Below are positions 1-64,000 of a stretch of 64,000 nt of DNA, in pieces. Under the pieces are notes generated by a model. It was not told the origin of the DNA and made no database searches. It saw only the letters and a list, made by a program, of their open reading frames with translations. The DNA lies in contig JAAYRL010000029.1 in assembly GCA_012518795.1 (NCBI GenBank), forward strand, positions 20,607 through 84,606, read 5' to 3'. Source of the stretch: Clostridiaceae bacterium (GTDB taxonomy: Bacteria > Bacillota > Clostridia > Saccharofermentanales > DTU023). Within the stretch, counting starts at the first letter, position 1; every line of letters begins with the position of its first letter. Made by a program: the position numbers and the translations under genes.

Positions 1-1
1 A

Positions 2-2641
2 ATTGCCCAAAGAGGTTCTTGGGAAATCAGATATGAAAGAGTAAACCCGGAGCAAGCTGCCTCAATGCTTGAATCACCTGATATCAAGAAATATGTTTCA
101 AGTCAGGAAATCGGTTATGCCAAGATAGAAAGCGAGAATCCATATAAGCCGTATCTTTATATCATGGGTGTCAGCTCTGACTTTACGGATATCGTTCCGT
201 TGTATTTAACTGAAGGTAAAATGCCTAGTGAGCCGAATGAAATTATTTTACCGCAACATTTTTTAGACAGCAGGCTAGAAAAATTTGAAATTGGCGATCA
301 GTTAAATCTGGAGGTAGGAAAACGATTTTTGCTCGACGATAGATTGGATTATACAGGTAATGCAGGTAGTGAAATTGTAAACGAAGAACCAGTAGATTAC
401 TCACAAGAATTATCCCAGGATGATTCGTATTTTTTAGATGAAGAAAACCCGACTGAAGAATTAAGAGATACAGAAAGCAAAACTTATACAATAACCGGAT
501 TTTTTAAACGCTACGGTTTAGAAAATTATAGTGCACCGGGTTATACCGCGATAACGGCAATCGATCAAACTGCTGAATCTAATTTAAATAGCTATTATCT
601 GGAATTTAATAATCCAAAACAAGTTTTTGAGTTTCAGAAAAAATATCCGGTTGAAGGAACTTCTGAAGTACATAATGAATTATTAAGATATTATGGGCTT
701 AGCAGAAATGATAATTTTAATGCCACGCTTTTATCTTTAACCATTATTTTCTTAGCAATGATTCTAATCAGTTCGATTGTATTAATTAACAATGCCTTTA
801 CCATTTCTTTAGCTGAAAGAACCAAACAGTTCGGCTTATTATCCTCGATCGGTGCCAGTAAAAAACAATTGAGGCGGACAGTTTTAACTGAAGCAATGAT
901 GATTAGTTTAATCGGTATTCCGTTAGGTATATTAGGTGGATTGTTAGGTATAAAGCTAACATTGATGGTAGTTAGCGGGCTTATAAAAGACATGATTACA
1001 TCTTCAGTTGTTTCTAATGTTGGTTTAGAGCTGATAATATCAAGTAAAGCTATTATAGCGTCAGTGATAATTGCTTTATTTACAGTTTTGATTTCGGCTT
1101 GGATTCCGGCAAAACGCGCTTCACGTATCACGGTAATGGATACTATCCGTCAAACTCAAGATATAGTTGCTAAACCGGTAAAAGTTTCAAAAGTAACTTA
1201 CAAATTGTTCGGCTTGCCGGGCTATTTAGCTACCAAGTATTTCAAGCGCAGCCGAAAAAAATATCGTTCAACGATTATCAGTTTGAGCTTGAGTATTTTG
1301 CTGTTCATTTCAGCTTATACTTTCACTTCAATGATGACAGATTCGATTGAAAATATTTATTCAACTAAAGTTTCGGATTTGGAATATTATTGCAGGCCGG
1401 AAGCAGAAGATGATAGTGAAATTATAGTAGAGTTAAATACAATGCATAATCGAATCAAGGATTTAGATCATGTAACCTCGGTTAATTATACTGCCTCATT
1501 GATGCAAAATTATGTGGTGAATAAGGATAATTTAACATCTGAATATATCGAATATATACTTCAGGATCCGAATACAATGTATTATTTATACCAAATCAAG
1601 GATGGTCAACAAGAAAAATATTTGCTTTCTATTAATACCGTGTTTATAGAAGATGACATTTTTGCTGAGATGTTAGAACAGTTTAATATAGATTTGACTG
1701 AATATTTGAGTTCAACTGAATTGTTGCCGATTGTTAAAAACAATGCTTTTATATTTGATATGGCAGCTAGAAAGTATGTCACGTACGATGTCTTTAACAC
1801 AAGTAAAAAAAGTAAAATTGAAATTGAACTCGTGAATTTGCAAGATATTCCGGATAAATATTTGAGTGAAGTTATTAGCGATGAAGACTCCACAGCTGAT
1901 TCTATATTTGTTTTTAGAAATTATGCTGAAGATACAATACAAGAAGTACCTTTATCAGAAGCTTTTGAGTCAAAACAAATGATTGAAGCGGAATATTTTA
2001 CAGATAAAATGCCGAGTTTTCTCGATAATAGATCCGATATAACGCTGCTTTTCCCAATCAGTAAAATGGCCGATTTAGCAGTAGATTCGAGTTTATTCAG
2101 TATCAGTTTTCATATCAATTCAGATAATCATCAACTGACGGAAAATGCTTTAGCCCAATATAATGCTGAATTGGCAAATAGAGGTGACTATGTAAATCAT
2201 GTTGCATATCGTCAAAATAATAAGAATTTAGTAACGATAGTAAATATATTCTGTTACGGTTTTATCGTTTTGATTTCATTAATTGCTTTGACTAATGTGT
2301 TTAATACGATAACGACCAATATCAATTTGAGAACACGGGATTTCGCAATGTTGAAAAGTGTCGGCATGTCAAATAAAGGCATCCGTAAAATGATGATTTA
2401 TGAATGTCTGCTATATGGAACAAGATCACTACTGTGGGGGTTACCACTGTCACTCGGAGTTTCTTATTTGATTTACCGGGCAATTGATCGCAGTGTAGAA
2501 CAATCCTATACGATACCGTGGATAGCAATAGCAATCGTCTGTATTTCAGTGTTCCTGTTTGTTGCAATCAGCATGATTTATGCCTTACGCCAATTCAACA
2601 AAAAGAACATTCTCGAATCTTTAAAAAATGAAAACGATTGA
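2..2641 (+). CDS. FtsX-family ABC transporter permease, large double-FtsX-domain type; 5' end runs off the window
   Basis: The frame is open from nt 2 into the listed ATG at 65 (IAQRGSWEIRYERVNPEQAAS precedes MLESPD), so the gene is truncated by the window edge. Two FtsX signature blocks are present (ERTKQFGLLSSIGASKKQL and RTRDFAMLKSVGMSNKGI). Each sits in a cluster of hydrophobic helices, and a large soluble domain separates the two. Confidence 0.75.
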   Translation: MAQRGSWEIRYERVNPEQAASMLESPDIKKYVSSQEIGYAKIESENPYKPYLYIMGVSSDFTDIVPLYLTEGKMPSEPNEIILPQHFLDSRLEKFEIGDQLNLEVGKRFLLDDRLDYTGNAGSEIVNEEPVDYSQELSQDDSYFLDEENPTEELRDTESKTYTITGFFKRYGLENYSAPGYTAITAIDQTAESNLNSYYLEFNNPKQVFEFQKKYPVEGTSEVHNELLRYYGLSRNDNFNATLLSLTIIFLAMILISSIVLINNAFTISLAERTKQFGLLSSIGASKKQLRRTVLTEAMMISLIGIPLGILGGLLGIKLTLMVVSGLIKDMITSSVVSNVGLELIISSKAIIASVIIALFTVLISAWIPAKRASRITVMDTIRQTQDIVAKPVKVSKVTYKLFGLPGYLATKYFKRSRKKYRSTIISLSLSILLFISAYTFTSMMTDSIENIYSTKVSDLEYYCRPEAEDDSEIIVELNTMHNRIKDLDHVTSVNYTASLMQNYVVNKDNLTSEYIEYILQDPNTMYYLYQIKDGQQEKYLLSINTVFIEDDIFAEMLEQFNIDLTEYLSSTELLPIVKNNAFIFDMAARKYVTYDVFNTSKKSKIEIELVNLQDIPDKYLSEVISDEDSTADSIFVFRNYAEDTIQEVPLSEAFESKQMIEAEYFTDKMPSFLDNRSDITLLFPISKMADLAVDSSLFSISFHINSDNHQLTENALAQYNAELANRGDYVNHVAYRQNNKNLVTIVNIFCYGFIVLISLIALTNVFNTITTNINLRTRDFAMLKSVGMSNKGIRKMMIYECLLYGTRSLLWGLPLSLGVSYLIYRAIDRSVEQSYTIPWIAIAIVCISVFLFVAISMIYALRQFNKKNILESLKNEND

Positions 2642-2659
2642 TAATTTGAAAGTATTAAT

Positions 2660-2992
2660 GTGCACACTTTTTAAGCTTAGGCGACAATCTGACGGTTCAA
2701 CCTTAAATAGTGTGCAGGTTCTTTAATAAAACCGGTTTTTTCGGGCCATATGTGCACACTTTTTAAGCTTAGACTGCAATCTGACGGTTCAACCTTAAAT
2801 AGTGTGCAGGTTCTTTAATAAAACCGGTTTTTTCGGGCCATATGTGCACACTTTTTAAGGTTAGACTGGATTTCTCCGGTATAGGCTTAAATAGTGTGCA
2901 TGCCCTTTAATAAAACCGACTTTTCTGAGTCAAATGTGCACACTTTTTAAGCTTAGGCGGTAATCTGACGGTTCAACCTTAAATAGTGTGCA
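2660..2992 (+). repeat. Array A: 4 tandem copies (92-bp period) of a ~57-nt hairpin element with arms GTGCACACTTTTTAAG / CTTAAATAGTGTGCA
   Basis: GTGCACAC starts at 2660, 2752, 2844 and 2936, an exact 92-bp spacing. The arms are invariant and the 26-nt interiors differ between copies. The 35-nt linkers (ggttctttaataaaaccggttttttcgggccatat) are repeated. The array fills the gap between convergent genes. Confidence 0.9.
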
Positions 2993-3012
2993 TACCCTTT
3001 CTCTTGATAATT

Positions 3013-4245
3013 CTAATAATCAACTTCAAACTCTGTAGGTAAGGGATTATCATGCATATATTTGAATACGCCGCAAATTATTTGAGCGGCTTCTTCGATT
3101 AAAGCATCGTCTTGAGTAGCAGTATAGCTTGTTCTTAACAAACATTTGCCATCGGCAACTGCCGGCGGTAATACCGGATTAACATAAACTCCTGCTTCAA
3201 GCAGTAGTTTTGCTGCATACAGAGTTTGAGCTACAGTTCCTGTTATTAATGGAATAATTGGAATAATATCGTTATTACTGTCATGTACTTCAACATAGGG
3301 ACATTCTTTCAGCAATGCTCGCATTTTTGCTGTGATTTGGTGAATACGTGTAACTCTTTCCGGTTCAGAACGCAAGATACGCAAAGCTTCATGAGCTGCC
3401 GCAACCTGTCCGGGAGGAATTGAAGCACTGAAAATAAACGGTCTGGCAATATGTTTAATATAATTGATTACTCTTTCTTCGCCGGCAATACATCCACCGA
3501 GTGAAGCATAGCTTTTGGAGAAAGTATTCATGATTAAATCGACTTCATCTTCTAAGTCGAAATATTCAGCCGTACCACGGCCGTGTTTGCCCAAAACACC
3601 GAGTCCGTGGGCATCATCAACCATGATTCTGGCTTTGTATTTTTTAGCTAATTCGACTATCTTTGGAAGATTGCAAATTTCACCTTCCATACTAAATACT
3701 CCGTCAGTAACAATTAAAATACCACCGGATGTTGCTTTCTCAGAACAGCGAATCAATAATTTTTCTAAAGCATCCATATCGTTATGGGCATATTTGTAGG
3801 TTTTCGCAAAACTTAATCTAGTCCCATCAACGATACTGGCATGATTCAAGTCATCTGAGAGAATGAAATCATTCCTACCGGCAAGTGCAGAAATAACAGA
3901 AAGATTGGTTTGAAAACCGGTAGAAAAACTTAAACATGCCTCTTTCTGCAAGAATTCAGCTTGTTCACGTTCTAAATCACCATGCAATTTTAAAGTGCCG
4001 TTTAAAAATCTTGAACCTGAACAACCGCTGCCATAATGCTCAATGGCATCTTGAGCGGCTTTTTTTACGCGAGGATCGCCGGTTAAACCTAAATAATTGT
4101 TTGATCCCAGCATGATGGTCCGACGACCATCCATTTCCACTATATTATCTTGTTGGGTTGTTAATTCATGGAAATAGGGATAAACACCCATTTCTTTTGC
4201 TTGATCGACGACATAATAGTCATAACATTTTTGAAAAATATCCAT
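3013..4245 (-). CDS. PLP-dependent alpha-oxoamine synthase, serine palmitoyltransferase-like
   Basis: 410 aa. Motifs GSGCSGSRFLNGT, NHASIVDG, DDAHGLG and TFSKS (PLP lysine). By eye, end-to-end similarity is closer to bacterial Spt (Sphingomonas/Sphingobacterium/Bacteroides type) than to BioF or Kbl. SD-like gagg lies upstream of the ATG. Confidence 0.7.
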   Translation of the reverse strand: MDIFQKCYDYYVVDQAKEMGVYPYFHELTTQQDNIVEMDGRRTIMLGSNNYLGLTGDPRVKKAAQDAIEHYGSGCSGSRFLNGTLKLHGDLEREQAEFLQKEACLSFSTGFQTNLSVISALAGRNDFILSDDLNHASIVDGTRLSFAKTYKYAHNDMDALEKLLIRCSEKATSGGILIVTDGVFSMEGEICNLPKIVELAKKYKARIMVDDAHGLGVLGKHGRGTAEYFDLEDEVDLIMNTFSKSYASLGGCIAGEERVINYIKHIARPFIFSASIPPGQVAAAHEALRILRSEPERVTRIHQITAKMRALLKECPYVEVHDSNNDIIPIIPLITGTVAQTLYAAKLLLEAGVYVNPVLPPAVADGKCLLRTSYTATQDDALIEEAAQIICGVFKYMHDNPLPTEFEVDY

Positions 4246-4361
4246 TTACAAACCTCATTTACTTACTTAATATACTGTTTATTGTTGTCCGTTCCATTAA
4301 GACGATTTTTTGTTGTTAAGTATGTATTCTGTATTATACATTTTTTTTGCGAATGTTTGCT

Positions 4362-5219
4362 TTACGAAGCATACATTTTATATAAAATATAGTTTATCAA
4401 TCTGATTGGTAAAAATTTCGCAATGACTAATGCAGCACGATAGAAGAAACCGAAACTTTGGATCGGTTTAGGCCTGCGTTTTTGGGTTGTAAGTTTAACA
4501 ATACGTTTGGCCAAAGGTTCAATAGGATTCCCGGTTTTTTCATCTTTTTCCATTTTGGCGACTGAATTATAAGGAATTTTACCATAGATATTTAAGCATT
4601 CCTCGGATTCTTCCGATTTAATTCTTTTATCGGTAAAATCGGTTTTGGTATCACCCGGCATCAAAGCTACAGCTTGAATATTGAAAGATCGCAGTTCGTT
4701 ATTCAAAGTTAATACCAATTGGTTAATTGATGCTTTAGTACAGGTATAAAAACTCTGATATGGAATAGGCATCACTGCAGCTACTGATGAAACACAGAGA
4801 ATTCTGCCGCCACCGCTTTGACGTAAATATGGAACAGTTGCTTGAATCATATTAACAGTACCGAAAAAATTGACATCAAATTGCTGCTTAATATCTTCAG
4901 TAGGAGTGAGTTCGATCGGTCCGGATATACCGAAACCTGCATTGCAAATCACAATATTAAGTTGACCACATTCTGCAATAATTTGTCCAACTGCATTTTT
5001 GACGTCAGAAAGTCGAGTAACGTCACCTTTGATATGAGTTACTCCCGGTTGCAAAATTTCACGACGGCTTAATTCGTAGACTCGATAACCATCTTGAGCA
5101 AATAATTTTGCTGTGGTAAATCCGATACCGCCGGAGCCGCCACTGATAAAAACTACAGGTTGCTTATCATTCTTTCGGCTAACTGTACCGGAATTTAAAT
5201 TATCAGATTCTGTTTTCAT
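4362..5219 (-). CDS. Short-chain dehydrogenase/reductase (SDR) with hydrophobic C-terminal tail; candidate 3-keto-sphingoid-base reductase
   Basis: 285 aa. Cofactor site ISGGSGGIGFTTA, NAG motif (CNAG) and catalytic YTCTK. The C-terminal ~35 aa (FGFFYRAALVIAKFLPIRLINYILYKMY) is hydrophobic/amphipathic. The gene lies directly upstream of the Spt-like gene on the same strand. The family call is solid; the substrate is inference. Confidence 0.75.
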   Translation of the reverse strand: MKTESDNLNSGTVSRKNDKQPVVFISGGSGGIGFTTAKLFAQDGYRVYELSRREILQPGVTHIKGDVTRLSDVKNAVGQIIAECGQLNIVICNAGFGISGPIELTPTEDIKQQFDVNFFGTVNMIQATVPYLRQSGGGRILCVSSVAAVMPIPYQSFYTCTKASINQLVLTLNNELRSFNIQAVALMPGDTKTDFTDKRIKSEESEECLNIYGKIPYNSVAKMEKDEKTGNPIEPLAKRIVKLTTQKRRPKPIQSFGFFYRAALVIAKFLPIRLINYILYKMYAS

Positions 5220-5461
5220 ACGTCTTCCTTAAAAAATTAAATAATGAATTATCCTGAAAAATCATTAATTATTAGAAATTGTTGTTCAGGCAAATTATTA
5301 TTAAAAAGTCAATATTATTATAGGCGAAACATGATTGACTTATGTACAAATAGTATAAAATTAAACAAAATATAAGAAAATTCAAATCAGTTCTAATGAT
5401 TAGTAGATCATTTGTCAATAAGTCGTATTTCTAATTATATTTATGCAGATTGTTTTATTAA

Positions 5462-6865
5462 TTAATCTTTCAAATCGGCAATTTCGCCGAGATCGGGCAG
5501 CCAAACGTCAGAACCATCAATAAAAACATCGAGATTATCTTCTCTGGCAGCGGTTTGACCTGCAATAGTGCCAGGAATAGTGCCATCCAATTGACCACGG
5601 ATACTTTCGGCACGCAAAAGACAGAAATCACAAAATGTTTGAACACCGATTTTAAAATCTTCAAAAGAACAAAAAGCGGTTGGATCCTTTTGAACATAAG
5701 GGGAGATCAAGGCAATTGTTTCAGTAACTTTCAATGAGAAATAATCTGATTCGAAATATTCACGAATCAAATAATCAAAATTTTCTTTATATTGGGCAAA
5801 ATAATCCGGATTTTTCATCAGATTATGATACAGAGGACGTTTGAACATAATTTCTCCAGAAGCGGGCGTAAAAATCGGATGATTGATATAGAGTTCGGCA
5901 TCGTTGATTGGTTCCGGCATACCGAGCGAATAAGTTCCGAATGCCAGATTATAATCCCACGGCAGCATGCTGATAATTCCGTTTTCTTCATAGAGAAAAT
6001 AGTTATGTGCGTTTTTACCTAAATAACCATCAAGATTTACAACAAAAACCTGTACCGGAAAGAATTTTAAGACAGAATTAACGTTTACCGCATCTGTTAT
6101 ATTTTCTCCGGTAGATAAAACCTGCAAAGCTCGGATTAACCTTTTTTTATCCTGTTCAGTCGGATTAAATTTTGCTTTGCGGAAAATATTATCATAACTT
6201 TCCGGATTGTCGTCAATATACCTTAACGCAACATCTGCATTTTCAGCATCGATATTTTTGTAGGCCGGCTTATAGAGCTGACCATGATTAACACCGAAAT
6301 TTCTTCTGGCAAAACCTTGTTCCGGTTCTTCAATTGCCAGATAAAGTCCCCAAGCCTGATCATTAATTGTTAGCCAAACATAGCTGGTCAGAGGAGAAGG
6401 AACATCCATAAATGCCATCATGTCATAGGTAATATAAGATTTTAAATAACTGTTATCCTGAAATGAAGAATCTAGGGAGAATTTGTCTAAACCGTAATAA
6501 CTGTTGGTTACATAATGGTCAAATTCGATTTTGAAACTATAGCGTTCGGAGCCATATCTATGTGTTAGACGTAAAGAATTATTGCCTTTTGTTCTAAAAC
6601 CGACATTCTCGAAATACTCACCGTCGATTTCAATATCCGCAAGTTTATATAACTCTGCTCGCGGATCGGCAAGAATTTCATCCCATTGTTCACAGTAAAT
6701 GTTTATATTATGAACACGACTATCATCAAACAAGCGATGCTCATAGCCGGGATTTAGTCCGGCAGGAAGAATCCCCAAATTTCCGTTCATGAATAAAATG
6801 GTAAAGAGGGAAGCAACAATTAGAATTGTAATGATTATTTTGTCGATATGTTTATGTTTTAACAT
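5462..6865 (-). CDS. CotH-family protein (atypical kinase fold), N-terminal membrane anchor or signal
   Basis: 467 aa. An N-terminal hydrophobic helix (IIITILIVASLFTILFM) is followed by CotH-like blocks (FRTKGNNSL, YSFKIEFD, GLDKFSLDS, GQLYKP, NYFLYEENG..LPWDYNLAFG). Confidence 0.75.
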   Translation of the reverse strand: MLKHKHIDKIIITILIVASLFTILFMNGNLGILPAGLNPGYEHRLFDDSRVHNINIYCEQWDEILADPRAELYKLADIEIDGEYFENVGFRTKGNNSLRLTHRYGSERYSFKIEFDHYVTNSYYGLDKFSLDSSFQDNSYLKSYITYDMMAFMDVPSPLTSYVWLTINDQAWGLYLAIEEPEQGFARRNFGVNHGQLYKPAYKNIDAENADVALRYIDDNPESYDNIFRKAKFNPTEQDKKRLIRALQVLSTGENITDAVNVNSVLKFFPVQVFVVNLDGYLGKNAHNYFLYEENGIISMLPWDYNLAFGTYSLGMPEPINDAELYINHPIFTPASGEIMFKRPLYHNLMKNPDYFAQYKENFDYLIREYFESDYFSLKVTETIALISPYVQKDPTAFCSFEDFKIGVQTFCDFCLLRAESIRGQLDGTIPGTIAGQTAAREDNLDVFIDGSDVWLPDLGEIADLKD

Positions 6866-6942
6866 TTTAATTCAGATAATCAATTTATTTTGATTTTCAC
6901 AAATTATGTTGTGCAGGCATATGTAATATTGTTTCAGCTGAA

Positions 6943-7626
6943 TTAACTCATATAATCGCCGTTGTAGGAAACCATCACAGTGTGATTGACACCTTTAATC
7001 GCAGCCAATTCATTAATAAATGAACTGTCGGCTGATTTCAATCTGACCTCATAATTCAGTTCAATCTGTTCGGGCATAATTGTTTTACTCTTAAGTGAAT
7101 AACGCTTGACCGAATTGATGATATGGCTGAGAATTTCTTTTTCAACATCTTCATCAATGCAATGTACAACTAGTATATAAGGTTGTTCATGAGTTTTTGT
7201 ATTGGCAAAAATCAGCATTATTATTCCAATGAAAAAACTGCCGAACAAGGCAAGAGGAATTAAGCCTGCAGCTAGTACGATACCGACGGCAATGCTCCAA
7301 AATAAAAAAGCAATGTCGGATGGTTCTTTGATTGCAGTTCTGAAACGCACGATTGAAAGCGCACCGACCATACCGAGTGATAGAACAATATTACTGGTTA
7401 CTGCCAAAATCAAGAGTGCGGTAATCATGCTGAGAGCGATCAAAGTGATTCCAAAGCTGGCAGAATACATTACTCCTGAATATGTTTTTTTATAAATAAA
7501 AAAGATAAATATGCCGAGTACAAATGAGAGTAGCAATGTAATCAACATATCCATGAGCGGAACTGCGTTGATATTTTCTAAAAAACTTGATTTGAAAATG
7601 TCCTGAAAGGTTATGGTCATATACAT
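6943..7626 (-). CDS. DUF4956-type integral membrane protein
   Basis: 227 aa with about 4-5 TM helices. It has the block LSLGMVGALSIVRFRTAIKEPSDIAFLFWSIAVGI that I associate with DUF4956, and a soluble C-terminal domain. A good SD (aggaga) lies 8 nt upstream of the start. Confidence 0.65.
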   Translation of the reverse strand: MYMTITFQDIFKSSFLENINAVPLMDMLITLLLSFVLGIFIFFIYKKTYSGVMYSASFGITLIALSMITALLILAVTSNIVLSLGMVGALSIVRFRTAIKEPSDIAFLFWSIAVGIVLAAGLIPLALFGSFFIGIIMLIFANTKTHEQPYILVVHCIDEDVEKEILSHIINSVKRYSLKSKTIMPEQIELNYEVRLKSADSSFINELAAIKGVNHTVMVSYNGDYMS

Positions 7627-7653
7627 GAATTTGATCTCCTGTTATTTAATTTG

Positions 7654-8346
7654 TTAATCGTATTTTCTACACATAGAATATTTGGAATAAGCCGTAAGCG
7701 GACGATTGTTCAAGCAGATTGCCATCTTAACGATATCCGGTAAAAATTCATCATATTTTACTTCTAATACTGCAAGTCCATCTGAAATATCAATGTGCTT
7801 ATTTAATTGTAAGAAATTATCGGTTTTGGTCGTTGTCCTTAAGTTTCGATCTATTGTAATTCGTACATTGCCGGGGTGATAAATAAATGCCTCTCGGTCA
7901 TATGTCACGATAGTTTTCGGTTTTAATAATTGTCCTTTTAATTTTGAATAAAATTCAATTGCTAAGGCATCGTTTTTTTGTAAAAGAAAATCAATTTCCG
8001 CATTGAGAATTTGCTGAACTTCGGTTTGAGTCAACGGTACAGTTTGTTTTGCACATTTTCCGTTAATTTTTATTTTGCGTTCTAAACGGATAAAAGAAAA
8101 ATCGTTGTTATAATAGCGAATGCGGAATTTCTCTCGCTGATTGGTTCCTGATATGTTTTGGCTTAAAGCTTTATCATAAGGGGTATCAAAATATAAACTA
8201 CTCACACGGTAGTTACCGTGTGAGTCGGAATGTTTATCATGCCGGAAAAAATTTTTCAGTGTTCGACTTAGTATGAAACCGTCTGCATGATTAATATTAT
8301 ATTTTTTTTCATTACGTAATTTTAACGTTTCTTTTTTCTTAATCAT
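7654..8346 (-). CDS. VTC-domain (polyphosphate polymerase-like, CYTH-like tunnel fold) protein
   Basis: 230 aa and soluble. VTC-type landmarks: RNEKKY near the N-terminus, SSLYFDTP, FRIRYY, LERKIK and VLEVKYD. It sits in the usual VTC-DUF4956-CotH gene order. Confidence 0.65.
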   Translation of the reverse strand: MIKKKETLKLRNEKKYNINHADGFILSRTLKNFFRHDKHSDSHGNYRVSSLYFDTPYDKALSQNISGTNQREKFRIRYYNNDFSFIRLERKIKINGKCAKQTVPLTQTEVQQILNAEIDFLLQKNDALAIEFYSKLKGQLLKPKTIVTYDREAFIYHPGNVRITIDRNLRTTTKTDNFLQLNKHIDISDGLAVLEVKYDEFLPDIVKMAICLNNRPLTAYSKYSMCRKYD

Positions 8347-8455
8347 TTAAAAATATTTCCGGATGATTCAAAATAGTTTTTGTTTTATTTGTTCTTAGAT
8401 CAGTTTTAATTTAGATTTTTTCAGATAGTGATTATTAATTAGTGATTATATAATC

Positions 8456-9316
8456 CTAATCATCATAGTCCGAATCCTCATAATCTGAATTATCTGCTAT
8501 GGGAGCAGCAGTCGGTGCAGCTGTCGGAGCATAATCCGTTTCATCATAATCGGTGTAATCTTCAGTCGTAGCAGCTGTCGGAGCGTAATCTGTCTCATCA
8601 TAATCAGTATCATCTACTGTCGGATCGTAATCTGTTTCATCATAATCGGTGTCATCTACTGTTGGGGCAGTAGTTGGATCATAATCTGTTTCATCATAGT
8701 CCGTTTGATCTTTGGTAGTTGGTACAGTAATTGTTATAGCATTGCTGTCATCTTTATTGTCTTTTTTACTATCTTTATTGTCTTTATGATTATTATCTTT
8801 ACTTTCTTTATCATTATTATCTTTATTGTTAGTGTCAAGTTCTACATCAAGATTTAATTCACTAACTTTTTCTTCGACAGCTTTTCCGATGTTAACGATA
8901 AAATCTTCATTCGGCAAGTAAGAACCTTCCTTTAATTCTAAAGTTAGAGTTTTAGCCTGGCTGCCGACTTCATGAACAAAATATCCGGCAGTATTGATTT
9001 TATCAACTAATTCTTGAAGAACGACAGTTGAATCTTTGCCGATATAATTATCATAACCTTTTACAAGATTTGTACCATCTTTGTTTGTACCACGTACATC
9101 GGTAACCTTACCATTTTTATCATATTCAATTTCAATTTTCGGATTTATTGAAAGTACGATTACACCTCTTTCAGAATCAGTATCTATTTCTTCTAATTTA
9201 GTATTTGACTTTGTTTGGCTACCGCAACTTGTGAGTAAAAGTACCAATAATAACGCTGTGAGGGAAAGTGCCAATACTATCGAAATGATTCCTAATAAAT
9301 TTAATTTTTTATTCAT
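8456..9316 (-). CDS. Lipoprotein with lysine/aspartate-rich linker and C-terminal acidic Asp/Tyr/Thr repeat tail
   Basis: 286 aa. Signal peptide plus lipobox (LLLTSCGS). The linker reads NNKDNNDKESKDNNHKDNKDSKKDNKDD. It is followed by about 8 copies of (T/S)DYDETDYD(P/A)T-like repeats running to the C-terminus. Strong SD aaggag. Confidence 0.7.
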   Translation of the reverse strand: MNKKLNLLGIISIVLALSLTALLLVLLLTSCGSQTKSNTKLEEIDTDSERGVIVLSINPKIEIEYDKNGKVTDVRGTNKDGTNLVKGYDNYIGKDSTVVLQELVDKINTAGYFVHEVGSQAKTLTLELKEGSYLPNEDFIVNIGKAVEEKVSELNLDVELDTNNKDNNDKESKDNNHKDNKDSKKDNKDDSNAITITVPTTKDQTDYDETDYDPTTAPTVDDTDYDETDYDPTVDDTDYDETDYAPTAATTEDYTDYDETDYAPTAAPTAAPIADNSDYEDSDYDD

Positions 9317-9423
9317 TTTTCAATTCTCCTTTTTTATGAATTTTATTTCACAAACCATTTTTATTGTTTTTGGTCTATAGTGATAGATTCCGCAGCAAGT
9401 TTTTTATTATCGGGGTCATTTTT

Positions 9424-9463
9424 TAAAAAAAAGACTATCTCAAAAAAATCTTTTGAAATAGCC
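9424..9463 (-). terminator. Rho-independent terminator downstream of tRNA-Arg
   Basis: The minus strand reads GGCUAUUUC-13 nt loop-GAGAUAGUC (9 bp including 2 G-U pairs), followed by a run of 8 U. Confidence 0.55.
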
Positions 9464-9472
9464 TTTTTTGTC

Positions 9473-9549
<77 letters not shown>

Positions 9550-9847
9550 ACTATTAATTGCTTTGCAATTGTAGGCAATTAAAATAAATCTGTCAAGCAG
9601 TTTATTTGAGTAATAATGCTCGTTTAATTGCAAAGTTAAGTTCCAGTCTAAAGAAAAGGTAATGGAAATTAGTTTTACAAATAATGCTCTTTTGAATTGC
9701 AATTACTAATTAAATATACAACAAATTAACACAATTTGAATGCAATATTTTCTTGTTAATGCTTGCTAAATTCGTTAAAATAACCACAGATGTAAATCAG
9801 CTCTCTTAAATAAAGATGAAGAAAAAGAGATCTTCCAGGAGGTTTAG

Positions 9848-10477
9848 ATGGAAAACGTTTTTATTTTTGATCATCCTTTAATCCAGCACAAAATCTCATA
9901 CATGCGTGATAAAAATACTTCCACGAAAGAGTTCAGAGAATTAACAACCGAAGTATCACGCCTGATGGCATATGAGGTCACAAGAGATCTCCCTTTAAAA
10001 ACTATTGAAATTGAAACTCCGGTGGCTGTTGCCAAAGCACAAATAATTGCCGGAAAAAGTCTTGCTTTGGTTCCGATTTTAAGAGCAGGTCTCGGTATGG
10101 TTGACGGTATGCTGGATTTGATTCCAATGGCTAAGGTTGGTCATATCGGACTTTATCGTGATCCTGTAACTTTGGAAGCGGTTGAATATTATTGTAAATT
10201 ACCGGAAGATATTGAAAGCAGAGATGTCATTCTTTTAGATCCGATGCTTGCAACAGGTGTTTCCGCAGCAGATGCTGTGAGTCAGTTAAAAAAACGCAAT
10301 ATTACTTCAATAAAATTTGTATGCATCATTGCTGCTCCCGAGGGCATTAATAATCTGCAATCCACTCATCCCGATGTGCCGATCTTCTGCGCAGCAAAAG
10401 ATGAGTGCTTAAATGAAGATGCATACATTGTTCCCGGTTTAGGAGATGCAGGCGATCGACTCTTCGGTACAAAGTAA
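9848..10477 (+). CDS. upp: Uracil phosphoribosyltransferase
   Basis: 209 aa. Typical Upp N-terminus ([15 protein letters not shown]), PRPP loop ([13 protein letters not shown]) and C-terminal [18 protein letters not shown] aggagg. Confidence 0.95.
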
Positions 10478-10499
10478 TATCTGTAATAATTAAAGATAA

Positions 10500-11582
10500 T
10501 TATTCAACATGAAAATAAAAAGTTCGTTCAGCAAACTTCAAACGACATTGGTCCGGCAACAGATAAGTTTGATGTTTGTTAAGCTTTTTTTCATCTAAAG
10601 TTGTTCCGTTTGCAGAACCGAGATCTTCTAAAAAATAATGACTGCCATGTCGAGAAATTCTGGCATGTACTCTGCCGATAGTTGATTGAGTTAAAACCAA
10701 ATCACAAATCATTTTATCTCTACCAATCAAAAACTCATCTACCAGAATGAATGCTCGGATTCCTTCACTCTCGGCAAGTGTTCCCGGTGGTCCTTCTGAA
10801 AGCATTGCTAAACGAAACAAATCATCTTGAGGATTTAACGGAACTGTTGTTTCGCTCGGAACAGTCTTTTTATACCTATTTATATTTTTCAAGCGATTTG
10901 CAAATTTTTTAATTAAACTGTTTTTGGCCGGTTTTGATTTTTTATTCGATTTATTATTTTTATGCAATATTGATTTATTTACCGGTTCAGTTAATGGTTC
11001 TATATTCTTCTTTAGTTTTGTGTTTTTAAGATGATTATCTAATAAAATTTTAGCTTCCTTAAAACGATCTTCTAAGATTAATTGATAATGGCCGCTGACA
11101 ACATTTTTCAGTTCAGATTTACTGTCTATAATATAATTCCAAAGATTACCTGATTTTTGCTTAATTGAAGAAACGGGTATTCCAATCTGCAAATCTGAAG
11201 GTATAACAAACCATTGAAGTTCGGTAATAATTGAATGTTTTTTACAAAATGTAATTAACTCGGGTCTAATTAAATTGAGATTTGGTTTTATTAAATGTTG
11301 ATGCAGTTCAGATAAATTATCGGTAATAATTTTTAACAGTGTCAAATAAAAAGATTTTTGCATACCGCAATCAGCAGTTTTAAATTTTTTGGATTCACAC
11401 CAATCAAATAATATATTTTTATCTGTTGAGATGTTAAATAAAAGATAATTTAGCTGACTATTTGAGTCGGAAATCTTGACGAAGTCGTTAGAAAAAGTAA
11501 AGTTTAGTTGTAATAAATGCAGAAGTTCCGACTCCTGCATTTGATTAATCTTTTTCAAATCTAAACGGATATACGGATTCAT
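10500..11582 (-). CDS. FHA-domain protein (C-terminal FHA, uncharacterised N-terminal domain, basic linker)
   Basis: 360 aa. The C-terminal ~90 aa match the FHA pattern (FLIGRD...GRVHARISRHGSHYFLEDLGSANGTTLDEKKL). A Lys/Asn-rich linker precedes it. It is the last gene of the Tad-like operon. Confidence 0.75.
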   Translation of the reverse strand: MNPYIRLDLKKINQMQESELLHLLQLNFTFSNDFVKISDSNSQLNYLLFNISTDKNILFDWCESKKFKTADCGMQKSFYLTLLKIITDNLSELHQHLIKPNLNLIRPELITFCKKHSIITELQWFVIPSDLQIGIPVSSIKQKSGNLWNYIIDSKSELKNVVSGHYQLILEDRFKEAKILLDNHLKNTKLKKNIEPLTEPVNKSILHKNNKSNKKSKPAKNSLIKKFANRLKNINRYKKTVPSETTVPLNPQDDLFRLAMLSEGPPGTLAESEGIRAFILVDEFLIGRDKMICDLVLTQSTIGRVHARISRHGSHYFLEDLGSANGTTLDEKKLNKHQTYLLPDQCRLKFAERTFYFHVE

Positions 11583-11606
11583 TTTGATACGATGTTTTTT
11601 TTGTTA

Positions 11607-11795
11607 TCAGTAGCTGATATCTTCGATTATCGAATAATCGAAAACCTTATTGATCAGGCTTTTAGCAAAGCTTGATAATTGAGTTCTGAAGATTAAGGCA
11701 ACTGCAACCAGTACAGCTATTATTAATACTATTTCCAATGTACCTAAACCTTGTTCGTCTTGTAGTTTTTGTTGAAATTCTTTGTTTTTAAACAT
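11607..11795 (-). CDS. flp: Flp-type (type IVb/Tad) prepilin
   Basis: 62 aa. A polar leader ends in GLG and is followed by TLEIVLIIAVLVAVALIF, which is the G/xxE + hydrophobic helix layout of Flp prepilins. It lies directly downstream of the TadB/C-like gene. Confidence 0.65.
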   Translation of the reverse strand: MFKNKEFQQKLQDEQGLGTLEIVLIIAVLVAVALIFRTQLSSFAKSLINKVFDYSIIEDISY

Positions 11796-11982
11796 GATTT
11801 TTCCCTTTCTAAATATTAAATAATAATTTCTGATTAATAAAATTGACTTGTTATTTAAATGTTTCTATTTATTCGATTAATTAAAATCGGCTTCTTTTCC
11901 TGTTTTCTCCAAACTGAATTTATAACTTAATGCATAAGGTGGCTTTTTAACATAAAAAGTGAAGATAAAATATACTTAAAAG

Positions 11983-13494
11983 TTAAAGCTGCAAATTACT
12001 CATGCTGGCAACAGCAGGCAACATTGCCATGATTATTACAATAAATAAATCTGTTGCCATCGGTAATAACAAAGCCATATTTTTGGTTTGCAAACGACGA
12101 CGCATCGCATTGCGATATAATTGCCAACTGGCGTTAGCTTGTAAATCCAGAATGTCCAATATTTCTTGTCCTCCATCTCGATCATAACGTGCCATTAATT
12201 GCAAAACGGAGGCGATTTCTTCTTGCGGTAAATTTTCTGTTATTTGCAGTACAGCAACAGATGCACTTTCTCCCACACTTAAAGCATGTTTAATCTGCGC
12301 AAGATCAGATTTAAGTTGTGAATTGCGACTATTTTGATATGAATCGATCATTAACCTCAGACTGCGGTCTAGACTGATTCCGCTGCGTAATAGAACAACC
12401 ATTGAATTTAGAAAGGTAGGATATTCAATCCTGATCTGTTGTTTTAACTTATTCTCTCTCCGGATGAGATCTAAATCCTGAATGAACCAAAAAAATAGAG
12501 GAACGATTAATAAAATCGACCAAGAGATTATATTTAGCAAACAAAACACGCAGGCTATCAATGTAATAGTAAAGGTAATAATTATTTTTCTTTTAAGATA
12601 AATCAGCCAAGCATGAGGTTTATTTTGCGATAGAATCCTCACAGTTTCAGCTAAGTTATAACCGAGTTTGGTAGGAGCGTAGGTTAATATAAACTGAGCA
12701 GTAAATGTTATGAATTTTGATTTAGGCTTTTTACCCGATAAATTAATAAAAACATCTTTTTCTTTAAAGCTTGCCGGATTTTGTGCGAAAATAATTAAAG
12801 TCCAGCAAATTGCTAAATGTGCAATCAAGAATATTATTGCCAATAAAGGCCTGCTCCATTTAACTTCCGACAAGGAACTTGCATATGAAGAACTATTTTT
12901 GATCAATACAAATGAAAATATAAAGGGCAAAAATATAAGAATAACTGCTTCACTGTTCTGAGCATTTTGTTCTGACTGAATCTCTTTTTGCATTTGGATT
13001 TCCGCATTTAAGGTACGATGAGTTTGCTTGACGAAAACATCCAGGCGACCACCATAATGATTGAGATAAGGTAAAACATCAAAAAATGCATCACCCGCTT
13101 TGCATTTAAATTGATTTTTCAGATTAAGTAAACAACGATCTAAATCAAGTTGTGCTTTCATGCCTTGATTTAACTGTTTCAAACATTTAGCTAATAGACT
13201 TCTGCGCCCCAATTCTTCTTGGAGACGATTTGATGCTTCCAGCAATGTGACTTCTAAGGTATGTCCTGCCGCCAGCCTGCTGCTCAGATATTCAAGCAAA
13301 ATTTTATACTGCTCATTTTTGGCAGATGCTGTTCTACCCATAATAAATTTAGTTAGACCATAACAGATAATCAACGCTGCGAGAAATATAATCAGGATGC
13401 TTTGATTTTGCAAATCAATCCAAGTCAAAGATGATAAATATACAAAAAGCAAAGCTGGTAATACCATTTTGGAAAATTGTTTTAGATATGACAT
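11983..13494 (-). CDS. TadB/TadC-like platform protein (two T2SS-F-like halves fused)
   Basis: 503 aa polytopic protein. It has two repeated soluble segments of the GspF/T2SSF type (LSSRLAAGHTLEVTLLEASNRL and LLRSGISLDRSLRLMIDSY), each flanked by TM helices. It overlaps the upstream ATPase gene by 13 nt. Confidence 0.65.
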   Translation of the reverse strand: MSYLKQFSKMVLPALLFVYLSSLTWIDLQNQSILIIFLAALIICYGLTKFIMGRTASAKNEQYKILLEYLSSRLAAGHTLEVTLLEASNRLQEELGRRSLLAKCLKQLNQGMKAQLDLDRCLLNLKNQFKCKAGDAFFDVLPYLNHYGGRLDVFVKQTHRTLNAEIQMQKEIQSEQNAQNSEAVILIFLPFIFSFVLIKNSSSYASSLSEVKWSRPLLAIIFLIAHLAICWTLIIFAQNPASFKEKDVFINLSGKKPKSKFITFTAQFILTYAPTKLGYNLAETVRILSQNKPHAWLIYLKRKIIITFTITLIACVFCLLNIISWSILLIVPLFFWFIQDLDLIRRENKLKQQIRIEYPTFLNSMVVLLRSGISLDRSLRLMIDSYQNSRNSQLKSDLAQIKHALSVGESASVAVLQITENLPQEEIASVLQLMARYDRDGGQEILDILDLQANASWQLYRNAMRRRLQTKNMALLLPMATDLFIVIIMAMLPAVASMSNLQL

Positions 13495-14660
13495 ATTAGC
13501 TTGTCTCCTTGCCTGCTAAATAAAAATTCAATTTGAAATTGCTGATTTTCATATCCTGTAATACGACTTATTTCTTGAACAATTCTTTTTCCGTTAGGCA
13601 GTCTGGTCAAGTGAACGTTTACATCAAGTGCCGAGGCGACTAATCTGCGTACAGCGTCCCAAGGCAAACTGGAAGACATCAAGATCATCAAACTGATTCG
13701 ATTCAACATTTCCAAACTGTTGTTTCCGTGTCCGGTAGACATAGATCCCGGATGACCGGTGCTCATTGCTTGAATCATCTCGAAAGCTTCACTTCCTCTG
13801 ATTTCTCCGACTAAAATACGATCCGGTCTTAGTCTTAGTGAAGAACGGATTAATTGGTCCAGTGTAATAGCTCCCTGACCGTCCGGTCCGGACTCTCTGG
13901 CTTCTAAACGTACAAGATTGTCGATTCCTTGCAAATCCAATTCAAGATTATCTTCAATTGTTACGATTCTTTCCTGTTTACCGATATAGGCTGAAAGCGC
14001 ATTGAGAAAAGTTGTTTTCCCTGTCCCGGTACCACCGGAAATAAATATGTTCTTTTTGTTCTGCACAAATTCAATCAATGTATTTGCTGCATGTTCTGTT
14101 AATGTCTGATGTTCGACCAAAGATTCTAAGCGAGGTCTGATCCCCGTAAATCTTCTAATGCTCATAACCGGCCCTTCAGGTGCAGCGGGCGGCAGAACGG
14201 CATGTATCCGTGAGCCGTCAGCTAAACGCATACCGTTAATCGGATTTTGTTCATTTATTAAACGGTTGGCCTTGCCGAAAAAGCGAGTTATCACATGAGT
14301 CAAATGTTCGGTATGATCAAATTTCACTGATGTCTGATAAATTTGACCATCTCTTTCTACAAAGATAGCTTCAGCGCCGTTGACCATAATTTCAGTAATT
14401 GAATTATCATCAATAAACGGTTGCAACAAGTCTAAACCGCGCATTGTATTAAACAATTGATTGATTAATCTTTTTCTTTCCGGCAGATTAAGTTGAGACA
14501 TATCTTGATATTTAGCTACTAGTTTTGTTAATAACTGCTTCAATTCGACGTCAGACAGACGATCAATTTCCGAATATTTAGCGACTAAATGCTCAATGAA
14601 TTTCTGTCGGGCTTGATGATTTAACATATTACTAGACCTGCTTATCTTACTTGGTGTCAT
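13482..14660 (-). CDS. cpaF: CpaF/TadA-family secretion ATPase
   Basis: 392 aa. Walker A is GGTGTGKTT, the Asp box/Walker B region is RPDRILVGEIRGSEA, and the His box is GHPGSMSTGH. These are typical of VirB11/CpaF ATPases. Confidence 0.85.
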   Translation of the reverse strand: MTPSKISRSSNMLNHQARQKFIEHLVAKYSEIDRLSDVELKQLLTKLVAKYQDMSQLNLPERKRLINQLFNTMRGLDLLQPFIDDNSITEIMVNGAEAIFVERDGQIYQTSVKFDHTEHLTHVITRFFGKANRLINEQNPINGMRLADGSRIHAVLPPAAPEGPVMSIRRFTGIRPRLESLVEHQTLTEHAANTLIEFVQNKKNIFISGGTGTGKTTFLNALSAYIGKQERIVTIEDNLELDLQGIDNLVRLEARESGPDGQGAITLDQLIRSSLRLRPDRILVGEIRGSEAFEMIQAMSTGHPGSMSTGHGNNSLEMLNRISLMILMSSSLPWDAVRRLVASALDVNVHLTRLPNGKRIVQEISRITGYENQQFQIEFLFSRQGDKLICHI

Positions 14661-14722
14661 ACTGCTATTCCGGTTGTCACGATTTGCTTGTACCTCTCAG
14701 AACTGAATTATGCCTGCTCTAC

Positions 14723-15661
14723 CTACGACTTACCCGGGGCAATCGGTTCGAATTTAACAGTCGGACTTTTTTCTGCCAGAAATGTCGCAATTTCTGTTTT
14801 AGCAATACGTACTCCATAACTATCTTCTTCACCTAAGTCGAAATGACATACATCACAAACTGATGCTAAATCTTTAACTAAACGGAAAGGGCCGGCTTCA
14901 ACATCAATTAAACCGACGCTAGATTTTTCATGTTGGATAATAAATTTATTAAATAATTTTCCGATGGTTTGAATTGATTGATGTTCATAAGTAAATATAT
15001 CGTCTGCAGCTGAATTACCTCGAGATAAGAAAATGCCGGATTTTTGTTTTTCGAAAATTAATCCTAAATCTTTTTCGGTAATTTCAATATCTTGTTCAAT
15101 TTGTAAAACGAGATCGGATAAGTTCGGCCCGGCGTGAAAATCAGCTTGATAATTCCATAAATACAGAGGTTTGAGCGGTAATACGAAAATCTTATTCCCT
15201 TCAGAATTTTGCTCAATTAACCATTTTTGACAAAACTGATGACGAACATGCTGATTAAAAGTGAAAAGCAAATGAATTTTATTCTGTCGTATATCAATTC
15301 GTTGCTCCATTTGATCAAGTTTTAATATGAGCCAATGCAACCACTCTGCAATTGTAGTTCTGCGGGATAAAACCAAAAAATCGGATTCGTTAGAATTGCT
15401 GTCAGATGCTTGTACATCAAAAGGAACTGTCGTATTATCAAGCCTAATAATTTTTTGATTTTCAATTTTTTCTAATTGGAGCAGATATCGTTGGTCAAAA
15501 AAATAACTTGTGTGGACAATGATTAAGTCAAAATTTTCCTTTAATTCTGCCGGTGAAACTAATAGCTCAATTTTTGCGATTGGCTTTAATTTCGGATTGA
15601 GCTGTTTTTGCAGCTTTTCTGCGTATTTTTGATTTGGATCGATAAGATAAACTTTTCTCAT
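14723..15661 (-). CDS. Hypothetical protein, first gene of the Tad-like operon (possibly a degenerate TadZ/CpaE-like factor without P-loop)
   Basis: 312 aa and soluble. The position matches where TadZ/CpaE sits in Tad loci, but I see no KGGxGK(S/T) Walker A. The functional guess is positional only. Confidence 0.4.
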   Translation of the reverse strand: MRKVYLIDPNQKYAEKLQKQLNPKLKPIAKIELLVSPAELKENFDLIIVHTSYFFDQRYLLQLEKIENQKIIRLDNTTVPFDVQASDSNSNESDFLVLSRRTTIAEWLHWLILKLDQMEQRIDIRQNKIHLLFTFNQHVRHQFCQKWLIEQNSEGNKIFVLPLKPLYLWNYQADFHAGPNLSDLVLQIEQDIEITEKDLGLIFEKQKSGIFLSRGNSAADDIFTYEHQSIQTIGKLFNKFIIQHEKSSVGLIDVEAGPFRLVKDLASVCDVCHFDLGEEDSYGVRIAKTEIATFLAEKSPTVKFEPIAPGKS

Positions 15662-16095
15662 GATTATTTCTCACTCTTCTGTTTGCTTTGTCAATATAAA
15701 AACAACACCAGCCTGCTAATAGGACATTCTTAAACATAAAGATGATTTTTAAATTTAATAAAGTGAAGTGATTCTGAATTTAATGAATAAGATAATTTGA
15801 AATTATGTTGTACCTATTGTACATCTGAAATGGAGCGTATGCGGTTGGTTTTTTTGGTAAACATTAATAAAATTTGGAAAAAAGTTAAAAATATGAAATT
15901 AGATAGATTCATGGTGAAATCTTTTCGTAAATCAAATAAATGAACATAAATAATTAACCTTAGCTACATGACAATGCGGTATATTCTATCTATAATTAAT
16001 ACTAAGTTTTAGTATAAAAAATACAAAAAACGCAAAATAAATTTAACATCCTATTTTGTTTTAAAAATATAGACAATGAAAGTGTAAGGTGATGT

Positions 16096-17388
16096 ATGCT
16101 CAATATTTTAGATGAGGCCAAATGGTGTCTGCAATGTAAAAAACCGAAGTGTAGAGAAGCTTGTCCAATTAACAATCCGATTCCGGAATTTATCAAATTA
16201 TTGATTGATGGAAAAATCAAAGAAGCGGGAAATCTAGTGTTCACGAATAATCCATTGACTATAGTTTGTTCATTGGTTTGTCCGCATAGTGAGTATTGTC
16301 AGGGTCATTGTATCCGAGGTATCAAGTCGACACCGGTGCAAATCGGACAGATTGAACATTATATCGCTCAGTACTGTTTGGATCATCTGGATTTATTTTC
16401 TACACAGGAGTATAGCGGAGAGATCGGCGTGATAGGTGGTGGTGCAGCAGGGATCGCATTGGCATTCTATTTGCAAAGGGTAGGTTATCAAGTGACGATA
16501 TATGAAAGTCAAGCCCGTATTGGCGGTATTATGCGTTATGGCATACCGGAATTCCGTTTACCGAAGTCGATTCTGGATCGCTTGGAAACCAAATTACGTG
16601 AATTGGGTGTAATAATTCATCCGCATACAATTGTCGGACCGACTACAACTGTTGACGATATGTTGCGTGACGGTTTTGATGCGGTGTTTATGAGTACGGG
16701 AGTATGGAAACCGATTAAACTGGAAATACCCGGAGATTCTTTGGGACATGTACATTATGCGATCAATTTTCTCAAATCGCCTGAAGTATTTGATCTTGGT
16801 AATAAGGTTGTTGTAATCGGGGCCGGCAATGTAGCGATGGATTGTGCCCGGACTGCGATCAGACAATCCGTACGCGAAGTAGTTGTTTTATACCGCAAAG
16901 GTGAAGCCGATATGCCTTGTCGTCATGATGAATACGGTTGGGCAAAAATGGACGGGGTTTTGTTTTCATTTTATTCCACACCGACCCGCATCACGAAAGA
17001 AGGGATTTATTATATTGATAATTCTGAGAATGGATCGGGGGAAGAAGAATTTATTGAAGCCGATACGGTAATTATTGCTATCTCACAAGAATCACAGAAA
17101 AACATTGTAGCAACCTCGCCGGAAATTGAATTGGATGAAAGAGGTCGTGTCATAGTAGATGAACATATGATGACTACAAAAGAAGGGGTTTTTGCCTCAG
17201 GTGATGTTGTAACCGGTGCAAAAACAGTCAATCAGGCAGTTTCACAAGCTAAACATGCAGCCAATACAATTCATAACTATGTACAATCAAAGAAAAATCC
17301 GCAATGGAAAGAAGAGTTGTTATATTCATATGATATTATGGAAACAAAAGATGAGGACTTAGCAAGATTCAAAAGACAGGATGCTTGA
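16096..17388 (+). CDS. GltD/NfnB/SudA-family NAD(P)H-dependent oxidoreductase (glutamate synthase small-subunit-like), stand-alone
   Basis: 430 aa. N-terminal Cys clusters (CLQCKKPKCREACP, CPHSEYCQGHC). Two dinucleotide folds (VIGGGAAGIALA, VVVIGAGNVAMDCA). C-terminal FASGDVV. No large-subunit or NfnA-like partner is adjacent. Confidence 0.75.
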   Translation: MLNILDEAKWCLQCKKPKCREACPINNPIPEFIKLLIDGKIKEAGNLVFTNNPLTIVCSLVCPHSEYCQGHCIRGIKSTPVQIGQIEHYIAQYCLDHLDLFSTQEYSGEIGVIGGGAAGIALAFYLQRVGYQVTIYESQARIGGIMRYGIPEFRLPKSILDRLETKLRELGVIIHPHTIVGPTTTVDDMLRDGFDAVFMSTGVWKPIKLEIPGDSLGHVHYAINFLKSPEVFDLGNKVVVIGAGNVAMDCARTAIRQSVREVVVLYRKGEADMPCRHDEYGWAKMDGVLFSFYSTPTRITKEGIYYIDNSENGSGEEEFIEADTVIIAISQESQKNIVATSPEIELDERGRVIVDEHMMTTKEGVFASGDVVTGAKTVNQAVSQAKHAANTIHNYVQSKKNPQWKEELLYSYDIMETKDEDLARFKRQDA

Positions 17389-17437
17389 CAGTTGTCTAAT
17401 CTGGTGTTAGGTTAAAAAACAAGTTAATATAATTTTA

Positions 17438-17565
17438 TTCTTATCTAGAGTGGTGGAGGGAACGGCCCTGTGAAACCCGGCAACCCTAAGAGGGTGCCAA
17501 TTCCGGCAGGTTATACCTGAGAGATGAGTTCAATAAAGCTTCTCCGGGTGAGAGGCTTTTTTTAT
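17438..17565 (+). promoter_or_regulatory. SAM-I (S-box) riboswitch with intrinsic terminator, leader of metK
   Basis: TTCTTATCTAGAGTGGTGGAGGGAACGGCCCTGTGAAACCCGGCAACC...GGTGCCAATTCCGGCAGG...GAGAGATGAG matches the S-box core. The terminator AGCUUCUC-cggg-GAGAGGCU plus a U run lies at 17537-17563. Confidence 0.9.
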
Positions 17566-17620
17566 AACTAAGTTAAAAGAAATTATAAGAAATGCCAAAA
17601 TTGAAGAAAGGTTGATTAAT

Positions 17621-18811
17621 ATGACAAGAAAAATGGTTTTTTCTTCAGAATCAGTTACTGAAGGACATCCGGATAAAGTGTGTGATCAGATTTCCGATGC
17701 GATTTTGGATGCAGCTTTAACTGATGATCCGAATGCTCGAGTTGCCTGTGAAGTAATGGTCAGTACCGGTTTAGTATTTGTTACCGGAGAAATTACAACT
17801 ACTTCATATATTGATATTCCCCAAGTAGTGAGAAAAACAATTCGGGAAATCGGTTATACAGATCACCGATTAGGTTTTGATGCTGATTCATGTGCCGTGC
17901 TGACTTCAATTGATGAACAATCACCGGATATTGCCCAAGGAGTTGAGCAAGGATATGAAAAGCGCATGGGTGAAATGGTTGATGAATTATCAGGTGGTGC
18001 CGGCGATCAAGGAATTATGTTCGGTTTTGCTAACAAAGATACGCCGGAATTGATGCCTTTGCCGATTTCATTAGCACATAAACTGGCTAAACAATTAGCT
18101 GTTGCCAGAAAAAGCGGACAAGCAAAGACTTTTTTACCGGATGGTAAATCTCAAGTCACTATTGAATATCAAGATGATCGACCTGTTCATATTGATACGG
18201 TAGTAATCTCAACTCAACATACAGAATCAAGCTGTTTGGCGGAAGTTGAACAAGAAGTTTTAGAATATGTTTTGAAACCTGTTTTACCGGCAAACTTATA
18301 CGATGAAAAAACCAGAATTCTGATTAATCCGACAGGACGTTTTGTAATAGGCGGTCCGGAAGGTGATACCGGGGTAACCGGTAGAAAAATTGTGGTTGAC
18401 ACGTATGGCGGATTCGGCAGACACGGTGGAGGGGCACTTTCCGGTAAAGACCCGACAAAAGTTGATCGATCTGCAACTTATGCTGCCCGTTATGTGGCAA
18501 AGAACATTGTTGCAGCAGATTTGGCTGATTCCTGTGAAGTACAGCTTGCTTATGCTATCGGTGTTGCAAAACCGGTTTCGATTTTTGTTGATACTTTCGG
18601 CACATCCAAGATTGCAGAGCAGGATTTGGAAAAAATTGTCCGGAATAATTTTGATTTAAGACCACAAGCCATCATTAAAGATTTTGATTTGTTAAAACCT
18701 ATATATAAACAAACAGCAGCATATGGTCATTTGGGGCGTACGGACATTGATTTGCCTTGGGAAAAAACTGATAAAGTTGATCTGCTGAAAGCTGCTGTAC
18801 AAAAACTCTGA
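17621..18811 (+). CDS. metK: S-adenosylmethionine synthetase
   Basis: [24 protein letters not shown] and the other MetK blocks are present. I chose the ATG at 17621 (SD aaagg 9 nt upstream) rather than the listed TTG at 17612. Confidence 0.95.
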
Positions 18812-18814
18812 CTA

Positions 18815-19567
18815 ATGTTGAATTTTTTGCAGGCAGAGAATTGTCTTGTTTGTAATCTTTCTGCCGGTAACAACTTTTTCAGGCAGAGTGAATTATTACG
18901 CTTAGGTGTGCTCGAAAATCGAAAAGATAATCAACATTTATTATTTCTCAAGCGCCATACATGTAAGGATTGTCTAAGCAGATTACCCTTGTTATTTCCA
19001 AAGAATACATGGTGTTTTGATCATACGGATCTTGAGATTAGAGCTTTATTTTCTTACAAAGAACCGATTAAGCGAATGCTTCTAAGCTATAAATTTTATC
19101 ATAATATTTATCTGGCAAATTGGTTTGCTGAGGTCATGTTTTTAGCATGGCAACAATTTTGGCTTGATCATCGAAAACAAGCAGTTATCGTGCCGATTCC
19201 TTTAGGTAAGAAAAGATTAAAGCAAAGAGGCTTCAATCAGGCCACCGGAATAGCCGAATTGATAGCAGATTTTTCAGAAATAACTTGTTTACCTGATTTA
19301 TTAATCCGGCAACGGGAGACATCAAGGCAAACCGAAATGCGAAACAGAGCAGCCAGGCACACTAATCTAAGAGATGCATTTAAGATTAATCCCGAATCGG
19401 ATGTATCTACACTTAAAATTAAGCAAGAAAACTTAACCGTAATTCTATTTGATGATGTGACAACGACCGGCATTACGCTTTTTGAAGCAGCAAAACCTTT
19501 GTTGAATCAAGGTCTGCAAGTATGTGCTGCAGTTGTAGCTACAGAGCATCAAATGAGTGATTTATAG
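18815..19567 (+). CDS. comFC: ComF-family protein (ComFC-like phosphoribosyltransferase-fold)
   Basis: 250 aa. N-terminal Cys pairs (CLVC ... CKDC) and a PRT loop (VILFDDVTTTGITL). Confidence 0.8.
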   Translation: MLNFLQAENCLVCNLSAGNNFFRQSELLRLGVLENRKDNQHLLFLKRHTCKDCLSRLPLLFPKNTWCFDHTDLEIRALFSYKEPIKRMLLSYKFYHNIYLANWFAEVMFLAWQQFWLDHRKQAVIVPIPLGKKRLKQRGFNQATGIAELIADFSEITCLPDLLIRQRETSRQTEMRNRAARHTNLRDAFKINPESDVSTLKIKQENLTVILFDDVTTTGITLFEAAKPLLNQGLQVCAAVVATEHQMSDL

Positions 19568-19575
19568 GGAAATTC

Positions 19576-19803
19576 TTGAACTGTTAGGCATAATTTTGTA
19601 TATTATAAGTACCCTTAGGATGTAAGTCGCTTCATATTTGAACCTGCAACGTTTTTAGGGGAGTCCGGAGTCGATGCGGAATACGATTTATGCTTTTCAG
19701 TAAAGTCAAAGACCGCCGCAGGGCACCCACCTGGTCTTGAAGGCTAGGTTTCAAAAGAAGTGCGTTTTTAAGGGTTTTTATTAATTATGCTTGGAGGCAC
19801 TTA
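19576..19803 (+). promoter_or_regulatory. Promoter plus ~190-nt unassigned, apparently structured leader of cysS
   Basis: TTGAAC-17 nt-TATATT at 19576-19604. The leader 5' end ACCCTTA (19611-17) is complementary to TAAGGGT (19767-73), which is followed by TTTTTATT. A second long-range pairing is CTTC..TTTGAACC (19629-46) with GGTTTCAAAAGAAG (19739-52). I found no canonical T-box sequence. Confidence 0.35.
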
Positions 19804-21222
19804 ATGCATATATATAATGATTTAACGAGACAAAAAGAAGAACTTGTTCCTCAACAAAAAAACCATATTACTATTTATGTTTGTGGTCCGACGGTCTATG
19901 ATTTATTCCATTTAGGTAATGCCAGACCTTTTGTTGTTTATGATACATTGCGTCGCTATTTGCTTTATAAAAACGTTGAAGTTACTTATGTGCAAAATTT
20001 CACCGATATTGACGATAAAATGATCAATCGAGCTCAAGCACTCAATATTTCTGTTAAACAATTGGCAGATGAAATGATTAAAGAGTATTACCATGATGCA
20101 GATAACCTCAATGTAATGCGGGCTGATTACCATCCGAGAGCAACTGAAACGATTCCGGAAATTCTTGAAATGATTTCTACTTTGAAAGAAAAGGGTTATA
20201 CCTACATTTTAAATGATGGAGTTTATTTCGATACGTCTAAGTTTGCGGATTACGGCAAACTCTCAAAACGCGATCTTGAAGATCAGGAAGCCGGAGCTTC
20301 GGAACGAGTTGAATTACTGGAAGATAAACGCAATTTAAGCGATTTTGTACTTTGGAAATTTAAAAAAGAAGGTGAACCTGCTTGGGAATCACCTTGGGGC
20401 GAAGGCAGACCGGGTTGGCATATTGAATGTTCAGCAATGAGTAAAAAATATTTAGGTGATACGATCGATATTCATGCCGGTGGGATGGACTTGATTTTTC
20501 CGCATCATGAAAATGAAATTGCTCAAAGTGAAGCGGCTAATGGTAAGCCTTTTGTGAATTATTGGATGCATAACGGCTTTATCAATGTCGATAATGAGAA
20601 AATGGCAAAATCCGGCGGCAATTTTTTCTTGGTACGCGAATTAGCCGGTGAATACGGTTATGATGTTTTACGTTTTTTTATCTTACAAGCTCATTATCGG
20701 ATGCCGTTAAATTTTGAAGAAGAACCCTTAATGGCAGCCACTCATGGTTGGCAGCGAATTCTGCGCAGCGTGGAGAACATAGAATTCTTAATAGCAAATG
20801 CAAATCCCGAATTTGATCAAACTCAGTCTGGGGAATTGTCGGATTATATTGCTGATACTGTGCAAGAATTCGAACGTGCGATGGACGATGACTTAAACAC
20901 ACCTGATGCTTTTGCTGCAATTTTTAATTTAGTACGCCATGTAAATATTGTATCTACAGATTATGCATTGAGTGCTGATTCGTTACAAAAAGCCCGTGAT
21001 TGTATTGTTGAATTATGTTCTGTCTTGGGGTTAGATGCTGAAAAAGAAGCAGAGGCTGAAATTCCGGCGGATATTCTTGAACAGGTAAAATTAAGAGATC
21101 AAGCCAAAGCGGAACGTGATTTTGCTACAGCGGATAGAATAAGAGATGAATTGAATGCTTTAGGCTATAAAATTGAAGACACTCCTCAAGGACCTAAAGT
21201 CAGTCGGGAAGTTGAGCATTAA
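19804..21222 (+). CDS. cysS: Cysteine--tRNA ligase
   Basis: 472 aa. HIGH-type motif (HLGNARP), KMSKS-type motif (KMAKSGGN) and a CysRS-typical N-terminus (CGPTVYD). Confidence 0.95.
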   Translation: MHIYNDLTRQKEELVPQQKNHITIYVCGPTVYDLFHLGNARPFVVYDTLRRYLLYKNVEVTYVQNFTDIDDKMINRAQALNISVKQLADEMIKEYYHDADNLNVMRADYHPRATETIPEILEMISTLKEKGYTYILNDGVYFDTSKFADYGKLSKRDLEDQEAGASERVELLEDKRNLSDFVLWKFKKEGEPAWESPWGEGRPGWHIECSAMSKKYLGDTIDIHAGGMDLIFPHHENEIAQSEAANGKPFVNYWMHNGFINVDNEKMAKSGGNFFLVRELAGEYGYDVLRFFILQAHYRMPLNFEEEPLMAATHGWQRILRSVENIEFLIANANPEFDQTQSGELSDYIADTVQEFERAMDDDLNTPDAFAAIFNLVRHVNIVSTDYALSADSLQKARDCIVELCSVLGLDAEKEAEAEIPADILEQVKLRDQAKAERDFATADRIRDELNALGYKIEDTPQGPKVSREVEH

Positions 21223-21224
21223 TA

Positions 21225-21608
21225 GTGAAAACATTGGATTTACCGATTTCAACCCTGGCATATATCGGAGATGCGGTTTATGAACTGCAAATTCGTTTGT
21301 CATTATTAAAATTATATGCAGCAAAAGCCGGTACTTTACATCGTGAAGTGATTAAACTGGTCAATGCGGAAGCCCAAGCTGAAGCTTTACAATTGGTGTT
21401 GCCGTACTTGTCGGAATCCGAGATCCAAGTAGTCAAAAGAGCCGGTAATCAATCAGTACCGTCTGCCCGTAATATCGATCCTGCAGATTATCGTCAGGCA
21501 ACTGCATTTGAAACGTTAATCGGCTACATTTATCTTGAAGGAAATACTGAAAGATTACTTGATTTGTTAAGTAAAGCTAATCCGGATTTAGAATTTCATA
21601 GATTATAG
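21225..21608 (+). CDS. mrnC: Mini-ribonuclease 3
   Basis: 127 aa. LAYIGDAVYELQIR and the Mini-III layout. Conserved position after cysS. The GTG start is tentative. Confidence 0.85.
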   Translation: MKTLDLPISTLAYIGDAVYELQIRLSLLKLYAAKAGTLHREVIKLVNAEAQAEALQLVLPYLSESEIQVVKRAGNQSVPSARNIDPADYRQATAFETLIGYIYLEGNTERLLDLLSKANPDLEFHRL

Positions 21609-21628
21609 AAAACACAGCGGAGTTTACT

Positions 21629-22438
21629 TTGGCTAAAAACAATAAAATAAATAATAATATAGCTAATAAAGATAATGTTGAAAAAAATGCTGAAAAGTAT
21701 CTTGACCGGATTGAGGGTCGAAATCCGATTAATGAAGCACTGCGTGCAGGGCGATCTATTAATAAGATTTGGGTTGCAAAAACCGATCAACGTCGTGAGC
21801 AAAGGTTATACGAATTAATTGTTAAGTGCAAAAAACAAGGAGCGATTATAGTTGAAGTAGATAAAGATGTTCTTGAGGAGATGGCTGAAACTTCAAGACA
21901 TCAAGGCATTATTGCTCAAGTATCACCGAAAAATTATGTAGAACCTTTTGTAGTACTTGATGAACTTAAAGCTAAGGGTAAGCAACCTTTTATCTTAATT
22001 CTGGACAATTTACAAGACGGGTATAATTTCGGTTCCATTTTACGAATTTCTGAAGCGGCAGGGATTGATTTGGTTGTGATTCCGGAACGGAGGTCAGTTA
22101 CTGCTGATGCACATGTGGCGAAAGCTTCCGCCGGTGCAATTGAATTTGTACCGATTGCCAGAGTGACCAACCTGGCAACTTTTATTGATAGGATTAAAGA
22201 ACAGAACTTTTGGATTTATGGTACAGAAGTAGATCAGGCAGAAAATTACCAAAAAGTTGATTACAAAGGCTCTATCGCTTTAATCATAGGTAATGAAGCA
22301 AATGGTATGAGTGAGAATATTAAAAAACGTTGTGACTTTTTGGTCACTATTCCGATGCACGGTCAGATCAATTCATTGAATGCAGCTGTTGCCACAGGAA
22401 TCATCGTTTTTCAAGCTGTAGAACAACGAAATAGTTAA
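21629..22438 (+). CDS. rlmB: 23S rRNA (guanosine-2'-O)-methyltransferase RlmB (TrmH/SpoU family)
   Basis: 269 aa with a SpoU C-terminal domain (LILDNLQDGYNFGSILR, LIIGNEANGMS, SLNAAVATGI). TTG start with SD gcggag. Confidence 0.85.
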   Translation: MAKNNKINNNIANKDNVEKNAEKYLDRIEGRNPINEALRAGRSINKIWVAKTDQRREQRLYELIVKCKKQGAIIVEVDKDVLEEMAETSRHQGIIAQVSPKNYVEPFVVLDELKAKGKQPFILILDNLQDGYNFGSILRISEAAGIDLVVIPERRSVTADAHVAKASAGAIEFVPIARVTNLATFIDRIKEQNFWIYGTEVDQAENYQKVDYKGSIALIIGNEANGMSENIKKRCDFLVTIPMHGQINSLNAAVATGIIVFQAVEQRNS

Positions 22439-22512
22439 CCTATATAATTGTTAACTCACAATGAGAATTATGTAAGAATGAACCTATAAAAGCTGGAGAA
22501 ATTTACGATTCG

Positions 22513-23142
22513 ATGCCGAACACAGCATATGACAGATTGACAGATCAAGAATTAATATCTTTAATAAGAAATAATGATGAGCAAGCAACTGAAGTTTTAT
22601 TGAAGAAATACAAGAATTTGGTTGCCGGTAAGACAAGGCGCTTGTTTTTACAAGGTGGTGACCAGGAAGATTTAATTCAAGAAGGCATGATCGGTTTATA
22701 TCAAGCTATTTTCAGTTTTGATGCAACGCAAAATGTACCATTTAAAAATTATGCTTCGGCTGTTGTAGATTCAAGATTATATGATGCAATTAGAACTGCT
22801 ACCAGAAAAAAGCATCAACCATTGAATGAAAGCTTGTCTTTGGATTATTCTTATGATAATAGTTCTGAAGATCAACCGATATCTTTGTTTGAGGTTCTTT
22901 CTGATGAATCGGCTCTGACACCGGAAAGTCTATTATTGGACAAAGAAATAATAATTAGTTTAGAGAATTTTTTACAAAATTATCTAAGTAAATACGAAGA
23001 TCAGGTAGCCAGTTTATATTTACAAGGTAAAACGTATCGGGAAATTGCTGACAAATTAAATGTTTCAACCAAAAGTGTGGATGGTGCCTTACAAAGAGTT
23101 CGTAGAAAATTGAGCGAATATCGAGACGAAAAAGATTTATGA
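22513..23142 (+). CDS. sigH: Sigma-70 family sigma factor, SigH-like
   Basis: 209 aa. Strong resemblance to Bacillus SigH blocks (DLIQEGMIGLYQAI, TATRKKHQPLN, YLQGKTYREIADKLNVSTKSVDGALQRVRRKL). It occupies the conserved position after rlmB. The SD is 14 nt from the ATG, so the start is less certain. Confidence 0.85.
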   Translation: MPNTAYDRLTDQELISLIRNNDEQATEVLLKKYKNLVAGKTRRLFLQGGDQEDLIQEGMIGLYQAIFSFDATQNVPFKNYASAVVDSRLYDAIRTATRKKHQPLNESLSLDYSYDNSSEDQPISLFEVLSDESALTPESLLLDKEIIISLENFLQNYLSKYEDQVASLYLQGKTYREIADKLNVSTKSVDGALQRVRRKLSEYRDEKDL

Positions 23143-24572
23143 AATTACGCGCTACAAAAAAACAAAATAACAGGCAAAGTATTCTGAGGATTTCAGCTAT
23201 TTTCTGCAGTTTGTTAATCCTGCTTCCAATGCTTACCGGTTGTTTGAGTTTAGGTTCAAATTCAATTCGTAAAAATAATACTACGAAAACTAAAGCGAAG
23301 CTTCCCTATAAGATAAACACCGAAGCCAATGGGGAAATTACGGATATTTCGCTTCTGTCGGCAATGATTGATTCTATTAACAATCTTGCTACTGTCCAAG
23401 AAGTCTTTACAGCAATACCCGAGCCAAACAAAAGAGATCTTTCGCTCAATGATTTCTCTCAATATATTGAAGCTATGTCGCATCCTGAGAAAAAAGAAAT
23501 CATTGAATTTCGTTGTGTACCTACTGATTTAAAACGCCAGATTACAGTTGGTATCAGTACAACTATGTCCAGCTTGGCTCTTGAAGCGGAAAGCACAGAA
23601 TATTATGAATTGATTTTTTCAAAAGGTGATCAGGAAGTTAATGCTGAAACTGATCAAGAAGCCGAAATTGTTTCAACAATCATCGGAATTCAGCATGATG
23701 AGGAAGGTAAACCATATTTATCTGCTGACTGGATTGAAGAAGTCAATCAAATATATGAGTTTTCCCGATTTTATTTTAAAGCTTTAAATGATCGGGATAA
23801 AGATATGTTGGCATGGTTGCTAATGCAAGCATATCCTGAACAAGTTGAAGACATAATTTCTGAAATAGTGAATAATAAGGCACAATTATTGATTGATTAT
23901 TATCGTTTGAACATTGAAACTGAACCGCTCAATAGTGTAGCTAAGCTCTTGATGCCTAACTCAATCGAATATCTTCAAGAGCTAACCACTTCAACGAACA
24001 ATCAAAAAAGTTTTCGTATTTGTACATTCAAACAAAACAAGAACTTAATTTCCGTGTCCGAACCTTATCCTGATAAAATTAAAAATCAGCATTTAAATTT
24101 GTACTATGAAGACAGTTTTTTATTGTCTTGGTCCAGCAACGGGGTTAGGGAAATATATTTTAGCGATAGGTTTAACACTATCTTGGGAGAACCGAAAATC
24201 GAAAAGCTGGCAATGGATGACCCAATACAAAGTGGTGCAGTTTTTTGGCAAATACAATATGGTCAATTGAATTTAATTATTAAAGGATTTGCTGATCCGG
24301 AAAATAAAACTTGGTCAGGAATTATTGAGCAATTTGAGTTGAATGAAAAATCCGATAAATTAAGTTTGGGATCAACTAAAGGTGCAGCTGATTCATTGTA
24401 TTACAATATGAATCTAAATGATTTTTGTATGAATTATCCGTTTTCTCCGGAATCAAATTTTGTTATCCAGGGAAATCAACAAGGCACAAAAATGGAATTA
24501 ATTGTTCAAGCTGAAAACTCAAAGATTACCAGAATAATTATTCGGGCAGTGTATGATCAAGCAACAGCGTGA
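23139..24572 (+). CDS. Hypothetical lipoprotein, translationally coupled to sigH
   Basis: 477 aa. Signal peptide plus lipobox (LPMLTGCLS). Its ATG overlaps the sigH stop (ATGA). I recognise no domains. Confidence 0.6.
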   Translation: MKLRATKKQNNRQSILRISAIFCSLLILLPMLTGCLSLGSNSIRKNNTTKTKAKLPYKINTEANGEITDISLLSAMIDSINNLATVQEVFTAIPEPNKRDLSLNDFSQYIEAMSHPEKKEIIEFRCVPTDLKRQITVGISTTMSSLALEAESTEYYELIFSKGDQEVNAETDQEAEIVSTIIGIQHDEEGKPYLSADWIEEVNQIYEFSRFYFKALNDRDKDMLAWLLMQAYPEQVEDIISEIVNNKAQLLIDYYRLNIETEPLNSVAKLLMPNSIEYLQELTTSTNNQKSFRICTFKQNKNLISVSEPYPDKIKNQHLNLYYEDSFLLSWSSNGVREIYFSDRFNTILGEPKIEKLAMDDPIQSGAVFWQIQYGQLNLIIKGFADPENKTWSGIIEQFELNEKSDKLSLGSTKGAADSLYYNMNLNDFCMNYPFSPESNFVIQGNQQGTKMELIVQAENSKITRIIIRAVYDQATA

Positions 24573-24685
24573 CTTTGAGATCAACAGATGTCAATTTTAG
24601 ACCATGTTTAAGCCGAAATAAAAACTAAAAAGCCAAATTCTTTGCGACAGGAGAATCCAACCACTTGTCAAATGCAAATAAATAA

Positions 24686-24979
24686 TCAATTATTCTTTAA
24701 TCGATCTATAATTGTATGATAACCGTCACTGCCGTACTCTAAGGCACGTCTGACACGAGATATGGTGGCACTGGAAGTGCCGGTGATCTCTTCAATTTCA
24801 GAATAAGTTTTACCTTGCTTGATTAAAGTTGCAACCTGAAATCTTTGTTTTAATGCAATAATTTCATTTGCTGTACAGAGATCATCAAAAAATTGATAAC
24901 ATTCTTCAACTGTTTGTAGAGCAAGTACACCTTTAAACAAATTGTCTAAAGCTTCGTCTTTTAAATTATCGATATGCAT
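24686..24979 (-). CDS. yerC: YerC/YecD-family TrpR-like DNA-binding protein (candidate histidine regulator HisR)
   Basis: 97 aa. Matches the YerC pattern (ALKQRFQVA...G.TYSEIEEITGTSSATISRVRRAL.YG). It is divergent from the his operon. Confidence 0.8.
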   Translation of the reverse strand: MHIDNLKDEALDNLFKGVLALQTVEECYQFFDDLCTANEIIALKQRFQVATLIKQGKTYSEIEEITGTSSATISRVRRALEYGSDGYHTIIDRLKNN

Positions 24980-25047
24980 TATATTCTCCTAAATTATTTG
25001 AATTTGTTATTTTTGCTTGAAACCGGTAAAAAATTTTGTTATTATTC

Positions 25048-25076
25048 TTGACATCATTGCTTTAGCGCGATAAAGT
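25048..25076 (+). promoter_or_regulatory. Candidate sigma-A promoter of the his operon
   Basis: TTGACA (25048-53), 17 nt, TAAAGT (25071-76). Two perfect palindromes follow: ATGATATATCAT at 25093-25104 and TTGAAATAATTTCAA at 25107-25121. Confidence 0.45.
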
Positions 25077-25169
25077 AATGAAGCACTTATTAATGATATA
25101 TCATATTTGAAATAATTTCAATTTTGCTAAAAATATTTTTAGATAGTCAGAATAAATTGAGGTAGTAGA

Positions 25170-25982
25170 ATGTCTAATCAAGAACTTTTAAATAGAATAT
25201 CACTGGGTTATCAATATACTAAAATCATGGCTGATCAAGGCTATAAATTAATTGATTTGAATATGATTGAACCTTTCAGAATTGAAGATAAAAAATATCA
25301 ACCCAGTAGTATTGTTTTTGAACGTGATGAACGAATGTATGCAATTCGCAGTGACTGGACCAGATCATTATTGAATTTCAATGAAGCATATTTTTTAGCT
25401 GATCGTTTGTTTTGTTATTATGGACCGGTAATCAGGAATTATCGCTCATTTTATCAAGCCGGTGTTGAATTATATCAGCCAAGTACAGGCGAAATCGTTA
25501 ACAGTATTAAGCTGCATTTGGATTTTATTCAAGAACAGGCTGAACGACAGAATCGAGTTTTGCGCTCGTTTGTTGCTAATAATGATTATTTGATTGATTT
25601 GTATTTAGAAAAATATAACTTGGATAGTGAAATCAGATTTTTGATTTATGATAAAAACTTGAGTGAATTAAGAGAAAAGCTTGGTGGCGGTCATCCATTA
25701 TACAAAATTTTATCAACCAGGGTCAGCCAACAATTTGACTTGATTCAGCAAGAGTTTTCTGATGATGCCCGGATGAAATTAATCGATCAGATTAAAATTA
25801 TTGCTGAGCAGCATCAGATTAAGTTTATGTTGGATCTGTCGTTTAGATCGCCTCAAAGTTATTATAACGGTTTATATTTTCAAGTTTTTTTAAATTATGA
25901 TACACCTCTGTTAAGTGGTGGTGAGTATAATGATGGTGCATTCGGCATAGCTCTCAATTTGGAGGATGGAGGTTTGGTATGA
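25170..25982 (+). CDS. hisZ: ATP phosphoribosyltransferase regulatory subunit (short HisZ)
   Basis: 270 aa. HisRS-like core without an anticodon domain (RSFYQAGVELY). It overlaps hisG by 4 nt. Confidence 0.8.
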   Translation: MSNQELLNRISLGYQYTKIMADQGYKLIDLNMIEPFRIEDKKYQPSSIVFERDERMYAIRSDWTRSLLNFNEAYFLADRLFCYYGPVIRNYRSFYQAGVELYQPSTGEIVNSIKLHLDFIQEQAERQNRVLRSFVANNDYLIDLYLEKYNLDSEIRFLIYDKNLSELREKLGGGHPLYKILSTRVSQQFDLIQQEFSDDARMKLIDQIKIIAEQHQIKFMLDLSFRSPQSYYNGLYFQVFLNYDTPLLSGGEYNDGAFGIALNLEDGGLV

Positions 25983-26584
25983 TTACGGTAGCATTGCCTA
26001 AAGGTCGTTTGTTGGACGATTTTATAGATTATTTGGATGATCAGGGCTTAGAGCAGTACTCTGCAGGTTTAGATGCTAAATCACGCTCTTTATATACGAT
26101 TGTTAATGATGTAAAATTCATCTATGCGAAAGGCAGAGATGTACCGATTTATGTTGAAAACGGCAGTGCTGATATTGGAATTATCGGCCTGGATATTATT
26201 ACGGAAGATGAATTTAATATTATGAATGTTTCACGCCTTCCATTTGGCGATTGTCATTTTTCGGTTTGTGGTTTGCCGGGGGTTGAGCGTTTCAGAACGA
26301 TTGCAACAACATTTAGGAATATTGCTTTTCAATATTTCAAAGCAAAACGCCAACAGGTTTCGTTGATTCACCTCAATGGTTCTGTAGAATTGGCACCATT
26401 GCTCGGTTTGGCAGACGGAATTGTAGATATCGTTGAAACCGGTAATACATTACGTGCCAACGGTTTGATAGAGTATGAGAAAATAATGGATGTACATGCA
26501 CGTTTGATTGCTAATCGCCAAACTTTTTATACGAAAGAAGATAAAATATATCCTTTTTTGAAAGAGATTGGAGTTTTTGAATAA
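25979..26584 (+). CDS. hisG: ATP phosphoribosyltransferase, short form
   Basis: 201 aa. MITVALPKGRL, DIVETGNTLRANGL. Confidence 0.9.
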   Translation: MITVALPKGRLLDDFIDYLDDQGLEQYSAGLDAKSRSLYTIVNDVKFIYAKGRDVPIYVENGSADIGIIGLDIITEDEFNIMNVSRLPFGDCHFSVCGLPGVERFRTIATTFRNIAFQYFKAKRQQVSLIHLNGSVELAPLLGLADGIVDIVETGNTLRANGLIEYEKIMDVHARLIANRQTFYTKEDKIYPFLKEIGVFE

Positions 26585-27855
26585 TGATTGAATTAAAACC
26601 GATTTACAACTGTGAAGATTTTAAGTCAGTATTCAGCGATGCTACGTCTGAAACTAATCTTGAGCAAACTGAACAAGTAATGCAAATTTTACAAACTGTC
26701 CGCAAGAATAAAGACCGGGCTTTACGTGAATATACAGCTAAGTTTGATCAGCAAGAGATTACGGATTTCAAGGTTCCTGCCGAGTTTTTAAAAGCAAGTT
26801 ACGAATCTTTGGAACCGGATTTACAAAATGCTTTGCAATTTATTAAACAGCGAATCGAATCCTATGAAATTCAGATTAAACATCAAGACCTTGATTTGGG
26901 TGAATTCCAATATGTTTATCATCCTTTAGAAAAAGTAGGTTTTTATGTTCCGGGCGGGCAAGCTCTCTATCCTTCTTCAGTTTTAATGAGTATTATCGCT
27001 GCCAAAGTTGCAGATGTTGCGGAAATTCATGTAGTTACCCCGACCTACACTGAAAACAACATTACCTTTGCAACTTTATTTGTTTGCGGTGTAGAAAATG
27101 TATATACAGTTGGTGGAGCACAGGCAATTGCTGCTTTAGCCTATGGTACGGAAACAATTCCGAAAGTTGATAAAATTGTTGGCCCCGGCAACAGTTTTGT
27201 GGCTAATGCAAAACGTTTGGTTTTCGGTGAAGTAGGTATTGATATGATAGCAGGACCTAGTGAAATATTGGTTTATATCGATCAATCAGCCAATCCGGAT
27301 GCAGTGGTTTTGGATTTATTTGCTCAAGCCGAGCACGATCCGGAAGCTAGAACTTTCCTGACAGCTGAGTCGTCAGATTTGTTGGAAACAGTTCGCTTAA
27401 AAGTTCTGGAAGCTTTACCTTCACAAGTCAGATCTGAAATCATAGCTAAATCTTTGCAAAACAATCATTATTCGATAGTCGGCAACAGAGAAGATTTGAT
27501 CAATATTATCAACTATATTGCACCGGAACACGTTTCAATTCAGCATCAAGCTGCGTCAGAGATCATTCCTCAAATCAAATATGCCGGAGCGGTTTTCCAA
27601 GGTAATTTTTCACCGGAAGCCGTTGGCGATTATGTAGCAGGTCCGTCACATGTTTTGCCGACAAATAGAAGTGCAAGATTCAGTCACGGCTTAAATGTCA
27701 ATGATTTTTTAACCAGTCATGCTATTATCAATATCAAGCAAGATACTTTTCAGAAAATTGTCGATCCCGCGATCGAAATTGCTCAAGCTGAAGGATTATT
27801 CTGTCATGCAGAAAGTTTAAAAATTCGTAAAGACGAATTAGAGAATAACAAGTGA
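26584..27855 (+). CDS. hisD: Histidinol dehydrogenase
   Basis: 423 aa. GPGNSFVANAKR, IDMIAGPSE, QAEHD, EHV blocks. Confidence 0.9.
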   Translation: MIELKPIYNCEDFKSVFSDATSETNLEQTEQVMQILQTVRKNKDRALREYTAKFDQQEITDFKVPAEFLKASYESLEPDLQNALQFIKQRIESYEIQIKHQDLDLGEFQYVYHPLEKVGFYVPGGQALYPSSVLMSIIAAKVADVAEIHVVTPTYTENNITFATLFVCGVENVYTVGGAQAIAALAYGTETIPKVDKIVGPGNSFVANAKRLVFGEVGIDMIAGPSEILVYIDQSANPDAVVLDLFAQAEHDPEARTFLTAESSDLLETVRLKVLEALPSQVRSEIIAKSLQNNHYSIVGNREDLINIINYIAPEHVSIQHQAASEIIPQIKYAGAVFQGNFSPEAVGDYVAGPSHVLPTNRSARFSHGLNVNDFLTSHAIINIKQDTFQKIVDPAIEIAQAEGLFCHAESLKIRKDELENNK

Positions 27856-27969
27856 TTTCAATCTGAGTTTAATTTACAATTAATATTCAGATTCGTATTG
27901 ACGAATTGTTTTGCTTTGTTGACAATCAAATATTAGATATTTAAAGATAACTGAACATTGGAGAAAAAT

Positions 27970-28953
27970 ATGATCATAATGAATCGCAATACCAGTCCGC
28001 TCAAACCGTTAAGTGAAGAACAAATTATCAAAGTTGTTCAAAACACAAATTATAATCAATATCCGGATCAAGAGAGACAACGCTTTATTGACATTTATGC
28101 CAAAGCTTATGATTTGAATCCGGCCGAAATTGAAGTAGCAAACGGTTCGGACGAGTGGATTCAGAAAGTAATTATGACTCTTGGTCAGAACGGTGTCATG
28201 ACTTTGAATCCGGATTTTGTGATGTACAAAGTATATACGGAACAAGTTTTGCCGGAGATGTTGACTGTTGACTGTGAATCAGATTTTTCTTTTGATTTTG
28301 TTAAAGTTGTGCAAGCGATTAAAGAGCAGAAACCGTCTTTGTTCCTTATTTCCAATCCGCATAATCCGACAGGGGTAATGTTCAAAACAGAAGAATTGCA
28401 GCTTCTGGCAGATACAATGGCTGAAGTCGATGGTTATTTAGTTTTGGATGAATGTTACATAGATTTTGCTGTAGATTACGAAAGACCGCAAGGTGATAAC
28501 ATCGTTCTCTTGCGAACTTTAAGTAAAGTATATGGTATGGCGGGCTTAAGAATTGGCTTGGCAATTGCACAAGGTGATACCTTTATCAGAATTAACAGCA
28601 TTAATCATCCTTATCCCTTAAACTCTTTATCTCTGAATTTGGCGAGTGAATTATTTTCTGATCAAGAAAAATTAGCTGAGTATAAGAATTATCAATTTGA
28701 AAGCAAAAGACAATTGGAGAAAGCTTTGGCTCAAGTTGAGGATTTGATAACAATCAAGCCTTCGCTTGCTAATTATATTTTTACTTACGGTGATTTTGCC
28801 GTTGACTTGGCAGAGTTTTTAATTGGAAAAGGATTTTTACCTCGAACATATGATACCCCGATTCTGAAAAATACAGCACGTTATTCAATCATCAGACTCG
28901 ATGATTATCCGGCATTAAATCAAGCAATTATCGAATGGAAAGATAAACACTGA
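27970..28953 (+). CDS. hisC: Histidinol-phosphate aminotransferase
   Basis: NPHNPTG and LRTLSKVYGMAGLRIG (PLP lysine). The ATG at 27970 is preferred (GGAG 6 nt upstream) over the listed TTG at 27958. Confidence 0.85.
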   Translation: MIIMNRNTSPLKPLSEEQIIKVVQNTNYNQYPDQERQRFIDIYAKAYDLNPAEIEVANGSDEWIQKVIMTLGQNGVMTLNPDFVMYKVYTEQVLPEMLTVDCESDFSFDFVKVVQAIKEQKPSLFLISNPHNPTGVMFKTEELQLLADTMAEVDGYLVLDECYIDFAVDYERPQGDNIVLLRTLSKVYGMAGLRIGLAIAQGDTFIRINSINHPYPLNSLSLNLASELFSDQEKLAEYKNYQFESKRQLEKALAQVEDLITIKPSLANYIFTYGDFAVDLAEFLIGKGFLPRTYDTPILKNTARYSIIRLDDYPALNQAIIEWKDKH

Positions 28954-29067
28954 TACAAATCAATACGAAAAAACAATGCAATAAAGTAATATGAAAGAAC
29001 AATGAATAAGTAATTTTAAAAGAAGATTGAAATAAACCAATATGAAAATATGAAATGGAGATGCAAT

Positions 29068-29646
29068 ATGTTAAGTAAAAAACGCTCGACTTTAGAAACC
29101 AAAATAGAAGTAAGTTTAGCAGAAGATCGATTGGCAACTGAATCAAAAATAAATACCGGAATCGGTTTTTTTGATCATATGCTGACTTTGTTCAGCTTTC
29201 ACTCGAATTTATATTTGGAAGTAGTTGCCGATGGTGATTTGCAAGTCGATTTTCATCACACAGTGGAAGATATCGGAATTGTTCTGGGTCAACTGATCCG
29301 AGATCTTTATACTGCAAAAAAATCTTATCAAAGATACGGTTTCTTTTACTTACCGATGGATGAGTCATTGGCAAGAGTTGTTCTGGATTTATCCGGCAGA
29401 CCGCATTTGAATTTCCAAGCAGATTTCTCTCAAGCAAAAGTTGGAGATTTTGACGTTGAATTAGTTGAGGAATTTTTTAATGCAGTTGCGATGAACAGTC
29501 GAATGACTTTGCATATAGATTTGCTGAAAAAGGGCAATACACATCATGAAATAGAGGCGATTTTCAAAGCTTTTGCCCGGAGTTTAAGAATTGCTTTAAG
29601 CGAAACGGATGGCGGAGTCCCATCATCCAAAGGACTGATTGAATAA
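29068..29646 (+). CDS. hisB: Imidazoleglycerol-phosphate dehydratase
   Basis: TLETKIEVSL, GIGFFDHML, HHTVEDIGI, HHEIEAIFKAFARSL. The ATG at 29068 has GGAG 7 nt upstream. Confidence 0.9.
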   Translation: MLSKKRSTLETKIEVSLAEDRLATESKINTGIGFFDHMLTLFSFHSNLYLEVVADGDLQVDFHHTVEDIGIVLGQLIRDLYTAKKSYQRYGFFYLPMDESLARVVLDLSGRPHLNFQADFSQAKVGDFDVELVEEFFNAVAMNSRMTLHIDLLKKGNTHHEIEAIFKAFARSLRIALSETDGGVPSSKGLIE

Positions 29647-29689
29647 TTTTTGATTTGTATTATTTCTAATAGAATGTGAAAGGTTTTTA

Positions 29690-30394
29690 ATGATAAAAAT
29701 TATTCCTGCTATAGATTTGATTGATGGTCAAAATGTGCGTCTGAGGCAAGGCGATTATCAACAAAAATCTTTGATGCAACGTACACCTCAAGAGGCAATT
29801 GAGTTTTATGGCAAATTTCAACAAGTTGCCAGAATTCATATTATTGATTTGATCGGAGCAAAAGCAAGAGAAACGAAAGAAATGCAATTGATTTCCGAGT
29901 TGAAAACCTTAACCGATTTGCCTTTGCAAATTGGTGGCGGGTTGCGTGATGCAAAATCCATTGCCAATTATGCCAAACAAGGCATCGATTATTTTATTCT
30001 CGGAACCAGAGCGATCATGGATATAGAATGGCTGCAAGAAATGACCGCCCTTTATCCTGAAAGGATTTTTGTCGGTTTAGATGCGAGAATTGATCAAATA
30101 TTTATCAACGGTTGGACTGAAGATAGTGGAATGACTGTTGATCAATATTTACCTCTAATTGAGAATCTTTCTTTAGCCGGTATCATTTATACGGATATTA
30201 ATAAAGACGGTATGGATCAAGGTCCGAATTTTACGAATACTGCGAGAATTAATAGATTGACACGTCACAAAGTCATTGCAAGTGGCGGTGTACGTAGCAA
30301 AGAAGATCTTGACCGATTATTTGAACTGGGCATAACGGAAGCTGTTGTCGGTAAAGCAGGCCACAAACCGAATTTTTGGGATAATATTATTTAG
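29690..30394 (+). CDS. hisA: ProFAR isomerase (HisA)
   Basis: 234 aa. IIPAIDLIDGQNVRL, GGGLRD, ASGGV. Confidence 0.9.
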   Translation: MIKIIPAIDLIDGQNVRLRQGDYQQKSLMQRTPQEAIEFYGKFQQVARIHIIDLIGAKARETKEMQLISELKTLTDLPLQIGGGLRDAKSIANYAKQGIDYFILGTRAIMDIEWLQEMTALYPERIFVGLDARIDQIFINGWTEDSGMTVDQYLPLIENLSLAGIIYTDINKDGMDQGPNFTNTARINRLTRHKVIASGGVRSKEDLDRLFELGITEAVVGKAGHKPNFWDNII

Positions 30395-30413
30395 GAATAA
30401 TCCGGAGATTTAT

Positions 30414-30467
30414 AGAGATAGTAGAGATAGTATAGATGGTATAGATGGTATAGATGGTAGAGATGGT
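30414..30467 (+). repeat. 9-bp tandem repeat x6 (AGAGATAGT x2, ATAGATGGT x3, AGAGATGGT) in the hisA-hisF spacer
   Basis: Read directly from the sequence. The period is exactly 9. The repeat is in frame with hisF and has no stop between 30345 and 30498. Confidence 0.9.
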
Positions 30468-30497
30468 AGAAGACAAGAGAGTAATAAAGATAATAGT

Positions 30498-31286
30498 ATG
30501 AAAATTGAAAATAATATTCGGAAAATAATCCCCTGTTTGGATTTAAAAGAAGGCAAAGTAGTCAAAGGTACAAATTTTGTCGGCCTAAGAGAAATGGGTG
30601 ACCCTTTGACAATGGCAAAGCATTATTGCACAACCGGTGCAGATGAATTGGCGATATTGGACATTTCAAAAACTCAAACCGGCGCAGATTTCAATGTTGA
30701 TCTGATTAATCAAATTTCTTGCTCAATTGATATTCCGTTGATTGTTGGTGGCGGTATTGCATCTTTGGCAGATATTGCGAGAATTCTTCAGGCAGGTGCA
30801 GATAAAGTAAGTATTGCCAGTGCAGCTTTGAGCAAACCGTTTTTTATTAAAGAAGCTGCTTTGAAATTCGGCTCGGAAAAAATAATTATTGCTTTTGATA
30901 TTCAACTGGAAACTGAATCCGGCAAGTATTATCTTTTTACTCATGGTGGAACAAAAAAATCGGATTGGGAAGTGTTCTATGCCTTAGAGAAATTCACCAA
31001 ACTCGGTGCAGGTGAATTCTTAATCACGGGAATTGATTTTGATGGTGCAAAACAAGGATTTGATTTAGAGTTTTTTAAAGAAGCAGAAAAATATACTGAT
31101 AAACCGATAATTGCAAGTGGTGGTGCCGGCAAAATAGAGGATTTTATTGAATTGTTCAAACAGACATCTGTAAAATCCGGTTTGGCTGCATCAATTTTCC
31201 ATCAAAATGAAGTTGAAATAGCGGAATTGAAAAAGGCTCTTGCGGAAGCAGGAATTAAAGTAAACAAGAAAAGAAATGAGATTTGA
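30498..31286 (+). CDS. hisF: Imidazole glycerol phosphate synthase cyclase subunit (HisF)
   Basis: From MKIENNIRKIIPCLDLKEGKVVKG the protein aligns with HisF N-termini. I chose the ATG at 30498 over the listed 30345, which lies inside hisA. No strong SD is present. Confidence 0.85.
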   Translation: MKIENNIRKIIPCLDLKEGKVVKGTNFVGLREMGDPLTMAKHYCTTGADELAILDISKTQTGADFNVDLINQISCSIDIPLIVGGGIASLADIARILQAGADKVSIASAALSKPFFIKEAALKFGSEKIIIAFDIQLETESGKYYLFTHGGTKKSDWEVFYALEKFTKLGAGEFLITGIDFDGAKQGFDLEFFKEAEKYTDKPIIASGGAGKIEDFIELFKQTSVKSGLAASIFHQNEVEIAELKKALAEAGIKVNKKRNEI

Positions 31287-31914
31287 AAAAATGCAACCTG
31301 ATTTTTCGAAAAATAACGGCTTACTTTCAGTAATTCTACAAGATTATGATACCGGTCAAGTCCTGATGAACGGTTTTATGAACGAGGAGGCCTACAACTT
31401 AACGGTACGGGATCAAATAGTTTGGTTTTATTCAAGAACACGCCAGGAGTTGTGGAAAAAGGGCGAAACCAGCGGAAATTTTCAGCATGTAATCAGCATG
31501 TGTCTTGATTGTGATCAGGATGCTTTATTAATAAGGGTTAAACCTGACGGGCCGACTTGTCATTTGGGAAATATAAGTTGTTTTGATGATTATTATTTCA
31601 CTTTGGAAGTTTTGGAAAAAACGATTCAAGATCGGATGGAAAATCCGCGAGAAGGTTCTTATACGAAATATTTGATTGAACAGGGTATTGATAAAATTCT
31701 CAAAAAAACCAGTGAGGAAATGACGGAAACGGTAATTGCCGTTAAAAACAAAGATCAAAAAGAAATCATTAATGAAGCCAGCGATTTACTCTATCATTTG
31801 ATTTTACTGCTTAATCAAAGCGGCGTGACTTTAGCGGATATCAAAGATAATCTGGCTGAGCGACATGGTCTTAAACAAAAATATAAACAACGTAAAGATA
31901 TTAAAGAATGGTAA
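31276..31914 (+). CDS. hisI: Bifunctional phosphoribosyl-AMP cyclohydrolase / phosphoribosyl-ATP pyrophosphatase (HisIE)
   Basis: 212 aa. Cyclohydrolase half (ETSGNFQ, CDQDALL, CH.G) followed by the PRA-PH half (EEMTETVIA, ASDLLYHL). Confidence 0.9.
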   Translation: MRFEKMQPDFSKNNGLLSVILQDYDTGQVLMNGFMNEEAYNLTVRDQIVWFYSRTRQELWKKGETSGNFQHVISMCLDCDQDALLIRVKPDGPTCHLGNISCFDDYYFTLEVLEKTIQDRMENPREGSYTKYLIEQGIDKILKKTSEEMTETVIAVKNKDQKEIINEASDLLYHLILLLNQSGVTLADIKDNLAERHGLKQKYKQRKDIKEW

Positions 31915-32104
31915 TAATAGATAGAATATAAGCTGTAGTCGCCTCATCGCAAGTGGAAAAAGAAATCGAACAATGGTAATAATAGATGAATGTAAACTGA
32001 GTAAACAATCAGACTTTTGTTTGATAAAACAACGGTAAATCAGGCTAGCAAATAAATATTTATAAATAAAATTTGAAATGACAATAGAAACAGGAGAAAT
32101 TGTA

Positions 32105-32746
32105 ATGAATGATCAATCTTTATTCTTGAGTGTGCTCAATCGTGGTAAGGCAGAACAGGTTTTGAGCGAAATGAGAATCTTGGGTTTGACGGGCGGTGTA
32201 GTTTTGCTCGGCGAGGGAACTGTTTCCAATAAATTCTTGGAAATTCTCGGTCTGGAGGAAACCCAAAAAGAAGTCATATTTTTACCGATTGAATCAAGAT
32301 TTGAAGATGCTATTCATGAGATGATGCTTGAAAGTTTCAATATAAAGCGTAAAAGGCAAGGAATTGCTTTTTCGATTCCGATCAGTCGTTTCGGTCATTC
32401 GAGTAATCTTTCAGAAAATGAAAGATTTGATCCGCAGTGTTTTGATCATCAATGTATTTTTGTAGTAGTTAATGAAGGAAAAGGCAGAGAAGTTATGCGC
32501 AATGTTCGTCGAATTGGAGAAGTAGGCGGTACGATTATCCATGGACGTGGTGCGGGTGTTCCGGCCGAGTCATTTTTCCCGATCAACATAGAACCGCAAA
32601 AAGACATAGTTATGCTTTTGGTTAAGAATGAAGCGGTTGAACCGATCAAAGAATGCTTAATAACTGAAATGGATTTAGACCAACCGAGCAAAGGAATTAT
32701 TTTTGTATTACCAGTTTCACGTATTACAGGTGCTTATCAAGCATAG
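32105..32746 (+). CDS. Tandem PII-like (two PII-fold domains) soluble protein
   Basis: About 213 aa from the ATG at 32105 (GGAG 8 nt upstream). Two ~95-aa paralogous halves each follow a PII-like pattern: LTGGVVLLGEGT...GIAFSIPISRF and VGGTIIHGRGAG...GIIFVLPVSRI. Confidence 0.6.
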   Translation: MNDQSLFLSVLNRGKAEQVLSEMRILGLTGGVVLLGEGTVSNKFLEILGLEETQKEVIFLPIESRFEDAIHEMMLESFNIKRKRQGIAFSIPISRFGHSSNLSENERFDPQCFDHQCIFVVVNEGKGREVMRNVRRIGEVGGTIIHGRGAGVPAESFFPINIEPQKDIVMLLVKNEAVEPIKECLITEMDLDQPSKGIIFVLPVSRITGAYQA

Positions 32747-32755
32747 GAGGCTTAC

Positions 32756-34627
32756 ATGAATATATTACAATCAAAAACTAAAGAGGTTTCTCAATCTCTT
32801 ATACCGATCGTAATTTTTGTAGCGATCTTGGGCTTGATATTTATTCGGATCGATATTCCGGTTGTACAAAGATTTTTTGTTGGTGCTTTTTTGGTTTTTG
32901 CCGGACTTTCGATTTTTCTCTGGGGTGTAGATCAGAGTATGGAGCCTATCGGCTACCATATGGCACATGAAATAGCGACAAGCAAAAGTTTAATTAAGAC
33001 GATTCTGCTCAGTTTTGCTCTTGGATTTTTAATCACGATTGCTGAACCTGATATTTTAATTCTTGGAGATCAAGTTGAGAGTGCTTCCGGTGGAACCCTG
33101 GATGCCGGTTTCTTAGTAACAATGATTTCAGTAGGTGTCGGTGTACTTATTTCAATTGCTTCAATCAGAATTCTCAGTAATTTTAAATATAATGTGATGA
33201 TGACCTTGGTATATCTGGTAATCTTGGTTTTAGGAACTCAGGTTTCCGAAGAATTTTTGGCTATTTCATTCGATGCCTCAGGAGCAACAACCGGTGCTTT
33301 GACTACGCCGTTTGTTCTGGCAATTTCAATCGGTTTGTCGCGGACGAAAGGCGGGAAAACGGCGGAAGAAGACTCTTTCGGTATGGTAGGTGCAATGAGT
33401 GCCGGACCGATTTTGGCAGTAATGCTAATTTCAGTTCTTACCGGACAACAAAACATTCATGGCGAAACAGCAGAATTTGTTACTTCAACTGAGGTGTGGT
33501 CTCCGATTTTCTCAGCTATGCAACACACTTTTCTTGAATCAATTAAAGCTTTAGCCCCGATTGCAGGTTTATTCTTTGTCTTCAACTTTTTCAAATTTAA
33601 AGTAGAACGTAAAGAAATGATCAGAATTGTTCGCGGTTTAATTTATACAATTCTCGGTTTGACTTTGTTCTTGGTTGGCGCGAATGAAGGATTTATGGAT
33701 ATGGGGCGTATCCTGGGGATGAGGCTTGCGGATAGATATTTTGGCATGCTCCCTATCTTCGGACTTTTATTAGGTATGATGGTTGTACTGGCCGAACCGG
33801 CCGTTCATGTTCTGGGAGAACAAGTTGAGGATGTTACTGCAGGTAATATACCGGTGACAGTTTTGAAAAGCACACTCTCAATAGGAGTTGGAATGGCAAT
33901 TGCTTTATCTATGATCAAAATTATGTCACCGCAAGTTCAACTATGGTACTTTTTGTTACCCGGTTTTGCCATAGCGATTGCACTGTCATATTTTGTTGAT
34001 CCGATCTTTGTAGGTATTGCATTTGATGCCGGCGGAGTAGCATCAGGTCCGATGAGTGCAACCTTTGTTTTGGCATTTGCTCAAGGTGTAGCTGACAGTA
34101 TACCTACAGCCGATGTTTTGCGTGATGGATTCGGTATTATTGCGATGATTGCGATGACGCCGGTTTTAAGCATTATGATTTTGGGTTCGATAAATAAAAT
34201 TCAAACTATGCGTTCAAAGGATCTTCCGCAAGACATTGCTCCGGTTGCCCAAAAGGAAATTTGTGCAGTTAACTCAGATCAAATTATAGGAGAGCAAAAA
34301 GATTTAATTTTTTGTGTTATAGAGCGAGGCTACGCTGAAGATGTGATCAGTTTAGCAAGATCTGCCGGTTCCACCGGTGCGACAATCCTGCATGGTCGTG
34401 ATGCAAGAGCAGGAACCTGGCTCAGCAAATCAATGCGACTTGAACCGGAAAAAGAAGTGCTTTGGTTTTTAGTTGATGCAAATATTACATCAAAAGTCAG
34501 TCAAACTTTGTTAGATGCTTTAAATGAACAAAACAGCCATATTGTCTCAATTTTTGCTTTGCCTGTAACTGACTCTTACGGACTTACTGCCAATGAAAGT
34601 GTGTTTAAAATTACGGAAAAAATATAA
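32756..34627 (+). CDS. Polytopic membrane protein with internal duplication (DUF1538-like x2) fused to a C-terminal PII-like domain
   Basis: 623 aa. Two homologous membrane halves share the block (L/V)AEP(D/A)..(I/V)LG(D/E)QVE. The C-terminal ~100 aa (STGATILHGRDAR...VSIFALPVTDSYG) is paralogous to the domains of the upstream gene. Confidence 0.6.
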   Translation: MNILQSKTKEVSQSLIPIVIFVAILGLIFIRIDIPVVQRFFVGAFLVFAGLSIFLWGVDQSMEPIGYHMAHEIATSKSLIKTILLSFALGFLITIAEPDILILGDQVESASGGTLDAGFLVTMISVGVGVLISIASIRILSNFKYNVMMTLVYLVILVLGTQVSEEFLAISFDASGATTGALTTPFVLAISIGLSRTKGGKTAEEDSFGMVGAMSAGPILAVMLISVLTGQQNIHGETAEFVTSTEVWSPIFSAMQHTFLESIKALAPIAGLFFVFNFFKFKVERKEMIRIVRGLIYTILGLTLFLVGANEGFMDMGRILGMRLADRYFGMLPIFGLLLGMMVVLAEPAVHVLGEQVEDVTAGNIPVTVLKSTLSIGVGMAIALSMIKIMSPQVQLWYFLLPGFAIAIALSYFVDPIFVGIAFDAGGVASGPMSATFVLAFAQGVADSIPTADVLRDGFGIIAMIAMTPVLSIMILGSINKIQTMRSKDLPQDIAPVAQKEICAVNSDQIIGEQKDLIFCVIERGYAEDVISLARSAGSTGATILHGRDARAGTWLSKSMRLEPEKEVLWFLVDANITSKVSQTLLDALNEQNSHIVSIFALPVTDSYGLTANESVFKITEKI

Positions 34628-34642
34628 TTATAGAGACAAAGA

Positions 34643-35614
34643 ATGACGATACAAGAGCAAAATCAAAATGAAATAAATAAAATACAGTTTTTTGAAAAAA
34701 AGAGTGTTTGGCTAACAGCAACTTATATTTGCATCATTCTCTGGGGTAGTGCTTTTCCGGCGATAAAGACCGGCTATAATTTATTTCAAATCGACAATGC
34801 TGCAGCGGATGCCGTACCGTCTTTACTTTTATTTGCCGGTCTTAGGTTTTTTCTGGCAGGCTTATTAATGATTTCGTTCACCGCAATCACTGAAAAAATC
34901 AGCCCGTTTCCGCAAAATAAAGTACAATGGCGTGATTCTTTAATTCTTGCTATACCACAAACAATTTTGCAATACGGTTTTTTCTTTGTTGGTCTTGCTA
35001 ATACTTCCGGAGCGATCGGCTCGATTATGGCTTCAACATCTTCATTTATGTCAGTTATTCTGGCAAGTTTGGTATTTGTTGATGAAAGACTGAATTTTTC
35101 AAAAATAATCGGTTGTATTATCGGTTTTATCGGCGTGATTGTTCTAAATATCAACAGAGATACTACATTGGGCTTTAATTGGCTGGGTGACGGTTTGATG
35201 TTGCTTTCAGCACTTGCAACGGCAATCGGGACATTGATCAATAAGATGTTTGTAAACCGTAATCATCCACGCTTATTGAGTGGCTGGAATTTCATTTTTG
35301 GCAGTTCAGTTTTAATTCTTACCGGTTTAAGTCTTGGCGGTTCCTTGTATCCGCGTGACAATACTGCCTGGCTGATATTGATTTATTTGAGTGCTTTAAG
35401 TGCAATTGCTTTCGCATTATGGTCAACAATGTTAAAATATCATTCTGTTTCAAAATTGAGTATGTTTAAGAGTTTGATTCCAATAGTAGGAACGATCGGT
35501 TCAGCCATATTTTTGAAAGAAAATATTTTGCAAATAAACTTAATAGTCGCATTGCTATTAGTAGTGGCGGGAATCGGTTTAGTAAATTATAATAAAAGTG
35601 GAGATGAAAAATGA
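34643..35614 (+). CDS. DMT-superfamily (EamA-type) transporter
   Basis: 323 aa. About 10 TM helices in two EamA-like halves. Its stop overlaps the start of the aspartokinase gene (ATGA). Confidence 0.75.
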   Translation: MTIQEQNQNEINKIQFFEKKSVWLTATYICIILWGSAFPAIKTGYNLFQIDNAAADAVPSLLLFAGLRFFLAGLLMISFTAITEKISPFPQNKVQWRDSLILAIPQTILQYGFFFVGLANTSGAIGSIMASTSSFMSVILASLVFVDERLNFSKIIGCIIGFIGVIVLNINRDTTLGFNWLGDGLMLLSALATAIGTLINKMFVNRNHPRLLSGWNFIFGSSVLILTGLSLGGSLYPRDNTAWLILIYLSALSAIAFALWSTMLKYHSVSKLSMFKSLIPIVGTIGSAIFLKENILQINLIVALLLVVAGIGLVNYNKSGDEK

Positions 35615-36948
35615 AAGTTACAAAGTTTGGCGGAACATCGTGTGCTGATGCTTCCCAGTTTAAAAAAGTAAAATCAATTATTACAGCAGACAGTGAAAGA
35701 AAGATTGTGATTGTATCTGCACCCGGTAAACGCTTTGCTGATGATCATAAAATTACTGATATGCTATATTTATGTCATCAATTGATGGAAATCGGAATTG
35801 GTGGTGAAGAAGTTTTTACTTCAATTAAAAAACGCTTTTTGGAGATTCAAAACTCTCTGAATTTAGCAATTGATCTTGAACCTGAATTGGATGAAGTTGA
35901 ACAAAAGCTGATTGCGGGAGCATCCAGAGATTACGCCGCCAGCCGTGGTGAATATTTCTCAGCGAAATTGATGGCGGAATATCTCGGTTATCAATTTCTA
36001 GATGCTGCAGATATAATTCGTTTTGATCAAAATGGAAGATATGATGAGAATATTACTCGCATATTAATTAAAGAAAACATTGTGAAAGATGGTTGTTTCG
36101 TAATTCCGGGATTCTACGGTGCTCAAGAGAACGGTTCAATTGTCACTTTTTCCAGAGGCGGTTCGGATATTACCGGCTCGATTGTAGCTTCTGCACTTTC
36201 TGTTGAAAAATATGAAAATTGGACGGATGTTTCAGGTTTTCTGGCAGCTGACCCTAAAATTGTGGATAATCCGATGCCTTTGCATATTGTAACCTATGAT
36301 GAATTGCGTGAATTGAGTTATATGGGTGCTGCAGTTTTGCATCATGAGGCTATATTCCCTGCCAGACAAAGAGGTATTCCGATTCATATCCTAAATACCA
36401 ATGCACCTGATGAGCCCGGGACGCTGATTTTACCGAAAGCAAAAAGAACCAAAGAAGATCCGATTCTGACCGGTGTGGCCGGTGTGAAAGATTTTATGGT
36501 AATAAATGTTGAAAAATATCGGATGACCGAAGATTTAAGTTTCTTTCGTAAATTATGCTCGGTTTTTGAAACTAACGGAATTCAAATCCACCATATGCCA
36601 TCCTCGATAGATACGGTATCGTTAATTGTGCGTGAAGATAGTATGCAAGGCAAAGAAAGAAAGATCTTGGAAGAAATCGACATATATTGTTCACCGGATC
36701 GCATCGATATAACGCCAGGTTTGGCATTGTTAGCAGTTGTGGGTGAGAATATGGCAATGCGTGCCGGTGTTTCAGCGAAAGTATTCGGAGCTTTAGCAAA
36801 AGCAGGAATAAATATTCGTATGATTTCTCAAGGATCAAGTGAATTTAACATTATACTAGGTATTGCGAACAATGATTTTGAAAAAGCAGTATCAACAATT
36901 TATGATGAATTCTTCAAACAACCTCTCGTCAAACCTGCGAGTAGTTAA
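35611..36948 (+). CDS. Aspartate kinase (long, YclM/LysC-like, C-terminal ACT domains)
   Basis: 445 aa. MKVTKFGGTSCA, FSRGGSDITG, and a C-terminal ACT-like region (LAVVGENM...RMISQGSSE). Confidence 0.85.
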   Translation: MKVTKFGGTSCADASQFKKVKSIITADSERKIVIVSAPGKRFADDHKITDMLYLCHQLMEIGIGGEEVFTSIKKRFLEIQNSLNLAIDLEPELDEVEQKLIAGASRDYAASRGEYFSAKLMAEYLGYQFLDAADIIRFDQNGRYDENITRILIKENIVKDGCFVIPGFYGAQENGSIVTFSRGGSDITGSIVASALSVEKYENWTDVSGFLAADPKIVDNPMPLHIVTYDELRELSYMGAAVLHHEAIFPARQRGIPIHILNTNAPDEPGTLILPKAKRTKEDPILTGVAGVKDFMVINVEKYRMTEDLSFFRKLCSVFETNGIQIHHMPSSIDTVSLIVREDSMQGKERKILEEIDIYCSPDRIDITPGLALLAVVGENMAMRAGVSAKVFGALAKAGINIRMISQGSSEFNIILGIANNDFEKAVSTIYDEFFKQPLVKPASS

Positions 36949-36966
36949 CTAATATACGAGGGAAAA

Positions 36967-38418
36967 ATGAAATATCACAGTACCAGAAATAATAATGATT
37001 TATTTTCACCTTCCGAGGCGGTCTTGCAAGGTCTGGCACCGGATGGCGGACTTTTTGTGCCACAAGAATTACCGAAAGTTGATTTTGCTACATGGATCGG
37101 TTTAGATTATCAGACAATTGCCAAAAGAATTTTCAAAATATTTTTTTCGGATTTGTCCGATCAGATTATTGCGGAAATAGTCAGTGCAGCATATGGTGAT
37201 AATTTTGATGATCCTCAAATTGTTCCGGTTCACCTAATTGATGATCAAATCGGTTTTTTAGAATTATGGCATGGACCGACTCTGGCTTTTAAAGATTTGG
37301 CTCTCCAGTTTTTACCGCATTTGATGCAGGCTGCTAAGAAACAGCTCCATTTTGAACAGGATATTTTAATTCTGACAGCAACTTCAGGTGATACGGGCAA
37401 AGCCGCAATGGAGGGTTTTGCCGGTGTAGAGCATTTTAAAGTAATTGTTTTTTATCCGCATAACGGAGTTAGTTCTTTCCAGAAAAGACAGATGTTATGT
37501 CGTGATTATGATAATGTGCGAGCTATTGCTTTGCGAGGGGATTTCGACGATTGCCAACGTGGGGTAAAACAGTTATTTTCCGATCAGGAATTTGCCGGTG
37601 AAGCAGCAACAGCAGGCTATGCCTTATCTTCTGCCAATTCAATCAATATCGGACGTCTGATTCCCCAAATGATTTACTACATCAATAGTTATTTACAGAT
37701 GGTTACAGCCAATTGTTTATCATATGGCGAGCCGATATCAATCGTAGTTCCAACCGGCAATTTCGGCAACATTTTAGCAGCTTGTTATGCCAAAGCAATG
37801 GGATTGCCTTTGGGTAGAATTCATTTAGCAGCTAATCAAAATAATGTTTTGGCTGATTTTTTGCAAACCGGTATTTATGACAGTAATCGCCCTTTAGTCA
37901 AAACTTCATCGCCTTCAATGGATATTCTGGTTGCCAGTAATTTAGAACGATATTTGTATTTAAAAAAACCGGATAGTGAATGGCTGAAGTCTTTAATGCG
38001 TGATTTGAATGTTTCCGGTAAATTTCAAATAGATCCGGAGATATTAGATTTAACGGCTTCTTGGACAGATGAAAATGAAACTTCAATTGCGATTAATCAG
38101 GTTTATCAGTCATATGAATATTTGATTGATCCACATACCGCTGTTGCCTATTCAGCGATAGCTAAAGCAGGTTTAACCGGTTTAACCTTAGTAGCCAGCA
38201 CTGCCAGTCCATATAAGTTTATGGAAAAAATATTATCATCTTTAGACAAAGAAATTCCGCCGGATGATAGGCAATCAATTGAAACTATTGCTGAATTATC
38301 CGGGCAGGGAATTCCTCAAACCGTCAGTAAATTATGGCGATTGCCTCAAGATAAGGAGATAGTAATTTCAGCGGATCAAATGGCAAAAGCAATATTTGAC
38401 AATATTAAAAGGAAATAG
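36967..38418 (+). CDS. thrC: Threonine synthase (long type)
   Basis: 483 aa. HSTRN...GLAPDGGLFVP, PTLAFKD (PLP lysine), SGDTG. Confidence 0.9.
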   Translation: MKYHSTRNNNDLFSPSEAVLQGLAPDGGLFVPQELPKVDFATWIGLDYQTIAKRIFKIFFSDLSDQIIAEIVSAAYGDNFDDPQIVPVHLIDDQIGFLELWHGPTLAFKDLALQFLPHLMQAAKKQLHFEQDILILTATSGDTGKAAMEGFAGVEHFKVIVFYPHNGVSSFQKRQMLCRDYDNVRAIALRGDFDDCQRGVKQLFSDQEFAGEAATAGYALSSANSINIGRLIPQMIYYINSYLQMVTANCLSYGEPISIVVPTGNFGNILAACYAKAMGLPLGRIHLAANQNNVLADFLQTGIYDSNRPLVKTSSPSMDILVASNLERYLYLKKPDSEWLKSLMRDLNVSGKFQIDPEILDLTASWTDENETSIAINQVYQSYEYLIDPHTAVAYSAIAKAGLTGLTLVASTASPYKFMEKILSSLDKEIPPDDRQSIETIAELSGQGIPQTVSKLWRLPQDKEIVISADQMAKAIFDNIKRK

Positions 38419-38419
38419 A

Positions 38420-39409
38420 ATGAAACAGTATACAGTAAGAGTCCCTGCCACCAGTGCGAATATAGGTCCCGGTTTTGATTGTTTAGGTATAGCATTTAAA
38501 TTATATAATTGGTTTACTTTCACTTGGGAAAATCCTGAACATCCGGTAAGTTATGAAGAACAGATCAAATGGCTTGCAACAAGAACCGCGTCTCAAATGC
38601 CGATGCTCGAAGCATATGTACAATATTGCCGTCTCTTCGAGGTGGAATTACCGATTCCAACTAAAGTTGAATGTATCAGGAGTGATGTTCCGGTAGCCAA
38701 AGGTCTGGGTTCTTCTGCAACTTGTTATGTTGCAGGTGCAGGAGCTGCACAATGGATTGCTGAACAACTTTATTCCGCCAATCAAATTAAATCTGATTAT
38801 AATACTTACAATGTGAATCCATTTTCAAAAGATGCGATTTTAGCGATTGCTTCAACAATTGAGCAACATCCGGATAATCTGAGTCCTGCTGTTTTTGGCG
38901 GTTTGCAACTGGCTGCAATTCTGGATTCAGATAATTTGCCGCAAGTAGTTACGCAAGAACTAAATGTGAGTCCGGAAGTTAATTTTATTATCAGCATTCC
39001 TAATTTTAGTTTAAAAACGGCTAAAGCCAGGGGTGTTTTGCCTGCAGAAGTAGCACGTGCCGATGCAATCTTCAATATCAGAGCATTAGGTTATTTACTT
39101 AAAGGTATGTCCGATGCCAACCATGATTTATTGAGTTTAGGTTTGCAAGATAAATTACATCAGCCTTATCGGGCAGGTTTAATTCCTAATTTTTATGAAA
39201 TACTGAATGTTGGAACCAAATCCGGTGCGTGCGGTAGCGTTCTTTCGGGTGCAGGACCGTCAATTTTGACTATAACCAGTAACTCGCAAAATAATGCCTT
39301 GCAAATAAGAAATAGTATTCAAAGCTGCTTAGGCAATACTTGGGAAGTCAAAATTCTTGAACTTGATCATAAAGGTATGGTTGGGTATGAAGGAAAAACA
39401 ACATTTTGA
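38420..39409 (+). CDS. thrB: Homoserine kinase
   Basis: VPATSANIGPGFD and PVAKGLGSSATC (GHMP motif). The ATG at 38420 has an SD-like aaaagga upstream and is preferred over the listed 38396. Confidence 0.85.
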   Translation: MKQYTVRVPATSANIGPGFDCLGIAFKLYNWFTFTWENPEHPVSYEEQIKWLATRTASQMPMLEAYVQYCRLFEVELPIPTKVECIRSDVPVAKGLGSSATCYVAGAGAAQWIAEQLYSANQIKSDYNTYNVNPFSKDAILAIASTIEQHPDNLSPAVFGGLQLAAILDSDNLPQVVTQELNVSPEVNFIISIPNFSLKTAKARGVLPAEVARADAIFNIRALGYLLKGMSDANHDLLSLGLQDKLHQPYRAGLIPNFYEILNVGTKSGACGSVLSGAGPSILTITSNSQNNALQIRNSIQSCLGNTWEVKILELDHKGMVGYEGKTTF

Positions 39410-39422
39410 AAATATTAATAAT

Positions 39423-40019
39423 ATGAAGTCTTTTCAGAAAGATTTCCAAGAGAATACTTTAAAAGCATCCGACCGAGAATTTTATGCATTGTTGAGTCAA
39501 ATGATTATTAATCGTCTGGAAAAAAATCATTTTGCCAATGCATTGGGTGCAAAAATTGAAACGGTTAAGTACCGAAAATCGGTTGTATCACTGCTGGTTT
39601 CTGAACAACATTTGAATCCCAACGGTACGGTACATGGCGGTGTATTGATGACTTTAGCTGATACGGCAGCCGGTACCTGCATGATATATCTTGGCCAACC
39701 TACAGCAACAATTGATCTTAGTTATCGCTTTTTGAAGCCTGTTTTTGCCGGTGATTTGATAGTTGGAAAAGCCAGAGTTATTCAATCCGGTAAAACAGTT
39801 ATCGTAGTTGAAATTAATTTATATGTTGTTAATCAGTCTGAATGTGATAATATTGCTGATCTGATTAATATTTCCATAGAAGATCTTGATCAGAAATTGA
39901 TTGGTACAGCAACAGCTTCATTCTTTCGTCGTGACCGTCATCTCCCGGAATTACCGCCTGAAATCTTGGAGCTTGCTGACCGGTTTATTCAAGATTATAT
40001 TGCAGAAAAATCAAAATAA
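39423..40019 (+). CDS. PaaI/hotdog-fold thioesterase
   Basis: NPNGTVHGGVLMTLADTAAG is the PaaI-type core. The start is uncertain: in-frame ATGs also occur at 39387 and 39357, inside thrB. Confidence 0.65.
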   Translation: MKSFQKDFQENTLKASDREFYALLSQMIINRLEKNHFANALGAKIETVKYRKSVVSLLVSEQHLNPNGTVHGGVLMTLADTAAGTCMIYLGQPTATIDLSYRFLKPVFAGDLIVGKARVIQSGKTVIVVEINLYVVNQSECDNIADLINISIEDLDQKLIGTATASFFRRDRHLPELPPEILELADRFIQDYIAEKSK

Positions 40020-40048
40020 TCAGTAATGATAATTTTAAGCAAATTCAG

Positions 40049-40218
40049 AAATATAACGGTAGCATTATGTGTGGCTTATAAAAATTCAAAAAGCTACAGC
40101 TCATCTGTCTAAAATCGCAAACTCGGACTAAAGTCCTCAAACAGTGCGATTTCTGACGACAGATTCGCCAAGTTTTTTAGAATTTTTAACACAAACACAT
40201 ACTCCGACCGTTATATTT
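40049..40218. repeat. ~170-bp imperfect palindrome (about 85-bp arms) between convergent genes
   Basis: AAATATAACGGT (40049-60) pairs with ACCGTTATATTT (40207-18). Inner matching blocks are TATGTGT, AAAAATTC.AAAAA, ATCTGTC and AAATCGCA/TGCGATTT. The tip is GGAC-TAAA-GTCC at 40125-36. Confidence 0.8.
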
Positions 40219-40267
40219 TGAAATTACAAAATAATGTATTCGTTACCGGTTATTTTTTATTTATGCT

Positions 40268-40993
40268 TTAAAGGATTTTAGATAAGAATTGTTGGGTGCG
40301 TTCTTCTTGCGGATTATCAAAAAAGTCGTTCGGATCATAACTTTCTTCTACAATCATGCCTTCATCAATAAACAAAATGCGATTTGCAACTTGGCGGGCA
40401 AAGCCCATTTCATGTGTAACGACAGCCATAGTCATGCCTGCTTGGGCTAATTCAGTCATCAATTCCAATACTTCACCAACCATTTCAGGATCGAGAGCGG
40501 AAGTCGGTTCATCGAATAATAATAAGTCGGGATCCATCATTAAAGCGCGAGCAATGGCAATTCTTTGTTGTTGACCGCCGGATAATTGATTGGGATAATT
40601 TTTTACTTTTTCCGGCAAACCGATGCGTTTTAATAATTCCATTGCTTTAGTTTCAGCCTCATCTTTGTTCAAACGGTGACGCATGACCGGAGCGAGAGTT
40701 AAATTTTCCAACACATTGAGATTAGAAAAAAGATTGAATTGTTGGAATACCATGCCCATATTTTCTCTGACTTTGTTAATGTCGACATGGCTATCGTTTA
40801 TTACCTGATCTTTAAAAATTATTTCGCCGGAAGTAGGTTTTTCCAAAAGGTTCATACAGCGTAACATGGTTGATTTGCCGGAACCTGATGGCCCGATAAT
40901 AACCACTTTCTCACTGGGCTTAATTTCTAAATTTACACCGCGTAACACTTCAAGTTTATCAAAATTTTTATACAAATTACGTATTTTAATCAT
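40268..40993 (-). CDS. Polar amino-acid ABC transporter ATP-binding protein (GlnQ-like)
   Basis: 241 aa. [36 protein letters not shown]. Confidence 0.9.
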
Positions 40994-41705
40994 GGGTAAT
41001 TCTTCTTTCTAAAGCATGGAAAATCTGTTCAAGAATTAACACTACAATCAAATATATCAATGCTGAAGCAAAGTAGGGTGGTGCAGCCCGAAAGGTTTTA
41101 CTGATTAATATTCCTGCTCCGCGCGTTAAGTCAACTAAGCCGATGAAACCGCTGATTGAAGTTTCCTTAAACAAGGTGATAACTTCATTGCCGAAAGCAG
41201 GCAAACAATTGCGAAAAGCTTGCGGCATTACAATTTTAGACATAGTTTGCATATAACTTAAACCAAGTGATCTTGCAGCTTCTATTTCACCTGCACTGAC
41301 AGCTTGGATACCGCTGCGGAATATTTCAGCCATATAAGCTGCCGAATTTAAACCAAAAGTTAAAATAGCAACAATTTTCAGATTATGCAGATTAATCAGA
41401 ATTACATTGAACATGATTAGAAGTTGAACGGTAGTAGGTGTTCCGCGAATAATCGTTATGTAGATGTTAGATATTTTGCTTAAAAGATTGATTAAAAATC
41501 CGGAAGGAGTTTTCCAGCTCGGGCTTAAGTCTTTACAAGCAACTCTGATGATTGCTAAGAAAATGCCTAAAGCAAAACCTATCAAAAATGCAAAAAATGT
41601 GACTTGCAAGGTGATGGAAAAACCGTTAGTCAGATATTTCCAATAATCATCTTTGATAAAGTTATTTTGAATAAAATCTACTATTGCTTGGAGGGATACA
41701 GTCAT
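40986..41705 (-). CDS. Polar amino-acid ABC transporter permease (His/Glu/Gln/Arg/opine family)
   Basis: 239 aa. About 5 TM helices and an EAA-type loop ([22 protein letters not shown]). Confidence 0.85.
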
Positions 41706-41804
41706 GAACGTCTCCTCATGTCATTTGAATGCTAACTACCGATTGAGCCGATGGTTTTTTATTCGGTTACATTGTTCATTAATTTCTGAAAACGATAATA
41801 ATAA

Positions 41805-41840
41805 ATTTGCCGATTTTTCTATAATAAAAAATCGGCAAAT
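41805..41840 (-). terminator. Perfect 14-bp-stem hairpin between the binding-protein and permease genes (attenuating terminator candidate)
   Basis: ATTTGCCGATTTTT-8 nt-AAAAATCGGCAAAT. On the minus strand it is followed by UUAUUAUUAU. Confidence 0.5.
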
Positions 41841-41860
41841 AGCTAAAATTACAATTTATC

Positions 41861-42781
41861 TTATTCAGCTTTGATATACTTATCAATGATTTCTTGCAGT
41901 TTACCACTTTCTTCAAGAGCTGCCAAAGCTTCGTTCACTTCTTCCAGAAGAGCATCATTGGTTTTGGTTAAAGCGATTGCATAATCTTCAACTGCATAGT
42001 CAGTTTCGAGGACTTTCAAATTATCATTTGCTGCAGCAAAACTTTTTGCCGGTTCATTATCAATGATAACTGCATCAACTTTGCCTGCGTTGAGTGCAAC
42101 AACAGCATCAGCACCTTTATCAAAAGATTGAACATTCTCTTCACCAAAATCATCCTGAGCATAAAAGTCACCGGTTGTACCGAATTGAGTTCCTATTTTT
42201 TTGTCTGTGAGATCATCCGGACCTTCAATGTCGGAATCCAGAGTTACAATAATTGATTGAATACCGGTAGCATATGAATCTGAAAAATTTACACTTTCTA
42301 AACGCTCTTCTGTTACTGTCATGCCGGCAATTCCACCGTCAACTTTTCCGCTTTCGATTGAGGCGATGATATTAGCAAATTCCATGTCGTGGATTTTCAG
42401 TTCATAGCCTAAATAATCGGCAACTGCTTGAGCGATTTCAGGGTCAATACCGACAATTTCTTCACCTTCATAAAATTCATATGGCGGGAATGCAGCATTG
42501 GTACCCAGATCAAGTACCCCGTCTTCCAATGCTTTGCCGGTTGAGGCATCAGCGGGTTCTTCGTCTGCTTCTGTTTCTTCTTTAGCTTCTGTTGTTTCTT
42601 CTTTAGCTTCTGTTGTTTCTTCTTTAGCTTCTGTTTTTTCTTCTTTAGCTTCAGTTTCTTCTTCTTTAGCTTCAGTTTCTTTTGCCGTATCTTTCTTGCT
42701 ACCACAGGCAGCAACACTCAGCATTAGCAAAATTGCTAAAAGTACTGATAAAATTGATTTTTTGTTAATTGTTTTTTTCAT
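41861..42781 (-). CDS. Amino-acid ABC transporter substrate-binding lipoprotein with acidic 7-aa repeat linker
   Basis: Lipobox LSVAACGS. It is followed by (T/E)TEAKEE x ~6, encoded by 21-bp tandem repeats at about 42573-42690, and then a family-3 SBP domain. The ATG at 42781 (GGAG 5 nt upstream) is preferred over the listed TTG at 42796. Confidence 0.85.
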   Translation of the reverse strand: MKKTINKKSILSVLLAILLMLSVAACGSKKDTAKETEAKEEETEAKEEKTEAKEETTEAKEETTEAKEETEADEEPADASTGKALEDGVLDLGTNAAFPPYEFYEGEEIVGIDPEIAQAVADYLGYELKIHDMEFANIIASIESGKVDGGIAGMTVTEERLESVNFSDSYATGIQSIIVTLDSDIEGPDDLTDKKIGTQFGTTGDFYAQDDFGEENVQSFDKGADAVVALNAGKVDAVIIDNEPAKSFAAANDNLKVLETDYAVEDYAIALTKTNDALLEEVNEALAALEESGKLQEIIDKYIKAE

Positions 42782-42791
42782 GTTTTTCTCC

Positions 42792-42848
42792 TTCAATGTT
42801 TAATTTCTCTTTCAATGTTTAATTTCTCTTTCAATGTTTAATTTTTAT
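42792..42848 (-). repeat. 19-bp tandem repeat x3 forming the RBS-proximal leader of the binding-protein gene
   Basis: The minus strand reads AAATTAAACATTGAA-AGAG / AAATTAAACATTGAA-AGAG / AAATTAAACATTGAA-GGAG-aaaaacATG. Only the proximal copy has a consensus GGAG. Confidence 0.9.
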
Positions 42849-42907
42849 GACTTATTGTTTTCCCTAAGTCTGTACGATAATCGAAATTTGAAATATTGTA
42901 CAAAAAT

Positions 42908-44290
42908 TTATACTTTATAAGTTTGTAATTTTTGTTTAACCCAAGCGATTTGACGCTCGACTTCTGCCGGAGCAGGTCCTCCGAAAGAATTTTTTGAATT
43001 GACTATACTATTCATATCAATTACCTCGAAAAGATCAGCCTCAAATGCTTGTGATACCTTGCGATAAACTTCCAACGGAAGCTCGGCAAGAGTTTTTCCT
43101 TCCTGATTGGCTATTCCAACCAGCTGAGCAATCATGTGATGGGCATCTCTGAACGGAATATCTTTTTTGACTAAGTAATCGGCTAAATCGGTAGCTGCCA
43201 AGTAACCGAGTTCAGTTGCCTGTAACATCTTATCTTGATTAACTGTTAAGGATAATAGCATATTTGTCATTATTTCCAGACAAATTTTTACAGTATCAAC
43301 TGAATCGAAAATTGATTCCTTATCTTCTTGCATATCTTTGGAATAAGCAAGCGGCAAACCCTTGATCATAGTCAGGCTCTGAATCAGATTACCTAAAACT
43401 CTGCCGGATTTACCACGAATCAGCTCAGCCATATCCGGATTTTTTTTCTGCGGCATAATTGAAGAACCGGTTGAGAATTCATCGGCTATTCTAACGAAGC
43501 TGTAGGGTTGTGAACTCCAAATAATCAGTTCTTCAGCTTGACGCGAAAGGTGGACAGCGATAATTGCTAAAACGCCGTTTAATTCTATAATGAAATCCCT
43601 GTCGCTGACCGCATCCATGCTGTTTTGCATAACTTCTTCAAAATTCAACAAATCAGCAGTTAATTGACGGTCAATCGGATAACTTGTACCGGCTAAAGCA
43701 CACGCACCTAAAGGAGATTGATTAAGTCTTTTTCGGCAATCAGCAAGTCTGTCTAAATCACGCAAAGCCATCATGCAATATGCAGATAAATGATGGGCAA
43801 ATGTGATCGGTTGAGCAGCCTGCAAATGTGTATATCCCGGCATAATAGTTGTCAGATTTTGTTCGGCAATATTACACATGGCCATGATATAGTTTTGCAA
43901 AAGTTCTGAGATTTGAACAATCTCAGAACGCAAATTAAGTCTGATGTCCGTTGCGACCTGATCATTTCTTGAACGGGCAGTATGAAGTTTTTTACCTGCT
44001 TCACCGATACGTTTGGTTAATTCATTCTCAATAAAAGTGTGAACATCTTCAGCCTGCGGATCAAGTTGCAACAAATTATTTTCCAAATCTTTTTTAATCT
44101 CTTGCAGTCCCGTAATAATTTGTTCAACATCATTTTGCGGCAATACACCTGTTTGTCCGAGCATGGTCGCATGAGCAATCGATCCGTCAATATCTTGACA
44201 GATCATTCTTTGATCAATTGCAAAAGAAGCATTAAATTCTTCCGCTTTTTGATTTAGTTCGCCTGAGAGCATACCTTGCCACAATTTCAT
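42908..44290 (-). CDS. argH: Argininosuccinate lyase
   Basis: MKLWQG...GSSIMPQKKNPD signature. The ATG at 44290 (SD agagga) is preferred over the listed 44350. Confidence 0.9.
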   Translation of the reverse strand: MKLWQGMLSGELNQKAEEFNASFAIDQRMICQDIDGSIAHATMLGQTGVLPQNDVEQIITGLQEIKKDLENNLLQLDPQAEDVHTFIENELTKRIGEAGKKLHTARSRNDQVATDIRLNLRSEIVQISELLQNYIMAMCNIAEQNLTTIMPGYTHLQAAQPITFAHHLSAYCMMALRDLDRLADCRKRLNQSPLGACALAGTSYPIDRQLTADLLNFEEVMQNSMDAVSDRDFIIELNGVLAIIAVHLSRQAEELIIWSSQPYSFVRIADEFSTGSSIMPQKKNPDMAELIRGKSGRVLGNLIQSLTMIKGLPLAYSKDMQEDKESIFDSVDTVKICLEIMTNMLLSLTVNQDKMLQATELGYLAATDLADYLVKKDIPFRDAHHMIAQLVGIANQEGKTLAELPLEVYRKVSQAFEADLFEVIDMNSIVNSKNSFGGPAPAEVERQIAWVKQKLQTYKV

Positions 44291-44377
44291 TTTAATCCTC
44301 TTACTATGTTCTTTCTGATTATCATGATTGAATCCGTATCTTTTATGCAAAATTATTATCGTTATCCTGTAGATTAA

Positions 44378-45610
44378 TTACTTTTCAGGGTTTTGCAACA
44401 TTGCCTGAAGTTTATTGGACAAACCGAATAATTTAATAAAGCCGCCGGCATCACCGTGGTCATATACTTCATCATGTTCGAACGTTGCATAACCTTCATC
44501 AAATAATGAGTAGGGAGAAGTCAGACCTGCCGGTTGCATGCTACCTTTATATAATTTTACCTTTACGGTCCCGGTCACGAATTTTTGAGTTTCTGCAACG
44601 AAAGCTGCTAAAGCTTTACGTAAAGAGCTTTCCCATTTGCCGTTATAAACCAATTCTGCATATTTATGCGCAATTGACAACTTAAAATGCAAGGTGTTAG
44701 CTTCAACAGTTAATGTCTCCAGTTTGTGATGGGCAAAATAGAGAATTGAACCTGCCGGGTTTTCGTAGACACCGCGACTCTTCATTCCGACCAGACGACT
44801 TTCAACGATATCATCAATACCGATTCCGTGTTTTCCGCCGATTTCATTTAATGCGGTGACTAAATCAACCGAATTCATTCTTTTACCATTGAGACCAACC
44901 GGTTTACCTTGCACAAACTCAATCTCAACAATTTCCGCTTTGTCCGGAGCTTTTTCCGGCGGGGTAACCCAATGCAGAATTTTGTCTAAATTTGCAGCAT
45001 TAGCAGGATTTTCCAAGTCCAAACCTTCATGCGAAAGATGCCAAATATTTTCATCCATTGAATAATCTTCTTCTCTGGAAAATTCTAACTGAATATTATG
45101 AGCTTCAGCATAATCAATTTCTTCGGAGCGACCCTTGATATCCCAGAATCTCCAAGGAGCGACAACTTTCATTTCAGGTGCCAAAGCATTGATCGTTAAT
45201 TCAAATCTTACTTGATCATTGCCTTTACCCGTGCATCCGTGCACGATTACATCAGTTTTTTCTTTTCTGGCTATTTCGACTAATCCTTTAGCAAGAATCG
45301 GTCTGGCAACTGCCGTGCCGAGTAAATAGACATTTTCGTATTTTGCTCCGGCCTGCATGGTGGGAAAGATATAGTCATCCAAAAACTCTTCAGTTAAATC
45401 CAAACAATAGAATTTGTCGGCACCTGTGTTGATAGCTCTGGTTTCCAAAGCTTTTGGATCGGATATTTGACCGACATTACCGGCGACACAAATAACTTCA
45501 GCAACACCTTGCTCTTTTAACCAGGCAACCAAGACAGAAGTATCCAGACCGCCGGAATATGCAAGAACAACTTTTTGTGTTTGTTTTAATAATTCGTATG
45601 GATTTTGCAT
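44378..45610 (-). CDS. argG: Argininosuccinate synthase
   Basis: 410 aa. AYSGGLDTS, GCTGKGNDQVRFE. Confidence 0.95.
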   Translation of the reverse strand: MQNPYELLKQTQKVVLAYSGGLDTSVLVAWLKEQGVAEVICVAGNVGQISDPKALETRAINTGADKFYCLDLTEEFLDDYIFPTMQAGAKYENVYLLGTAVARPILAKGLVEIARKEKTDVIVHGCTGKGNDQVRFELTINALAPEMKVVAPWRFWDIKGRSEEIDYAEAHNIQLEFSREEDYSMDENIWHLSHEGLDLENPANAANLDKILHWVTPPEKAPDKAEIVEIEFVQGKPVGLNGKRMNSVDLVTALNEIGGKHGIGIDDIVESRLVGMKSRGVYENPAGSILYFAHHKLETLTVEANTLHFKLSIAHKYAELVYNGKWESSLRKALAAFVAETQKFVTGTVKVKLYKGSMQPAGLTSPYSLFDEGYATFEHDEVYDHGDAGGFIKLFGLSNKLQAMLQNPEK

Positions 45611-45659
45611 AAAACCTCCAAAAATGTTAATAAATATGTAGCACCTAAGAATAAAAAAT

Positions 45660-45680
45660 CTTCTGAAATAATTTCAGAAG
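45660..45680. promoter_or_regulatory. Perfect 21-bp palindrome upstream of argG, ARG-box-like (candidate ArgR/AhrC operator)
   Basis: CTTCTGAAATAATTTCAGAAG lies 50-70 nt upstream of the argG start. The core TGAAATAATTTCA resembles the TGAAT-W4-ATTCA ARG box but is one base shorter. Confidence 0.3.
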
Positions 45681-45960
45681 TAAACTTAAATACTTTTAAA
45701 ACCATAAATAATATAAATTAAAATATAAACTACTTTTTAATGAATTTTTTATATTATATTTATAGGTTTTTTAATTGTCAAAAAATAATACCTGAATAAC
45801 GTAGTTCTATGAAAAAAGTATGCAAAGAACAATGAACCGACAAGATATTTTATAAAAATTGGGCAATTTGCAATCTTATATTTATACATAATAGGGTGTT
45901 AATTTAAAATGTTGTCTAAATGGTGTAAAATGAGTAAGTTAAAGTTGTAGGAGGATTAAA

Positions 45961-47574
45961 ATGGTTAATAAGAAAAAAGTAATGCGGATAGTTTTGGTAA
46001 TATTATCATTAGTTTTATTCTTAACAGCATGTGGTAAAAAAGATGCTGAAAAAGACACCGAGAAAGATACAGATGATACCGAACAAACTGATCAGGGTGT
46101 TATTGAAGACGATCCGGATGAAGATGATAAAGTGATAGAAGAGCCGGGAGATCCTCAACAAGGCGGTTCGGTGATTGTGGGAATTACACAAGAATTAGAT
46201 TCTTTGGATCCGTATTTAGCAGCTGCAGCCGGCACAAAAGAAGTAATTTATAATTTCTTTGACGGTTTAGTTAAATTAATGCCTGATGGAACATTTGAAC
46301 CTGCTTTGGCTGAATCTTTTGATTTCTCAGATGATGCGACGGAGTTTACGTTTAAAATTCGGACCGGCGTTAAATTTCATAATGGTGACGACTTAACGCT
46401 TGATGATGTAGTTTACTCTTTGGAAAGAGCTGCCGGTATGTTGCCGGACAGTGAAGCAGCTTTAATTCCGCAATTAGCTATAATTGAATCGGTTTCGGCA
46501 GATACAGAAGCGGGTACGGTAACTGTCAAACTGAAAGAATCTGATGCTGATTTTATTACTTATATGACTTTGGCAATTATTCCGCAAGACTATACGGAAC
46601 AGGCACAAAAGCCAATTGGTACCGGTCCTTTTATTTTTACGGAATATAAAACACAAACACATTTGAAAATGAAACGGAATCCTGATTATTGGCGTGACCG
46701 CACAGCATACTTGGATGAAGTAACATTTATGATTGTGCCCGATGCAGATGCTGCAATTATGGATTTGCAAGAGGGTAATTTCGATATATTTCCTTATTTA
46801 ACAATAGATAAAGCTGAATTATTAAAAGACAAATATGATTTTATTGCAGCTGATTCCAATATGGTTCAAATTTGGGGATTAAATAATCAGAGAGCACCCT
46901 TTGATGATCCTGTGGTGCGTAAAGCTATAAATATGGCGATAGACAAACAAATGCTGATTGATGCGGTAACCTTTGGTGAAGGCAGAGTATTAGAATCCGG
47001 TATGGCTCCGCCGATGCAAGATTACTATAATGCGGATTTGACAAGTCCATATAATCCGGAAGAAGCAAAAAGTATGCTGGAAGAAGCAGGTTATCAAGAT
47101 CTGAAAATAGAGATTACAGTTCCCGGTGACTATGTGATACATGTCCAAACAGCAGAAGTATTGGCTGAACAATTAAAACAAATCGGTGTGACTGCTGAAG
47201 TGAAAACTGTTGATTGGGGTACGTGGCTTTCAGATGTCTATATGGGACGCAATTATGATTCGACTGTAATTGCTTTAACCTTTGATTATGTAGCGCCTGC
47301 TACAGTTTTGAGACATTATTATTCAAAATCTGATAATAACTTCATAAATTTCGTCAGTACTGAATTTGATGAGTTATATGAAGCAGCATTGAGTGAAACC
47401 GATCATGCAAAACGGGTTGAACTCTATCATCAAATGCAAAAAATATTACAAGATGATGCAGCATCGGTATTTTTACAAAATCCCGGAACTCAGACTGCTG
47501 TAATCAAAACCCTTGGCGGCTACACAACGTATCCGCAATATGTCCAAGACATGTATACGGTGTATTTCAAATAG
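45961..47574 (+). CDS. Peptide/nickel-type (family 5) ABC substrate-binding lipoprotein
   Basis: 537 aa. Lipobox LTACGK, an acidic linker, then an OppA/DppA-like domain. Confidence 0.8.
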   Translation: MVNKKKVMRIVLVILSLVLFLTACGKKDAEKDTEKDTDDTEQTDQGVIEDDPDEDDKVIEEPGDPQQGGSVIVGITQELDSLDPYLAAAAGTKEVIYNFFDGLVKLMPDGTFEPALAESFDFSDDATEFTFKIRTGVKFHNGDDLTLDDVVYSLERAAGMLPDSEAALIPQLAIIESVSADTEAGTVTVKLKESDADFITYMTLAIIPQDYTEQAQKPIGTGPFIFTEYKTQTHLKMKRNPDYWRDRTAYLDEVTFMIVPDADAAIMDLQEGNFDIFPYLTIDKAELLKDKYDFIAADSNMVQIWGLNNQRAPFDDPVVRKAINMAIDKQMLIDAVTFGEGRVLESGMAPPMQDYYNADLTSPYNPEEAKSMLEEAGYQDLKIEITVPGDYVIHVQTAEVLAEQLKQIGVTAEVKTVDWGTWLSDVYMGRNYDSTVIALTFDYVAPATVLRHYYSKSDNNFINFVSTEFDELYEAALSETDHAKRVELYHQMQKILQDDAASVFLQNPGTQTAVIKTLGGYTTYPQYVQDMYTVYFK

Positions 47575-47680
47575 ATTTTGGATATAAACAGAAATTATCA
47601 ATTAATTTGTCTGAGTGATATTATGTTAAGATATTGCTCAGATATTTTTATATATGAACTGTTTTTGGATAAGGACTGTC

Positions 47681-48688
47681 ATGACACGATATTTATTGAA
47701 AAAAGCCGGTCAAATGTTGATTACGTTGCTGTTAATTGTTTTAATAGTCTTTATCATGTTCGAATTGATTCCGGGCAGTCCGGCGAGAATTATGCTCGGC
47801 ATGAATGCCAGTCAAGAACAGGTTGCTGCCTTGGAATCAGAATTAGGAATTCATGAACCTTTACCGCTCAAAATAAATAAATATTTTGTTGGCTTGCTAC
47901 AGGGAGATTTAGGACATTCAATCCATTTCGATAAGTCTGTTGGTGAATTAATCAATGAAGCTGCTCCCGTAACTTTTTCTTTGGCAATGTATGCTTTTGT
48001 TTTAATTATTGTTTTGTCAGTACCTTTGGCGTTATTAGCTGCAAGAAAACAAGGTTCTTTTTTAGATAATTCGATCCGTTTTGTCACAGAAACTACTTTA
48101 GCAATTCCGCCGTTTTTTATGGCGATTATCTTGATGTTGATTTTTCGCACAACACAGTTAGGCTTGAGTTCCGGTCGAGGTAATTTAGAATCGCTCGGTT
48201 TTTTAAGAAAATTCTTCATGCCGGCTCTGGCAATTGCATTATCGAGAGTTGCAATGGCGCTGGAGTTCCTGCGTGATGCGATTATTGAGCAAAAGAAATT
48301 ATTTTATACCAGGGCGGCAGTCGGTAAAGGAGCGACTAAATCACGCATCTTGTTCTTTCATATTTTCAGAAACAGTCTCGTTCCGTATGTAACGGCTTTG
48401 GGCTTAATATTAGCGGAAGTTTTTGGCGGCAGTATTATTATCGAGCAGGTTTTTCTTTTACCGGGTTTAGGCAGGTTATTGGTGACCGCAGTTGAAGCAC
48501 GGGATTTTCCGTTGACGCAAGGAATTATTATTTTAATTGCGACGGTTGTTATTATTGTCAATTTTTTAGTGGACTTTATTAACCAATTCATTGATCCGCG
48601 GCTGAGATCGTCTGATATGAAATCGACTAAATCAAATTTTTGGCTTAAACTCAGCTATAAGCTTAAATTTCGAGGAGATGTTGAATGA
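47681..48688 (+). CDS. Oligopeptide/dipeptide-type ABC permease (DppB/OppB-like)
   Basis: MTRYLLKKAGQMLITLL is the typical N-terminus. The ATG at 47681 has aagga 6 nt upstream. Confidence 0.85.
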   Translation: MTRYLLKKAGQMLITLLLIVLIVFIMFELIPGSPARIMLGMNASQEQVAALESELGIHEPLPLKINKYFVGLLQGDLGHSIHFDKSVGELINEAAPVTFSLAMYAFVLIIVLSVPLALLAARKQGSFLDNSIRFVTETTLAIPPFFMAIILMLIFRTTQLGLSSGRGNLESLGFLRKFFMPALAIALSRVAMALEFLRDAIIEQKKLFYTRAAVGKGATKSRILFFHIFRNSLVPYVTALGLILAEVFGGSIIIEQVFLLPGLGRLLVTAVEARDFPLTQGIIILIATVVIIVNFLVDFINQFIDPRLRSSDMKSTKSNFWLKLSYKLKFRGDVE

Positions 48689-49596
48689 TGAAATTCAAGC
48701 GTAAATTTAAGCATAAAGACAAAAATAATCAGATTTCTTTTATACCTGACGCTCAACGGGCTTATTACAGAACAAGTTCAATCAATAAGGTAGCTAAACT
48801 TCAATTCCGAATCGGCTTTATGTTGCTGCTAATTCCACTTATATTATTCTTGATTAATTTATTATATCGGCCTTATGATACTACCTCAATGAATATGTCA
48901 GAACGTTTTACCGCTCCCAATTTCAGTCATTGGTTCGGTACGGATAACTATGGCCGCGATATTTTTACTCGTGTGATGAGCGGTTTACCTCTAACTATCT
49001 TTATTTCAATCGGTATTAATTTGATCGGTTGTTTGAGCGGTTTGCTAATCGGTGCCTTGAGCGGTTATTATGGCGGAGTGGTAGACTATTGGGGCAATCG
49101 AATCGGCGACGCGTTATTATCAATTCCTGCAATCCTGATGGGAATGCTGTTTGTTGCTACTTTCGGTGAAGGAATTTGGCAAGTAATCGTAGCTTTGGGT
49201 ATCATGTTTATTCCATCTTATATGCGAGTTATCCGTAGTGGTTTTTTAGAATATAGCCAGCGAAATTTTGTTAAAAGATTACAATTAATCGGAGCTTCAT
49301 CCGGCAGAATAATTTGGCGACACTTATTTCCTCAAATCAGAACTCGCTTAATGTCAGCAATTGCTTTGGGTTTTGCCAATGCAATTTTGGCGGAATCATC
49401 ATTAAGTTTCTTAGGACTTGGTGTTCCAATGTCTCAGATTACATGGGGCAGAATGCTCAAAGATGCTCAAGGCTTTCTTTTTCAAGCACCGTGGTCGGCA
49501 ATTGCTCCGGGGTTAATGATTGTGATATTGGTTTTAGGCAGTTTTTTTATCAGTAACGGATTGAAACAATTTTCTCAACAAAGGAATATGACTTGA
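48685..49596 (+). CDS. Oligopeptide/dipeptide-type ABC permease (DppC/OppC-like)
   Basis: 303 aa. HWFGTDNYGRDIFTRV motif. Overlaps the upstream gene by 4 nt. Confidence 0.85.
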   Translation: MMKFKRKFKHKDKNNQISFIPDAQRAYYRTSSINKVAKLQFRIGFMLLLIPLILFLINLLYRPYDTTSMNMSERFTAPNFSHWFGTDNYGRDIFTRVMSGLPLTIFISIGINLIGCLSGLLIGALSGYYGGVVDYWGNRIGDALLSIPAILMGMLFVATFGEGIWQVIVALGIMFIPSYMRVIRSGFLEYSQRNFVKRLQLIGASSGRIIWRHLFPQIRTRLMSAIALGFANAILAESSLSFLGLGVPMSQITWGRMLKDAQGFLFQAPWSAIAPGLMIVILVLGSFFISNGLKQFSQQRNMT

Positions 49597-50573
49597 TGCA
49601 ACAAGATCTGACAAAAGCAGAGTATATTTTAAAAGTCGAACATCTGAAAGTTGTATCTGCACAAGGTGCAGAATTAGTGCGTGATGTTTCTTTAAAGATT
49701 AAACCGGGAGAAATTGTCGGTTTAGTCGGTGAGTCCGGCAGTGGGAAAAGTATCAGTACAATGGCGATAGCAGGTATTTTACCCGAGGGGATCTCGATTG
49801 CTCAAGGTAAGATATTTTTTAATGACCGGGATATTACTCGGATTTCCGCTCAAGAAAGATGTAAGATCAATGGAAATAAAATTGGGATTATTTATCAAGA
49901 TGCAAGTCAATCTTTGAATCCTTTGATTCGTATTGGCAGACAGATAGATGAAGTCTTGAAGATTCACACTGATCTAAGTCCGCAAGAGCGCCGAGACAGA
50001 GTTTACGGTACAATGCGGGCGGTTAATTTGTCGAATGTTGAAAAATTGGCACAACGTTATCCGCATGAATTATCCGGCGGTCAGAGACAAAGAGTACTGA
50101 TAGCGATGGCAATAATCAATAATCCTGAATTATTAATCGCTGATGAACCCACGACAGCACTGGATGTTTCAGTTAAATCTCAAATAATCGAATTGATTAA
50201 ATTAATCAATTTCAGCAGAAAAGCATCAGTTTTATATATTTCACATGATTTTTCAACAGTCAAAAAATTGTGTGATCGGGTTTATGTTTTGTATCAAGGT
50301 ATACCGGTTGAGGTTGGTGCAACTGAACAAATTATCAAAAGACCTCAACATATGTATACTAAACTCTTATTGGAATCGATTCCCTCACCGGAAAAAAGAG
50401 GGCAGAAATTACTGACGATGAAAGCCAGAACAAGAGATTATCGCGGACCTGCTGTAAATTGCCTGTTTGCTGAACGCTGTCCCAAAGTGTTTGAACGCTG
50501 CCGTCAAGAATTACCGGATATGTTTAAAATAGACAAAGGTCATCAAGCAGCATGTTTTTTATTTGATAAGTAG
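49593..50573 (+). CDS. Oligopeptide-type ABC ATP-binding protein (DppD/OppD-like)
   Basis: GESGSGKS, LSGGQRQR, ADEPTTALD, and a C-terminal Cys-containing oligopeptide-type extension. Confidence 0.9.
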   Translation: MMQQDLTKAEYILKVEHLKVVSAQGAELVRDVSLKIKPGEIVGLVGESGSGKSISTMAIAGILPEGISIAQGKIFFNDRDITRISAQERCKINGNKIGIIYQDASQSLNPLIRIGRQIDEVLKIHTDLSPQERRDRVYGTMRAVNLSNVEKLAQRYPHELSGGQRQRVLIAMAIINNPELLIADEPTTALDVSVKSQIIELIKLINFSRKASVLYISHDFSTVKKLCDRVYVLYQGIPVEVGATEQIIKRPQHMYTKLLLESIPSPEKRGQKLLTMKARTRDYRGPAVNCLFAERCPKVFERCRQELPDMFKIDKGHQAACFLFDK

Positions 50574-50665
50574 ATTTTTAAGGGAAAGATTTTTTACAGT
50601 TGTATTTGCTTTAGTTTTGCCATCAATTATATTGTTTAAAAGACAAATAGAAGAAATAGAGAAAA

Positions 50666-51451
50666 ATGACAGGTGAATTGCAAAATATCTTAGAAATAAA
50701 CAACATTTATGCCAGTTATTCTACTTCTTTACGAAAATTGGAGTTTGTTTTAGAAGATTTATCTCTGGTAATGAAATCCGGCGAATGTTTGGGGATGATT
50801 GGTGAGTCGGGCTCCGGTAAAACAACTTTGGCAAATTTAATTACCGGTTTTATTAAACCGATTTCCGGCAAGATTCATTTTCGCGGACAAGAAATCCAAA
50901 ATTTGTCATTAAGACAAAGAATAAAACAGTTTAATCGTGGAATTCAAATGGTTTTTCAGGATCCTTATGATTCTTTTAATCCAAAGATGACGATCGGTAA
51001 ACAATTGATGGAACCTCTGGAAATCCGGAAATTTCTAAGTAACTCTGAAATTGAAGCCAAGGCACGTTATACCTTGGAACAAGTAGGTTTATCTGCAGAT
51101 TATTTTTCAAGATATCCGCATCAATTATCGGGCGGTCAATTACAGCGAGTTGCTCTGGGATGCGCCTTGATTGTTGAACCTTGTCTCTTGATTGCTGATG
51201 AACCGGTTTCATCACTTGATGTTTCGGTGCAAGCTCAGGTTCTTGATTTGATTATCGATCTGCGCAAAAAATTTGATTTTTCATGCTTATTCATTTCTCA
51301 TGATTTAGCAGTTGTATATCATCTTTGTGATACGGTAGCTGTTTTAAATCAAGGCAGCATAGTGGAACAAGGGAATGTTGAAGAGGTTTTTCAAAATCCG
51401 CAAAATGTATATACCAGACAGTTAATTTCTGATTCCGGATACGGTGATTAG
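50666..51451 (+). CDS. Oligopeptide-type ABC ATP-binding protein (DppF/OppF-like)
   Basis: GESGSGKTT, LSGGQLQR, ADEPVSSLD. Confidence 0.9.
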   Translation: MTGELQNILEINNIYASYSTSLRKLEFVLEDLSLVMKSGECLGMIGESGSGKTTLANLITGFIKPISGKIHFRGQEIQNLSLRQRIKQFNRGIQMVFQDPYDSFNPKMTIGKQLMEPLEIRKFLSNSEIEAKARYTLEQVGLSADYFSRYPHQLSGGQLQRVALGCALIVEPCLLIADEPVSSLDVSVQAQVLDLIIDLRKKFDFSCLFISHDLAVVYHLCDTVAVLNQGSIVEQGNVEEVFQNPQNVYTRQLISDSGYGD

Positions 51452-51516
51452 AAATGAGAATAAACCCAAAATAATATAGCTATTATTTTGTCAGGATATT
51501 TGAAGTGAGGTTGAAT

Positions 51517-52818
51517 ATGAAATTGCATGGCACAATGAAAATTGATAATAACCAATTGTTGATCGGCGGTGTTTCAGTTGAACAATTGCGTGCGGAGTAT
51601 GGGACGCCGTTATATATAATTGATCAAAAACATTTTGTGGACAAAGCAAAAATATTTTTGGACAATTTCCGCTCGAAAAAATTCCAAACCCATATTTCTT
51701 ATGCCTCAAAAGCTTTCAGTAATTTATACATTTTGGGCTTGGCCAAAGAGCTCGGTTTATTTTTGGACGTTGTCAGCGGGGGAGAACTTTATACGGCACT
51801 GAAGGCAGGTTATGACCCGGAAAAAATTTCACTGCATGGCAATAATAAATTACCGGACGAGTTAGAAATGGCTCTGACTAACAATGTCGGCAAAATTATT
51901 GTCGATCATCGTACAGAATATACACTTTTATCGGGATTAGCTGCCCGAAAACAAAAAAAGATTAAAGTGTTATTGAGAGTTAATCCCGGTATTACAGCGG
52001 ACACTCATGCGTATATTCAAACGACCAAAGAAGATTCGAAGTTTGGCATGAGCATTTCTGATCCGGCAACCTTTTTGTTAATACAAGATATGAGTTCTGA
52101 TCCTTGGCTTGAATTGGAGGGTATTCATTGTCATATCGGTTCGCAAATTTTGAACAAAGATTTCTTTTTCGAGGAAGCGGCACTTATGTTTTCTTTTGCC
52201 CGTAAGTTATTGGATGATTATTCGATCAAGCTGAGTGAAGTTAATCTCGGCGGAGGTTTTGGAGTTTACTATACAAAAGCCGATCAGCCTTTTAACTATG
52301 CTGAATTTTTGGCTGAATATATTGAAAAAATTGAAGAATTAGTTACGAAACTTGATCTATCAATCAAAATTGTCAGTATTGAGCCGGGACGTTCATTAAT
52401 CAATTCGAGCGGCAGTACTCTCTATACGGTGGGTGCAGTCAAACAACCCTATCAGGGTAAACCCTTTGTCTTTGTAGATGGTGGTATGACTGATAATCCG
52501 AGACCTGCACTTTATCAAGCGGAATACGAGGCATGTTTGGCGAATCGAATGGAGGATGAACCGGCTGATAATTACCGAATTGCCGGTAAATGTTGTGAAA
52601 CAGGTGATATTTTGATACATGACATTGCTTTACCGAAAGCTGAACCGGGTGATTTGTTATTAATTCCCGGAACCGGAGCATATAATTATGCAATGAGTTC
52701 AAACTATAATCGTATTCCCAGACCGGCAGTTGTTTTTGTCGAAGACGGACAAAGTTATCTTGCTGTTAAAAGAGAAACCTATGAGGATTTAATTCGTAAT
52801 GATCAAGCATATTTATAA
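51517..52818 (+). CDS. lysA: Diaminopimelate decarboxylase
   Basis: YASKAF (PLP lysine), HCHIGSQ, GGGFG, CETGD. I chose the ATG at 51517 after gtgagg. Confidence 0.9.
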   Translation: MKLHGTMKIDNNQLLIGGVSVEQLRAEYGTPLYIIDQKHFVDKAKIFLDNFRSKKFQTHISYASKAFSNLYILGLAKELGLFLDVVSGGELYTALKAGYDPEKISLHGNNKLPDELEMALTNNVGKIIVDHRTEYTLLSGLAARKQKKIKVLLRVNPGITADTHAYIQTTKEDSKFGMSISDPATFLLIQDMSSDPWLELEGIHCHIGSQILNKDFFFEEAALMFSFARKLLDDYSIKLSEVNLGGGFGVYYTKADQPFNYAEFLAEYIEKIEELVTKLDLSIKIVSIEPGRSLINSSGSTLYTVGAVKQPYQGKPFVFVDGGMTDNPRPALYQAEYEACLANRMEDEPADNYRIAGKCCETGDILIHDIALPKAEPGDLLLIPGTGAYNYAMSSNYNRIPRPAVVFVEDGQSYLAVKRETYEDLIRNDQAYL

Positions 52819-52899
52819 TGTTATTTTCAAATTCTGAAAATCTATTGTAATTATAGTGAAAGAATATATTGACAGACGGAAATATTGTAACGGTGAAAA

Positions 52900-54105
52900 A
52901 TGAAGAGATTAGTTATGAAATTTGGTGGTACATCGGTTGCTACCACAGACAAAATTAAACAAGTATGTCAGTTGATTTTACGCCAAAAGGAACAATATGA
53001 TGACCTCGTAGTAGTTGTTTCCGCAATGGGCAAAACTACAGACAAACTGTTGGCAATGGCATATGAGGTGAGTACTCGTCCGGTTGCCAGAGAAGTAGAT
53101 GTTCTATTATCTAGTGGTGAATTAATATCTGCTTCACTTTTGGCATTACACTTGAATGATTTAGGTTGTTCGGCAGAGAGCTTTACCGGGTTTCAGGCAG
53201 GATTCAGAACCAGCGGTTCTCATCGTAAAAGCAAAATAGAAGATCTTAATCCGACCTTAATTGAAACTGCTTTAAAGCGTGGTGAAATTGCTGTAGTTGC
53301 AGGATTTCAAGGTATGAATAAAGATGGAGATATTACTACTTTGGGTCGTGGCGGTTCCGATACTTCGGCAGTAGCATTGGCTGCAAAATTAGGAGCTAAA
53401 TGTGAAATATATACAGATGTAGACGGTATCTACAGTGTAGATCCGAGAATTCGCCCGCAAGCCAAAAAAATTGATCGGATTAATTATGAAGAAGTTGTTG
53501 AAATGGCTCATCAAGGAGCACGGGTTATCGAAGCACGCAGTGTTGAATTGGCAGCTAAATATCAAGTTCCCTTATATATTGCATTAAATACCGGAGAAGT
53601 GGAAGGTACTTACGTTGCGAATTTTACAGAACAAACCGGAGAGAGAAAAATGGAAGATTTTAAGTTAACTAATGTTTCAGCAATCGAAAATATTTTATTG
53701 GTCAGCATTCAGGGTCTGCCCAATTTAAGCTTTGAATCGTCAAAATGTTTTACTGAATTAGCAGCTGCCGGTGTTAACGTGGATATATTAAATCAAGTTA
53801 TTTTAGACCGTGATAATTCTGCTTTTTCGTTTACTTCAGATATGGATTCCAAGCCTGAAATAATTGAAGTTCTGGATCGTATGAAACTTGAATACACATA
53901 CGTTGAAAATTTAAATAAAGTTTCAATTATCGGCAGTGCAATGCGCAATCAAGTAGGTGTTGCGGCAAAAGCATTCAATGTATTTATAGAACAGAATATC
54001 CCGTTCTATATGGTTTCAACTTCTGATATCAGTATTTCATATGTTGTCAAAGCTGAAGACAAAAATACAATTATCAATGCTTTAGCTGATGCTTTCGGTT
54101 TATAA
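52900..54105 (+). CDS. Aspartate kinase (about 400 aa, DapG/LysC-like)
   Basis: MKFGGTSV, TLGRGGSDTSAVALA, C-terminal ACT pair. Confidence 0.9.
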   Translation: MKRLVMKFGGTSVATTDKIKQVCQLILRQKEQYDDLVVVVSAMGKTTDKLLAMAYEVSTRPVAREVDVLLSSGELISASLLALHLNDLGCSAESFTGFQAGFRTSGSHRKSKIEDLNPTLIETALKRGEIAVVAGFQGMNKDGDITTLGRGGSDTSAVALAAKLGAKCEIYTDVDGIYSVDPRIRPQAKKIDRINYEEVVEMAHQGARVIEARSVELAAKYQVPLYIALNTGEVEGTYVANFTEQTGERKMEDFKLTNVSAIENILLVSIQGLPNLSFESSKCFTELAAAGVNVDILNQVILDRDNSAFSFTSDMDSKPEIIEVLDRMKLEYTYVENLNKVSIIGSAMRNQVGVAAKAFNVFIEQNIPFYMVSTSDISISYVVKAEDKNTIINALADAFGL

Positions 54106-54172
54106 ATTAAAACATGCGATTCAAGCATCGTTCAATGATCAATGCTTTAGCAGATGCTTTCGGTTTATAAAT
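54073..54172 (+). repeat. 35-bp direct repeat: the last 33 nt plus stop of the aspartokinase gene, duplicated 65 bp downstream
   Basis: ATCAATGCTTTAGCTGATGCTTTCGGTTTATAAAT at 54073-54107 versus ATCAATGCTTTAGCAGATGCTTTCGGTTTATAAAT at 54138-54172, with one mismatch. Confidence 0.9.
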
Positions 54173-54442
54173 AGCTAAATCATTGTGTATTTGTCTTAAT
54201 TGTACTTAATTTTGCTTGCAATCTTTTTATCTGCAACCTTTTTAAAGTTGGTTATAAACAAACAAATTGGTGTATAATTAATGATATTATCGATTTTTGA
54301 GCAAACCTCTGAGCGAATTGAATTTGTGATAGATAGTTCAATGGTCTTTTACTGAATATTGAATTCCGGAGAACAAAATTTGTGATTTGTTGTTTTTTGA
54401 TCGATAAAATAAAATAGCATAAATAATAAGGAGGAATTTTCT

Positions 54443-55321
54443 ATGTTATTTACAGGTTCCGGTGTTGCAATAGTCACACCTTTTAAAGAAAATGGAGAAA
54501 TTGATTATCCGAGTTTCGATAAATTGGTCGATTTTCATTTAAAAAACAAAACCGATGCTATTATCGTAATGGGAACAACAGGTGAGGCTTCGACTACTTC
54601 TGATCAGGAGCAGATTGAAGCAATTGATTATGTTGTAAAAAGAGTCGGCGGTAAAATTCCGGTTATTGCAGGTACCGGAATCAATCATACGGATCATTCT
54701 GTCGAGCTGAGTGTTGCTGCTGAAAAAACCGGTGCCGATGCTTTGTTAGTTGTAACGCCTTACTATAATAAAGCCACGAAACGTGGTCTATATGAACATT
54801 ACAAAACGATTGCCAACAGTGTTAAAATTCCCTTGATTCTTTATACAGTTCCCGGTCGTACTGCGGTCGAAATTCCGGTTGATCTGGTTAAGGAGTTGGC
54901 TGAAATCGATAATATTGTCGGTATCAAAGATGCGACAGGTAATTTATCTTATACAGCAGCAGTCAAAAATGCGGTACCAAAAGATTTCGCAGTCTATTCA
55001 GGTAATGATGATGTTGTAGTTCCTTTAATGTCACTTGGCGGTAATGGGGTTATTTCAGTGTTTGCCAATGCTTTACCGCTCGAAATGCACAATATGACTC
55101 AAGCTTGCCTGGATGGTGATTTCAAAACAGCCGGTGAGATGCAGGTTAAGTTTTTACCTTTGATTAAAGCAATGTTTGCTGAAGTAAATCCTGTTCCGAT
55201 TAAAAGTGCAATGGAATTATTAGATTTGCCTGCCGGTGGTTTACGTTTGCCATTAACTAAAGCATCAGAAGCAACGGTTGAGTTATTGCGCAAAGAGCTG
55301 ACTGCCTTGGGATATCTATAG
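54443..55321 (+). CDS. dapA: 4-hydroxy-tetrahydrodipicolinate synthase
   Basis: 292 aa. GTTGEAST, YNK, IVGIKDA (Schiff-base lysine region). SD aaggagg. Confidence 0.95.
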   Translation: MLFTGSGVAIVTPFKENGEIDYPSFDKLVDFHLKNKTDAIIVMGTTGEASTTSDQEQIEAIDYVVKRVGGKIPVIAGTGINHTDHSVELSVAAEKTGADALLVVTPYYNKATKRGLYEHYKTIANSVKIPLILYTVPGRTAVEIPVDLVKELAEIDNIVGIKDATGNLSYTAAVKNAVPKDFAVYSGNDDVVVPLMSLGGNGVISVFANALPLEMHNMTQACLDGDFKTAGEMQVKFLPLIKAMFAEVNPVPIKSAMELLDLPAGGLRLPLTKASEATVELLRKELTALGYL

Positions 55322-55356
55322 AATTCCGTAATTGCAAAGTCAAAGATAATAGCTGG

Positions 55357-55540
55357 CTCATAGTAAATGATTTACTGATTAAAATTATTCCCGGTAAATG
55401 AATTGCTAATTAAAAATATCCTTAGTAAATGAATTGCTAATAAAACTATCCTTAGTAAATAAATTGCTGATAAAAACTATCCTTAGTAAATGAATTGCTA
55501 ATTTACACAGTACTCAGCAAATGAGTTATTAAGTAAAGGA
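55357..55540 (+). repeat. Six tandem ~31-bp repeats (core AGTAAATGAATTGCTAA) filling the dapA-dapB spacer up to the dapB RBS
   Basis: Core starts lie at about 55363, 55394, 55425, 55455, 55486 and 55517 (spacing 31, 31, 30, 31, 31). The outer copies are more diverged. The last copy runs into the SD aaagga. Confidence 0.85.
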
Positions 55541-55550
55541 AGATAAGAAG

Positions 55551-56309
55551 ATGAAAATTTTATTATCCGGTGCTACAGGCAAAATGGGTCATATGATAAC
55601 CGATTTACTGAAAAATTCAAAGCAACATCAAATTGTTGCAGGTTTTGCAGCTGAATTGGGGCCGGATTTACCATATCCGATTTATCTTGATTTAGCTGAT
55701 GTTGAAAATCCCGAACAAATTGATGTGATTATTGATTTTTCCAATCCGGCAAGCTTAAGTGCTTTGCTGGATTTTGGAATTAAAAATAATTTGCCGATGG
55801 TGATAGCTTCAACCGGTTATTCCGATGAGCAAGAATCCGCAATAAGATCGGCATCTGAAAAAGTCGCGATTCTTCATGCGAAAAACATGAGTCTTGGTGT
55901 GAATGTCATGCAAATCATAGTTGAACAATTGGCCTCTATGCTGAAAAACTTTGATATTGAAATTATTGAAAAACATCATCGTTATAAAGTAGACTCGCCA
56001 AGCGGAACTGCAAAAATGCTATTTGATGCTGCGAATAAAGGTCGAACCGGTTCACTGCATGCATTGAACGGTCGCACCGGTATTTATGACGGTCGCGATA
56101 AAAATGAAATTGGAATTGCGGCTATCAGAGGCGGTACAATTGTCGGCGAACATTCGGTAATCTTTGCAGGTGAAGATGAAATTATTGAAATCAAACATAA
56201 TGCAAATTCGCGCAAAGTCTTTGCCAATGGAGCAATTCAGGCAGCCGAGTTTTTGGTTGAACAAACAACTGGTTTTTACGATATGGATGATGTTTTACAA
56301 AAGAAATAA
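55551..56309 (+). CDS. dapB: 4-hydroxy-tetrahydrodipicolinate reductase
   Basis: 252 aa. GATGKMG, EKHHRYKVDSPSGTA. Confidence 0.9.
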   Translation: MKILLSGATGKMGHMITDLLKNSKQHQIVAGFAAELGPDLPYPIYLDLADVENPEQIDVIIDFSNPASLSALLDFGIKNNLPMVIASTGYSDEQESAIRSASEKVAILHAKNMSLGVNVMQIIVEQLASMLKNFDIEIIEKHHRYKVDSPSGTAKMLFDAANKGRTGSLHALNGRTGIYDGRDKNEIGIAAIRGGTIVGEHSVIFAGEDEIIEIKHNANSRKVFANGAIQAAEFLVEQTTGFYDMDDVLQKK

Positions 56310-56386
56310 GCATTTTAAATAATTAACTTAACTGTTAAATGATACAAGAAAATACTCATATTACATGATCACGACAAGGGAAATAA

Positions 56387-57361
56387 ATGACGAAAATTAA
56401 AATAGGTATTGTAGGTTATGGTAATTTAGGTCGTGGTATTGAAACGGCTTTAACAAACAGTTCCGACATGGAGCTGTTTGCTATTTTTACGCGACGTGAT
56501 CCGTTAACGCTGGCTTCGACTTCACGAGTGGAATCCTATGATAGTCTGATTAATTTCAAAAATGAAATTGATGTTTTGATTTTAGCCGGCGGTTCACAAA
56601 AAGATATTCCGGAGCAAGGACCGGAGTTGGCAGCGAATTTTAATACGGTTGACTGTTTTGATACACATCCCGCAATTGCCGATTATTTTGCTGAAATGAA
56701 TCGGATAGCATTAAAGTACAAACATGTTTCAACTATTGCTATCGGATGGGATCCCGGACTTTTTTCTTTGCAAAGAATGCTTTCCGAGGCAATCTTACCG
56801 GCTGGCGAAACTTATACTTTTTGGGGAGAAGGTCTTAGTCAAGGCCACAGTGATGCTGTTCGCAGAGTACCCGGTGTGAAACACGGAGTACAATATACAA
56901 TTCCCGATCAGGCAATGATTTCTGATATTAAAGCAGGCAAAACAGTTAACTATACTTCTGCTAAAGCTCATAAAAGAGTTGTTTATGTTGTGGTCGAACC
57001 GGATGCTGATCAAAAAGAAATTGCGAATCAAATTAAGAATATGCCGGATTATTTTGCGCCTTACCAAACCGAAGTACACTTTATTTCTCAAGCTGAATTT
57101 TTGGAAAATCATCAAGGCATGCCGCATGGCGGTACAGTTATCAGACAAGGTGAAACTTCTCCCGGAACCAAAGCTGTTTTTGAATTTAATTTAAAGTTGG
57201 AGAGTAATCCGCAATATACTGCTGCAATAAGTGTAGCTTTTGCCAGAGCAACCTATAAATTATACAATGTAGAACAGTATGGTGCGAAAACAATTTTTGA
57301 CATTCCGCTCGGCTTGTTGTCAAATAGAGACTCAGAAGATTTGTTACATAATATAATTTGA
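56387..57361 (+). CDS. ddh: meso-Diaminopimelate D-dehydrogenase
   Basis: 324 aa. Near-colinear with Corynebacterium Ddh blocks (IVGYGNLGR, GWDPGLFS, FWG.GLSQGHSDA.RR.PGV, MPDYF, GMPHGG). Confidence 0.9.
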   Translation: MTKIKIGIVGYGNLGRGIETALTNSSDMELFAIFTRRDPLTLASTSRVESYDSLINFKNEIDVLILAGGSQKDIPEQGPELAANFNTVDCFDTHPAIADYFAEMNRIALKYKHVSTIAIGWDPGLFSLQRMLSEAILPAGETYTFWGEGLSQGHSDAVRRVPGVKHGVQYTIPDQAMISDIKAGKTVNYTSAKAHKRVVYVVVEPDADQKEIANQIKNMPDYFAPYQTEVHFISQAEFLENHQGMPHGGTVIRQGETSPGTKAVFEFNLKLESNPQYTAAISVAFARATYKLYNVEQYGAKTIFDIPLGLLSNRDSEDLLHNII

Positions 57362-57497
57362 TTGCTGTAAATTGATTGCTGTAAATTGCATAATTTTTTT
57401 AAATGCTCATAATAGAAAAGATATAGTACAAAAACATAGAGGAAACGAGCTGTTAAAATCATTAATATTAATGTGAAAATCGATTAACTGTTAACAA

Positions 57498-57563
57498 GTG
57501 CGATGATATTATTCTAGGAAGTGCAATGATATTATTCTAGGATGATATTATTCTAGGAGGAGG
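57498..57563 (+). repeat. Three tandem copies of ATGATATTATTCTAGGA forming the RBS-proximal leader of glnN
   Basis: Copies lie at 57503-19, 57526-42 and 57543-58. The first two carry a GTGC(G/A) prefix. The last copy extends into the SD AGGAGGAGG, 7 nt before the ATG. Confidence 0.9.
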
Positions 57564-57570
57564 AACCGCT

Positions 57571-59799
57571 ATGACTCGATTTGAATTGGTCAAGGAATTT
57601 GGTAAAAATTTATTCGGTAAGTCAGTAATGAAAGATCGTTTACCTAAACCGGTATATTATGCTTGGGAACAAGCAGTTTTCCAAAATCAGCCGATTGATC
57701 GAGAAGTTGCCGATGCAATTGCCCATGCGATGAAAGTTTGGGCAATGGAAAGAGGCGCAACTCATTTTTGTCATTGGTTTCAACCTTTAACCGGCAAAAC
57801 GGCTGAAAAACATGTTTCATTTCTCCAAGAGGGTAAAGACGGATCCCCGATCTCAAGGTTATCCGGTAAATCTTTAATGCGTGGTGAAACTGACGGTTCA
57901 GCTTTTCCGCATGGCGGATTACGCGATACTTTTGAAGCTCGCGGTTATACTTACTGGGATGTTTCTTCATCGGCTTTTGTCAGAAAAAACGTTCTCTATA
58001 TTCCGAGTGTATTTATCAGCTATACCGGTGCCAAACTTGATATGAAAATGCCTTTAATCAATGCGCGTGAAGCTTTGAGTGAACAGGCTACCAGAGTTTT
58101 AAATCTTTTAGGCAAAACAGAAGTTGAATTTGTACGTCCGATGGTCGGTTTGGAACAAGAATATTTCTTGGTTTATAAAGATAAAGCGATGCAAAGACCG
58201 GATATAAAGTTTTGTGAAAAAACATTGTTTTCAGCCGAAATGCCGCGCGGCGGTGATTATGAAGATCCGTATTTCAGTTCGATGAGTGAAAATGTTCAGG
58301 ACTTTATGGAAGAAGTGAATCGTGAATGTTGGGCATTGGGTATTTATGCGGAAATCGAACATAATGAAGTAGCTCCCGGTCAATATGAATTGGTAGCTTC
58401 GTTTGCCGATGTAACGACAACTATCGACCAAAATATGTTGATTATGGATATTTTGAAAAAAGTTGCCAGGCGTCACGGTTTTGAATGTTTATTAACCGAA
58501 AAACCATTTGGCGGTTTGAACGGCTCCGGTAAACATAATAATATTTCTTTGCAAGCATCAAATGGAGACAATTTATTTGATCCGGGTGATCGTGCTCCTG
58601 AAGACTTACAATTCATAGTATTTTTATCAGCATTTATTCAAACTATCGATAAATATCAGGTTTTATTGCGCATGGCATCTTCGAATGAAGGTAACGATCA
58701 TCGTTTAGGCAGACAAGAAGCGCCGCCCAGTGTACTTTCAATTTATCTCGGAGACAAATTGCATGACTTATTTATCCAATTAGCAGAAACGACCGAGATT
58801 ACTCCGGTTGAACTGACTCACTTAACAGCTCCGCTGGTAAGCCTGTCGGCACAAAGTATTGATGCTACGGATCGCAATCGTACGGCTCCAATCAGTTTCA
58901 GCGGCAATAAGTTTGAAATCAGAACTTTGGGAGCATCTATGAATGCATCTCCGCTCAATACATTCCTCTTTGCAGGTATGGCAGAAAGTCTAAAAGATAT
59001 TGCCGATCGTTTAGAAGCAAATTTATATTCTGATAATTCCGAGACAGCAGGAACGGAGACTTTAAATACATCAGATAAGGTAAATAAATCAGAAAAATCA
59101 AATGTCTTAGCTTCTGACAGCTCAGATTCGGATAAACTTAAAAAATCTGATGTTGAAAATTCGGGGAAACCGGAACCGGAAAATTTGCATAAAATAGTAA
59201 TGCAAATTACACACGACATCCTGAAAGAACATCATGCGATTTTATTTACCGGCAATGGTTATGATCAAGGTTGGAAAGCAGAAGCTGAAAAACGGGGTCT
59301 CAAACATTATGAAAACTATATTGACACTGTAGAAATCTTATGCGATTCTTCAACGATCAAATTATTGGAGAAATTTGATGTCCTAAATGCTCCGGAACTT
59401 GAGGCTCGCTATCAGGTTTTGGTCAAAGATTTTATTCATTCGGTCAAAACTCAAGCCAGAATTATTACTCGAATGGGCCAAGAAGGCGTCTATCCGGCAT
59501 TACTTGACTATCAAGCAAAACTTGAACAAGTTGCTGATGCCGGCTATAGCAAATCTGCTGTTGAACGTGCAAAGTTTAATGCCGATTTATTAGATCGGCT
59601 AGATGCACAAACTAAAAAAATTGATAAGATGATCGGTGAGATTATTGAGCCGGAAGATACCAATCAAGTTATCCGTGAGATGGTTGACAATCTGCGTCCT
59701 GCCATGGCAGAACTTGCTACGCTTCTGCGCGAAATAGAATTGTACACACCTTATGATGTATTCCCATATCCGTCACAAGAAGAACTGATTGTTTTATAG
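57571..59799 (+). CDS. glnN: Glutamine synthetase type III
   Basis: 742 aa. The GSIII-typical length and blocks are present (HFCHWFQPLTG, EHNEVAPGQYE, NGSGKHNN). Confidence 0.85.
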   Translation: MTRFELVKEFGKNLFGKSVMKDRLPKPVYYAWEQAVFQNQPIDREVADAIAHAMKVWAMERGATHFCHWFQPLTGKTAEKHVSFLQEGKDGSPISRLSGKSLMRGETDGSAFPHGGLRDTFEARGYTYWDVSSSAFVRKNVLYIPSVFISYTGAKLDMKMPLINAREALSEQATRVLNLLGKTEVEFVRPMVGLEQEYFLVYKDKAMQRPDIKFCEKTLFSAEMPRGGDYEDPYFSSMSENVQDFMEEVNRECWALGIYAEIEHNEVAPGQYELVASFADVTTTIDQNMLIMDILKKVARRHGFECLLTEKPFGGLNGSGKHNNISLQASNGDNLFDPGDRAPEDLQFIVFLSAFIQTIDKYQVLLRMASSNEGNDHRLGRQEAPPSVLSIYLGDKLHDLFIQLAETTEITPVELTHLTAPLVSLSAQSIDATDRNRTAPISFSGNKFEIRTLGASMNASPLNTFLFAGMAESLKDIADRLEANLYSDNSETAGTETLNTSDKVNKSEKSNVLASDSSDSDKLKKSDVENSGKPEPENLHKIVMQITHDILKEHHAILFTGNGYDQGWKAEAEKRGLKHYENYIDTVEILCDSSTIKLLEKFDVLNAPELEARYQVLVKDFIHSVKTQARIITRMGQEGVYPALLDYQAKLEQVADAGYSKSAVERAKFNADLLDRLDAQTKKIDKMIGEIIEPEDTNQVIREMVDNLRPAMAELATLLREIELYTPYDVFPYPSQEELIVL

Positions 59800-59811
59800 A
59801 TATTTTGTTTA

Positions 59812-59886
59812 TGGAGCGGGATACGGGATTCGAACCCGCGACTTTCAGCTTGGGAAGCTAACACTCTACCACTGAGTTAATCCCGC
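59812..59886 (-). tRNA. tRNA-Gly (anticodon CCC)
   Basis: The reverse complement is GCGGGATTAACTCAGTGGTAGAGTGTTAGCTTCCCAAGCTGAAAGTCGCGGGTTCGAATCCCGTATCCCGCTCCA. The acceptor stem is GCGGGAT/ATCCCGC, the anticodon loop is TTCCCAA, and CCA is encoded. Confidence 0.95.
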
Positions 59887-60026
59887 ATCAATTAATAAAA
59901 ACATTTTACCTCTTTTTAGCTATTTGTACCATGCCACTATCAAATATATGATTATAAAAGTGATAACCCAGCAACTATAATTAATAGAAAAGCCAAAAGG
60001 AAGAAAAGTTAAAAGAAAGTTTTGGT

Positions 60027-60292
60027 TTGCAAATATGAAAGCATTTTGATATAGTGCATTTGATAATTTAATATTTTAAGGCTGTGAGAAGGAAGAAGTT
60101 TTAAAAACGAGCCGCCTTTGAGCCGCGGACCGAACAGTAATTACTAAGTAAGCTCCGCCGTAAGTCCTGACGATATAAGGGTAAAGTATGAAAATACTTA
60201 GTGAGTGCGATTTGCTGTGAAGTAGATCGAATTTAGGTGGTAACACGGACTATGTTCGCCCTAAACAGAAGTGTCTGTTTAGGCGTTTTTAT
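60027..60292 (+). promoter_or_regulatory. Promoter plus T-box riboswitch leader of the aminotransferase gene
   Basis: TTGCAA-17 nt-TATAGT at 60027-55. A GA-motif-like GUGAGAAGGAAG lies near the 5' end. The T-box sequence is AATTTAGGTGGTAACACGG at about 60230-48. The terminator is GCCCTAAACAGA-agtg-TCTGTTTAGGC plus a T run at 60257-90. Confidence 0.8.
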
Positions 60293-60308
60293 TTTATAGG
60301 AGGTTTTT

Positions 60309-61559
60309 ATGAGAACTTTTCAGAAATCTTCAAAGCTGTTTAATGTAGCTTATGATGTAAGAGGTCCTGCGTTGGATGAAGCTATGCGTATGGAAAATGA
60401 AGGAATTGAAATTTTAAAATTAAACATCGGAAATCCGGGACCTTTCGGTTTTCAAGCACCACAAGAAGTTTTGAATGGTGTTACGGATGGCTTGAAAAAA
60501 GCTCAGGGTTACACCGATTCAAAAGGTTTATATGAAGCCAGAGAAGCAATTGCCAATTACCATTTGCAGATGGGTATTGAAGGAGTCACGCCTGATGATG
60601 TTTATACCGGCAATGGTGTTTCAGAATTAATTCAAATTTGCATGCAAGGTCTTTTGGAAGACGGTGATGAAATTTTAATTCCTGCACCTGATTATCCTTT
60701 ATGGACAGCGATGGCAACTTTAGCCGGTGGAACAGTCAGACATTATATTTGCGATGAAAAATCAAATTGGCAGCCGGATATTGATGATATGCGTTCTAAA
60801 ATAAATGATAAAACGAAAGCAATTGTCGTAATTAATCCGAATAATCCTACCGGTGTAGTTTATTCTGAAGAAATTTTGTTACAAATTGTTGAATTAGCTC
60901 GTGAGCATGAGCTGATCATTTTTTCAGATGAAATATATGATCGTCTGGTTATGGATGATATTAAATTTAAATCAATTGCTGCTTTAGCGCCTGATTTATT
61001 CTGTATTACACTAAATGGTCTTTCAAAATCTCATTTAATTGCAGGATTCCGTATCGGTTGGATGTGTCTTTCCGGTCCTAAGGTTGCTGTCAGAAGTTAT
61101 ATTGAAGGCTTGAATATGTTATCGTCAATGCGACTTTGTTCTAATGCTCCTGCCCAACTTGCCGTGTCGGCAGCTCTTAATTCAGTGGATGAAACCAAAG
61201 CGATGATCAGTCCGGGTGGCAGGGTATATGAACAAAGAGAAGCTGTATGTAATGCATTGGATAAAGTAGAAGGTTTGTCCTATGTTCGTCCGCAGGCAGC
61301 TTTTTATGTATTTCCTAAACTGGATATTGAGCGTTTTGGTATTACCAGTGATGAGAGATTTGTCTTTGATTTTTTAAGAGAACAACATGTTTTGCTGGTT
61401 AGAGGCGGTGGATTCCATTGGCCTGAACCGGATCATTTTCGTATAGTTTATCTGCCTGAAATAGAAATCTTGACAGAAGCTGTTAGCAGATTGGCAAAAT
61501 TTTTGAAAAACTACCGTCAAGATCATACAGACCAACATTTGATTTTTAAACATCAGTGA
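60309..61559 (+). CDS. Class I/II aminotransferase, AlaA/AlaC-like (probable glutamate-pyruvate aminotransferase)
   Basis: 416 aa, colinear with E. coli AlaA blocks (KSSKL.NV.YD.RGP, LKLNIGNP.PFGF, PDYPLWTA, NPNNPTG, GLSK...AGFR.GWM, SMRLC.N.PAQ). Confidence 0.8.
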   Translation: MRTFQKSSKLFNVAYDVRGPALDEAMRMENEGIEILKLNIGNPGPFGFQAPQEVLNGVTDGLKKAQGYTDSKGLYEAREAIANYHLQMGIEGVTPDDVYTGNGVSELIQICMQGLLEDGDEILIPAPDYPLWTAMATLAGGTVRHYICDEKSNWQPDIDDMRSKINDKTKAIVVINPNNPTGVVYSEEILLQIVELAREHELIIFSDEIYDRLVMDDIKFKSIAALAPDLFCITLNGLSKSHLIAGFRIGWMCLSGPKVAVRSYIEGLNMLSSMRLCSNAPAQLAVSAALNSVDETKAMISPGGRVYEQREAVCNALDKVEGLSYVRPQAAFYVFPKLDIERFGITSDERFVFDFLREQHVLLVRGGGFHWPEPDHFRIVYLPEIEILTEAVSRLAKFLKNYRQDHTDQHLIFKHQ

Positions 61560-61581
61560 CGGTAAATAACTTGGTAGTGAT

Positions 61582-61912
61582 GGCACACTATTTAAGGTCA
61601 TACAGACAAAATCCAGAATAAGCTTAGAAAGTGTGCATCTCCAGCTCGTAAACTCCGGTTTTAGATGATCCCATGCACACTATTTAAGGTCATACAGACA
61701 AAATACAGAATAAGCTTAAAAAGTGTGCAATCTGCCCGGAAAAACCAGGATTTTTTGAAAAAATTGCACACTATTTAAGGTCATACAGACAAAATACAGG
61801 ATAAGCTTAAAAAGTGTGCAAGTCTGACTTGGAAAGGCCGGTTTTATCAAAGAAATTGCACACTATTTAAGGTTGAACCGTAAAATCCCAGGATAACCTT
61901 AGAAAGTGTGCA
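61582..61912 (-). repeat. Array B: 4 tandem copies (92/91/92-bp period) of the array A hairpin family, on the opposite strand
   Basis: GCACACTATTTAAG starts at 61583, 61675, 61766 and 61858. The reverse complement of each unit reads TGCACACTTT(T/C)TAAG-26 nt-CTTAAATAGTGTGC. The linkers are homologous to those of array A. Confidence 0.9.
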
Positions 61913-61947
61913 AGTCCGATATAAAAAAAGCCGGTTTGTTTGAAGAA

Positions 61948-63321
61948 TTAGGTTCTTAAAGCTTCTAATGCTGATAATTTCATAGCACGTCGAGCGGGCA
62001 TGACGCCTGCCAGCATACCGATGATTGTTGCAAACCCGATTGCACCTGCAACCAACCAGAGCGGAATGATTGATAATGGACTTCCGTCTGCACCTACAGG
62101 ATATATTCCGAGTGCCTCCATACCTTGACCTGACGCATTGTTTAATATTGAGGAAACAATGAAACTCAAGCCGATTCCTAAAACACCGCCGATTAAACCG
62201 ATAAGACATGCTTCAGCTAAGAAGATGTTGCGAATATTCTTGAGACTACATCCCAAAACTTTGAAAATGCCGATTTCTTTTGTTCTTTCATAGACTGACA
62301 TCATCATGGTGTTGGCAATGCCGATTGCAGCAACGAAGAGTGAAATGCCGCCTATACCACCGAGAACCATTTGCTGATTAGCCGATTGCTGACGCATTGA
62401 ATCGATAAATTCAATATTTGAATCAACCTGAAAACCCATATCGCGGATTTGTTCCAGGACTTCTTTGGTATGTTCCAAATCGGTTGAGCCGACAATAATA
62501 CTATCATAGATGACTTCACCTACAGGTTTACCGCTTTTGGATTTCGGTTGACCGGGCCAGGCTTTACCTTTGAATGTTTGATTTAAGAAATCTTCCAGAT
62601 GTCCAATTTCAGTATAAGCAGAATACAAATTCGGTGACCATTGTTGTTCATCAGGTGAGCCCATGATTCCGTCGACATGCAACAGATGTTTTTTGGGCGC
62701 TGTACCTTCGCCGCCTTGAGCATTATAGTAAGCGTCCATATCCCAAGTTGCGAAACTAGGTTTATTAATTAAATCTACCTCTGCCGGTTCCCAATTATGA
62801 GAATTTGGATTATAGAATTGATAAGTAATATCTCTACCGATAACTAACGGTAAGTGGTCTTGTTTTTTTGTGAAATCCGGCAGTTCCCCTTCTATAATAT
62901 GGATTTTTTTCGTGGCAAGTGCGTCTGCAGTCATACCTTCAATATAAATATAATTTTCGTAAACACCTTGTTGAACACGAATTGAAATAGTGAGGACAGG
63001 AGATGCATATTTAACATTTGGCAGTTGTCTTATTTCGTTTACAGTTTCCATATTTAATTTCTTTTTACTGGCTTCAATTTGGCTGAAATTTCCGCTTGCA
63101 TCGATCATCATACCACCTTCATCATTTCTCACGTTAACGGTGGTCAAATCAGATGACTGATCGATCATTTTCATCATTGCTTCACTTTGTCCGATGCCAA
63201 TTGAAAGCATGGTCACGATTGATGCAGTACCAATAATGACTCCCAGCAGGGTTAATATAGAACGTAATTTACGACGCCATAAATTAGTTAGACTTAAACT
63301 AAGCAGATCATACCATTTCAT
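61948..63321 (-). CDS. FtsX-family ABC transporter permease (MacB-like: N-terminal TM, large extracytoplasmic domain, C-terminal FtsX domain)
   Basis: 457 aa. N-terminal LRRKLRSILTLLGVIIGTASIV. C-terminal ERTKEIGIFKVLGCSLKNI plus 3 TM helices. Confidence 0.8.
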   Translation of the reverse strand: MKWYDLLSLSLTNLWRRKLRSILTLLGVIIGTASIVTMLSIGIGQSEAMMKMIDQSSDLTTVNVRNDEGGMMIDASGNFSQIEASKKKLNMETVNEIRQLPNVKYASPVLTISIRVQQGVYENYIYIEGMTADALATKKIHIIEGELPDFTKKQDHLPLVIGRDITYQFYNPNSHNWEPAEVDLINKPSFATWDMDAYYNAQGGEGTAPKKHLLHVDGIMGSPDEQQWSPNLYSAYTEIGHLEDFLNQTFKGKAWPGQPKSKSGKPVGEVIYDSIIVGSTDLEHTKEVLEQIRDMGFQVDSNIEFIDSMRQQSANQQMVLGGIGGISLFVAAIGIANTMMMSVYERTKEIGIFKVLGCSLKNIRNIFLAEACLIGLIGGVLGIGLSFIVSSILNNASGQGMEALGIYPVGADGSPLSIIPLWLVAGAIGFATIIGMLAGVMPARRAMKLSALEALRT

Positions 63322-64000
63322 CGATTTCAGCCTGTTCTTTTTTTGCTTTGCGAATTCTTACAATTTTTACAATGATAGCTATTAGAATAAGTCCACCTGC
63401 TCCGATTGAAGCCCAACCCCACCAGGGGAATTTTTTTGATTCTTCACCCATCATATTCGGATCTTCACCCATCGGGAATTCACCGTAGAAAAATTCTTCA
63501 CCGGGGAATTCTTCCATATAATCGCCGCTTTCATTGATAAATAATTCTAAAGTTTTATCGATTTTAGTCACTTTTCCCACAGCATCTTCAAATGTAATTT
63601 GGAAAGGAATTTGATTATCAAACGTGGCTTGTATTGCTTTTACCATGAAATCAACATCTTTGGAATTCCCGGATTCCAAATTTCCAATAAAGATTTCATT
63701 TTTTTCTAAAGGACCCTCAGGAATGACAATTGTCAGATTATAAAGAGTCGCTTTACCTTTGTTAAATACACTGAACATGATATTAGCATCATTACCGACT
63801 TCCAATGTATCAGGCATGATTTCTATTTTACTTAAATCAAAGCGCAACTCCTGATAGACCATAATAGAAATGGATTCTTCGGCAGTATAGGGATTACCTT
63901 TATCATCTTCATATTCAAATTTTAATTCAAGCGGATAAGCCTTTTGTTCGATCGCAGCATTTGTTTTCAGTTTAACTTCCTGTTCAATTTCCGTGTCTTT
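63308..64000 (-). CDS. C-terminally membrane-anchored protein with beta-rich (CARDB/COG1361-like?) repeats; 5' end runs off the window
   Basis: The frame stays open from the listed Met (63862) up to nt 64000 (KDTEIEQEVKLKTNAAIEQKAYPLELKFEYEDDKGNPYTAEESISI precedes MVYQE). A C-terminal TM (WWGWASIGAGGLILIAIIV) and a basic tail are present. It overlaps the permease gene by 14 nt. Confidence 0.55.
   Translation of the reverse strand, partial: KDTEIEQEVKLKTNAAIEQKAYPLELKFEYEDDKGNPYTAEESISIMVYQELRFDLSKIEIMPDTLEVGNDANIMFSVFNKGKATLYNLTIVIPEGPLEKNEIFIGNLESGNSKDVDFMVKAIQATFDNQIPFQITFEDAVGKVTKIDKTLELFINESGDYMEEFPGEEFFYGEFPMGEDPNMMGEESKKFPWWGWASIGAGGLILIAIIVKIVRIRKAKKEQAEIDEMV

Follow-up and report, generated by a model that had tools for sequence, protein, structure and literature searches.

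Tandem arrays of hairpin repeats with constrained arm sequences in Saccharofermentanales from anaerobic digesters

What is the array of four long hairpins that follows a gene for an FtsX-type permease in this DNA, and what holds its inverted arms constant while the sequence that they enclose varies from copy to copy? The array (array A) was first described from the sequence of the window, by which we mean the whole 64-kb stretch of DNA analyzed here, and the original prediction offered three options: a REP/BIME- or MITE-like element, a tandem structured-RNA array, or a phased protein-binding array. The REP/BIME-like option is the best fit of these, given that the repeats are intergenic, have alternating inverted arms, are specific to a lineage, vary in presence, and exchange units. 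We lean toward assigning array A to a family of non-coding palindromic repeats that has not been described before and is restricted to one lineage; the family is similar to REPINs and BIMEs, and its arms would be read by a putative trans-acting protein.

Anatomy of array A and distribution of its family

Direct reading of the sequence places four 92-bp units of array A on the forward strand at positions 2661–2992, and TRF reports a period of 92 bp with 3.6 copies at 2658–2992; the exact period that had been claimed is therefore confirmed, with hairpins starting at 2661, 2753, 2845, and 2937. Each unit is planned as a 56-nt inverted repeat, composed of 15-nt arms and a 26-nt interior, followed by a 36-nt linker. 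The 5' arm is TGCACACTTTTTAAG and the 3' arm is CTTAAATAGTGTGCA, and all of their positions pair apart from one T/T mismatch (pair 9–48), the same fixed mismatch that had been described. The hairpin of unit 1 lies at 2661–2716 (arms 2661–2675 and 2702–2716, interior 2676–2701) and folds as RNA with −17.3 kcal/mol (z −3.4). Sequence reading and folding place the hairpins of units 2 and 4 at 2753–2808 and 2937–2992, and unit 3 (2845–2900) is the odd member, whose interior is better paired than those of the other three (−27.8 kcal/mol). The four variable interiors are each 26 nt and read exactly as originally quoted. The linkers were less accurately described: they were said to be 35 nt long and present in every unit, but they are 36 nt by reading and number only three, namely linker 1 (2717–2752, core TAAAACCGGTTTT), linker 2 (2809–2844, same sequence as linker 1), and linker 3 (2901–2936). 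The palindrome attributed to them, AAAACCGGTTTT, is exact in the first two of these, and the core of the third is instead AAAACCGACTTTT. Past unit 4, direct reading reveals a remnant of a fourth linker of about 8 nt (2993–3000, forward strand; TACCCTTT, compare TGCCCTTT), with which the array ends 12 nt short of the stop codon of the convergent gene.

A search for the arm motif with up to two mismatches yields 16 matches in the window compared with 0.89 expected, a number that none of 100 shuffles reaches, and all 16 fall within array A and a second array, array B, to which 8 of the 16 belong. Array B has four units in the opposite orientation (61582–61912, reverse strand; hairpins at 61582, 61674, 61765, and 61857), followed by a linker-like segment (61913–61947, reverse strand) that abuts the stop codon of an FtsX-type gene at 61948–63321. 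The window holds eight units and no solo copies, and an unfiltered search of the 64 kb with a profile HMM of the unit detects no further copy, either solo or decayed. As had been claimed, array A contains no open reading frame longer than 32 aa (the longest are 22–32 aa). A 22-aa micro-ORF (MCTLFKLR...) that starts at a linker ATG in units 2–3 was dropped, as most other arrays are without that ATG; because the position of the ATG is poorly kept in the other arrays, we consider array A to be non-coding. No Rfam family matches the array at its gathering score, and the matches with E ≤ 10 are far sub-threshold noise from plant and animal miRNA hairpins.

A scan for the exact hairpin pattern in one genome per species identifies four MAGs, all from anaerobic digesters, whose labels are Clostridiaceae (two), Saccharofermentanales (one), and "Bacteroidales" (one). 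The same scan of metagenomes identifies 23 short contigs that all come from one set of (JGI) biogas samples, and viral contigs, phages, and plasmids contain zero matches to the repeat, on which basis we reject a phage, plasmid, or viral origin. The "Bacteroidales" contig encodes a PilT with 93% identity to a protein assigned by name to Saccharofermentanales; we therefore take the label to be wrong and reject a horizontal presence in Bacteroidales in favor of a mis-binned Saccharofermentanales contig, and the family is accordingly confined to Saccharofermentanales. The window itself is 100% identical over positions 1–14245 to part of NODE_387 of the biogas-fermenter assembly ERZ773357, and its genes recur on contig k127_908730 of ERZ925066. 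The collected set comprises about 35 non-redundant arrays of one to seven units each, with 138 hairpins in total, of which 91 are distinct, and the long-read MAG JBMNJV01 alone has at least five arrays (16 units), a lower bound since this count is of the exact pattern. Hundreds of decaying solo copies, the scenario that the original prediction named as reducing the element to a generic selfish repeat, do not appear: the family has few copies, and almost all of them stand in ordered arrays.

The geometry of the family is rigid. Arms alternate in orientation in every array, and the spacing between arm starts alternates between 41 and 51 bp nearly everywhere. The interior is 26 nt in 138 units and 27 nt in 4 others, and the linker is 36 nt at 89 of 103 junctions, 35 nt at 9, 40 nt at 1, and 46 nt in one lineage. 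A spacing variant of 61/102 bp (+10 bp) is found in a single lineage only. The spacings of 41, 51, and 92 bp and those of the variant are near multiples of 10.2 bp, which is suggestive of a helical phasing of the arms (41/51/61 bp), although we keep this as a hint because it is based on one variant lineage. Within the interior, positions T17, T18, A19, C22, and G35 are conserved across the family, and the linker has the consensus tGnycTTTgaTAAAACCGGCTTTTcyGrGcTG. The unit has an approximate two-fold symmetry about the center of the hairpin and about the CCGG of the linker. We also compared the repeat by eye with the attC R-box (GTTCAAC), the DnaA box (TTATCC..), the NrdR half-site (ACACTAT), and the Spo0A box; none of these likenesses is family-wide and we reject them all.

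Constraint on the arms and tests of structure

The MAG JAAYNE carries a four-unit array orthologous to array B, which allows arms, interiors, and linkers to be compared with the adjacent gene. The arms differ at 7 of 120 positions (6%), the interiors at 42 of 104 (40%), and the linkers at about 38%, compared with 34% divergence at third codon positions of the adjacent FtsX gene, whose protein is 90.8% identical. The same ranking is found between adjacent units within arrays, where divergence is 2.0% for the arms, 11.8% for the interior, and 13.4% for the linker (Fisher p ~1e-39 for arms versus interior), with adjacent units having been picked by a loose arm criterion. Given that the scans used for the collection demanded exact arms, the conservation of arms between loci is partly a matter of ascertainment; the within-array and orthologue tests are the least affected by this bias, which they lessen and do not abolish. 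The interior and linker drift at a roughly neutral rate with their length kept, except for a few positions and the core TAAAACCGGCTTT. The arms are held six to seven times tighter than neutral sites and never show a compensatory change. Arms kept this tightly and without compensatory change point to a specific sequence being recognized and not to a stable stem being selected.

Tests of structure agree in finding nothing beyond the arms. Over the 91 distinct hairpins, 77.5% of the cells of the full 25-pair stem are paired, compared with 78.9% in column shuffles. The covariation score of this stem is 0.065 compared with 0.076 in the shuffles, and six interior pairs, 16–41 among them, fail to pair in most sequences; with a stem no better than column shuffles, we reject covariation of the full 25-bp hairpin. 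RNAalifold retains the arm pairs alone, with zero compensatory changes, and the search for compensatory substitutions among the collected copies that the original prediction had proposed thus returns none in these 91 hairpins. The outer bases of the interior were thought to change together and so to lengthen the stem, but the C/C and G/G combinations that result are not pairs, and 16–41 is unpaired in 83 of the 91 members. The fold is as strong after shuffling of the interior (mean z −0.23). A strand preference is rejected, since folding is about equal on the two strands, with the reverse one, if anything, slightly more stable. RNAalifold finds no structure in the linker, where a candidate helix (1–5/27–31) reaches just 63% pairing and has a single isolated pair that covaries, and a CCGG mini-hairpin is on par with shuffles, and both were discarded. 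There is no evidence for RNA structure beyond the arms, and the structured-RNA option is unsupported, lacking covariation, strand preference, and orientation preference relative to genes.

Whichever strand is folded, the arms themselves form stable hairpins, with energies of −17 to −28 kcal/mol for RNA and −11.5 to −17 kcal/mol for DNA, and an alternative hairpin, formed across the linker by the 3' arm of one unit and the 5' arm of the next, is about equally stable. The layout of this cross-linker hairpin, A5-GTGTGCA...TGCACAC-T5, resembles a bidirectional terminator. The earlier statement that no U-tract follows the hairpin holds in part: TTCTTTAA comes after the hairpin, and T5 follows the alternative cross-linker one. 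A scan of the array regions finds no promoter within the unit, and neither array region contains the consensus of an intrinsic terminator (a short GC-rich stem, a loop of 3–8 nt, and a U-tract), the loops of the arrays being 26 or 36 nt and thus beyond the 3–8 nt of intrinsic terminators. Clear intrinsic terminators occur elsewhere in the window, for example at 41805–41840 and 47608–47644; terminator matches in the rest of the window are no more numerous than in shuffles, and we therefore used the scan solely to mark individual clear terminators.

Gene context, turnover, and unit exchange

Array A takes up nearly all of the gap between two convergent genes. Upstream is the 3' part of a gene for a MacB/FtsX-type ABC permease of 930 aa (65–2641, forward strand; PF02687 and PF12704), an identification that the Pfam marks support as originally made, and its stop codon lies 19 nt before the array. 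Downstream is a gene for a class I/II aminotransferase (3013–4245, reverse strand, from the gene call and Pfam marks) with its stop codon 20 nt past the units, and the consensus scan finds no separate terminator between array A and that stop. Arrays A and B each follow an FtsX-type gene, and their orientation relative to that gene is the same. The prominence initially given to FtsX is nevertheless misleading, since other arrays are located between nifS and nifU, after serS, before gap, between ftsY and ylxM, and beside ychF, a U32 peptidase gene, a flavodoxin gene, and others. Because the arrays occupy many unrelated intergenic regions, the FtsX gene is a neighbor and not a functional partner, and we reject the association as coincidental. 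Surveying copies and contexts, as had been suggested, thus located the family in the four MAGs and the biogas metagenomes but revealed no constant gene neighbor.

Both neighboring genes are called for 18 arrays, and with array orientation normalized these comprise 8 arrays between convergent genes, 9 between same-direction genes, and 1 between divergent genes. Four of the nine same-direction arrays are co-oriented with the genes and five are anti-oriented, so that no preference for the transcribed strand is apparent. Some arrays are intra-operon (nifS-nifU and ftsY-ylxM). The genes with Pfam marks in the window, which cover about 42 kb (1–34 kb and 53–64 kb), are ordinary chromosomal ones (his, dap, glnA, rho, and mreB), and these marks include neither a transposase domain nor a cas domain. 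In the 8-kb blocks around the arrays and in these roughly 42 kb of the window we found no RAYT or other transposase besides one IS6-like gene, and no nuclease, cas, or toxin gene is a conserved neighbor at the array loci. The IS6-like transposase, which lies near one array (L008), was rejected as a mobilizer because its ends are unrelated to the repeat. The MITE-like option receives no support either: no IS with matching ends was found, and there is no target-site duplication, that is, no direct repeat beside the single-unit copy of one locus (L002) or at array edges, although these observations come from very few cases.

The arrays turn over fast between close relatives. Orthologous loci were fetched via the neighboring proteins and not via the repeat, and at the site of array A the closest relative (FtsX 94% and aminotransferase 91% identical) has no array and carries instead an unrelated 56-nt hairpin, GTGCCAAAAA...TTTTTGGCAC. 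In a more distant MAG with 85% identity the same site has a single unit, and in another relative it has a classical bidirectional terminator. The site of array B has four units in JAAYNE, three tandem hairpins of a GTGYCARAAA family in the sister of JAAYNE (FtsX 95.6% identical), a pair of GTAG-headed hairpins in another relative, and none in a more distant one. Array-free orthologous sites retain no relic of an array, as Smith-Waterman scores equal those of shuffles and nhmmer --max returns nothing. The other hairpin families that sister species have at these sites are also 56 nt with a spacing of 92 bp.

Arrays also swap units among themselves. Unit 3 of array A is identical at 56 of 56 positions to hairpin 1 of a seven-unit array by the RNase Y locus (L020), while it differs from its own neighbors in array A at 11–14 positions. 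A metagenome contig (L040) runs from the aminotransferase gene through units 4 and 3 into the flank of this seven-unit array, with 800 of 800 positions identical, and its junction reflects either true recombination or a join made during assembly via the shared hairpin. In some arrays the hairpins are flipped relative to the linkers, and some units are chimeric.

Relationship to known repeats and candidate functions

Of the known systems, REPINs are a close parallel. Like the arrays, REPINs are composed of inverted conserved sequences at a fixed distance with a less conserved spacer of fixed length, are extragenic, vertically persistent, and lineage-specific, and occur in part as tandem near-identical units that include their flanks, as in the tandem clusters of Pseudomonas fluorescens SBW25 (Bertels and Rainey 2011, PMC3116915). 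The family shares the hairpin-forming inverted pair with its fixed-length spacer but not the maintenance of spacer pairing: REPIN spacers show compensatory changes, of which the arrays have none. The half of a REPIN is a REP, a small palindrome with a GTAG head, whereas the arms here are neither palindromic nor so headed; REPINs are mostly single and present in hundreds of copies, whereas the units here are few and nearly all arrayed; and REPINs have a cognate RAYT, whereas none was found here in the 8-kb blocks and the 42 kb of the window with Pfam marks (PMC3116915). Counted against a REPIN-like model are the low copy number, the lack of a tag, the lack of a palindromic arm, the absence of a transposase by the arrays, and the arrayed state of the copies.

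BIME-2 and atypical BIMEs of E. coli and Stenotrophomonas (Nunvar 2010, PMC2817692) share with the family palindromic units of alternating orientation that are arranged in tandem with short and long segments, a location at the 3' ends of genes, large differences between strains, and hybrid arrays. The regularly spaced, alternating tandem units are thus present here, yet a single arm is not palindromic. BIMEs have another sequence, the host of our family belongs to the Firmicutes, and the inter-REP lengths of Stenotrophomonas BIMEs vary, whereas the 26/36-nt lengths here are nearly invariant (PMC2817692). REPs of the GTAG- and CGTC-tagged superfamilies lie mainly between same-direction and convergent ORFs; they are likewise palindromic, occupy the same niche, pair opposite units into larger structures, and are plausibly transcribed, but each is a GC-rich palindrome of 20–40 bp, whereas the arm here is AT-rich, 15 nt long, and of low copy number (Di Nocera 2013, PMC3733652). 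REPs usually exceed 100 copies per genome, a number far above the at least five arrays (a lower bound) of JBMNJV01. No GTAG or CGTC tag is conserved in the family, in which the arms begin with TGCACAC and end with GTGTGCA and the flanking linker ends are variable. Given the lack of a tag, the non-palindromic arms, the low copy number, the absence of compensatory change, and no RAYT being seen in the stretches covered, the family falls outside the RAYT-linked REP families as they are defined.

Beyond the anatomy, distribution, arm constraint, turnover, and unit exchange observed here, we infer a mechanism of mobility for a REPIN/BIME-like family of this kind. The functional core of the family is the inverted pair of 15-nt arms TGCACACTWTYTAAG, exactly 26 nt apart, which can extrude as a hairpin with a T/T mismatch in single-stranded DNA or RNA, whereas the sequence of the interior and of the 36-nt linker drifts with little restriction while their lengths are kept. 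The arms would be read as sequence by a putative trans-acting protein, such as a transposase or nuclease specific for hairpins, or else a protein that binds DNA. Units would multiply locally by tandem duplication or unequal exchange, units of different arrays would be swapped by recombination through the identical arms, and new arrays would settle in the "terminator niche" of 3' intergenic regions. Array A itself, which fills the gap between two convergent genes where a relative has an ordinary bidirectional terminator, probably replaces such a terminator and is predicted to act as a barrier and 3'-end hairpin for both transcripts. More speculatively, and with considerable doubt, we propose that the arms are the site of a non-RAYT system in Clostridia, specific for hairpins or inverted repeats, that maintains or rewrites the 15-nt arms while the rest drifts neutrally, and that may build 92-bp lattices (102 bp in the variant) in terminator niches as a modular system.

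An alternative that we regard as unlikely, but that survives best, is that the arms and the linker CCGG are operator-like, helically phased sites on double-stranded DNA for a lineage-specific nucleoid, partition, or boundary protein, such that the arrays are kept for chromosome organization and are not selfish. Conservation of the primary sequence and not of pairing, spacing that is rigid while interior and linker drift about neutrally, distances near multiples of 10.2 bp (41, 51, and 92 bp and the lone 61/102-bp variant), and the two-fold symmetry about hairpin center and CCGG are all what such a lattice would display, and E. coli BIMEs bind IHF and gyrase (PMC2817692). The +10-bp variant is a single lineage, however, linkers of 35 and 40 nt exist, and we have no candidate protein. 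In addition, arrays are gained and lost among species whose neighboring proteins are 91–96% identical, with unrelated hairpins in their place, which is hard to fit with a required architecture.

We give somewhat less credence still to the arrays being primarily RNA-level 3'-end elements, selected as bidirectional terminators or mRNA-stabilizing hairpins, with array A as the 3' UTR of the FtsX operon. In favor of this, array A fills a convergent gap with flanks of 19 and 20 nt and no other terminator, a relative carries a typical bidirectional terminator there, the hairpins are stable on both strands with U5 after the cross-linker hairpin, and ordinary intrinsic terminators of the kind found at 41805–41840 and 47608–47644 are used elsewhere in the genome. 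The family shares with bidirectional intrinsic terminators the slot between convergent genes and a hairpin with A- and T-runs across the linker, but its arrays are repeated, conserved in sequence across loci, built with 26/36-nt loops, and also found within operons. Termination requires structure and no fixed 15-nt sequence, and a terminator role cannot account for the constraint on arms that never change in a compensatory manner. A single hairpin would also do, whereas arrays reach seven; orientation between same-direction genes shows no preference (4 versus 5); and some arrays lie within operons, with one further array located in a divergent promoter region. The intra-operon arrays at nifS-nifU and ftsY-ylxM count against a terminator role, as full termination would be harmful there.

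Tandem structured sRNAs, or a processed CRISPR- or ToxI-like array with its specificity in the 26-nt interior, would share the regular layout of repeats and variable segments and the conserved stems around variable loops, but we judge them highly improbable, since the interiors are mutually homologous (T17, T18, A19, C22, and G35 are conserved), often identical within an array, and not unique spacers as in CRISPR, the neighbors are unrelated housekeeping genes at each locus and not a ToxI-like type III system, and covariation, a strand bias in stability, a promoter within the unit, a conserved nuclease, cas, or toxin neighbor, and an Rfam match are all lacking.

REP, BIME, and REPIN repeats are known mainly from Proteobacteria and some other phyla and are tied to RAYT transposases (PMC3733652), and our literature search found no description of repeats of this type in Clostridia. 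The arrays described here are a comparable architecture in uncultured Clostridia that is without the hallmarks of RAYT systems. They also have a practical consequence, as they break short-read assemblies: many lie at contig ends, and contig L040 connects the locus of array A with that of another array through a shared hairpin. In MAGs, rearrangements can therefore be either produced or concealed by the arrays. The arrays are probably also a natural case of repeats replacing intrinsic terminators. Their signature is unusually clean, with slow arms, a drifting remainder of near-fixed length, and units that move between arrays, and that of the arms offers a concrete target for seeking the protein that may read them.

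Array B and hairpins at the corresponding sites in relatives

Array B, at window positions 61582–61947, comprises four units of the same hairpin family as array A in the opposite orientation, with the interior of its unit 4 being of a type unlike that of the other three. Like array A, it lies between convergent genes, here an aminotransferase gene and an FtsX-type gene. In sister species, the intergenic sites of arrays A and B are occupied by a different hairpin family with arms GTGYCARAAA / TTTYTGRCAC (L050 6274–6329; L057 5279–5518). Two members of this family are exactly 56 nt in length, as in the array A/B family, two successive hairpins start 92 bp apart, and part of the interior, CTTCTGTGGATTTCG, is similar to CTTATCCTGGATTTCC of the array A/B family; a comparison of the two families by nhmmer gave no significant similarity. 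The array B site of another relative contains two hairpin copies starting GTAGCAAAAT / GTAGCAGAAT (L059 5252–5553; also L060), and these have a GTAG head, as is usual for REPs of the RAYT type.

An IS6-like insertion sequence encoding a zinc-finger and DDE transposase of 369 aa (L008 4520–5878) is located approximately 270 bp from a two-unit array. The element has inverted ends of 19–27 bp, which bear no relation to the arms of the hairpins, and short tandem repeats GGTTTTCCYATTT on either side.

Assembly, binning, and a junction between arrays

In short-read assemblies, many arrays are found at, or no more than a few hundred bases from, contig ends (L001, L004, L005, L007, L013–L015, L022, L023, L027, L037, L038, and L041). 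The arrays evidently break assemblies, and array copy numbers in short-read MAGs are therefore too low. Two array-bearing contigs, L011 and L015, belong to JAAYSS01, which is labeled Bacteroidales. We conclude that L011 is mis-binned, given that it encodes a PilT sharing 93% identity with a protein from Saccharofermentanales and has a G+C content of 44.7% at this locus; this verdict covers L011, and the G+C content of L015 is 34.9%. The L011 array is a variant with a 102-bp period and a linker of 46 nt.

One contig (L040 11254–12200; ERZ27280805 k141_640973) runs from the aminotransferase gene through units 4 and 3 of array A into the flank of another array, the seven-unit array adjoining the RNase Y gene (L020 1–800). 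The switch occurs at the exact end of the 56-nt hairpin common to both arrays. Given that this common segment is shorter than the assembler k of 141, L040 may be a genuine recombinant in the ERZ27280805 sample.

Other repeats and RNA elements in the window

A SAM (S-box) riboswitch (17438–17530, 81 bits) and its terminator (17535–17559) are located upstream of the S-adenosylmethionine synthetase gene. Short in-frame tandem repeats occur at 8426–8829 (periods of 15–96 bp), which by coordinate conversion from L039 appears to be within an RsgI-like gene, and at 42557–42844 (19–21 bp), where the stretch 42557–42796 falls inside an ORF; both are presumed to encode low-complexity protein linker regions. 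Five direct repeats of 31 bp (TAGTAAATGAATTGCTAATAAAACTATCCT) lie between dapA and dapB (55361–55503), a related motif, TAAATTGATTGCTG, is present in 2.5 copies at 57354–57388, and three copies of GATGATATTATTCTAGGA (57496–57558) directly precede the start of a type III glutamine synthetase gene. These three sets of repeats may be regulator binding sites.

Follow-up and report, generated by a model that had tools for sequence, protein, structure and literature searches.

A serine-palmitoyltransferase-type gene paired with a KdsR-like reductase gene in Saccharofermentanales: a candidate sphingoid-base module in Clostridia

Nearly all sphingolipids of bacteria in anaerobic and host-associated communities are at present attributed to Bacteroidota and some Proteobacteria. 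In the literature on bacterial Spt, on KdsR and on environmental Spt surveys we found no mention of Firmicutes, and a literature search on sphingolipids in Mollicutes (Acholeplasma) gave nothing usable. The described enzymes closest to the locus studied here are the serine palmitoyltransferase of Sphingobacterium multivorum (SmSPT; PDB 3A2B, 8GUH) and the CFB-type Spt of Bacteroidota (NF047600; Bacteroides thetaiotaomicron BT_0870), which are soluble, single-polypeptide, fold-type I PLP-dependent alpha-oxoamine synthases (AOS) of about 400 aa, as is the synthase described below. The closest reductase is KdsR of B. thetaiotaomicron (BT_0972; NF049977), a classical SDR (Lee et al., 2022, PMC9278070). 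The eukaryotic SDR KDSR/Tsc10 is membrane-anchored, and the Caulobacter-type ceramide pathway, as summarised in PMC11087976, runs through Spt, bCerS and CerR (Stankeviciute et al., 2022).

We analysed a stretch of 64,000 nucleotides (the window) from Clostridiaceae bacterium (GCA_012518795.1, contig JAAYRL010000029.1, positions 20,607 to 84,606 of the forward strand). The host, a monoderm anaerobe without outer membrane, differs in this respect from those of the Bacteroidota Spt systems. The features of the locus are, in window coordinates:

3013..4245, minus strand: spt-like gene for a 410-aa PLP-dependent AOS (from ORF, Pfam, NCBIfam, PDB, tree and active site)
4246..4361, minus strand: AT-rich spacer of 116 bp, the interval from SDR to SPT gene (from sequence)
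4362..5219, minus strand: kdsR-like gene for a 285-aa classical SDR, a candidate 3-ketosphinganine reductase (from ORF, Pfam, NCBIfam, AF2 model, fold match and adjacency to SPT)
5220..5461, minus strand: upstream intergenic region of 242 bp with a promoter-like site and an AGGAAG RBS (from consensus scan and sequence)

The SDR gene lies directly 5' of the AOS gene on the same strand, as the initial annotation had described it, and carries the GGSGGIG and YTCTK motifs; the motifs given there for the AOS (GSGCSGSRFLNGT, NHASIVDG, DDAHGLG and TFSKS) were likewise all located. Shine-Dalgarno sequences precede both genes, AGGAAG ahead of the SDR gene and GAGG ahead of the AOS gene, the latter 7-8 nt upstream of the SPT ATG and inside the spacer, in which no minus-strand terminator-like hairpin was detected. 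The two genes probably form one transcription unit. A consensus scan placed the promoter-like site (TTAATA-16-TATAAT) at 5461..5434 on the minus strand, which is weak evidence for a promoter because 39 such sites were observed in the region against 30.5 expected. An Rfam scan of positions 2500-5700 gave zero regulatory RNA matches at E<=1.

The pair is flanked by a convergent gene for an FtsX-type ABC permease and by a CotH/DUF4956/VTC operon; these flanks hold no gene for an ACP, an acyl-ACP synthetase or a ceramide synthase, in agreement with the first reading of the locus. That the genome is of Firmicutes type was also borne out, the nearest loci (92-95% protein identity) being those of Saccharofermentanales or 'Clostridiaceae' MAGs from anaerobic digesters. 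No cultured carrier of the gene pair was found among the cluster members and encoding contigs, all of which are MAG records. In an empty-site comparison with SPT-negative members of the same genus, in which the flanks compared were short, the FtsX orthologues were merely ~40% identical.

The analysis shows sequence homology, a conserved active site, a position in the tree, gene linkage and co-occurrence; from these we infer substrates, products, cofactor and co-transcription, and we read the pair, with a probability of about 0.68, as a self-contained two-gene sphingoid-base module making sphinganine. In the first step the SPT-type enzyme, with PLP on the lysine of TFSKS, would join L-serine and a long-chain acyl thioester, either acyl-CoA or acyl-ACP, in a decarboxylative Claisen condensation to give 3-ketosphinganine. 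In the second step the adjacent classical SDR would reduce the 3-keto group, yielding sphinganine (dihydrosphingosine). The initial annotation had proposed a two-step module of sphingoid-base type, or of a related amino-lipid or sulfonolipid type; the sphingoid-base part is favoured by the SPT clade, the pocket and the SDR linkage, whereas the residues and the clade of cysteate acyltransferase (CFAT), on which the sulfonolipid option depends, are absent.

The AOS belongs to the Pfam family Aminotran_1_2 (E 2e-54). Among NCBIfam models it matched NF047600 (SPT, CFB type) best, with 491 bits, followed by BioF (372; cut-off 426), Kbl (365; cut-off 460), HemA (252) and CqsA (198), the last two of which were left out of the tree described below and are set apart by HMM score alone. 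The curated equivalog cut-off of NF047600 (640 bits) was missed; a Paludibacteraceae Spt, used as a control and 47% identical to the window AOS, passed it with 659.7 bits. The top match in the PDB was SmSPT (3A2B/8GUH) with 385 bits, the next being a Thermus BioF/Kbl with 254 bits. The AOS is 49% identical to SmSPT and collinear with it over residues 5-396.

In a maximum-likelihood tree the window AOS was placed within an SPT clade of 68 rows (SH-aLRT 95), which includes SmSPT, the S. wittichii SPT and Bacteroidota Spt; CFAT/SulA, the Kbl and BioF of E. coli and Thermus BioF/Kbl all fall outside it. It does not lie within Bacteroidota; it belongs to a separate Firmicute/Mollicute subclade of 42 rows (SH-aLRT 91), which, together with the lower NF047600 score, distinguishes it from the CFB-type Spt. 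Grouping of the Firmicute clade with Kbl/BioF was rejected by the AU test (delta lnL 65, p 0.0018). HMM and PDB rankings, clade and AU test agree with the original view that the AOS is Spt-like and not BioF- or Kbl-like, and the enzyme did not cluster with AOS of the acyl-amino-acid type either. Judged by its sequence, the window AOS is a serine-palmitoyltransferase-type enzyme.

The active site was compared with that of SmSPT using the residue roles given in PMC10196870 and PMC13692747. The PLP-binding set of a fold-type I enzyme is complete, with equivalents of Lys244, His138, Asp210 and His213 all present as in SmSPT, and 25 of 26 active-site and acyl-tunnel positions are identical. The sole mismatch, Ile in the AOS for Met271, is common to every row of the SPT clade except the S. 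multivorum reference, and the residue at this position contacts the substrate via its main chain (PMC10196870). All positions that discriminate SPT from Kbl (Gly80-Ser81, Ser243, Ala274, Tyr27-Phe28) and from CFAT (Ser185, Ser243 and Ala274, which is not Lys) are SPT-type. This holds for the residues near the PLP lysine, to which the initial annotation had pointed, and for the serine/acyl pocket. The serine-contacting network (Asn52, Gly80, Ser81, Ser243, His138 and the PLP phosphate ligands) is the same as in SmSPT and invariant across 41/41 Firmicute-clade sequences; the long-chain acyl-tunnel residues Tyr27, Phe28, Phe83 and Leu84 are conserved in the AOS. The conserved pocket is no proof of serine use, since work on CFAT found that first-shell residues alone do not set amino-acid specificity (PMC13692747).

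The SDR is a member of adh_short (Pfam, E 1e-40). Its best match among 18,950 NCBIfam models was NF049977, the KdsR of Bacteroides, with 202 bits over model positions 3-267 of 267, while the next model reached 168 bits (34 bits lower). The cut-off of NF049977 (400 bits) was missed, and at this score level the model is unspecific: at E<=1e-40 it also matches SDRs of Bacillus subtilis, Lactococcus lactis and Haloferax, in which we know of no sphingolipid synthesis, and two SPT-negative relatives (G019 and G038) carry SDRs that score equally high. Like the KdsR of B. thetaiotaomicron, the window SDR is a classical SDR of ~265-285 aa with TGxxxGIG and YxxxK motifs, is paired with an SPT, and aligns with the model from end to end, C-terminal helices included; it differs in its score and in that the Firmicute gene usually adjoins spt. 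In the Bacteroidota and Ignavibacteria genomes examined, no KdsR-type SDR was found at E<=1e-40 and an epimerase-type reductase was present instead, so that what suggests orthology to BT_0972 is the HMM ranking alone.

Across 24 SDR homologues, GGSGGIG, Ser145, Tyr158 and Lys162 are invariant, and Arg52, which follows strand beta-2, is conserved. The AlphaFold2 model of the SDR (pLDDT 91.5) found its best fold match in NADP-bound 17-beta-HSD1, a lipid ketoreductase (TM 0.85, superposed over ~285 residues). Both the position of this Arg and the NADP bound in the best-matching ketoreductase hint at NADPH as the probable cofactor.

The C-terminal tail of the SDR had been described as hydrophobic and likened to the membrane anchor of eukaryotic KDSR/Tsc10, whose reaction the window SDR is predicted to share. 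The tail is indeed hydrophobic, but the anchor had to be given up. The Kyte-Doolittle mean over 19 residues reaches a maximum of only 1.55 and the segment contains Arg and Lys. In the 24 homologues Gly257 and Tyr283 never vary and Pro271 is close to invariant. In the AlphaFold2 model the C-terminus is a helix-turn-helix (hairpin pLDDT 78-88) that aligns to soluble 17-beta-HSD1 and superposes on its substrate-tunnel helices. According to the model, then, what had been taken for a membrane tail is no anchor; it is a conserved hairpin of helices of the kind seen in 17-beta-HSD1.

The strongest support for the role of the SDR is its linkage to SPT. The SDR gene adjoins that of SPT in 23 of 29 loci from Firmicutes and Mollicutes, among which three different arrangements and varied orientations occur; the two are also neighbours in 12 of 20 additional Clostridia loci. 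Every one of 20 SPT-positive relatives has a full-length KdsR-like SDR, compared to 12 of the 41 relatives that are SPT-negative (Fisher p 4e-8). We regard the SDR as a candidate 3-ketosphinganine reductase. Clustering of the ORFs of 54 Firmicute loci revealed no third gene (ceramide synthase, ACP, kinase or flippase) conserved near spt across lineages. Among the lineage-specific neighbours were a MacB-type ABC protein and a 2-hydroxyacid dehydrogenase in Izemoplasma and, once, a GT4 glycosyltransferase. An acyl-CoA ligase is encoded divergently beside SPT in two related Saccharofermentanales genera, and long-chain acyl-CoA ligase homologues are present in the window genome.

An SPT-type gene was detected in 42 of 300 sampled Clostridia genomes (~14%), none of which reached the 640-bit cut-off of NF047600 (top score 597). 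Given this share, the locus exemplifies a module that is widespread in Firmicutes but unannotated, an ordinary case of a wider pattern from a biogas-reactor lineage. The genes have been overlooked because they score below the NCBI equivalog cut-offs and receive annotations as BioF or as generic aminotransferases; close homologues of the AOS carry the public annotation '8-amino-7-oxononanoate synthase'.

In the window genome, which is 94% complete, a GNAT-type ceramide synthase was found neither by tblastn nor with a profile HMM (best E 0.09) derived from six GNATs encoded next to Spt, which are taken as bCerS orthologues purely from gene position; a eukaryotic TLC ceramide synthase (PF03798) is likewise absent from the genome. 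Because a ceramide synthase of either known type is lacking, a complete sphingolipid pathway cannot be written, and sphinganine may serve as a long-chain base in free or derivatised form, or be N-acylated by an unrecognised enzyme. The layout differs from that of Ignavibacteriota, Zixibacteria, Nitrospirota and Bacteroidota MAGs of the same SPT clade, where genes for an epimerase-like reductase, spt and a GNAT lie together. With the Caulobacter-type pathway the locus shares an Spt homologue for the first step; beside spt, however, the window genome has neither a GNAT-type acyltransferase nor an epimerase-family reductase and carries a classical SDR instead, which implies the step order of eukaryotes and Bacteroides, with reduction first and acylation later, if at all.

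The missing ceramide synthase would also suit a product outside the sphingolipids. The same two enzymes could make a related long-chain amino alcohol such as a 1-deoxy base built on alanine or glycine; alternatively, the chain could be shorter or branched, and the resulting amino-ketone or amino-alcohol could act as a signal or antimicrobial and not as the backbone of a membrane lipid. SPTs can use Ala and Gly, though inefficiently (PMC10196870), the finding that specificity is not fixed by the pocket residues alone comes from mutagenesis (PMC13692747), and both window proteins score under their equivalog cut-offs. In addition, FAAL-ACP-AOS fusion proteins occur alongside KdsR-like SDRs in related genomes that lack SPT, which suggests that amino-lipid chemistry in the order is broader. 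Nevertheless, the serine-contact network shared with SmSPT throughout the Firmicute clade and the conserved long-chain tunnel speak against such a product, which we consider unlikely, and we continue to favour the sphinganine-making module.

It is highly improbable that the pair is a sulfonolipid (capnine) module consisting of a cysteate acyltransferase and a 3-ketocapnine reductase, even though a true CFAT locus, in the Cytophagia MAG L058, is built in the same way: after an AOS come an SDR from the subfamily of the window SDR (28% identical to it; 203 bits with the KdsR model) and then a GNAT. In the PDB search the window AOS scored 227 bits against the C. ochracea CFAT compared to 385 bits against SPT, and in the tree it is not part of the CFAT clade, which is well supported (SH-aLRT 100). 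The CFAT-specific trans-subunit Lys280 is replaced by Ala, the Gly at the Ser185 position by Ser, Ala249 by Ser and Met-Met 83/84 by Phe-Leu. A CFAT/SulA/CapB identity of the AOS was set aside, as the pocket is SPT-type and the enzyme is placed outside the CFAT clade.

Just as improbable, and already largely refuted, is a housekeeping Kbl (glycine C-acetyltransferase) or BioF (biotin synthesis) beside an unrelated SDR: the AOS is the only one in its genome, its homologues bear the BioF-type annotation, and some genomes of the same genus hold a TIGR01825 BioF/Kbl-type AOS in place of the SPT-type one, but the enzyme scores below both cut-offs and higher with SPT, lies outside the Kbl and BioF clades, lacks their signature residues (positions 80/81, 243 and 274 differ from Kbl), coexists as an SPT-type paralogue with a Kbl-type one in nine related genomes, and keeps its SDR linkage across orders. 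A biotin or threonine-degradation context, which the initial annotation had named as an alternative explanation, was not found in the genome: no BioB homologue was detected at E<=1e-3, the sole BioA-like match is 26% identical, and the sole Tdh-like Zn-ADH scored 198-204 bits against cut-offs of 380-458 and is no bona fide Tdh.

Beyond the window, the Firmicutes and their wall-less relatives may possess an old SPT lineage of their own which, with a KdsR-like SDR, makes sphingoid bases de novo without the known types of ceramide synthase; we put this forward tentatively, at slightly less than even odds. The lineages proposed, with the same reserve, to have their own SPT are Saccharofermentanales, Christensenellales, other Clostridia, Izemoplasmatales, Haloplasmatales and Acholeplasmatales, the SDR being usually linked. 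If true, the sphingolipid pathway of bacteria would have a third layout, ending in free or differently derivatised long-chain bases or using an undiscovered N-acyltransferase, and about one in seven Clostridia species would be producing sphingoid lipids unnoticed in guts, rumens and digesters. Should the pair work as predicted, the interpretation of gut, rumen and digester lipidomes, the use of sphingolipids as biomarkers in sediments and efforts to find the missing bacterial ceramide synthase(s) would all be affected.

We give a probability of roughly two in three to the reading, drawn from sequence comparison, that this Firmicute window encodes a serine palmitoyltransferase (SPT)-type synthase coupled to a KdsR-like reductase, most likely making sphinganine. 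KdsR is the Bacteroides 3-ketodihydrosphingosine reductase. The initial annotation had proposed an Spt-like alpha-oxoamine synthase (AOS) paired with an SDR reductase as a possible sphingoid-base module; all reading frames and motifs quoted for the two genes were recovered, and the pairing is upheld by the SPT-type evidence and by the linkage of the SDR to SPT.

3013-4245, minus strand: AOS, 410 aa (Pfam Aminotran_1_2, E 2e-54)
4362-5219, minus strand: SDR, 285 aa, 116 bp upstream of the AOS gene on the same strand (Pfam adh_short, E 1e-40)
5462-9316, minus strand: lipoprotein, VTC, DUF4956 and CotH operon, directly upstream of the SDR gene
2660-2992: gap between the SPT gene and the convergent gene of an FtsX-type ABC permease, where terminators would be expected

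The assignment of the AOS as a predicted SPT-type synthase holds, with four independent lines (profile scores, solved structures, phylogeny and active site) in agreement. Its best NCBIfam model was NF047600 (CFB-type serine palmitoyltransferase, 491 bits), followed by BioF (372), Kbl (365), beta-proteobacterial SPT (343), alpha-proteobacterial SPT (272), HemA (252) and CqsA (198 bits). Among solved structures, Sphingobacterium multivorum SPT (SmSPT; 3A2B/8GUH) matched best, with 385 bits over residues 5-396; Thermus BioF/Kbl (254), cysteate acyltransferase (227) and SulA (214 bits) came next. A maximum-likelihood tree was built from 86 AOS sequences. For references, PDB alignments supplied SmSPT, S. 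wittichii SPT, Thermus BioF/Kbl, C. ochracea cysteate fatty acyltransferase (CFAT) and A. finegoldii SulA; BioF and Kbl came from E. coli K-12, and Kbl-type paralogues from related genomes. The window AOS did not cluster with BioF or Kbl. It fell inside a 68-row SPT clade (SH-aLRT 95) that includes SmSPT, S. wittichii SPT and a Paludibacteraceae Spt scoring over the NCBI cut-off (659.7 bits); its sister was the CFAT clade, with Kbl, Thermus-type BioF/Kbl and BioF falling outside. The best tree joining the Firmicute clade with Kbl/BioF was rejected by the AU test (delta lnL 65, p 0.0018), the group having been defined after the tree was seen.

At 25 of the 26 positions singled out by the SmSPT and CFAT crystal papers (PMC10196870; PMC13692747), the window AOS and SmSPT were identical. 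The sole change, Met271 to Ile, is common to every SPT-clade sequence except the S. multivorum reference, and residue 271 contacts the substrate via its main-chain carbonyl. All discriminator positions were SPT-type.

Discriminating residues of the window AOS (SmSPT numbering), all SPT-type
Gly80-Ser81: Ser/Ala-Val in Kbl
Ser243: Gly in Kbl, Ala in CFAT
Ala274: Asn in Kbl, Thr in BioF, an essential Lys in CFAT
Ser185: Gly in CFAT
Tyr27/Phe28/Phe83/Leu84 (acyl-tunnel wall): Glu-Glu at 27/28 in Kbl, Met-Met at 83/84 in CFAT

In an even sample of the class Clostridia, 42 of 300 genomes (14%; 23 of 174 genera) held an SPT-type match at E<=1e-130, a threshold that only Bacteroides thetaiotaomicron passed among 14 control genomes. 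None of the 300 reached the 640-bit cut-off, which explains the annotation of such proteins as BioF or generic aminotransferases. The Firmicute and Mollicute SPTs formed one subclade (42 rows, SH-aLRT 91) at about 47-49% identity to Bacteroidota SPTs, which argues against a recent transfer from Bacteroidota.

A role in biotin synthesis or threonine degradation was rejected, as no such context was found in the 94%-complete genome: it holds no BioB homologue, its only BioA-like match is 26% identical, and its single Tdh-like zinc dehydrogenase scored 198-204 bits against Tdh cut-offs of 380-458, a generic Zn-oxidoreductase model matching best. Nine related genomes carry both SPT-type and Kbl-type AOS, so the types are not interchangeable. 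In four genomes of the same genus (G002, G004, G005 and G008; loci L071-L074), which lack the SPT-type gene, a TIGR01825 BioF/Kbl-type AOS (609 bits, over the cut-off; 39% identical to the window AOS) takes its place, so that within the genus the SPT/SDR pair has a patchy distribution.

The best NCBIfam family for the SDR was NF049977 (KdsR), aligned end to end (model positions 3-267 of 267) at 202 bits against a 400-bit cut-off; the next family scored 168 bits. At this level the model is unspecific, with E<=1e-40 matches in SDRs of B. subtilis, L. lactis and Haloferax, so the case for KdsR rests on linkage. Of 29 Firmicute/Mollicute loci from species-representative genomes, 23 have the gene for this SDR next to that of the SPT, upstream, downstream or on the opposite strand; the lineages include Saccharofermentanales, Christensenellaceae, Izemoplasmatales, Haloplasmataceae and unclassified Bacilli and Clostridia. 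The same holds for 12 of 20 further Clostridia loci from other families and for none of 28 non-Firmicute SPT loci. Across 61 related genomes, a full-length KdsR-like SDR was present in 20/20 SPT-positive and 12/41 SPT-negative genomes (Fisher p 4e-8); nine of these 12 instead encode an AOS fusion of about 1,100 aa. In the Cytophagia MAG control locus L058 (10001-13258), a cysteate acyltransferase (381 bits to C. ochracea CFAT) is followed by an SDR of the same KdsR/PRK06179 subfamily, placed likewise beside the synthase, and by a GNAT of about 370 aa. In this compact sulfonolipid-type cluster an SPT-family synthase is thus again flanked by an SDR of the subfamily, here in a different but related pathway to long-chain bases.

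The fusion protein (about 1,100-1,170 aa) joins AMP-binding (fatty acyl-AMP ligase-like), phosphopantetheine carrier and AOS domains, and might offer another way of making long-chain amino alcohols. It occurs without an SPT-type gene in related genera of the same family (G020, G013, G014, G022, G023, G028, G029, G030, G033 and G035; for example at L079, G020:C1, AOS domain at about 784694-785815), and nine of these ten genomes hold a full-length KdsR-like SDR elsewhere. In the isolate Inordinaticella fortuita strain 4B (L030, 10001-11094), the SPT frame is split into ORFs of 306 and 86 aa beside an intact KdsR-like SDR; candidate explanations are a frameshift, a pseudogene and a sequencing error.

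The SDR had also been credited with a hydrophobic, membrane-tailed C-terminus. The last 30 residues are hydrophobic yet contain Arg and Lys, and their best 19-residue Kyte-Doolittle mean is 1.55. The tail follows the consensus VG-x-Y(K/R)-x7-LP-x-R-x3-Y-x3-K-x-Y, in which Gly and Tyr never vary and Pro hardly does. An AlphaFold2 model (24-sequence alignment, pLDDT 91.5) folds it as a helix-turn-helix, and the best structural match was human 17-beta-hydroxysteroid dehydrogenase 1 with NADP+ and estradiol (TM 0.85, about 285 residues aligned), a soluble lipid ketoreductase. While the hydrophobicity stands, a eukaryote-style anchor was therefore set aside; the modeled tail is best interpreted as belonging to a hydrophobic substrate tunnel, and is possibly membrane-interfacial. 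A nearly invariant Arg52 just after strand beta-2, together with the NADP-bound best match, would suggest NADPH as cofactor under established SDR rules.

Shine-Dalgarno sequences precede both genes, no hairpin resembling a terminator was found on the coding strand of the SDR-AOS spacer, and the 242-bp gap ahead of the SDR gene contains a promoter-like TTAATA-16-TATAAT; from these consensus matches we infer that the two may be co-transcribed. Their neighbors are unrelated to lipid synthesis, and the CotH-type operon was placed outside the module because the closest relatives (L001-L004) do not keep it beside the pair. The closest loci elsewhere (92-95% protein identity), from Saccharofermentanales or 'Clostridiaceae' MAGs of anaerobic digesters, share the FtsX neighbor and the pair shows no GC anomaly; it is thus native to the Firmicute genome, and a binning artefact was ruled out.

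The proposed route would have two steps, the SPT-type synthase and then the KdsR-like reductase, ending in sphinganine. Acyl donor supply is plausible: the genome encodes long-chain acyl-CoA ligase homologues, and in two genera of a sister family the SPT gene is immediately preceded by a divergent gene for a long-chain acyl-CoA synthetase of about 570 aa (L082 2105-3841 and L083 2036-3733, both minus strand). Elsewhere in the SPT clade another layout was found:

L020, L045, L047, L050 (Ignavibacteriota, Bacteroidota, Nitrospirota and one unclassified MAG): HpnA/epimerase-family reductase, spt, GNAT of about 370 aa
L032, L036 (the two Zixibacteria loci): GNAT behind spt, reductase not seen

By position this layout matches the Caulobacter CerR-Spt-bCerS scheme, with the GNAT in the place of bCerS, the bacterial ceramide synthase; the GNAT had no NCBIfam match and only a weak Pfam Acetyltransf_1 match. 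KdsR-type SDRs were absent from the checked genomes of this layout. The window genome held neither a homologue of the GNAT (tblastn; profile HMM from six GNATs, best E 0.09) nor a TLC-type ceramide synthase, and no third gene was kept next to the pair across Firmicute lineages.

Other lineages have companions of their own. In MAGs of Izemoplasma and related Bacilli, the gene ahead of spt-kdsR encodes a MacB-type ABC ATPase/permease fusion of about 740 aa (L008-L011) and the one after it is D-2-hydroxyacid dehydrogenase-like (L008-L010), lineage-specific candidates for export or tailoring. In Anaerolineae MAGs (L033-L039, L043, L048), the gene directly downstream of spt encodes a conserved protein (about 400 aa) of unknown family, and on the upstream side 7-8 loci share one order of polyprenyl-synthase-like, IDI2-like and GTP-cyclohydrolase-like genes. 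Three Clostridia loci (L016 7131-7838, L106 9061-9804, L112 7320-8027) encode a sigma-70-family factor (about 235-248 aa, regions 2 and 4) beside the SPT gene or close to it.

Full-text literature searches turned up no account of SPT or of sphingolipid synthesis in Firmicutes, and neither the KdsR paper nor the Black Sea Spt survey mentions the group. Acholeplasma axanthum was reported in the 1970s to contain a ceramide phosphoglycerol lipid; if right, this would be an old biochemical precedent inside the clade to which an Acholeplasmataceae SPT (L017) also belongs. The importance of the pair depends on its chemistry, for which sphinganine is the predicted product. Both enzymes are of known kinds, the host group is unrecognised, and the window pair is one instance of a widespread module.

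Follow-up and report, generated by a model that had tools for sequence, protein, structure and literature searches.

A widely conserved lipoprotein-VTC-DUF4956-CotH operon of Clostridia, apparently switched on by a SigI/RsgI envelope-signalling circuit

We analysed a window of 64,000 nucleotides from a Clostridiaceae bacterium. ORF calling placed four genes on its minus strand, between positions 9316 and 5462, encoding a SEAL-domain lipoprotein (gene 1, 9316-8456, 286 aa), a VTC protein (gene 2, 8346-7654, 230 aa), a DUF4956 membrane protein (gene 3, 7626-6943, 227 aa) and an N-terminally anchored protein of the CotH kinase family (gene 4, 6865-5462, 467 aa). The gaps between them are 109, 27 and 77 bp in gene order, and the boundaries are exactly those of the four tightly spaced, co-directional genes described in an earlier sequence-only reading of this DNA. 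Upstream lie upp and a tRNA-Arg gene, and downstream an SDR gene and a serine-palmitoyltransferase-like gene. No terminator or stable structure was found in the intergenic gaps, the homologous genes of relatives overlap or abut (leaving less room than the gaps of 109 and 77 bp seen here), and a single conserved promoter lies upstream; the four genes are therefore likely to be co-transcribed. Topology predictions put the VTC protein in the cytoplasm, DUF4956 in the membrane, and CotH and the lipoprotein outside, which fits the envelope arrangement proposed before.

The product of gene 1 starts with a signal peptide and a lipobox, L28-T-S-C31, read from the sequence (aa 1-31, nt 9316-9224), followed by a SEAL/RsgI_M domain (aa 52-175, nt 9163-8792; Pfam PF23750, E 1.9e-14) and, judging by composition and repeats, an acidic repeat tail (aa 176-286, nt 8791-8459). 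A predicted autocleavage motif, Asn58-Pro59 (nt 9145-9140), corresponds to the Asn-Pro site as defined in PMC10328401. From P59 on, the protein aligns weakly (E 0.22) with the N-terminus of chain B in the crystal structure of an RsgI periplasmic domain (8hep), which is the residue just past the cleavage site. By these sequence features gene 1 encodes a SEAL/RsgI_M autoproteolysis-domain lipoprotein, and nearly all proximal homologues retain the lipobox and a VNPEI motif. The tail, whose acidity had been pointed out before, contains 33% D+E, 19% T and 10% Y; it runs from a Lys/Asp/Asn-rich linker into (T/S)DYDETDYD(P/A)T units, and SDYEDSDYDD forms the end of the protein. The repeats are visible also in the DNA. 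The SEAL domain with its Asn-Pro, the lipobox and the DY-repeat tail are conserved in ~60 loci, where the tails contain 12-56% D+E, 4-18% Tyr and almost no K/R, Asp precedes 778 of the 1159 Tyr residues, TDYGPNNDGVTDYND is the most frequent unit and the ends read DYDD. The sole strong match to a TDYGPNNDG repeat in 301 genomes lay directly upstream of that genome's VTC-DUF4956-CotH genes. We regard the tail as a candidate kinase substrate and/or cation- or polyphosphate (polyP)-binding module. By our own reading, the commonest unit GPNNDGVTDYND is also reminiscent of calcium-binding loops of the DxDxDG type, and the tail may therefore be a cation binder and not a substrate; Pfam yielded no support for calcium-binding loops in the tail.

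Searches against Pfam bore out the family assignments of the other genes, which had been made from the letters of the sequence. Gene 2 matched VTC (PF09359) over its full length (E 6e-39), and a profile of 19 homologues matched yeast Vtc4 in the PDB (3g3q, E 9e-6). The top Foldseek matches of its AF2 model (pLDDT 89.8) were all Vtc4 (E ~1e-11, TM 0.70), with YgiF, CYTH enzymes and thiamine triphosphatase ranking lower. In the homologue alignment, the tunnel residues R11/K15, R75/R77, R90/K91, Y149/R151, R162, E195/K197 and S221/K222 are invariant and correspond to Vtc4 R196/K200, R264/R266, R280/K281, Y359/R361, R373, E426/K428 and S457/K458, respectively; none is lost, and K222 stands for K458, the Lys that separates active Vtc4 from inactive Vtc2/3. 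Alignments and model thus describe a probable cytoplasmic triphosphate-tunnel protein resembling the polyphosphate-polymerase catalytic domain of Vtc4. We found no literature report of a bacterial VTC protein making polyP. The genome also has ppk1, ppx and ppk2, so bulk polyP does not require the VTC protein; this argues for a specialised role.

Gene 3 scored above the cut-off for DUF4956 (PF16316, E 3.6e-12) and is predicted to form five helices (aa 24-141, nt 7557-7204) followed by a cytoplasmic ACT-like beta-alpha-beta-beta-alpha-beta domain (aa 149-220, nt 7182-6967). Near-invariant in its family are the block SLGMVGALSIVRFRTAIKEPxDIAFLFW and a C-terminal SYNGDYM. A weak, sub-threshold match to MgtC/SapB was obtained with NCBIfam, and the best and sole structural match of the AF2 model (pLDDT 77) in Foldseek was the C-terminal domain of M. 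tuberculosis MgtC (2lqj, E 6e-4). Neither sequence nor structure comparison detected any likeness to the yeast Vtc1/Vtc4 membrane channel, and the parallel with yeast VTC drawn in the sequence-only reading is therefore an analogy at best. The MgtC-like character of the modelled protein would suit a regulator no less than a conduit.

Gene 4 matched CotH (PF08757, E 4.9e-54). Its K/H-rich N-terminus, followed by one hydrophobic helix as read from the sequence, includes a predicted signal anchor (aa 10-27, nt 6838-6785), in line with the membrane anchoring expected of it, and the predicted extracytoplasmic kinase domain (aa 91-421, nt 6595-5603) contains the predicted catalytic residues D279, N288 and D304. 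Comparison with the B. cereus CotH structure 5jd9 gave an E of 5.8e-16 with NLDG, HNY and WDY aligned. D279 and D304 are 25 residues apart, as compared to 23 for D228/D251, the residues of inactivating mutants in B. subtilis CotH (PMC7821199), so their equivalence rests on the gapped 5jd9 alignment (in which 4 residues are inserted in the query and 2 in the target). The Asp/Asn/Asp site is intact, and 82 homologues show no variation at any of the three residues. CotH proteins unlinked to VTC were of the ~360-aa spore type and carried no export signal. Bacillus CotH is a Ser kinase that uses ATP, and use of polyP, or of Thr/Tyr acceptors, by the CotH encoded here would go beyond this known chemistry. 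As a precedent, B. subtilis CotH phosphorylates the repeat-rich CotG and CotB (PMC7821199).

The order lipoprotein-VTC-DUF4956-CotH was found in ~62 of 80 related loci from many families of Clostridia and Erysipelotrichia. In a sample of 301 Bacillota genomes, VTC and DUF4956 occurred in the same 45 genomes (45/45 together; Fisher p 1e-54), adjoining each other in 50 of 54 cases, and no VTC-DUF4956 fusion was seen among the 54 pairs. This order and this co-occurrence put the arrangement far beyond chance; what the four genes form is a genuine operon, conserved widely among Clostridia from guts and digesters. CotH was present in 36 of the 45 genomes (odds ratio 167, p 7e-32), and 36 of the 38 genomes with a non-spore-type CotH also had the pair. 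The other nine of the 45 had no CotH at all and carried a Cthe_2159 beta-helix or LRR-LTD protein instead, ~8 of the 80 cassettes had lipoprotein and CotH with no VTC-DUF4956 nearby, and at least one genome (G013) encodes the lipoprotein and a secreted CotH and has no VTC-DUF4956. The coupling of CotH to the pair that had been proposed is thus frequent but not obligatory. These counts and the literature agree with the earlier statement that the trio recurs with no assigned function.

A sigma-I-type promoter lies upstream of gene 1 on the minus strand (9377..9431), with the -35 element ACCCC (9416-9412), a 19-nt A/T-rich spacer and the -10 element CGGA (9392-9389, where the consensus has CGWA), after which comes ATCTAT; transcription is predicted to start ~62 nt ahead of the ATG. 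The consensus gACCCCg.TTTt...TcCGTAttCTaT, of the form ACCCC-N19-CGWA and occurring once per operon, precedes the homologous lipoprotein gene in 63/63 loci with enough upstream sequence. Published sigma-I promoters combine an A-tract/-35 with C-14 G-13 W-12 A-11 (PMC10575876) and are of the same type. When the whole 1.87-Mb genome was scanned with a PWM, only two strong matches emerged, at the operon (29.0) and ahead of sigI on another contig, C16 (32.2), the third-ranked score being 19.3. The sigI-rsgI pair on this contig (C16:64920-66621) is unlinked to the operon. Its sigma factor gave full-length matches to SigI models only (TIGR02895, 161.5 bits), and the adjacent gene carries RsgI_N and RsgI_M. 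In its product a membrane helix links the RsgI_N domain to a SEAL domain of the self-cleaving kind, and the tail is disordered, acidic and rich in Asp-Tyr. Across the 80 loci the recurrent neighbours were a sigma factor and RsgI_M proteins: a sigI-like gene lies beside the cassette in 52, and the cassette is usually preceded by a sigI-rsgI pair, whose RsgI shares the SEAL motif of the lipoprotein and has a tail of the same kind, rich in (S/T/G)DY(D/G). It is thus well supported, by sequence evidence, that the operon is an effector of a dedicated SigI/RsgI envelope-signalling circuit, a cell-surface sensor that apparently switches it on. We found no link of this operon to sigma-I or SEAL in the literature; the SEAL identity of the lipoprotein and the sigma-I promoter with its SigI/RsgI circuit are new here and were absent from the sequence-only reading.

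These observations can be combined into one reading, to which we assign a probability of about 0.5. Arrival of a signal would lead to regulated proteolysis of RsgI and free SigI, which would use the two ACCCC-N19-CG(W)A promoters, the only ones in the genome, to transcribe its own operon and the four genes. The cytoplasmic VTC protein, with its full Vtc4 catalytic set, would polymerise phosphate from ATP, and its obligate partner, the MgtC-like DUF4956 protein, would carry the polymer, or its phosphoryl groups, through the membrane to the outside, polyP probably being exported. There the anchored CotH, having no ATP pool of its own, may draw its phosphoryl donor from VTC-DUF4956 and phosphorylate (T/S)-D-Y repeats, those of the SEAL lipoprotein with its lipid anchor and probably also those in the tail of RsgI itself. 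Tail phosphorylation could alter charge, cation binding or mechanical coupling and so feed back on the sensor.

The same genes could be co-regulated and serve chemically separate functions, nothing being handed from VTC to CotH. VTC-DUF4956 would then be an MgtC-like phosphate/cation-homeostasis device making polyP at the inner membrane face, the lipoprotein tail a calcium/metal-binding surface or matrix module, and CotH would have other targets. The resemblance of DUF4956 to MgtC only, the nine genomes with the pair and no CotH, the lipoprotein and CotH found apart from VTC in ~8 loci and in G013, and the calcium-loop likeness of the tail unit all point this way. We still hold this a minority possibility, as a strict common order and a single common promoter in ~62 loci, and the near-absence of exported CotH from genomes lacking the pair, argue against it, and an outward-facing kinase would still require a phosphoryl donor. 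Somewhat less probable is a polymer-modifying module in which CotH, possibly with polyP, phosphorylates or decorates an exopolysaccharide or wall glycopolymer and not a protein, the SEAL proteins merely sensing the state of the modified polymer. This would agree with the occurrence of the trio beside Gram-positive pel exopolysaccharide operons and in C. perfringens NELoc-2, with the Cthe_2159 carbohydrate-binding beta-helix protein as third gene in CotH-less versions, and with C. thermocellum, where polysaccharides are sensed by RsgI systems and a CotH-dockerin gene is under the control of sigma-I6. The flanks of the operon are, however, not glycosyltransferase, deacetylase or pel genes, gene clustering and homology searches with the window's proteins showed no pel-type gene that recurs as a neighbour across the 80 related loci, and the one constant companion of this CotH subfamily is a DY-repeat protein tail.

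Two further alternatives concern the VTC protein and the unity of the locus. VTC could be another triphosphate-tunnel enzyme (tripolyphosphatase, nucleotide cyclase or NTP hydrolase) whose product signals via the ACT-like domain of DUF4956, considering that the fold serves many chemistries, as the lower Foldseek matches illustrate, and that ACT-like domains usually bind small ligands. This we deem improbable, given that Vtc4 supplies all the best matches in sequence and in structure and that no member of its triphosphate-binding set is missing, not even the Lys458 equivalent lost in non-catalytic Vtc2/3. That the four genes are chance neighbours is scarcely credible: the two wider gaps would allow it, but the order is conserved across many families, co-occurrence is near-perfect, and there is one conserved promoter with no terminator in the gaps.

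The trio itself is already known: CotH/polyP-polymerase/DUF4956 (/DUF4832) accessory genes adjoin pel operons in streptococci, clostridia and bifidobacteria, as well as in C. perfringens NELoc-2, for which a sigma factor and a protein with an anti-sigma domain are listed as well, and the authors assign them no function. The same three families recur together here, but DUF4832, like the pel-type genes, is missing from the flanks, and those papers describe neither a DY-repeat SEAL lipoprotein nor a sigma-I promoter. The yeast VTC complex (Vtc4 tunnel and Vtc1/2/3 channel) provides the closest solved relative of the tunnel domain, with its catalytic residues conserved, and in both systems this domain has an obligatory membrane-protein partner, as would suit a synthesis that is linked to a step in the membrane. 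In contrast to yeast, the bacterial system has no SPX domain and no Vtc1-type (DUF202) helices, tunnel and membrane parts are separate polypeptides, and the membrane part is MgtC-like, with five helices and an ACT-like domain. Several N-terminal helices and a cytoplasmic ACT-like C-terminal domain are shared with MgtC/SapB, yet gene 3 falls under every MgtC family cut-off and has its own invariant motif, VRFRTAIKEPxD, and VTC as a constant partner.

As in the Bacillus spore coat, an atypical kinase of the CotH family with conserved catalytic Asp/Asn/Asp is accompanied by a repeat-rich, low-complexity protein, here a candidate substrate. Whereas Bacillus CotH is a ~360-aa cytoplasmic (mother-cell) protein using ATP on Ser in basic Ser/Lys/Arg repeats, the product of gene 4 has a signal anchor and is expected on the outer side, its candidate substrate is acidic and contains Thr/Tyr, and the gene is tied to VTC-DUF4956. 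With the SigI/RsgI systems of B. subtilis and C. thermocellum (RsgI1-9) the circuit shares a promoter that is autoregulated and combines a C-rich -35 with a CGWA -10, and the combination of SEAL domain and disordered tail is known from B. subtilis RsgI. It differs from them in that the sensor pair is unlinked from its target, whose -10 reads CGGA, that the regulon is one VTC/DUF4956/CotH/lipoprotein operon and not cell-wall or cellulosome genes, that the tails are Asp-Tyr repeat arrays, and that the lipoprotein copies the outer half of RsgI.

The four open reading frames of the operon lie on the minus strand, exactly where the sequence-only reading had placed them: a lipoprotein of 286 aa (9316-8456), a VTC protein of 230 aa (8346-7654), a DUF4956 protein of 227 aa (7626-6943) and a CotH protein of 467 aa (6865-5462), separated by gaps of 109, 27 and 77 bp. 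Pfam upheld the three family assignments (VTC, PF09359, E = 6e-39; DUF4956, PF16316, E = 3.6e-12; CotH, PF08757, E = 4.9e-54). The host assembly (1.87 Mb, 36% GC) is from an uncultured Clostridia bacterium, most closely related to MAGs from anaerobic digesters that carry the label Clostridiaceae or Saccharofermentanales. A terminator and promoter scan of the operon detected no terminator within it or directly after it, and many sigma-70-like matches, to which we attach no weight. The 109-nt gap 3′ of the lipoprotein gene showed no significant fold (z = 0.31). Between upp and the promoter of the operon there is a tRNA-Arg(ACG) gene (9473-9549, minus) with its own sigma-70 promoter, the near-consensus TTGACA-17-TACAAT (9596-9568, minus), and an A/T-rich terminator-like hairpin of that region belongs to the tRNA unit. 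As this unit and a sigma-I promoter are both found there, the 530-bp "intergenic" region comprises two separate transcription units. At this locus the flanks are upp and tRNA-Arg upstream and two enzyme genes downstream, with no pel genes among them. The two downstream genes (5219-3013, minus) were considered as operon members and rejected, since they are absent from that position in the closest relatives (L001-L003) and, more widely, in 80 of 80 related loci; a whole-genome motif scan revealed no sigma-I site near them. One is an SDR on the same strand as CotH, resembling 3-ketodihydrosphingosine reductase (NF049977, 202 bits, below cut-off), and the other encodes a serine-palmitoyltransferase-like enzyme (NF047600, 491 bits, below cut-off); judged by these matches, they may serve sphingolipid synthesis in a Clostridia bacterium.

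A scan with one genome per species yielded 232 relatives of the window CotH (57-90% identity), and we fetched 80 of the loci, which come from Lachnospiraceae, Oscillospiraceae, Erysipelotrichaceae, Anaerovoracaceae and others, cultured isolates included. The gene order lipoprotein-VTC-DUF4956-CotH was found in about 62 of the 80, the genes often overlapping or abutting, and in about eight the lipoprotein gene is directly 5′ of CotH. A sigma factor and a true RsgI, carrying both RsgI_N and RsgI_M, are encoded just upstream in 52 loci. The cassette is present in the cultured gut commensals Intestinimonas butyriciproducens, Traorella massiliensis and Claveliimonas monacensis, and also in Allofournierella massiliensis, Merdimmobilis hominis and isolates of Faecalibacterium and Gemmiger.

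One motif 5′ of the lipoprotein gene, gACCCCg.TTTt followed by a spacer and TcCGTAttCTaT, is common to all 63 loci whose upstream sequence is long enough. It is of the type published for sigma-I promoters, which combine a C-rich/A-tract -35 with a C-14 G-13 W-12 A-11 -10 element (PMC10575876). In the window, the candidate promoter of this type (9431-9377, minus) is located downstream of the tRNA-Arg gene and its terminator-like hairpin; its -35 ACCCC (9416-9412) and 19-nt spacing equal the consensus of the 63 loci, and its -10 CGGA (9392-9389) has one mismatch, at the W of CGWA. A weight matrix built from the related loci and run over both strands of the whole genome gave only two strong matches, one before a sigI gene on another contig of this genome, C16 (score 32.2), and one at the operon (29.0), while the third best scored 19.3. 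The C16 sigma factor is matched over its full length only by SigI models (TIGR02895, 161.5 bits, just below the 185-bit cut-off), and the adjacent gene encodes an RsgI composed of RsgI_N, a membrane helix, the sequence MQINPKIELD and the tail SSYDDSDSDYDDYDDDSDYDDYDDYDDYDDYD. The pair is unlinked from the operon in this genome. Control of the operon by SigI/RsgI is well supported. Judged from promoter sequence, and with the G at the W position as a caveat, the four genes seem to serve this pair as its dedicated external target, apparently with no other beside them. What the window adds is a sensor pair and an operon that are located on separate contigs and between them account for the genome's only two promoters of this type. 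Many related loci (L010, L019, L030, L037 and others) hold two or three copies of the motif, sigI being preceded by one copy and the lipoprotein gene by one or two; over the 80 loci the instances number 211. Dependence on sigma-I6 has been described for a CotH-dockerin gene of C. thermocellum.

The first gene had been read as an acidic-tailed lipoprotein. Its lipobox (L28-T-S-C31) and acidic tail are indeed there, and an RsgI-like central domain that had been overlooked has to be added (PF23750, RsgI_M, E = 1.9e-14, 54.8 bits, cut-off 25.3). RsgI anti-sigma factors have this domain next to the membrane, where it is known as the "SEAL" or periplasmic domain; it undergoes autocleavage at a conserved Asn-Pro that separates the first strand from the second, both pieces remaining attached (PMC10328401). 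The predicted cleavage motif of the window protein is LSIN58-P59KIEI, kept as VNPEI in its homologues, and the sequence from P59 aligns, weakly (E = 0.22), to the first residue of chain B in the crystal structure of an RsgI periplasmic domain (8hep), the residue just past the cleavage site. We therefore regard the protein as a candidate self-cleaving SEAL protein. The RsgI_N anti-sigma domain is missing from it and a lipoprotein signal peptide stands in its place, so that the gene encodes the outer half of an RsgI on a lipid anchor; the true RsgI of this genome is the one on C16, outside the window.

The tail of the lipoprotein (aa 176-286) contains 33% Asp+Glu, 19% Thr and 10% Tyr in units of (T/S)DYDETDYD(P/A)T and terminates in SDYEDSDYDD. 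Nearly all proximal lipoproteins in the 80 loci keep lipobox, VNPEI and an acidic tail, with 12-56% Asp+Glu, 4-18% Tyr and hardly any Lys or Arg. Their most frequent unit is TDYGPNNDGVTDYND, Tyr is preceded by Asp in 778 of 1159 cases, and the tails end in DYDD. The RsgI partners in related loci carry INPEV and acidic tails rich in (S/T/G)DY(D/G). Assignment of the tail to a known calcium-binding family was rejected, as Pfam detected nothing other than RsgI_M and, in some relatives, PepSY. The DY repeats are preceded by a linker rich in Lys, Asp, Asn and Ser, DTNNKDNNDKESKDNNHKDNKDSKKDNKDDSN (window 8760-8840, aa ~160-190); tail lysines are confined to the clade of the window protein (7-14% K+R in L001-L003 vs about 0% elsewhere). 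The linker resembles acidic Ser/Lys clusters, for which a role in polyP binding or polyphosphorylation has been reported in eukaryotes.

The accepted view is that VTC-type enzymes represent the eukaryotic way of making polyphosphate. The match of the window protein to the VTC profile spans positions 2-231 of 235. A direct phmmer search against the PDB gave no match, while a profile of 19 VTC sequences reached the catalytic domain of yeast Vtc4 (E = 9e-6). In a Foldseek search with the AF2 model (pLDDT 89.8), the top seven matches were Vtc4 chains (E = 1e-11 to 8e-11, TM up to 0.70), ranking ahead of most Vtc2/Vtc3 chains, YgiF and CYTH enzymes. Mutation of Vtc4 residues K200, R264, R266, K281, Y359, R361, E426, S457 or K458 cuts polyP content. 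In the HMM alignment, R75/R77 correspond to R264/R266, K91 to K281, Y149/R151 to Y359/R361 and R162 to R373; by motif and spacing, K15 probably corresponds to K200, E195 to E426 and S221-K222 to S457-K458, the last being the lysine that non-catalytic Vtc2/3 lack. The Vtc4-equivalent residues are invariant in the 19 homologues, so the catalytic residues of the tunnel are retained, in part by alignment and in part by motif and spacing. Sequence and model together make the protein a candidate polymerase of polyP from ATP. We found no report in the open literature of activity for a bacterial VTC enzyme.

Of the four proteins, DUF4956 varies least (60-98% identity; 46.8 bits to its Pfam family, cut-off 30.6), and it has a near-invariant block, SLGMVGALSIVRFRTAIKEPxDIAFLFW. 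Its model (pLDDT 77) consists of five helices and a C-terminal beta-alpha-beta-beta-alpha-beta domain, for which the best Foldseek match was the ACT-like C-terminus of MgtC. A weak match to MgtC/SapB (NF007431, 27.3 bits, cut-off 214) is in line with the structure, and the likeness is restricted to this C-terminal domain (MgtC-C). Homology of the protein to the yeast VTC channel was rejected: a PDB sequence search returned noise, and Foldseek found only the MgtC ACT-like domain and no chain of the VTC complex. The parallel drawn earlier with the membrane channel of yeast VTC was thus not borne out in either type of search.

The CotH protein aligns with the B. cereus CotH structure 5jd9 (E = 5.8e-16). 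D279, N288 and D304 are aligned to the catalytic Asp, the Asn and the metal-binding Asp and are invariant in 82 CotH sequences, so the kinase site is kept. The two Asp residues are 25 apart here vs 23 in B. subtilis (D228/D251), as the alignment is gapped; mutant data on these catalytic and metal-binding Asp residues are available for the B. subtilis protein, and Bacillus CotH has repeat-rich substrates, CotG and CotB (PMC7821199). The N-terminus of the window protein is K/H-rich (MLKHKHIDK) and is followed by one hydrophobic helix, and an anchored, outward-facing domain is therefore predicted.

To see how the families travel together, we searched 301 evenly drawn Bacillota genomes. VTC was found in 45 and DUF4956 in the same 45, the two genes being within 1.5 kb of each other in 50 of 54 cases; of the other four, three are apparently at contig breaks and one has CotH between both genes. 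Judged by co-occurrence and adjacency, VTC and DUF4956 form an obligate pair; open-frame lengths revealed no natural fusion among the 54 pairs. CotH was present in 42 genomes, of which 36 also have VTC (odds ratio 167, p = 7e-32), and 33 of the 54 VTC genes have a CotH gene no more than 5 kb away. The recurrence of the VTC-DUF4956-CotH trio is thereby confirmed, as 36 of the 45 VTC-DUF4956 genomes also have CotH. Of the six genomes with CotH and no VTC, four have only the spore type of roughly 360 aa with no export signal; two VTC-positive genomes encode this type as well, and there it is not linked to VTC. A fifth (G013) is an exception to the coupling: this 100%-complete genome encodes a lipoprotein-type CotH close to that of the window (E = 3e-90; locus L101, G013:C13) and has no VTC or DUF4956 match. 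The sixth is G201. In VTC-DUF4956 pairs that have no CotH (L081-L092, L100), a two-component system lies beside the pair and the CotH position is taken by a secreted Cthe_2159 beta-helix protein of 620-810 aa (PF14262, E = 6e-100) or, alternatively, by an LRR and lamin-tail-domain (LRR-LTD) protein. An exported CotH is hence nearly always accompanied by VTC-DUF4956, but the pair is not always accompanied by CotH, and within a wider family the version with DY repeats, SEAL domain and sigma-I promoter makes up one lineage. Among 14 named control genomes, all three families matched B. thetaiotaomicron, C. glutamicum and M. acetivorans, and CotH also B. subtilis. A search of the 301 genomes for the TDYGPNNDG repeat gave one strong match, directly upstream of that genome's trio; as a test for DY repeats away from CotH it has low power, only one other genome in the sample bearing them, beside the trio.

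The host genome has a second, paralogous trio on contig C9 (C9:58042-63579, minus; 40%, 59% and about 40-47% identity for VTC, DUF4956 and CotH), with no sigma-I site near it in the scan of this genome. It follows genes for a histidine kinase and a response regulator of the OmpR type, and its CotH (679 aa) has an insert of ~140 aa of PD(M/I)SDIP-like repeats in the kinase domain and a C-terminal membrane helix. On C16, ppx/gppA and ppk1 lie about 5 kb from sigI-rsgI, and a two-domain ppk2 10 kb on the other side (C16:56716-60487, 77113-78585), a closeness that may be coincidence. With these genes the host has the full canonical polyP toolkit plus two VTC genes, so a VTC enzyme is not needed for ordinary polyP.

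The sequence-only reading had proposed an envelope system in which polyP passes a DUF4956 channel and feeds extracytoplasmic phosphorylation. That interpretation is partly supported: its family assignments are confirmed and the regulatory layer described here is well supported, while polyP export and phosphorylation outside the cell are inferred. In this proposal, which the topology and the asymmetry of VTC/CotH co-occurrence fit, a cytoplasmic polymerase would supply, by way of its membrane partner, a kinase that faces outward and lacks ATP there, and the kinase targets would be the DY-repeat tails of the lipoprotein and RsgI, by analogy with Bacillus CotH and CotG/CotB. VTC and DUF4956 would make polyP and thread it outside, the polymer would be the phosphoryl donor of CotH, and CotH would phosphorylate Thr/Tyr of the TDY repeats in both proteins, closing a feedback loop on SigI. 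We give this full chain a probability of roughly 0.22.

The exceptions to the VTC/CotH co-occurrence, the MgtC-like nature of DUF4956 and the resemblance of the commonest repeat to a calcium loop lend some weight to three other explanations. The proteins may have separate functions and be merely co-regulated, which we think unlikely; modification of a glycopolymer seems slightly less likely still, and that the VTC protein is a tunnel enzyme other than a polymerase is the least probable of the three. If the polyP-fed kinase does operate, it would be a way to phosphorylate proteins outside the cell, where there is no extracellular ATP.

The operon connects VTC, DUF4956 and an outward-facing CotH with SigI/RsgI as a defined switch, with a defined promoter and with a plausible substrate, which makes its function experimentally approachable; as the cassette occurs in cultured gut commensals, tests are feasible in these strains or in B. 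subtilis. In the open literature we found no paper characterising bacterial VTC or DUF4956, and none linking SigI/RsgI, SEAL lipoproteins or DY repeats with the trio. Two papers on pel operons and one on C. perfringens genomics report CotH, a polyP-polymerase-like protein and DUF4956 together and call their role unknown; as related trios are found there, an answer would carry over to the streptococcal pel (biofilm) loci and the C. perfringens locus. The Gram-positive pel accessory cluster is contiguous with pelDEADAFG, whereas the window operon, judged by its flanking genes, is not. The yeast VTC complex has an SPX domain and Vtc1-type membrane helices, whereas the window VTC protein is the tunnel domain alone. 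Spore-coat CotH is expressed in the mother cell, while the window CotH is predicted to be anchored outside and its promoter is of the sigma-I and not the sigma-K type. We see the operon as a variation on two known systems, the SigI/RsgI circuit and the module of CotH with its substrate, built round two uncharacterised bacterial families.
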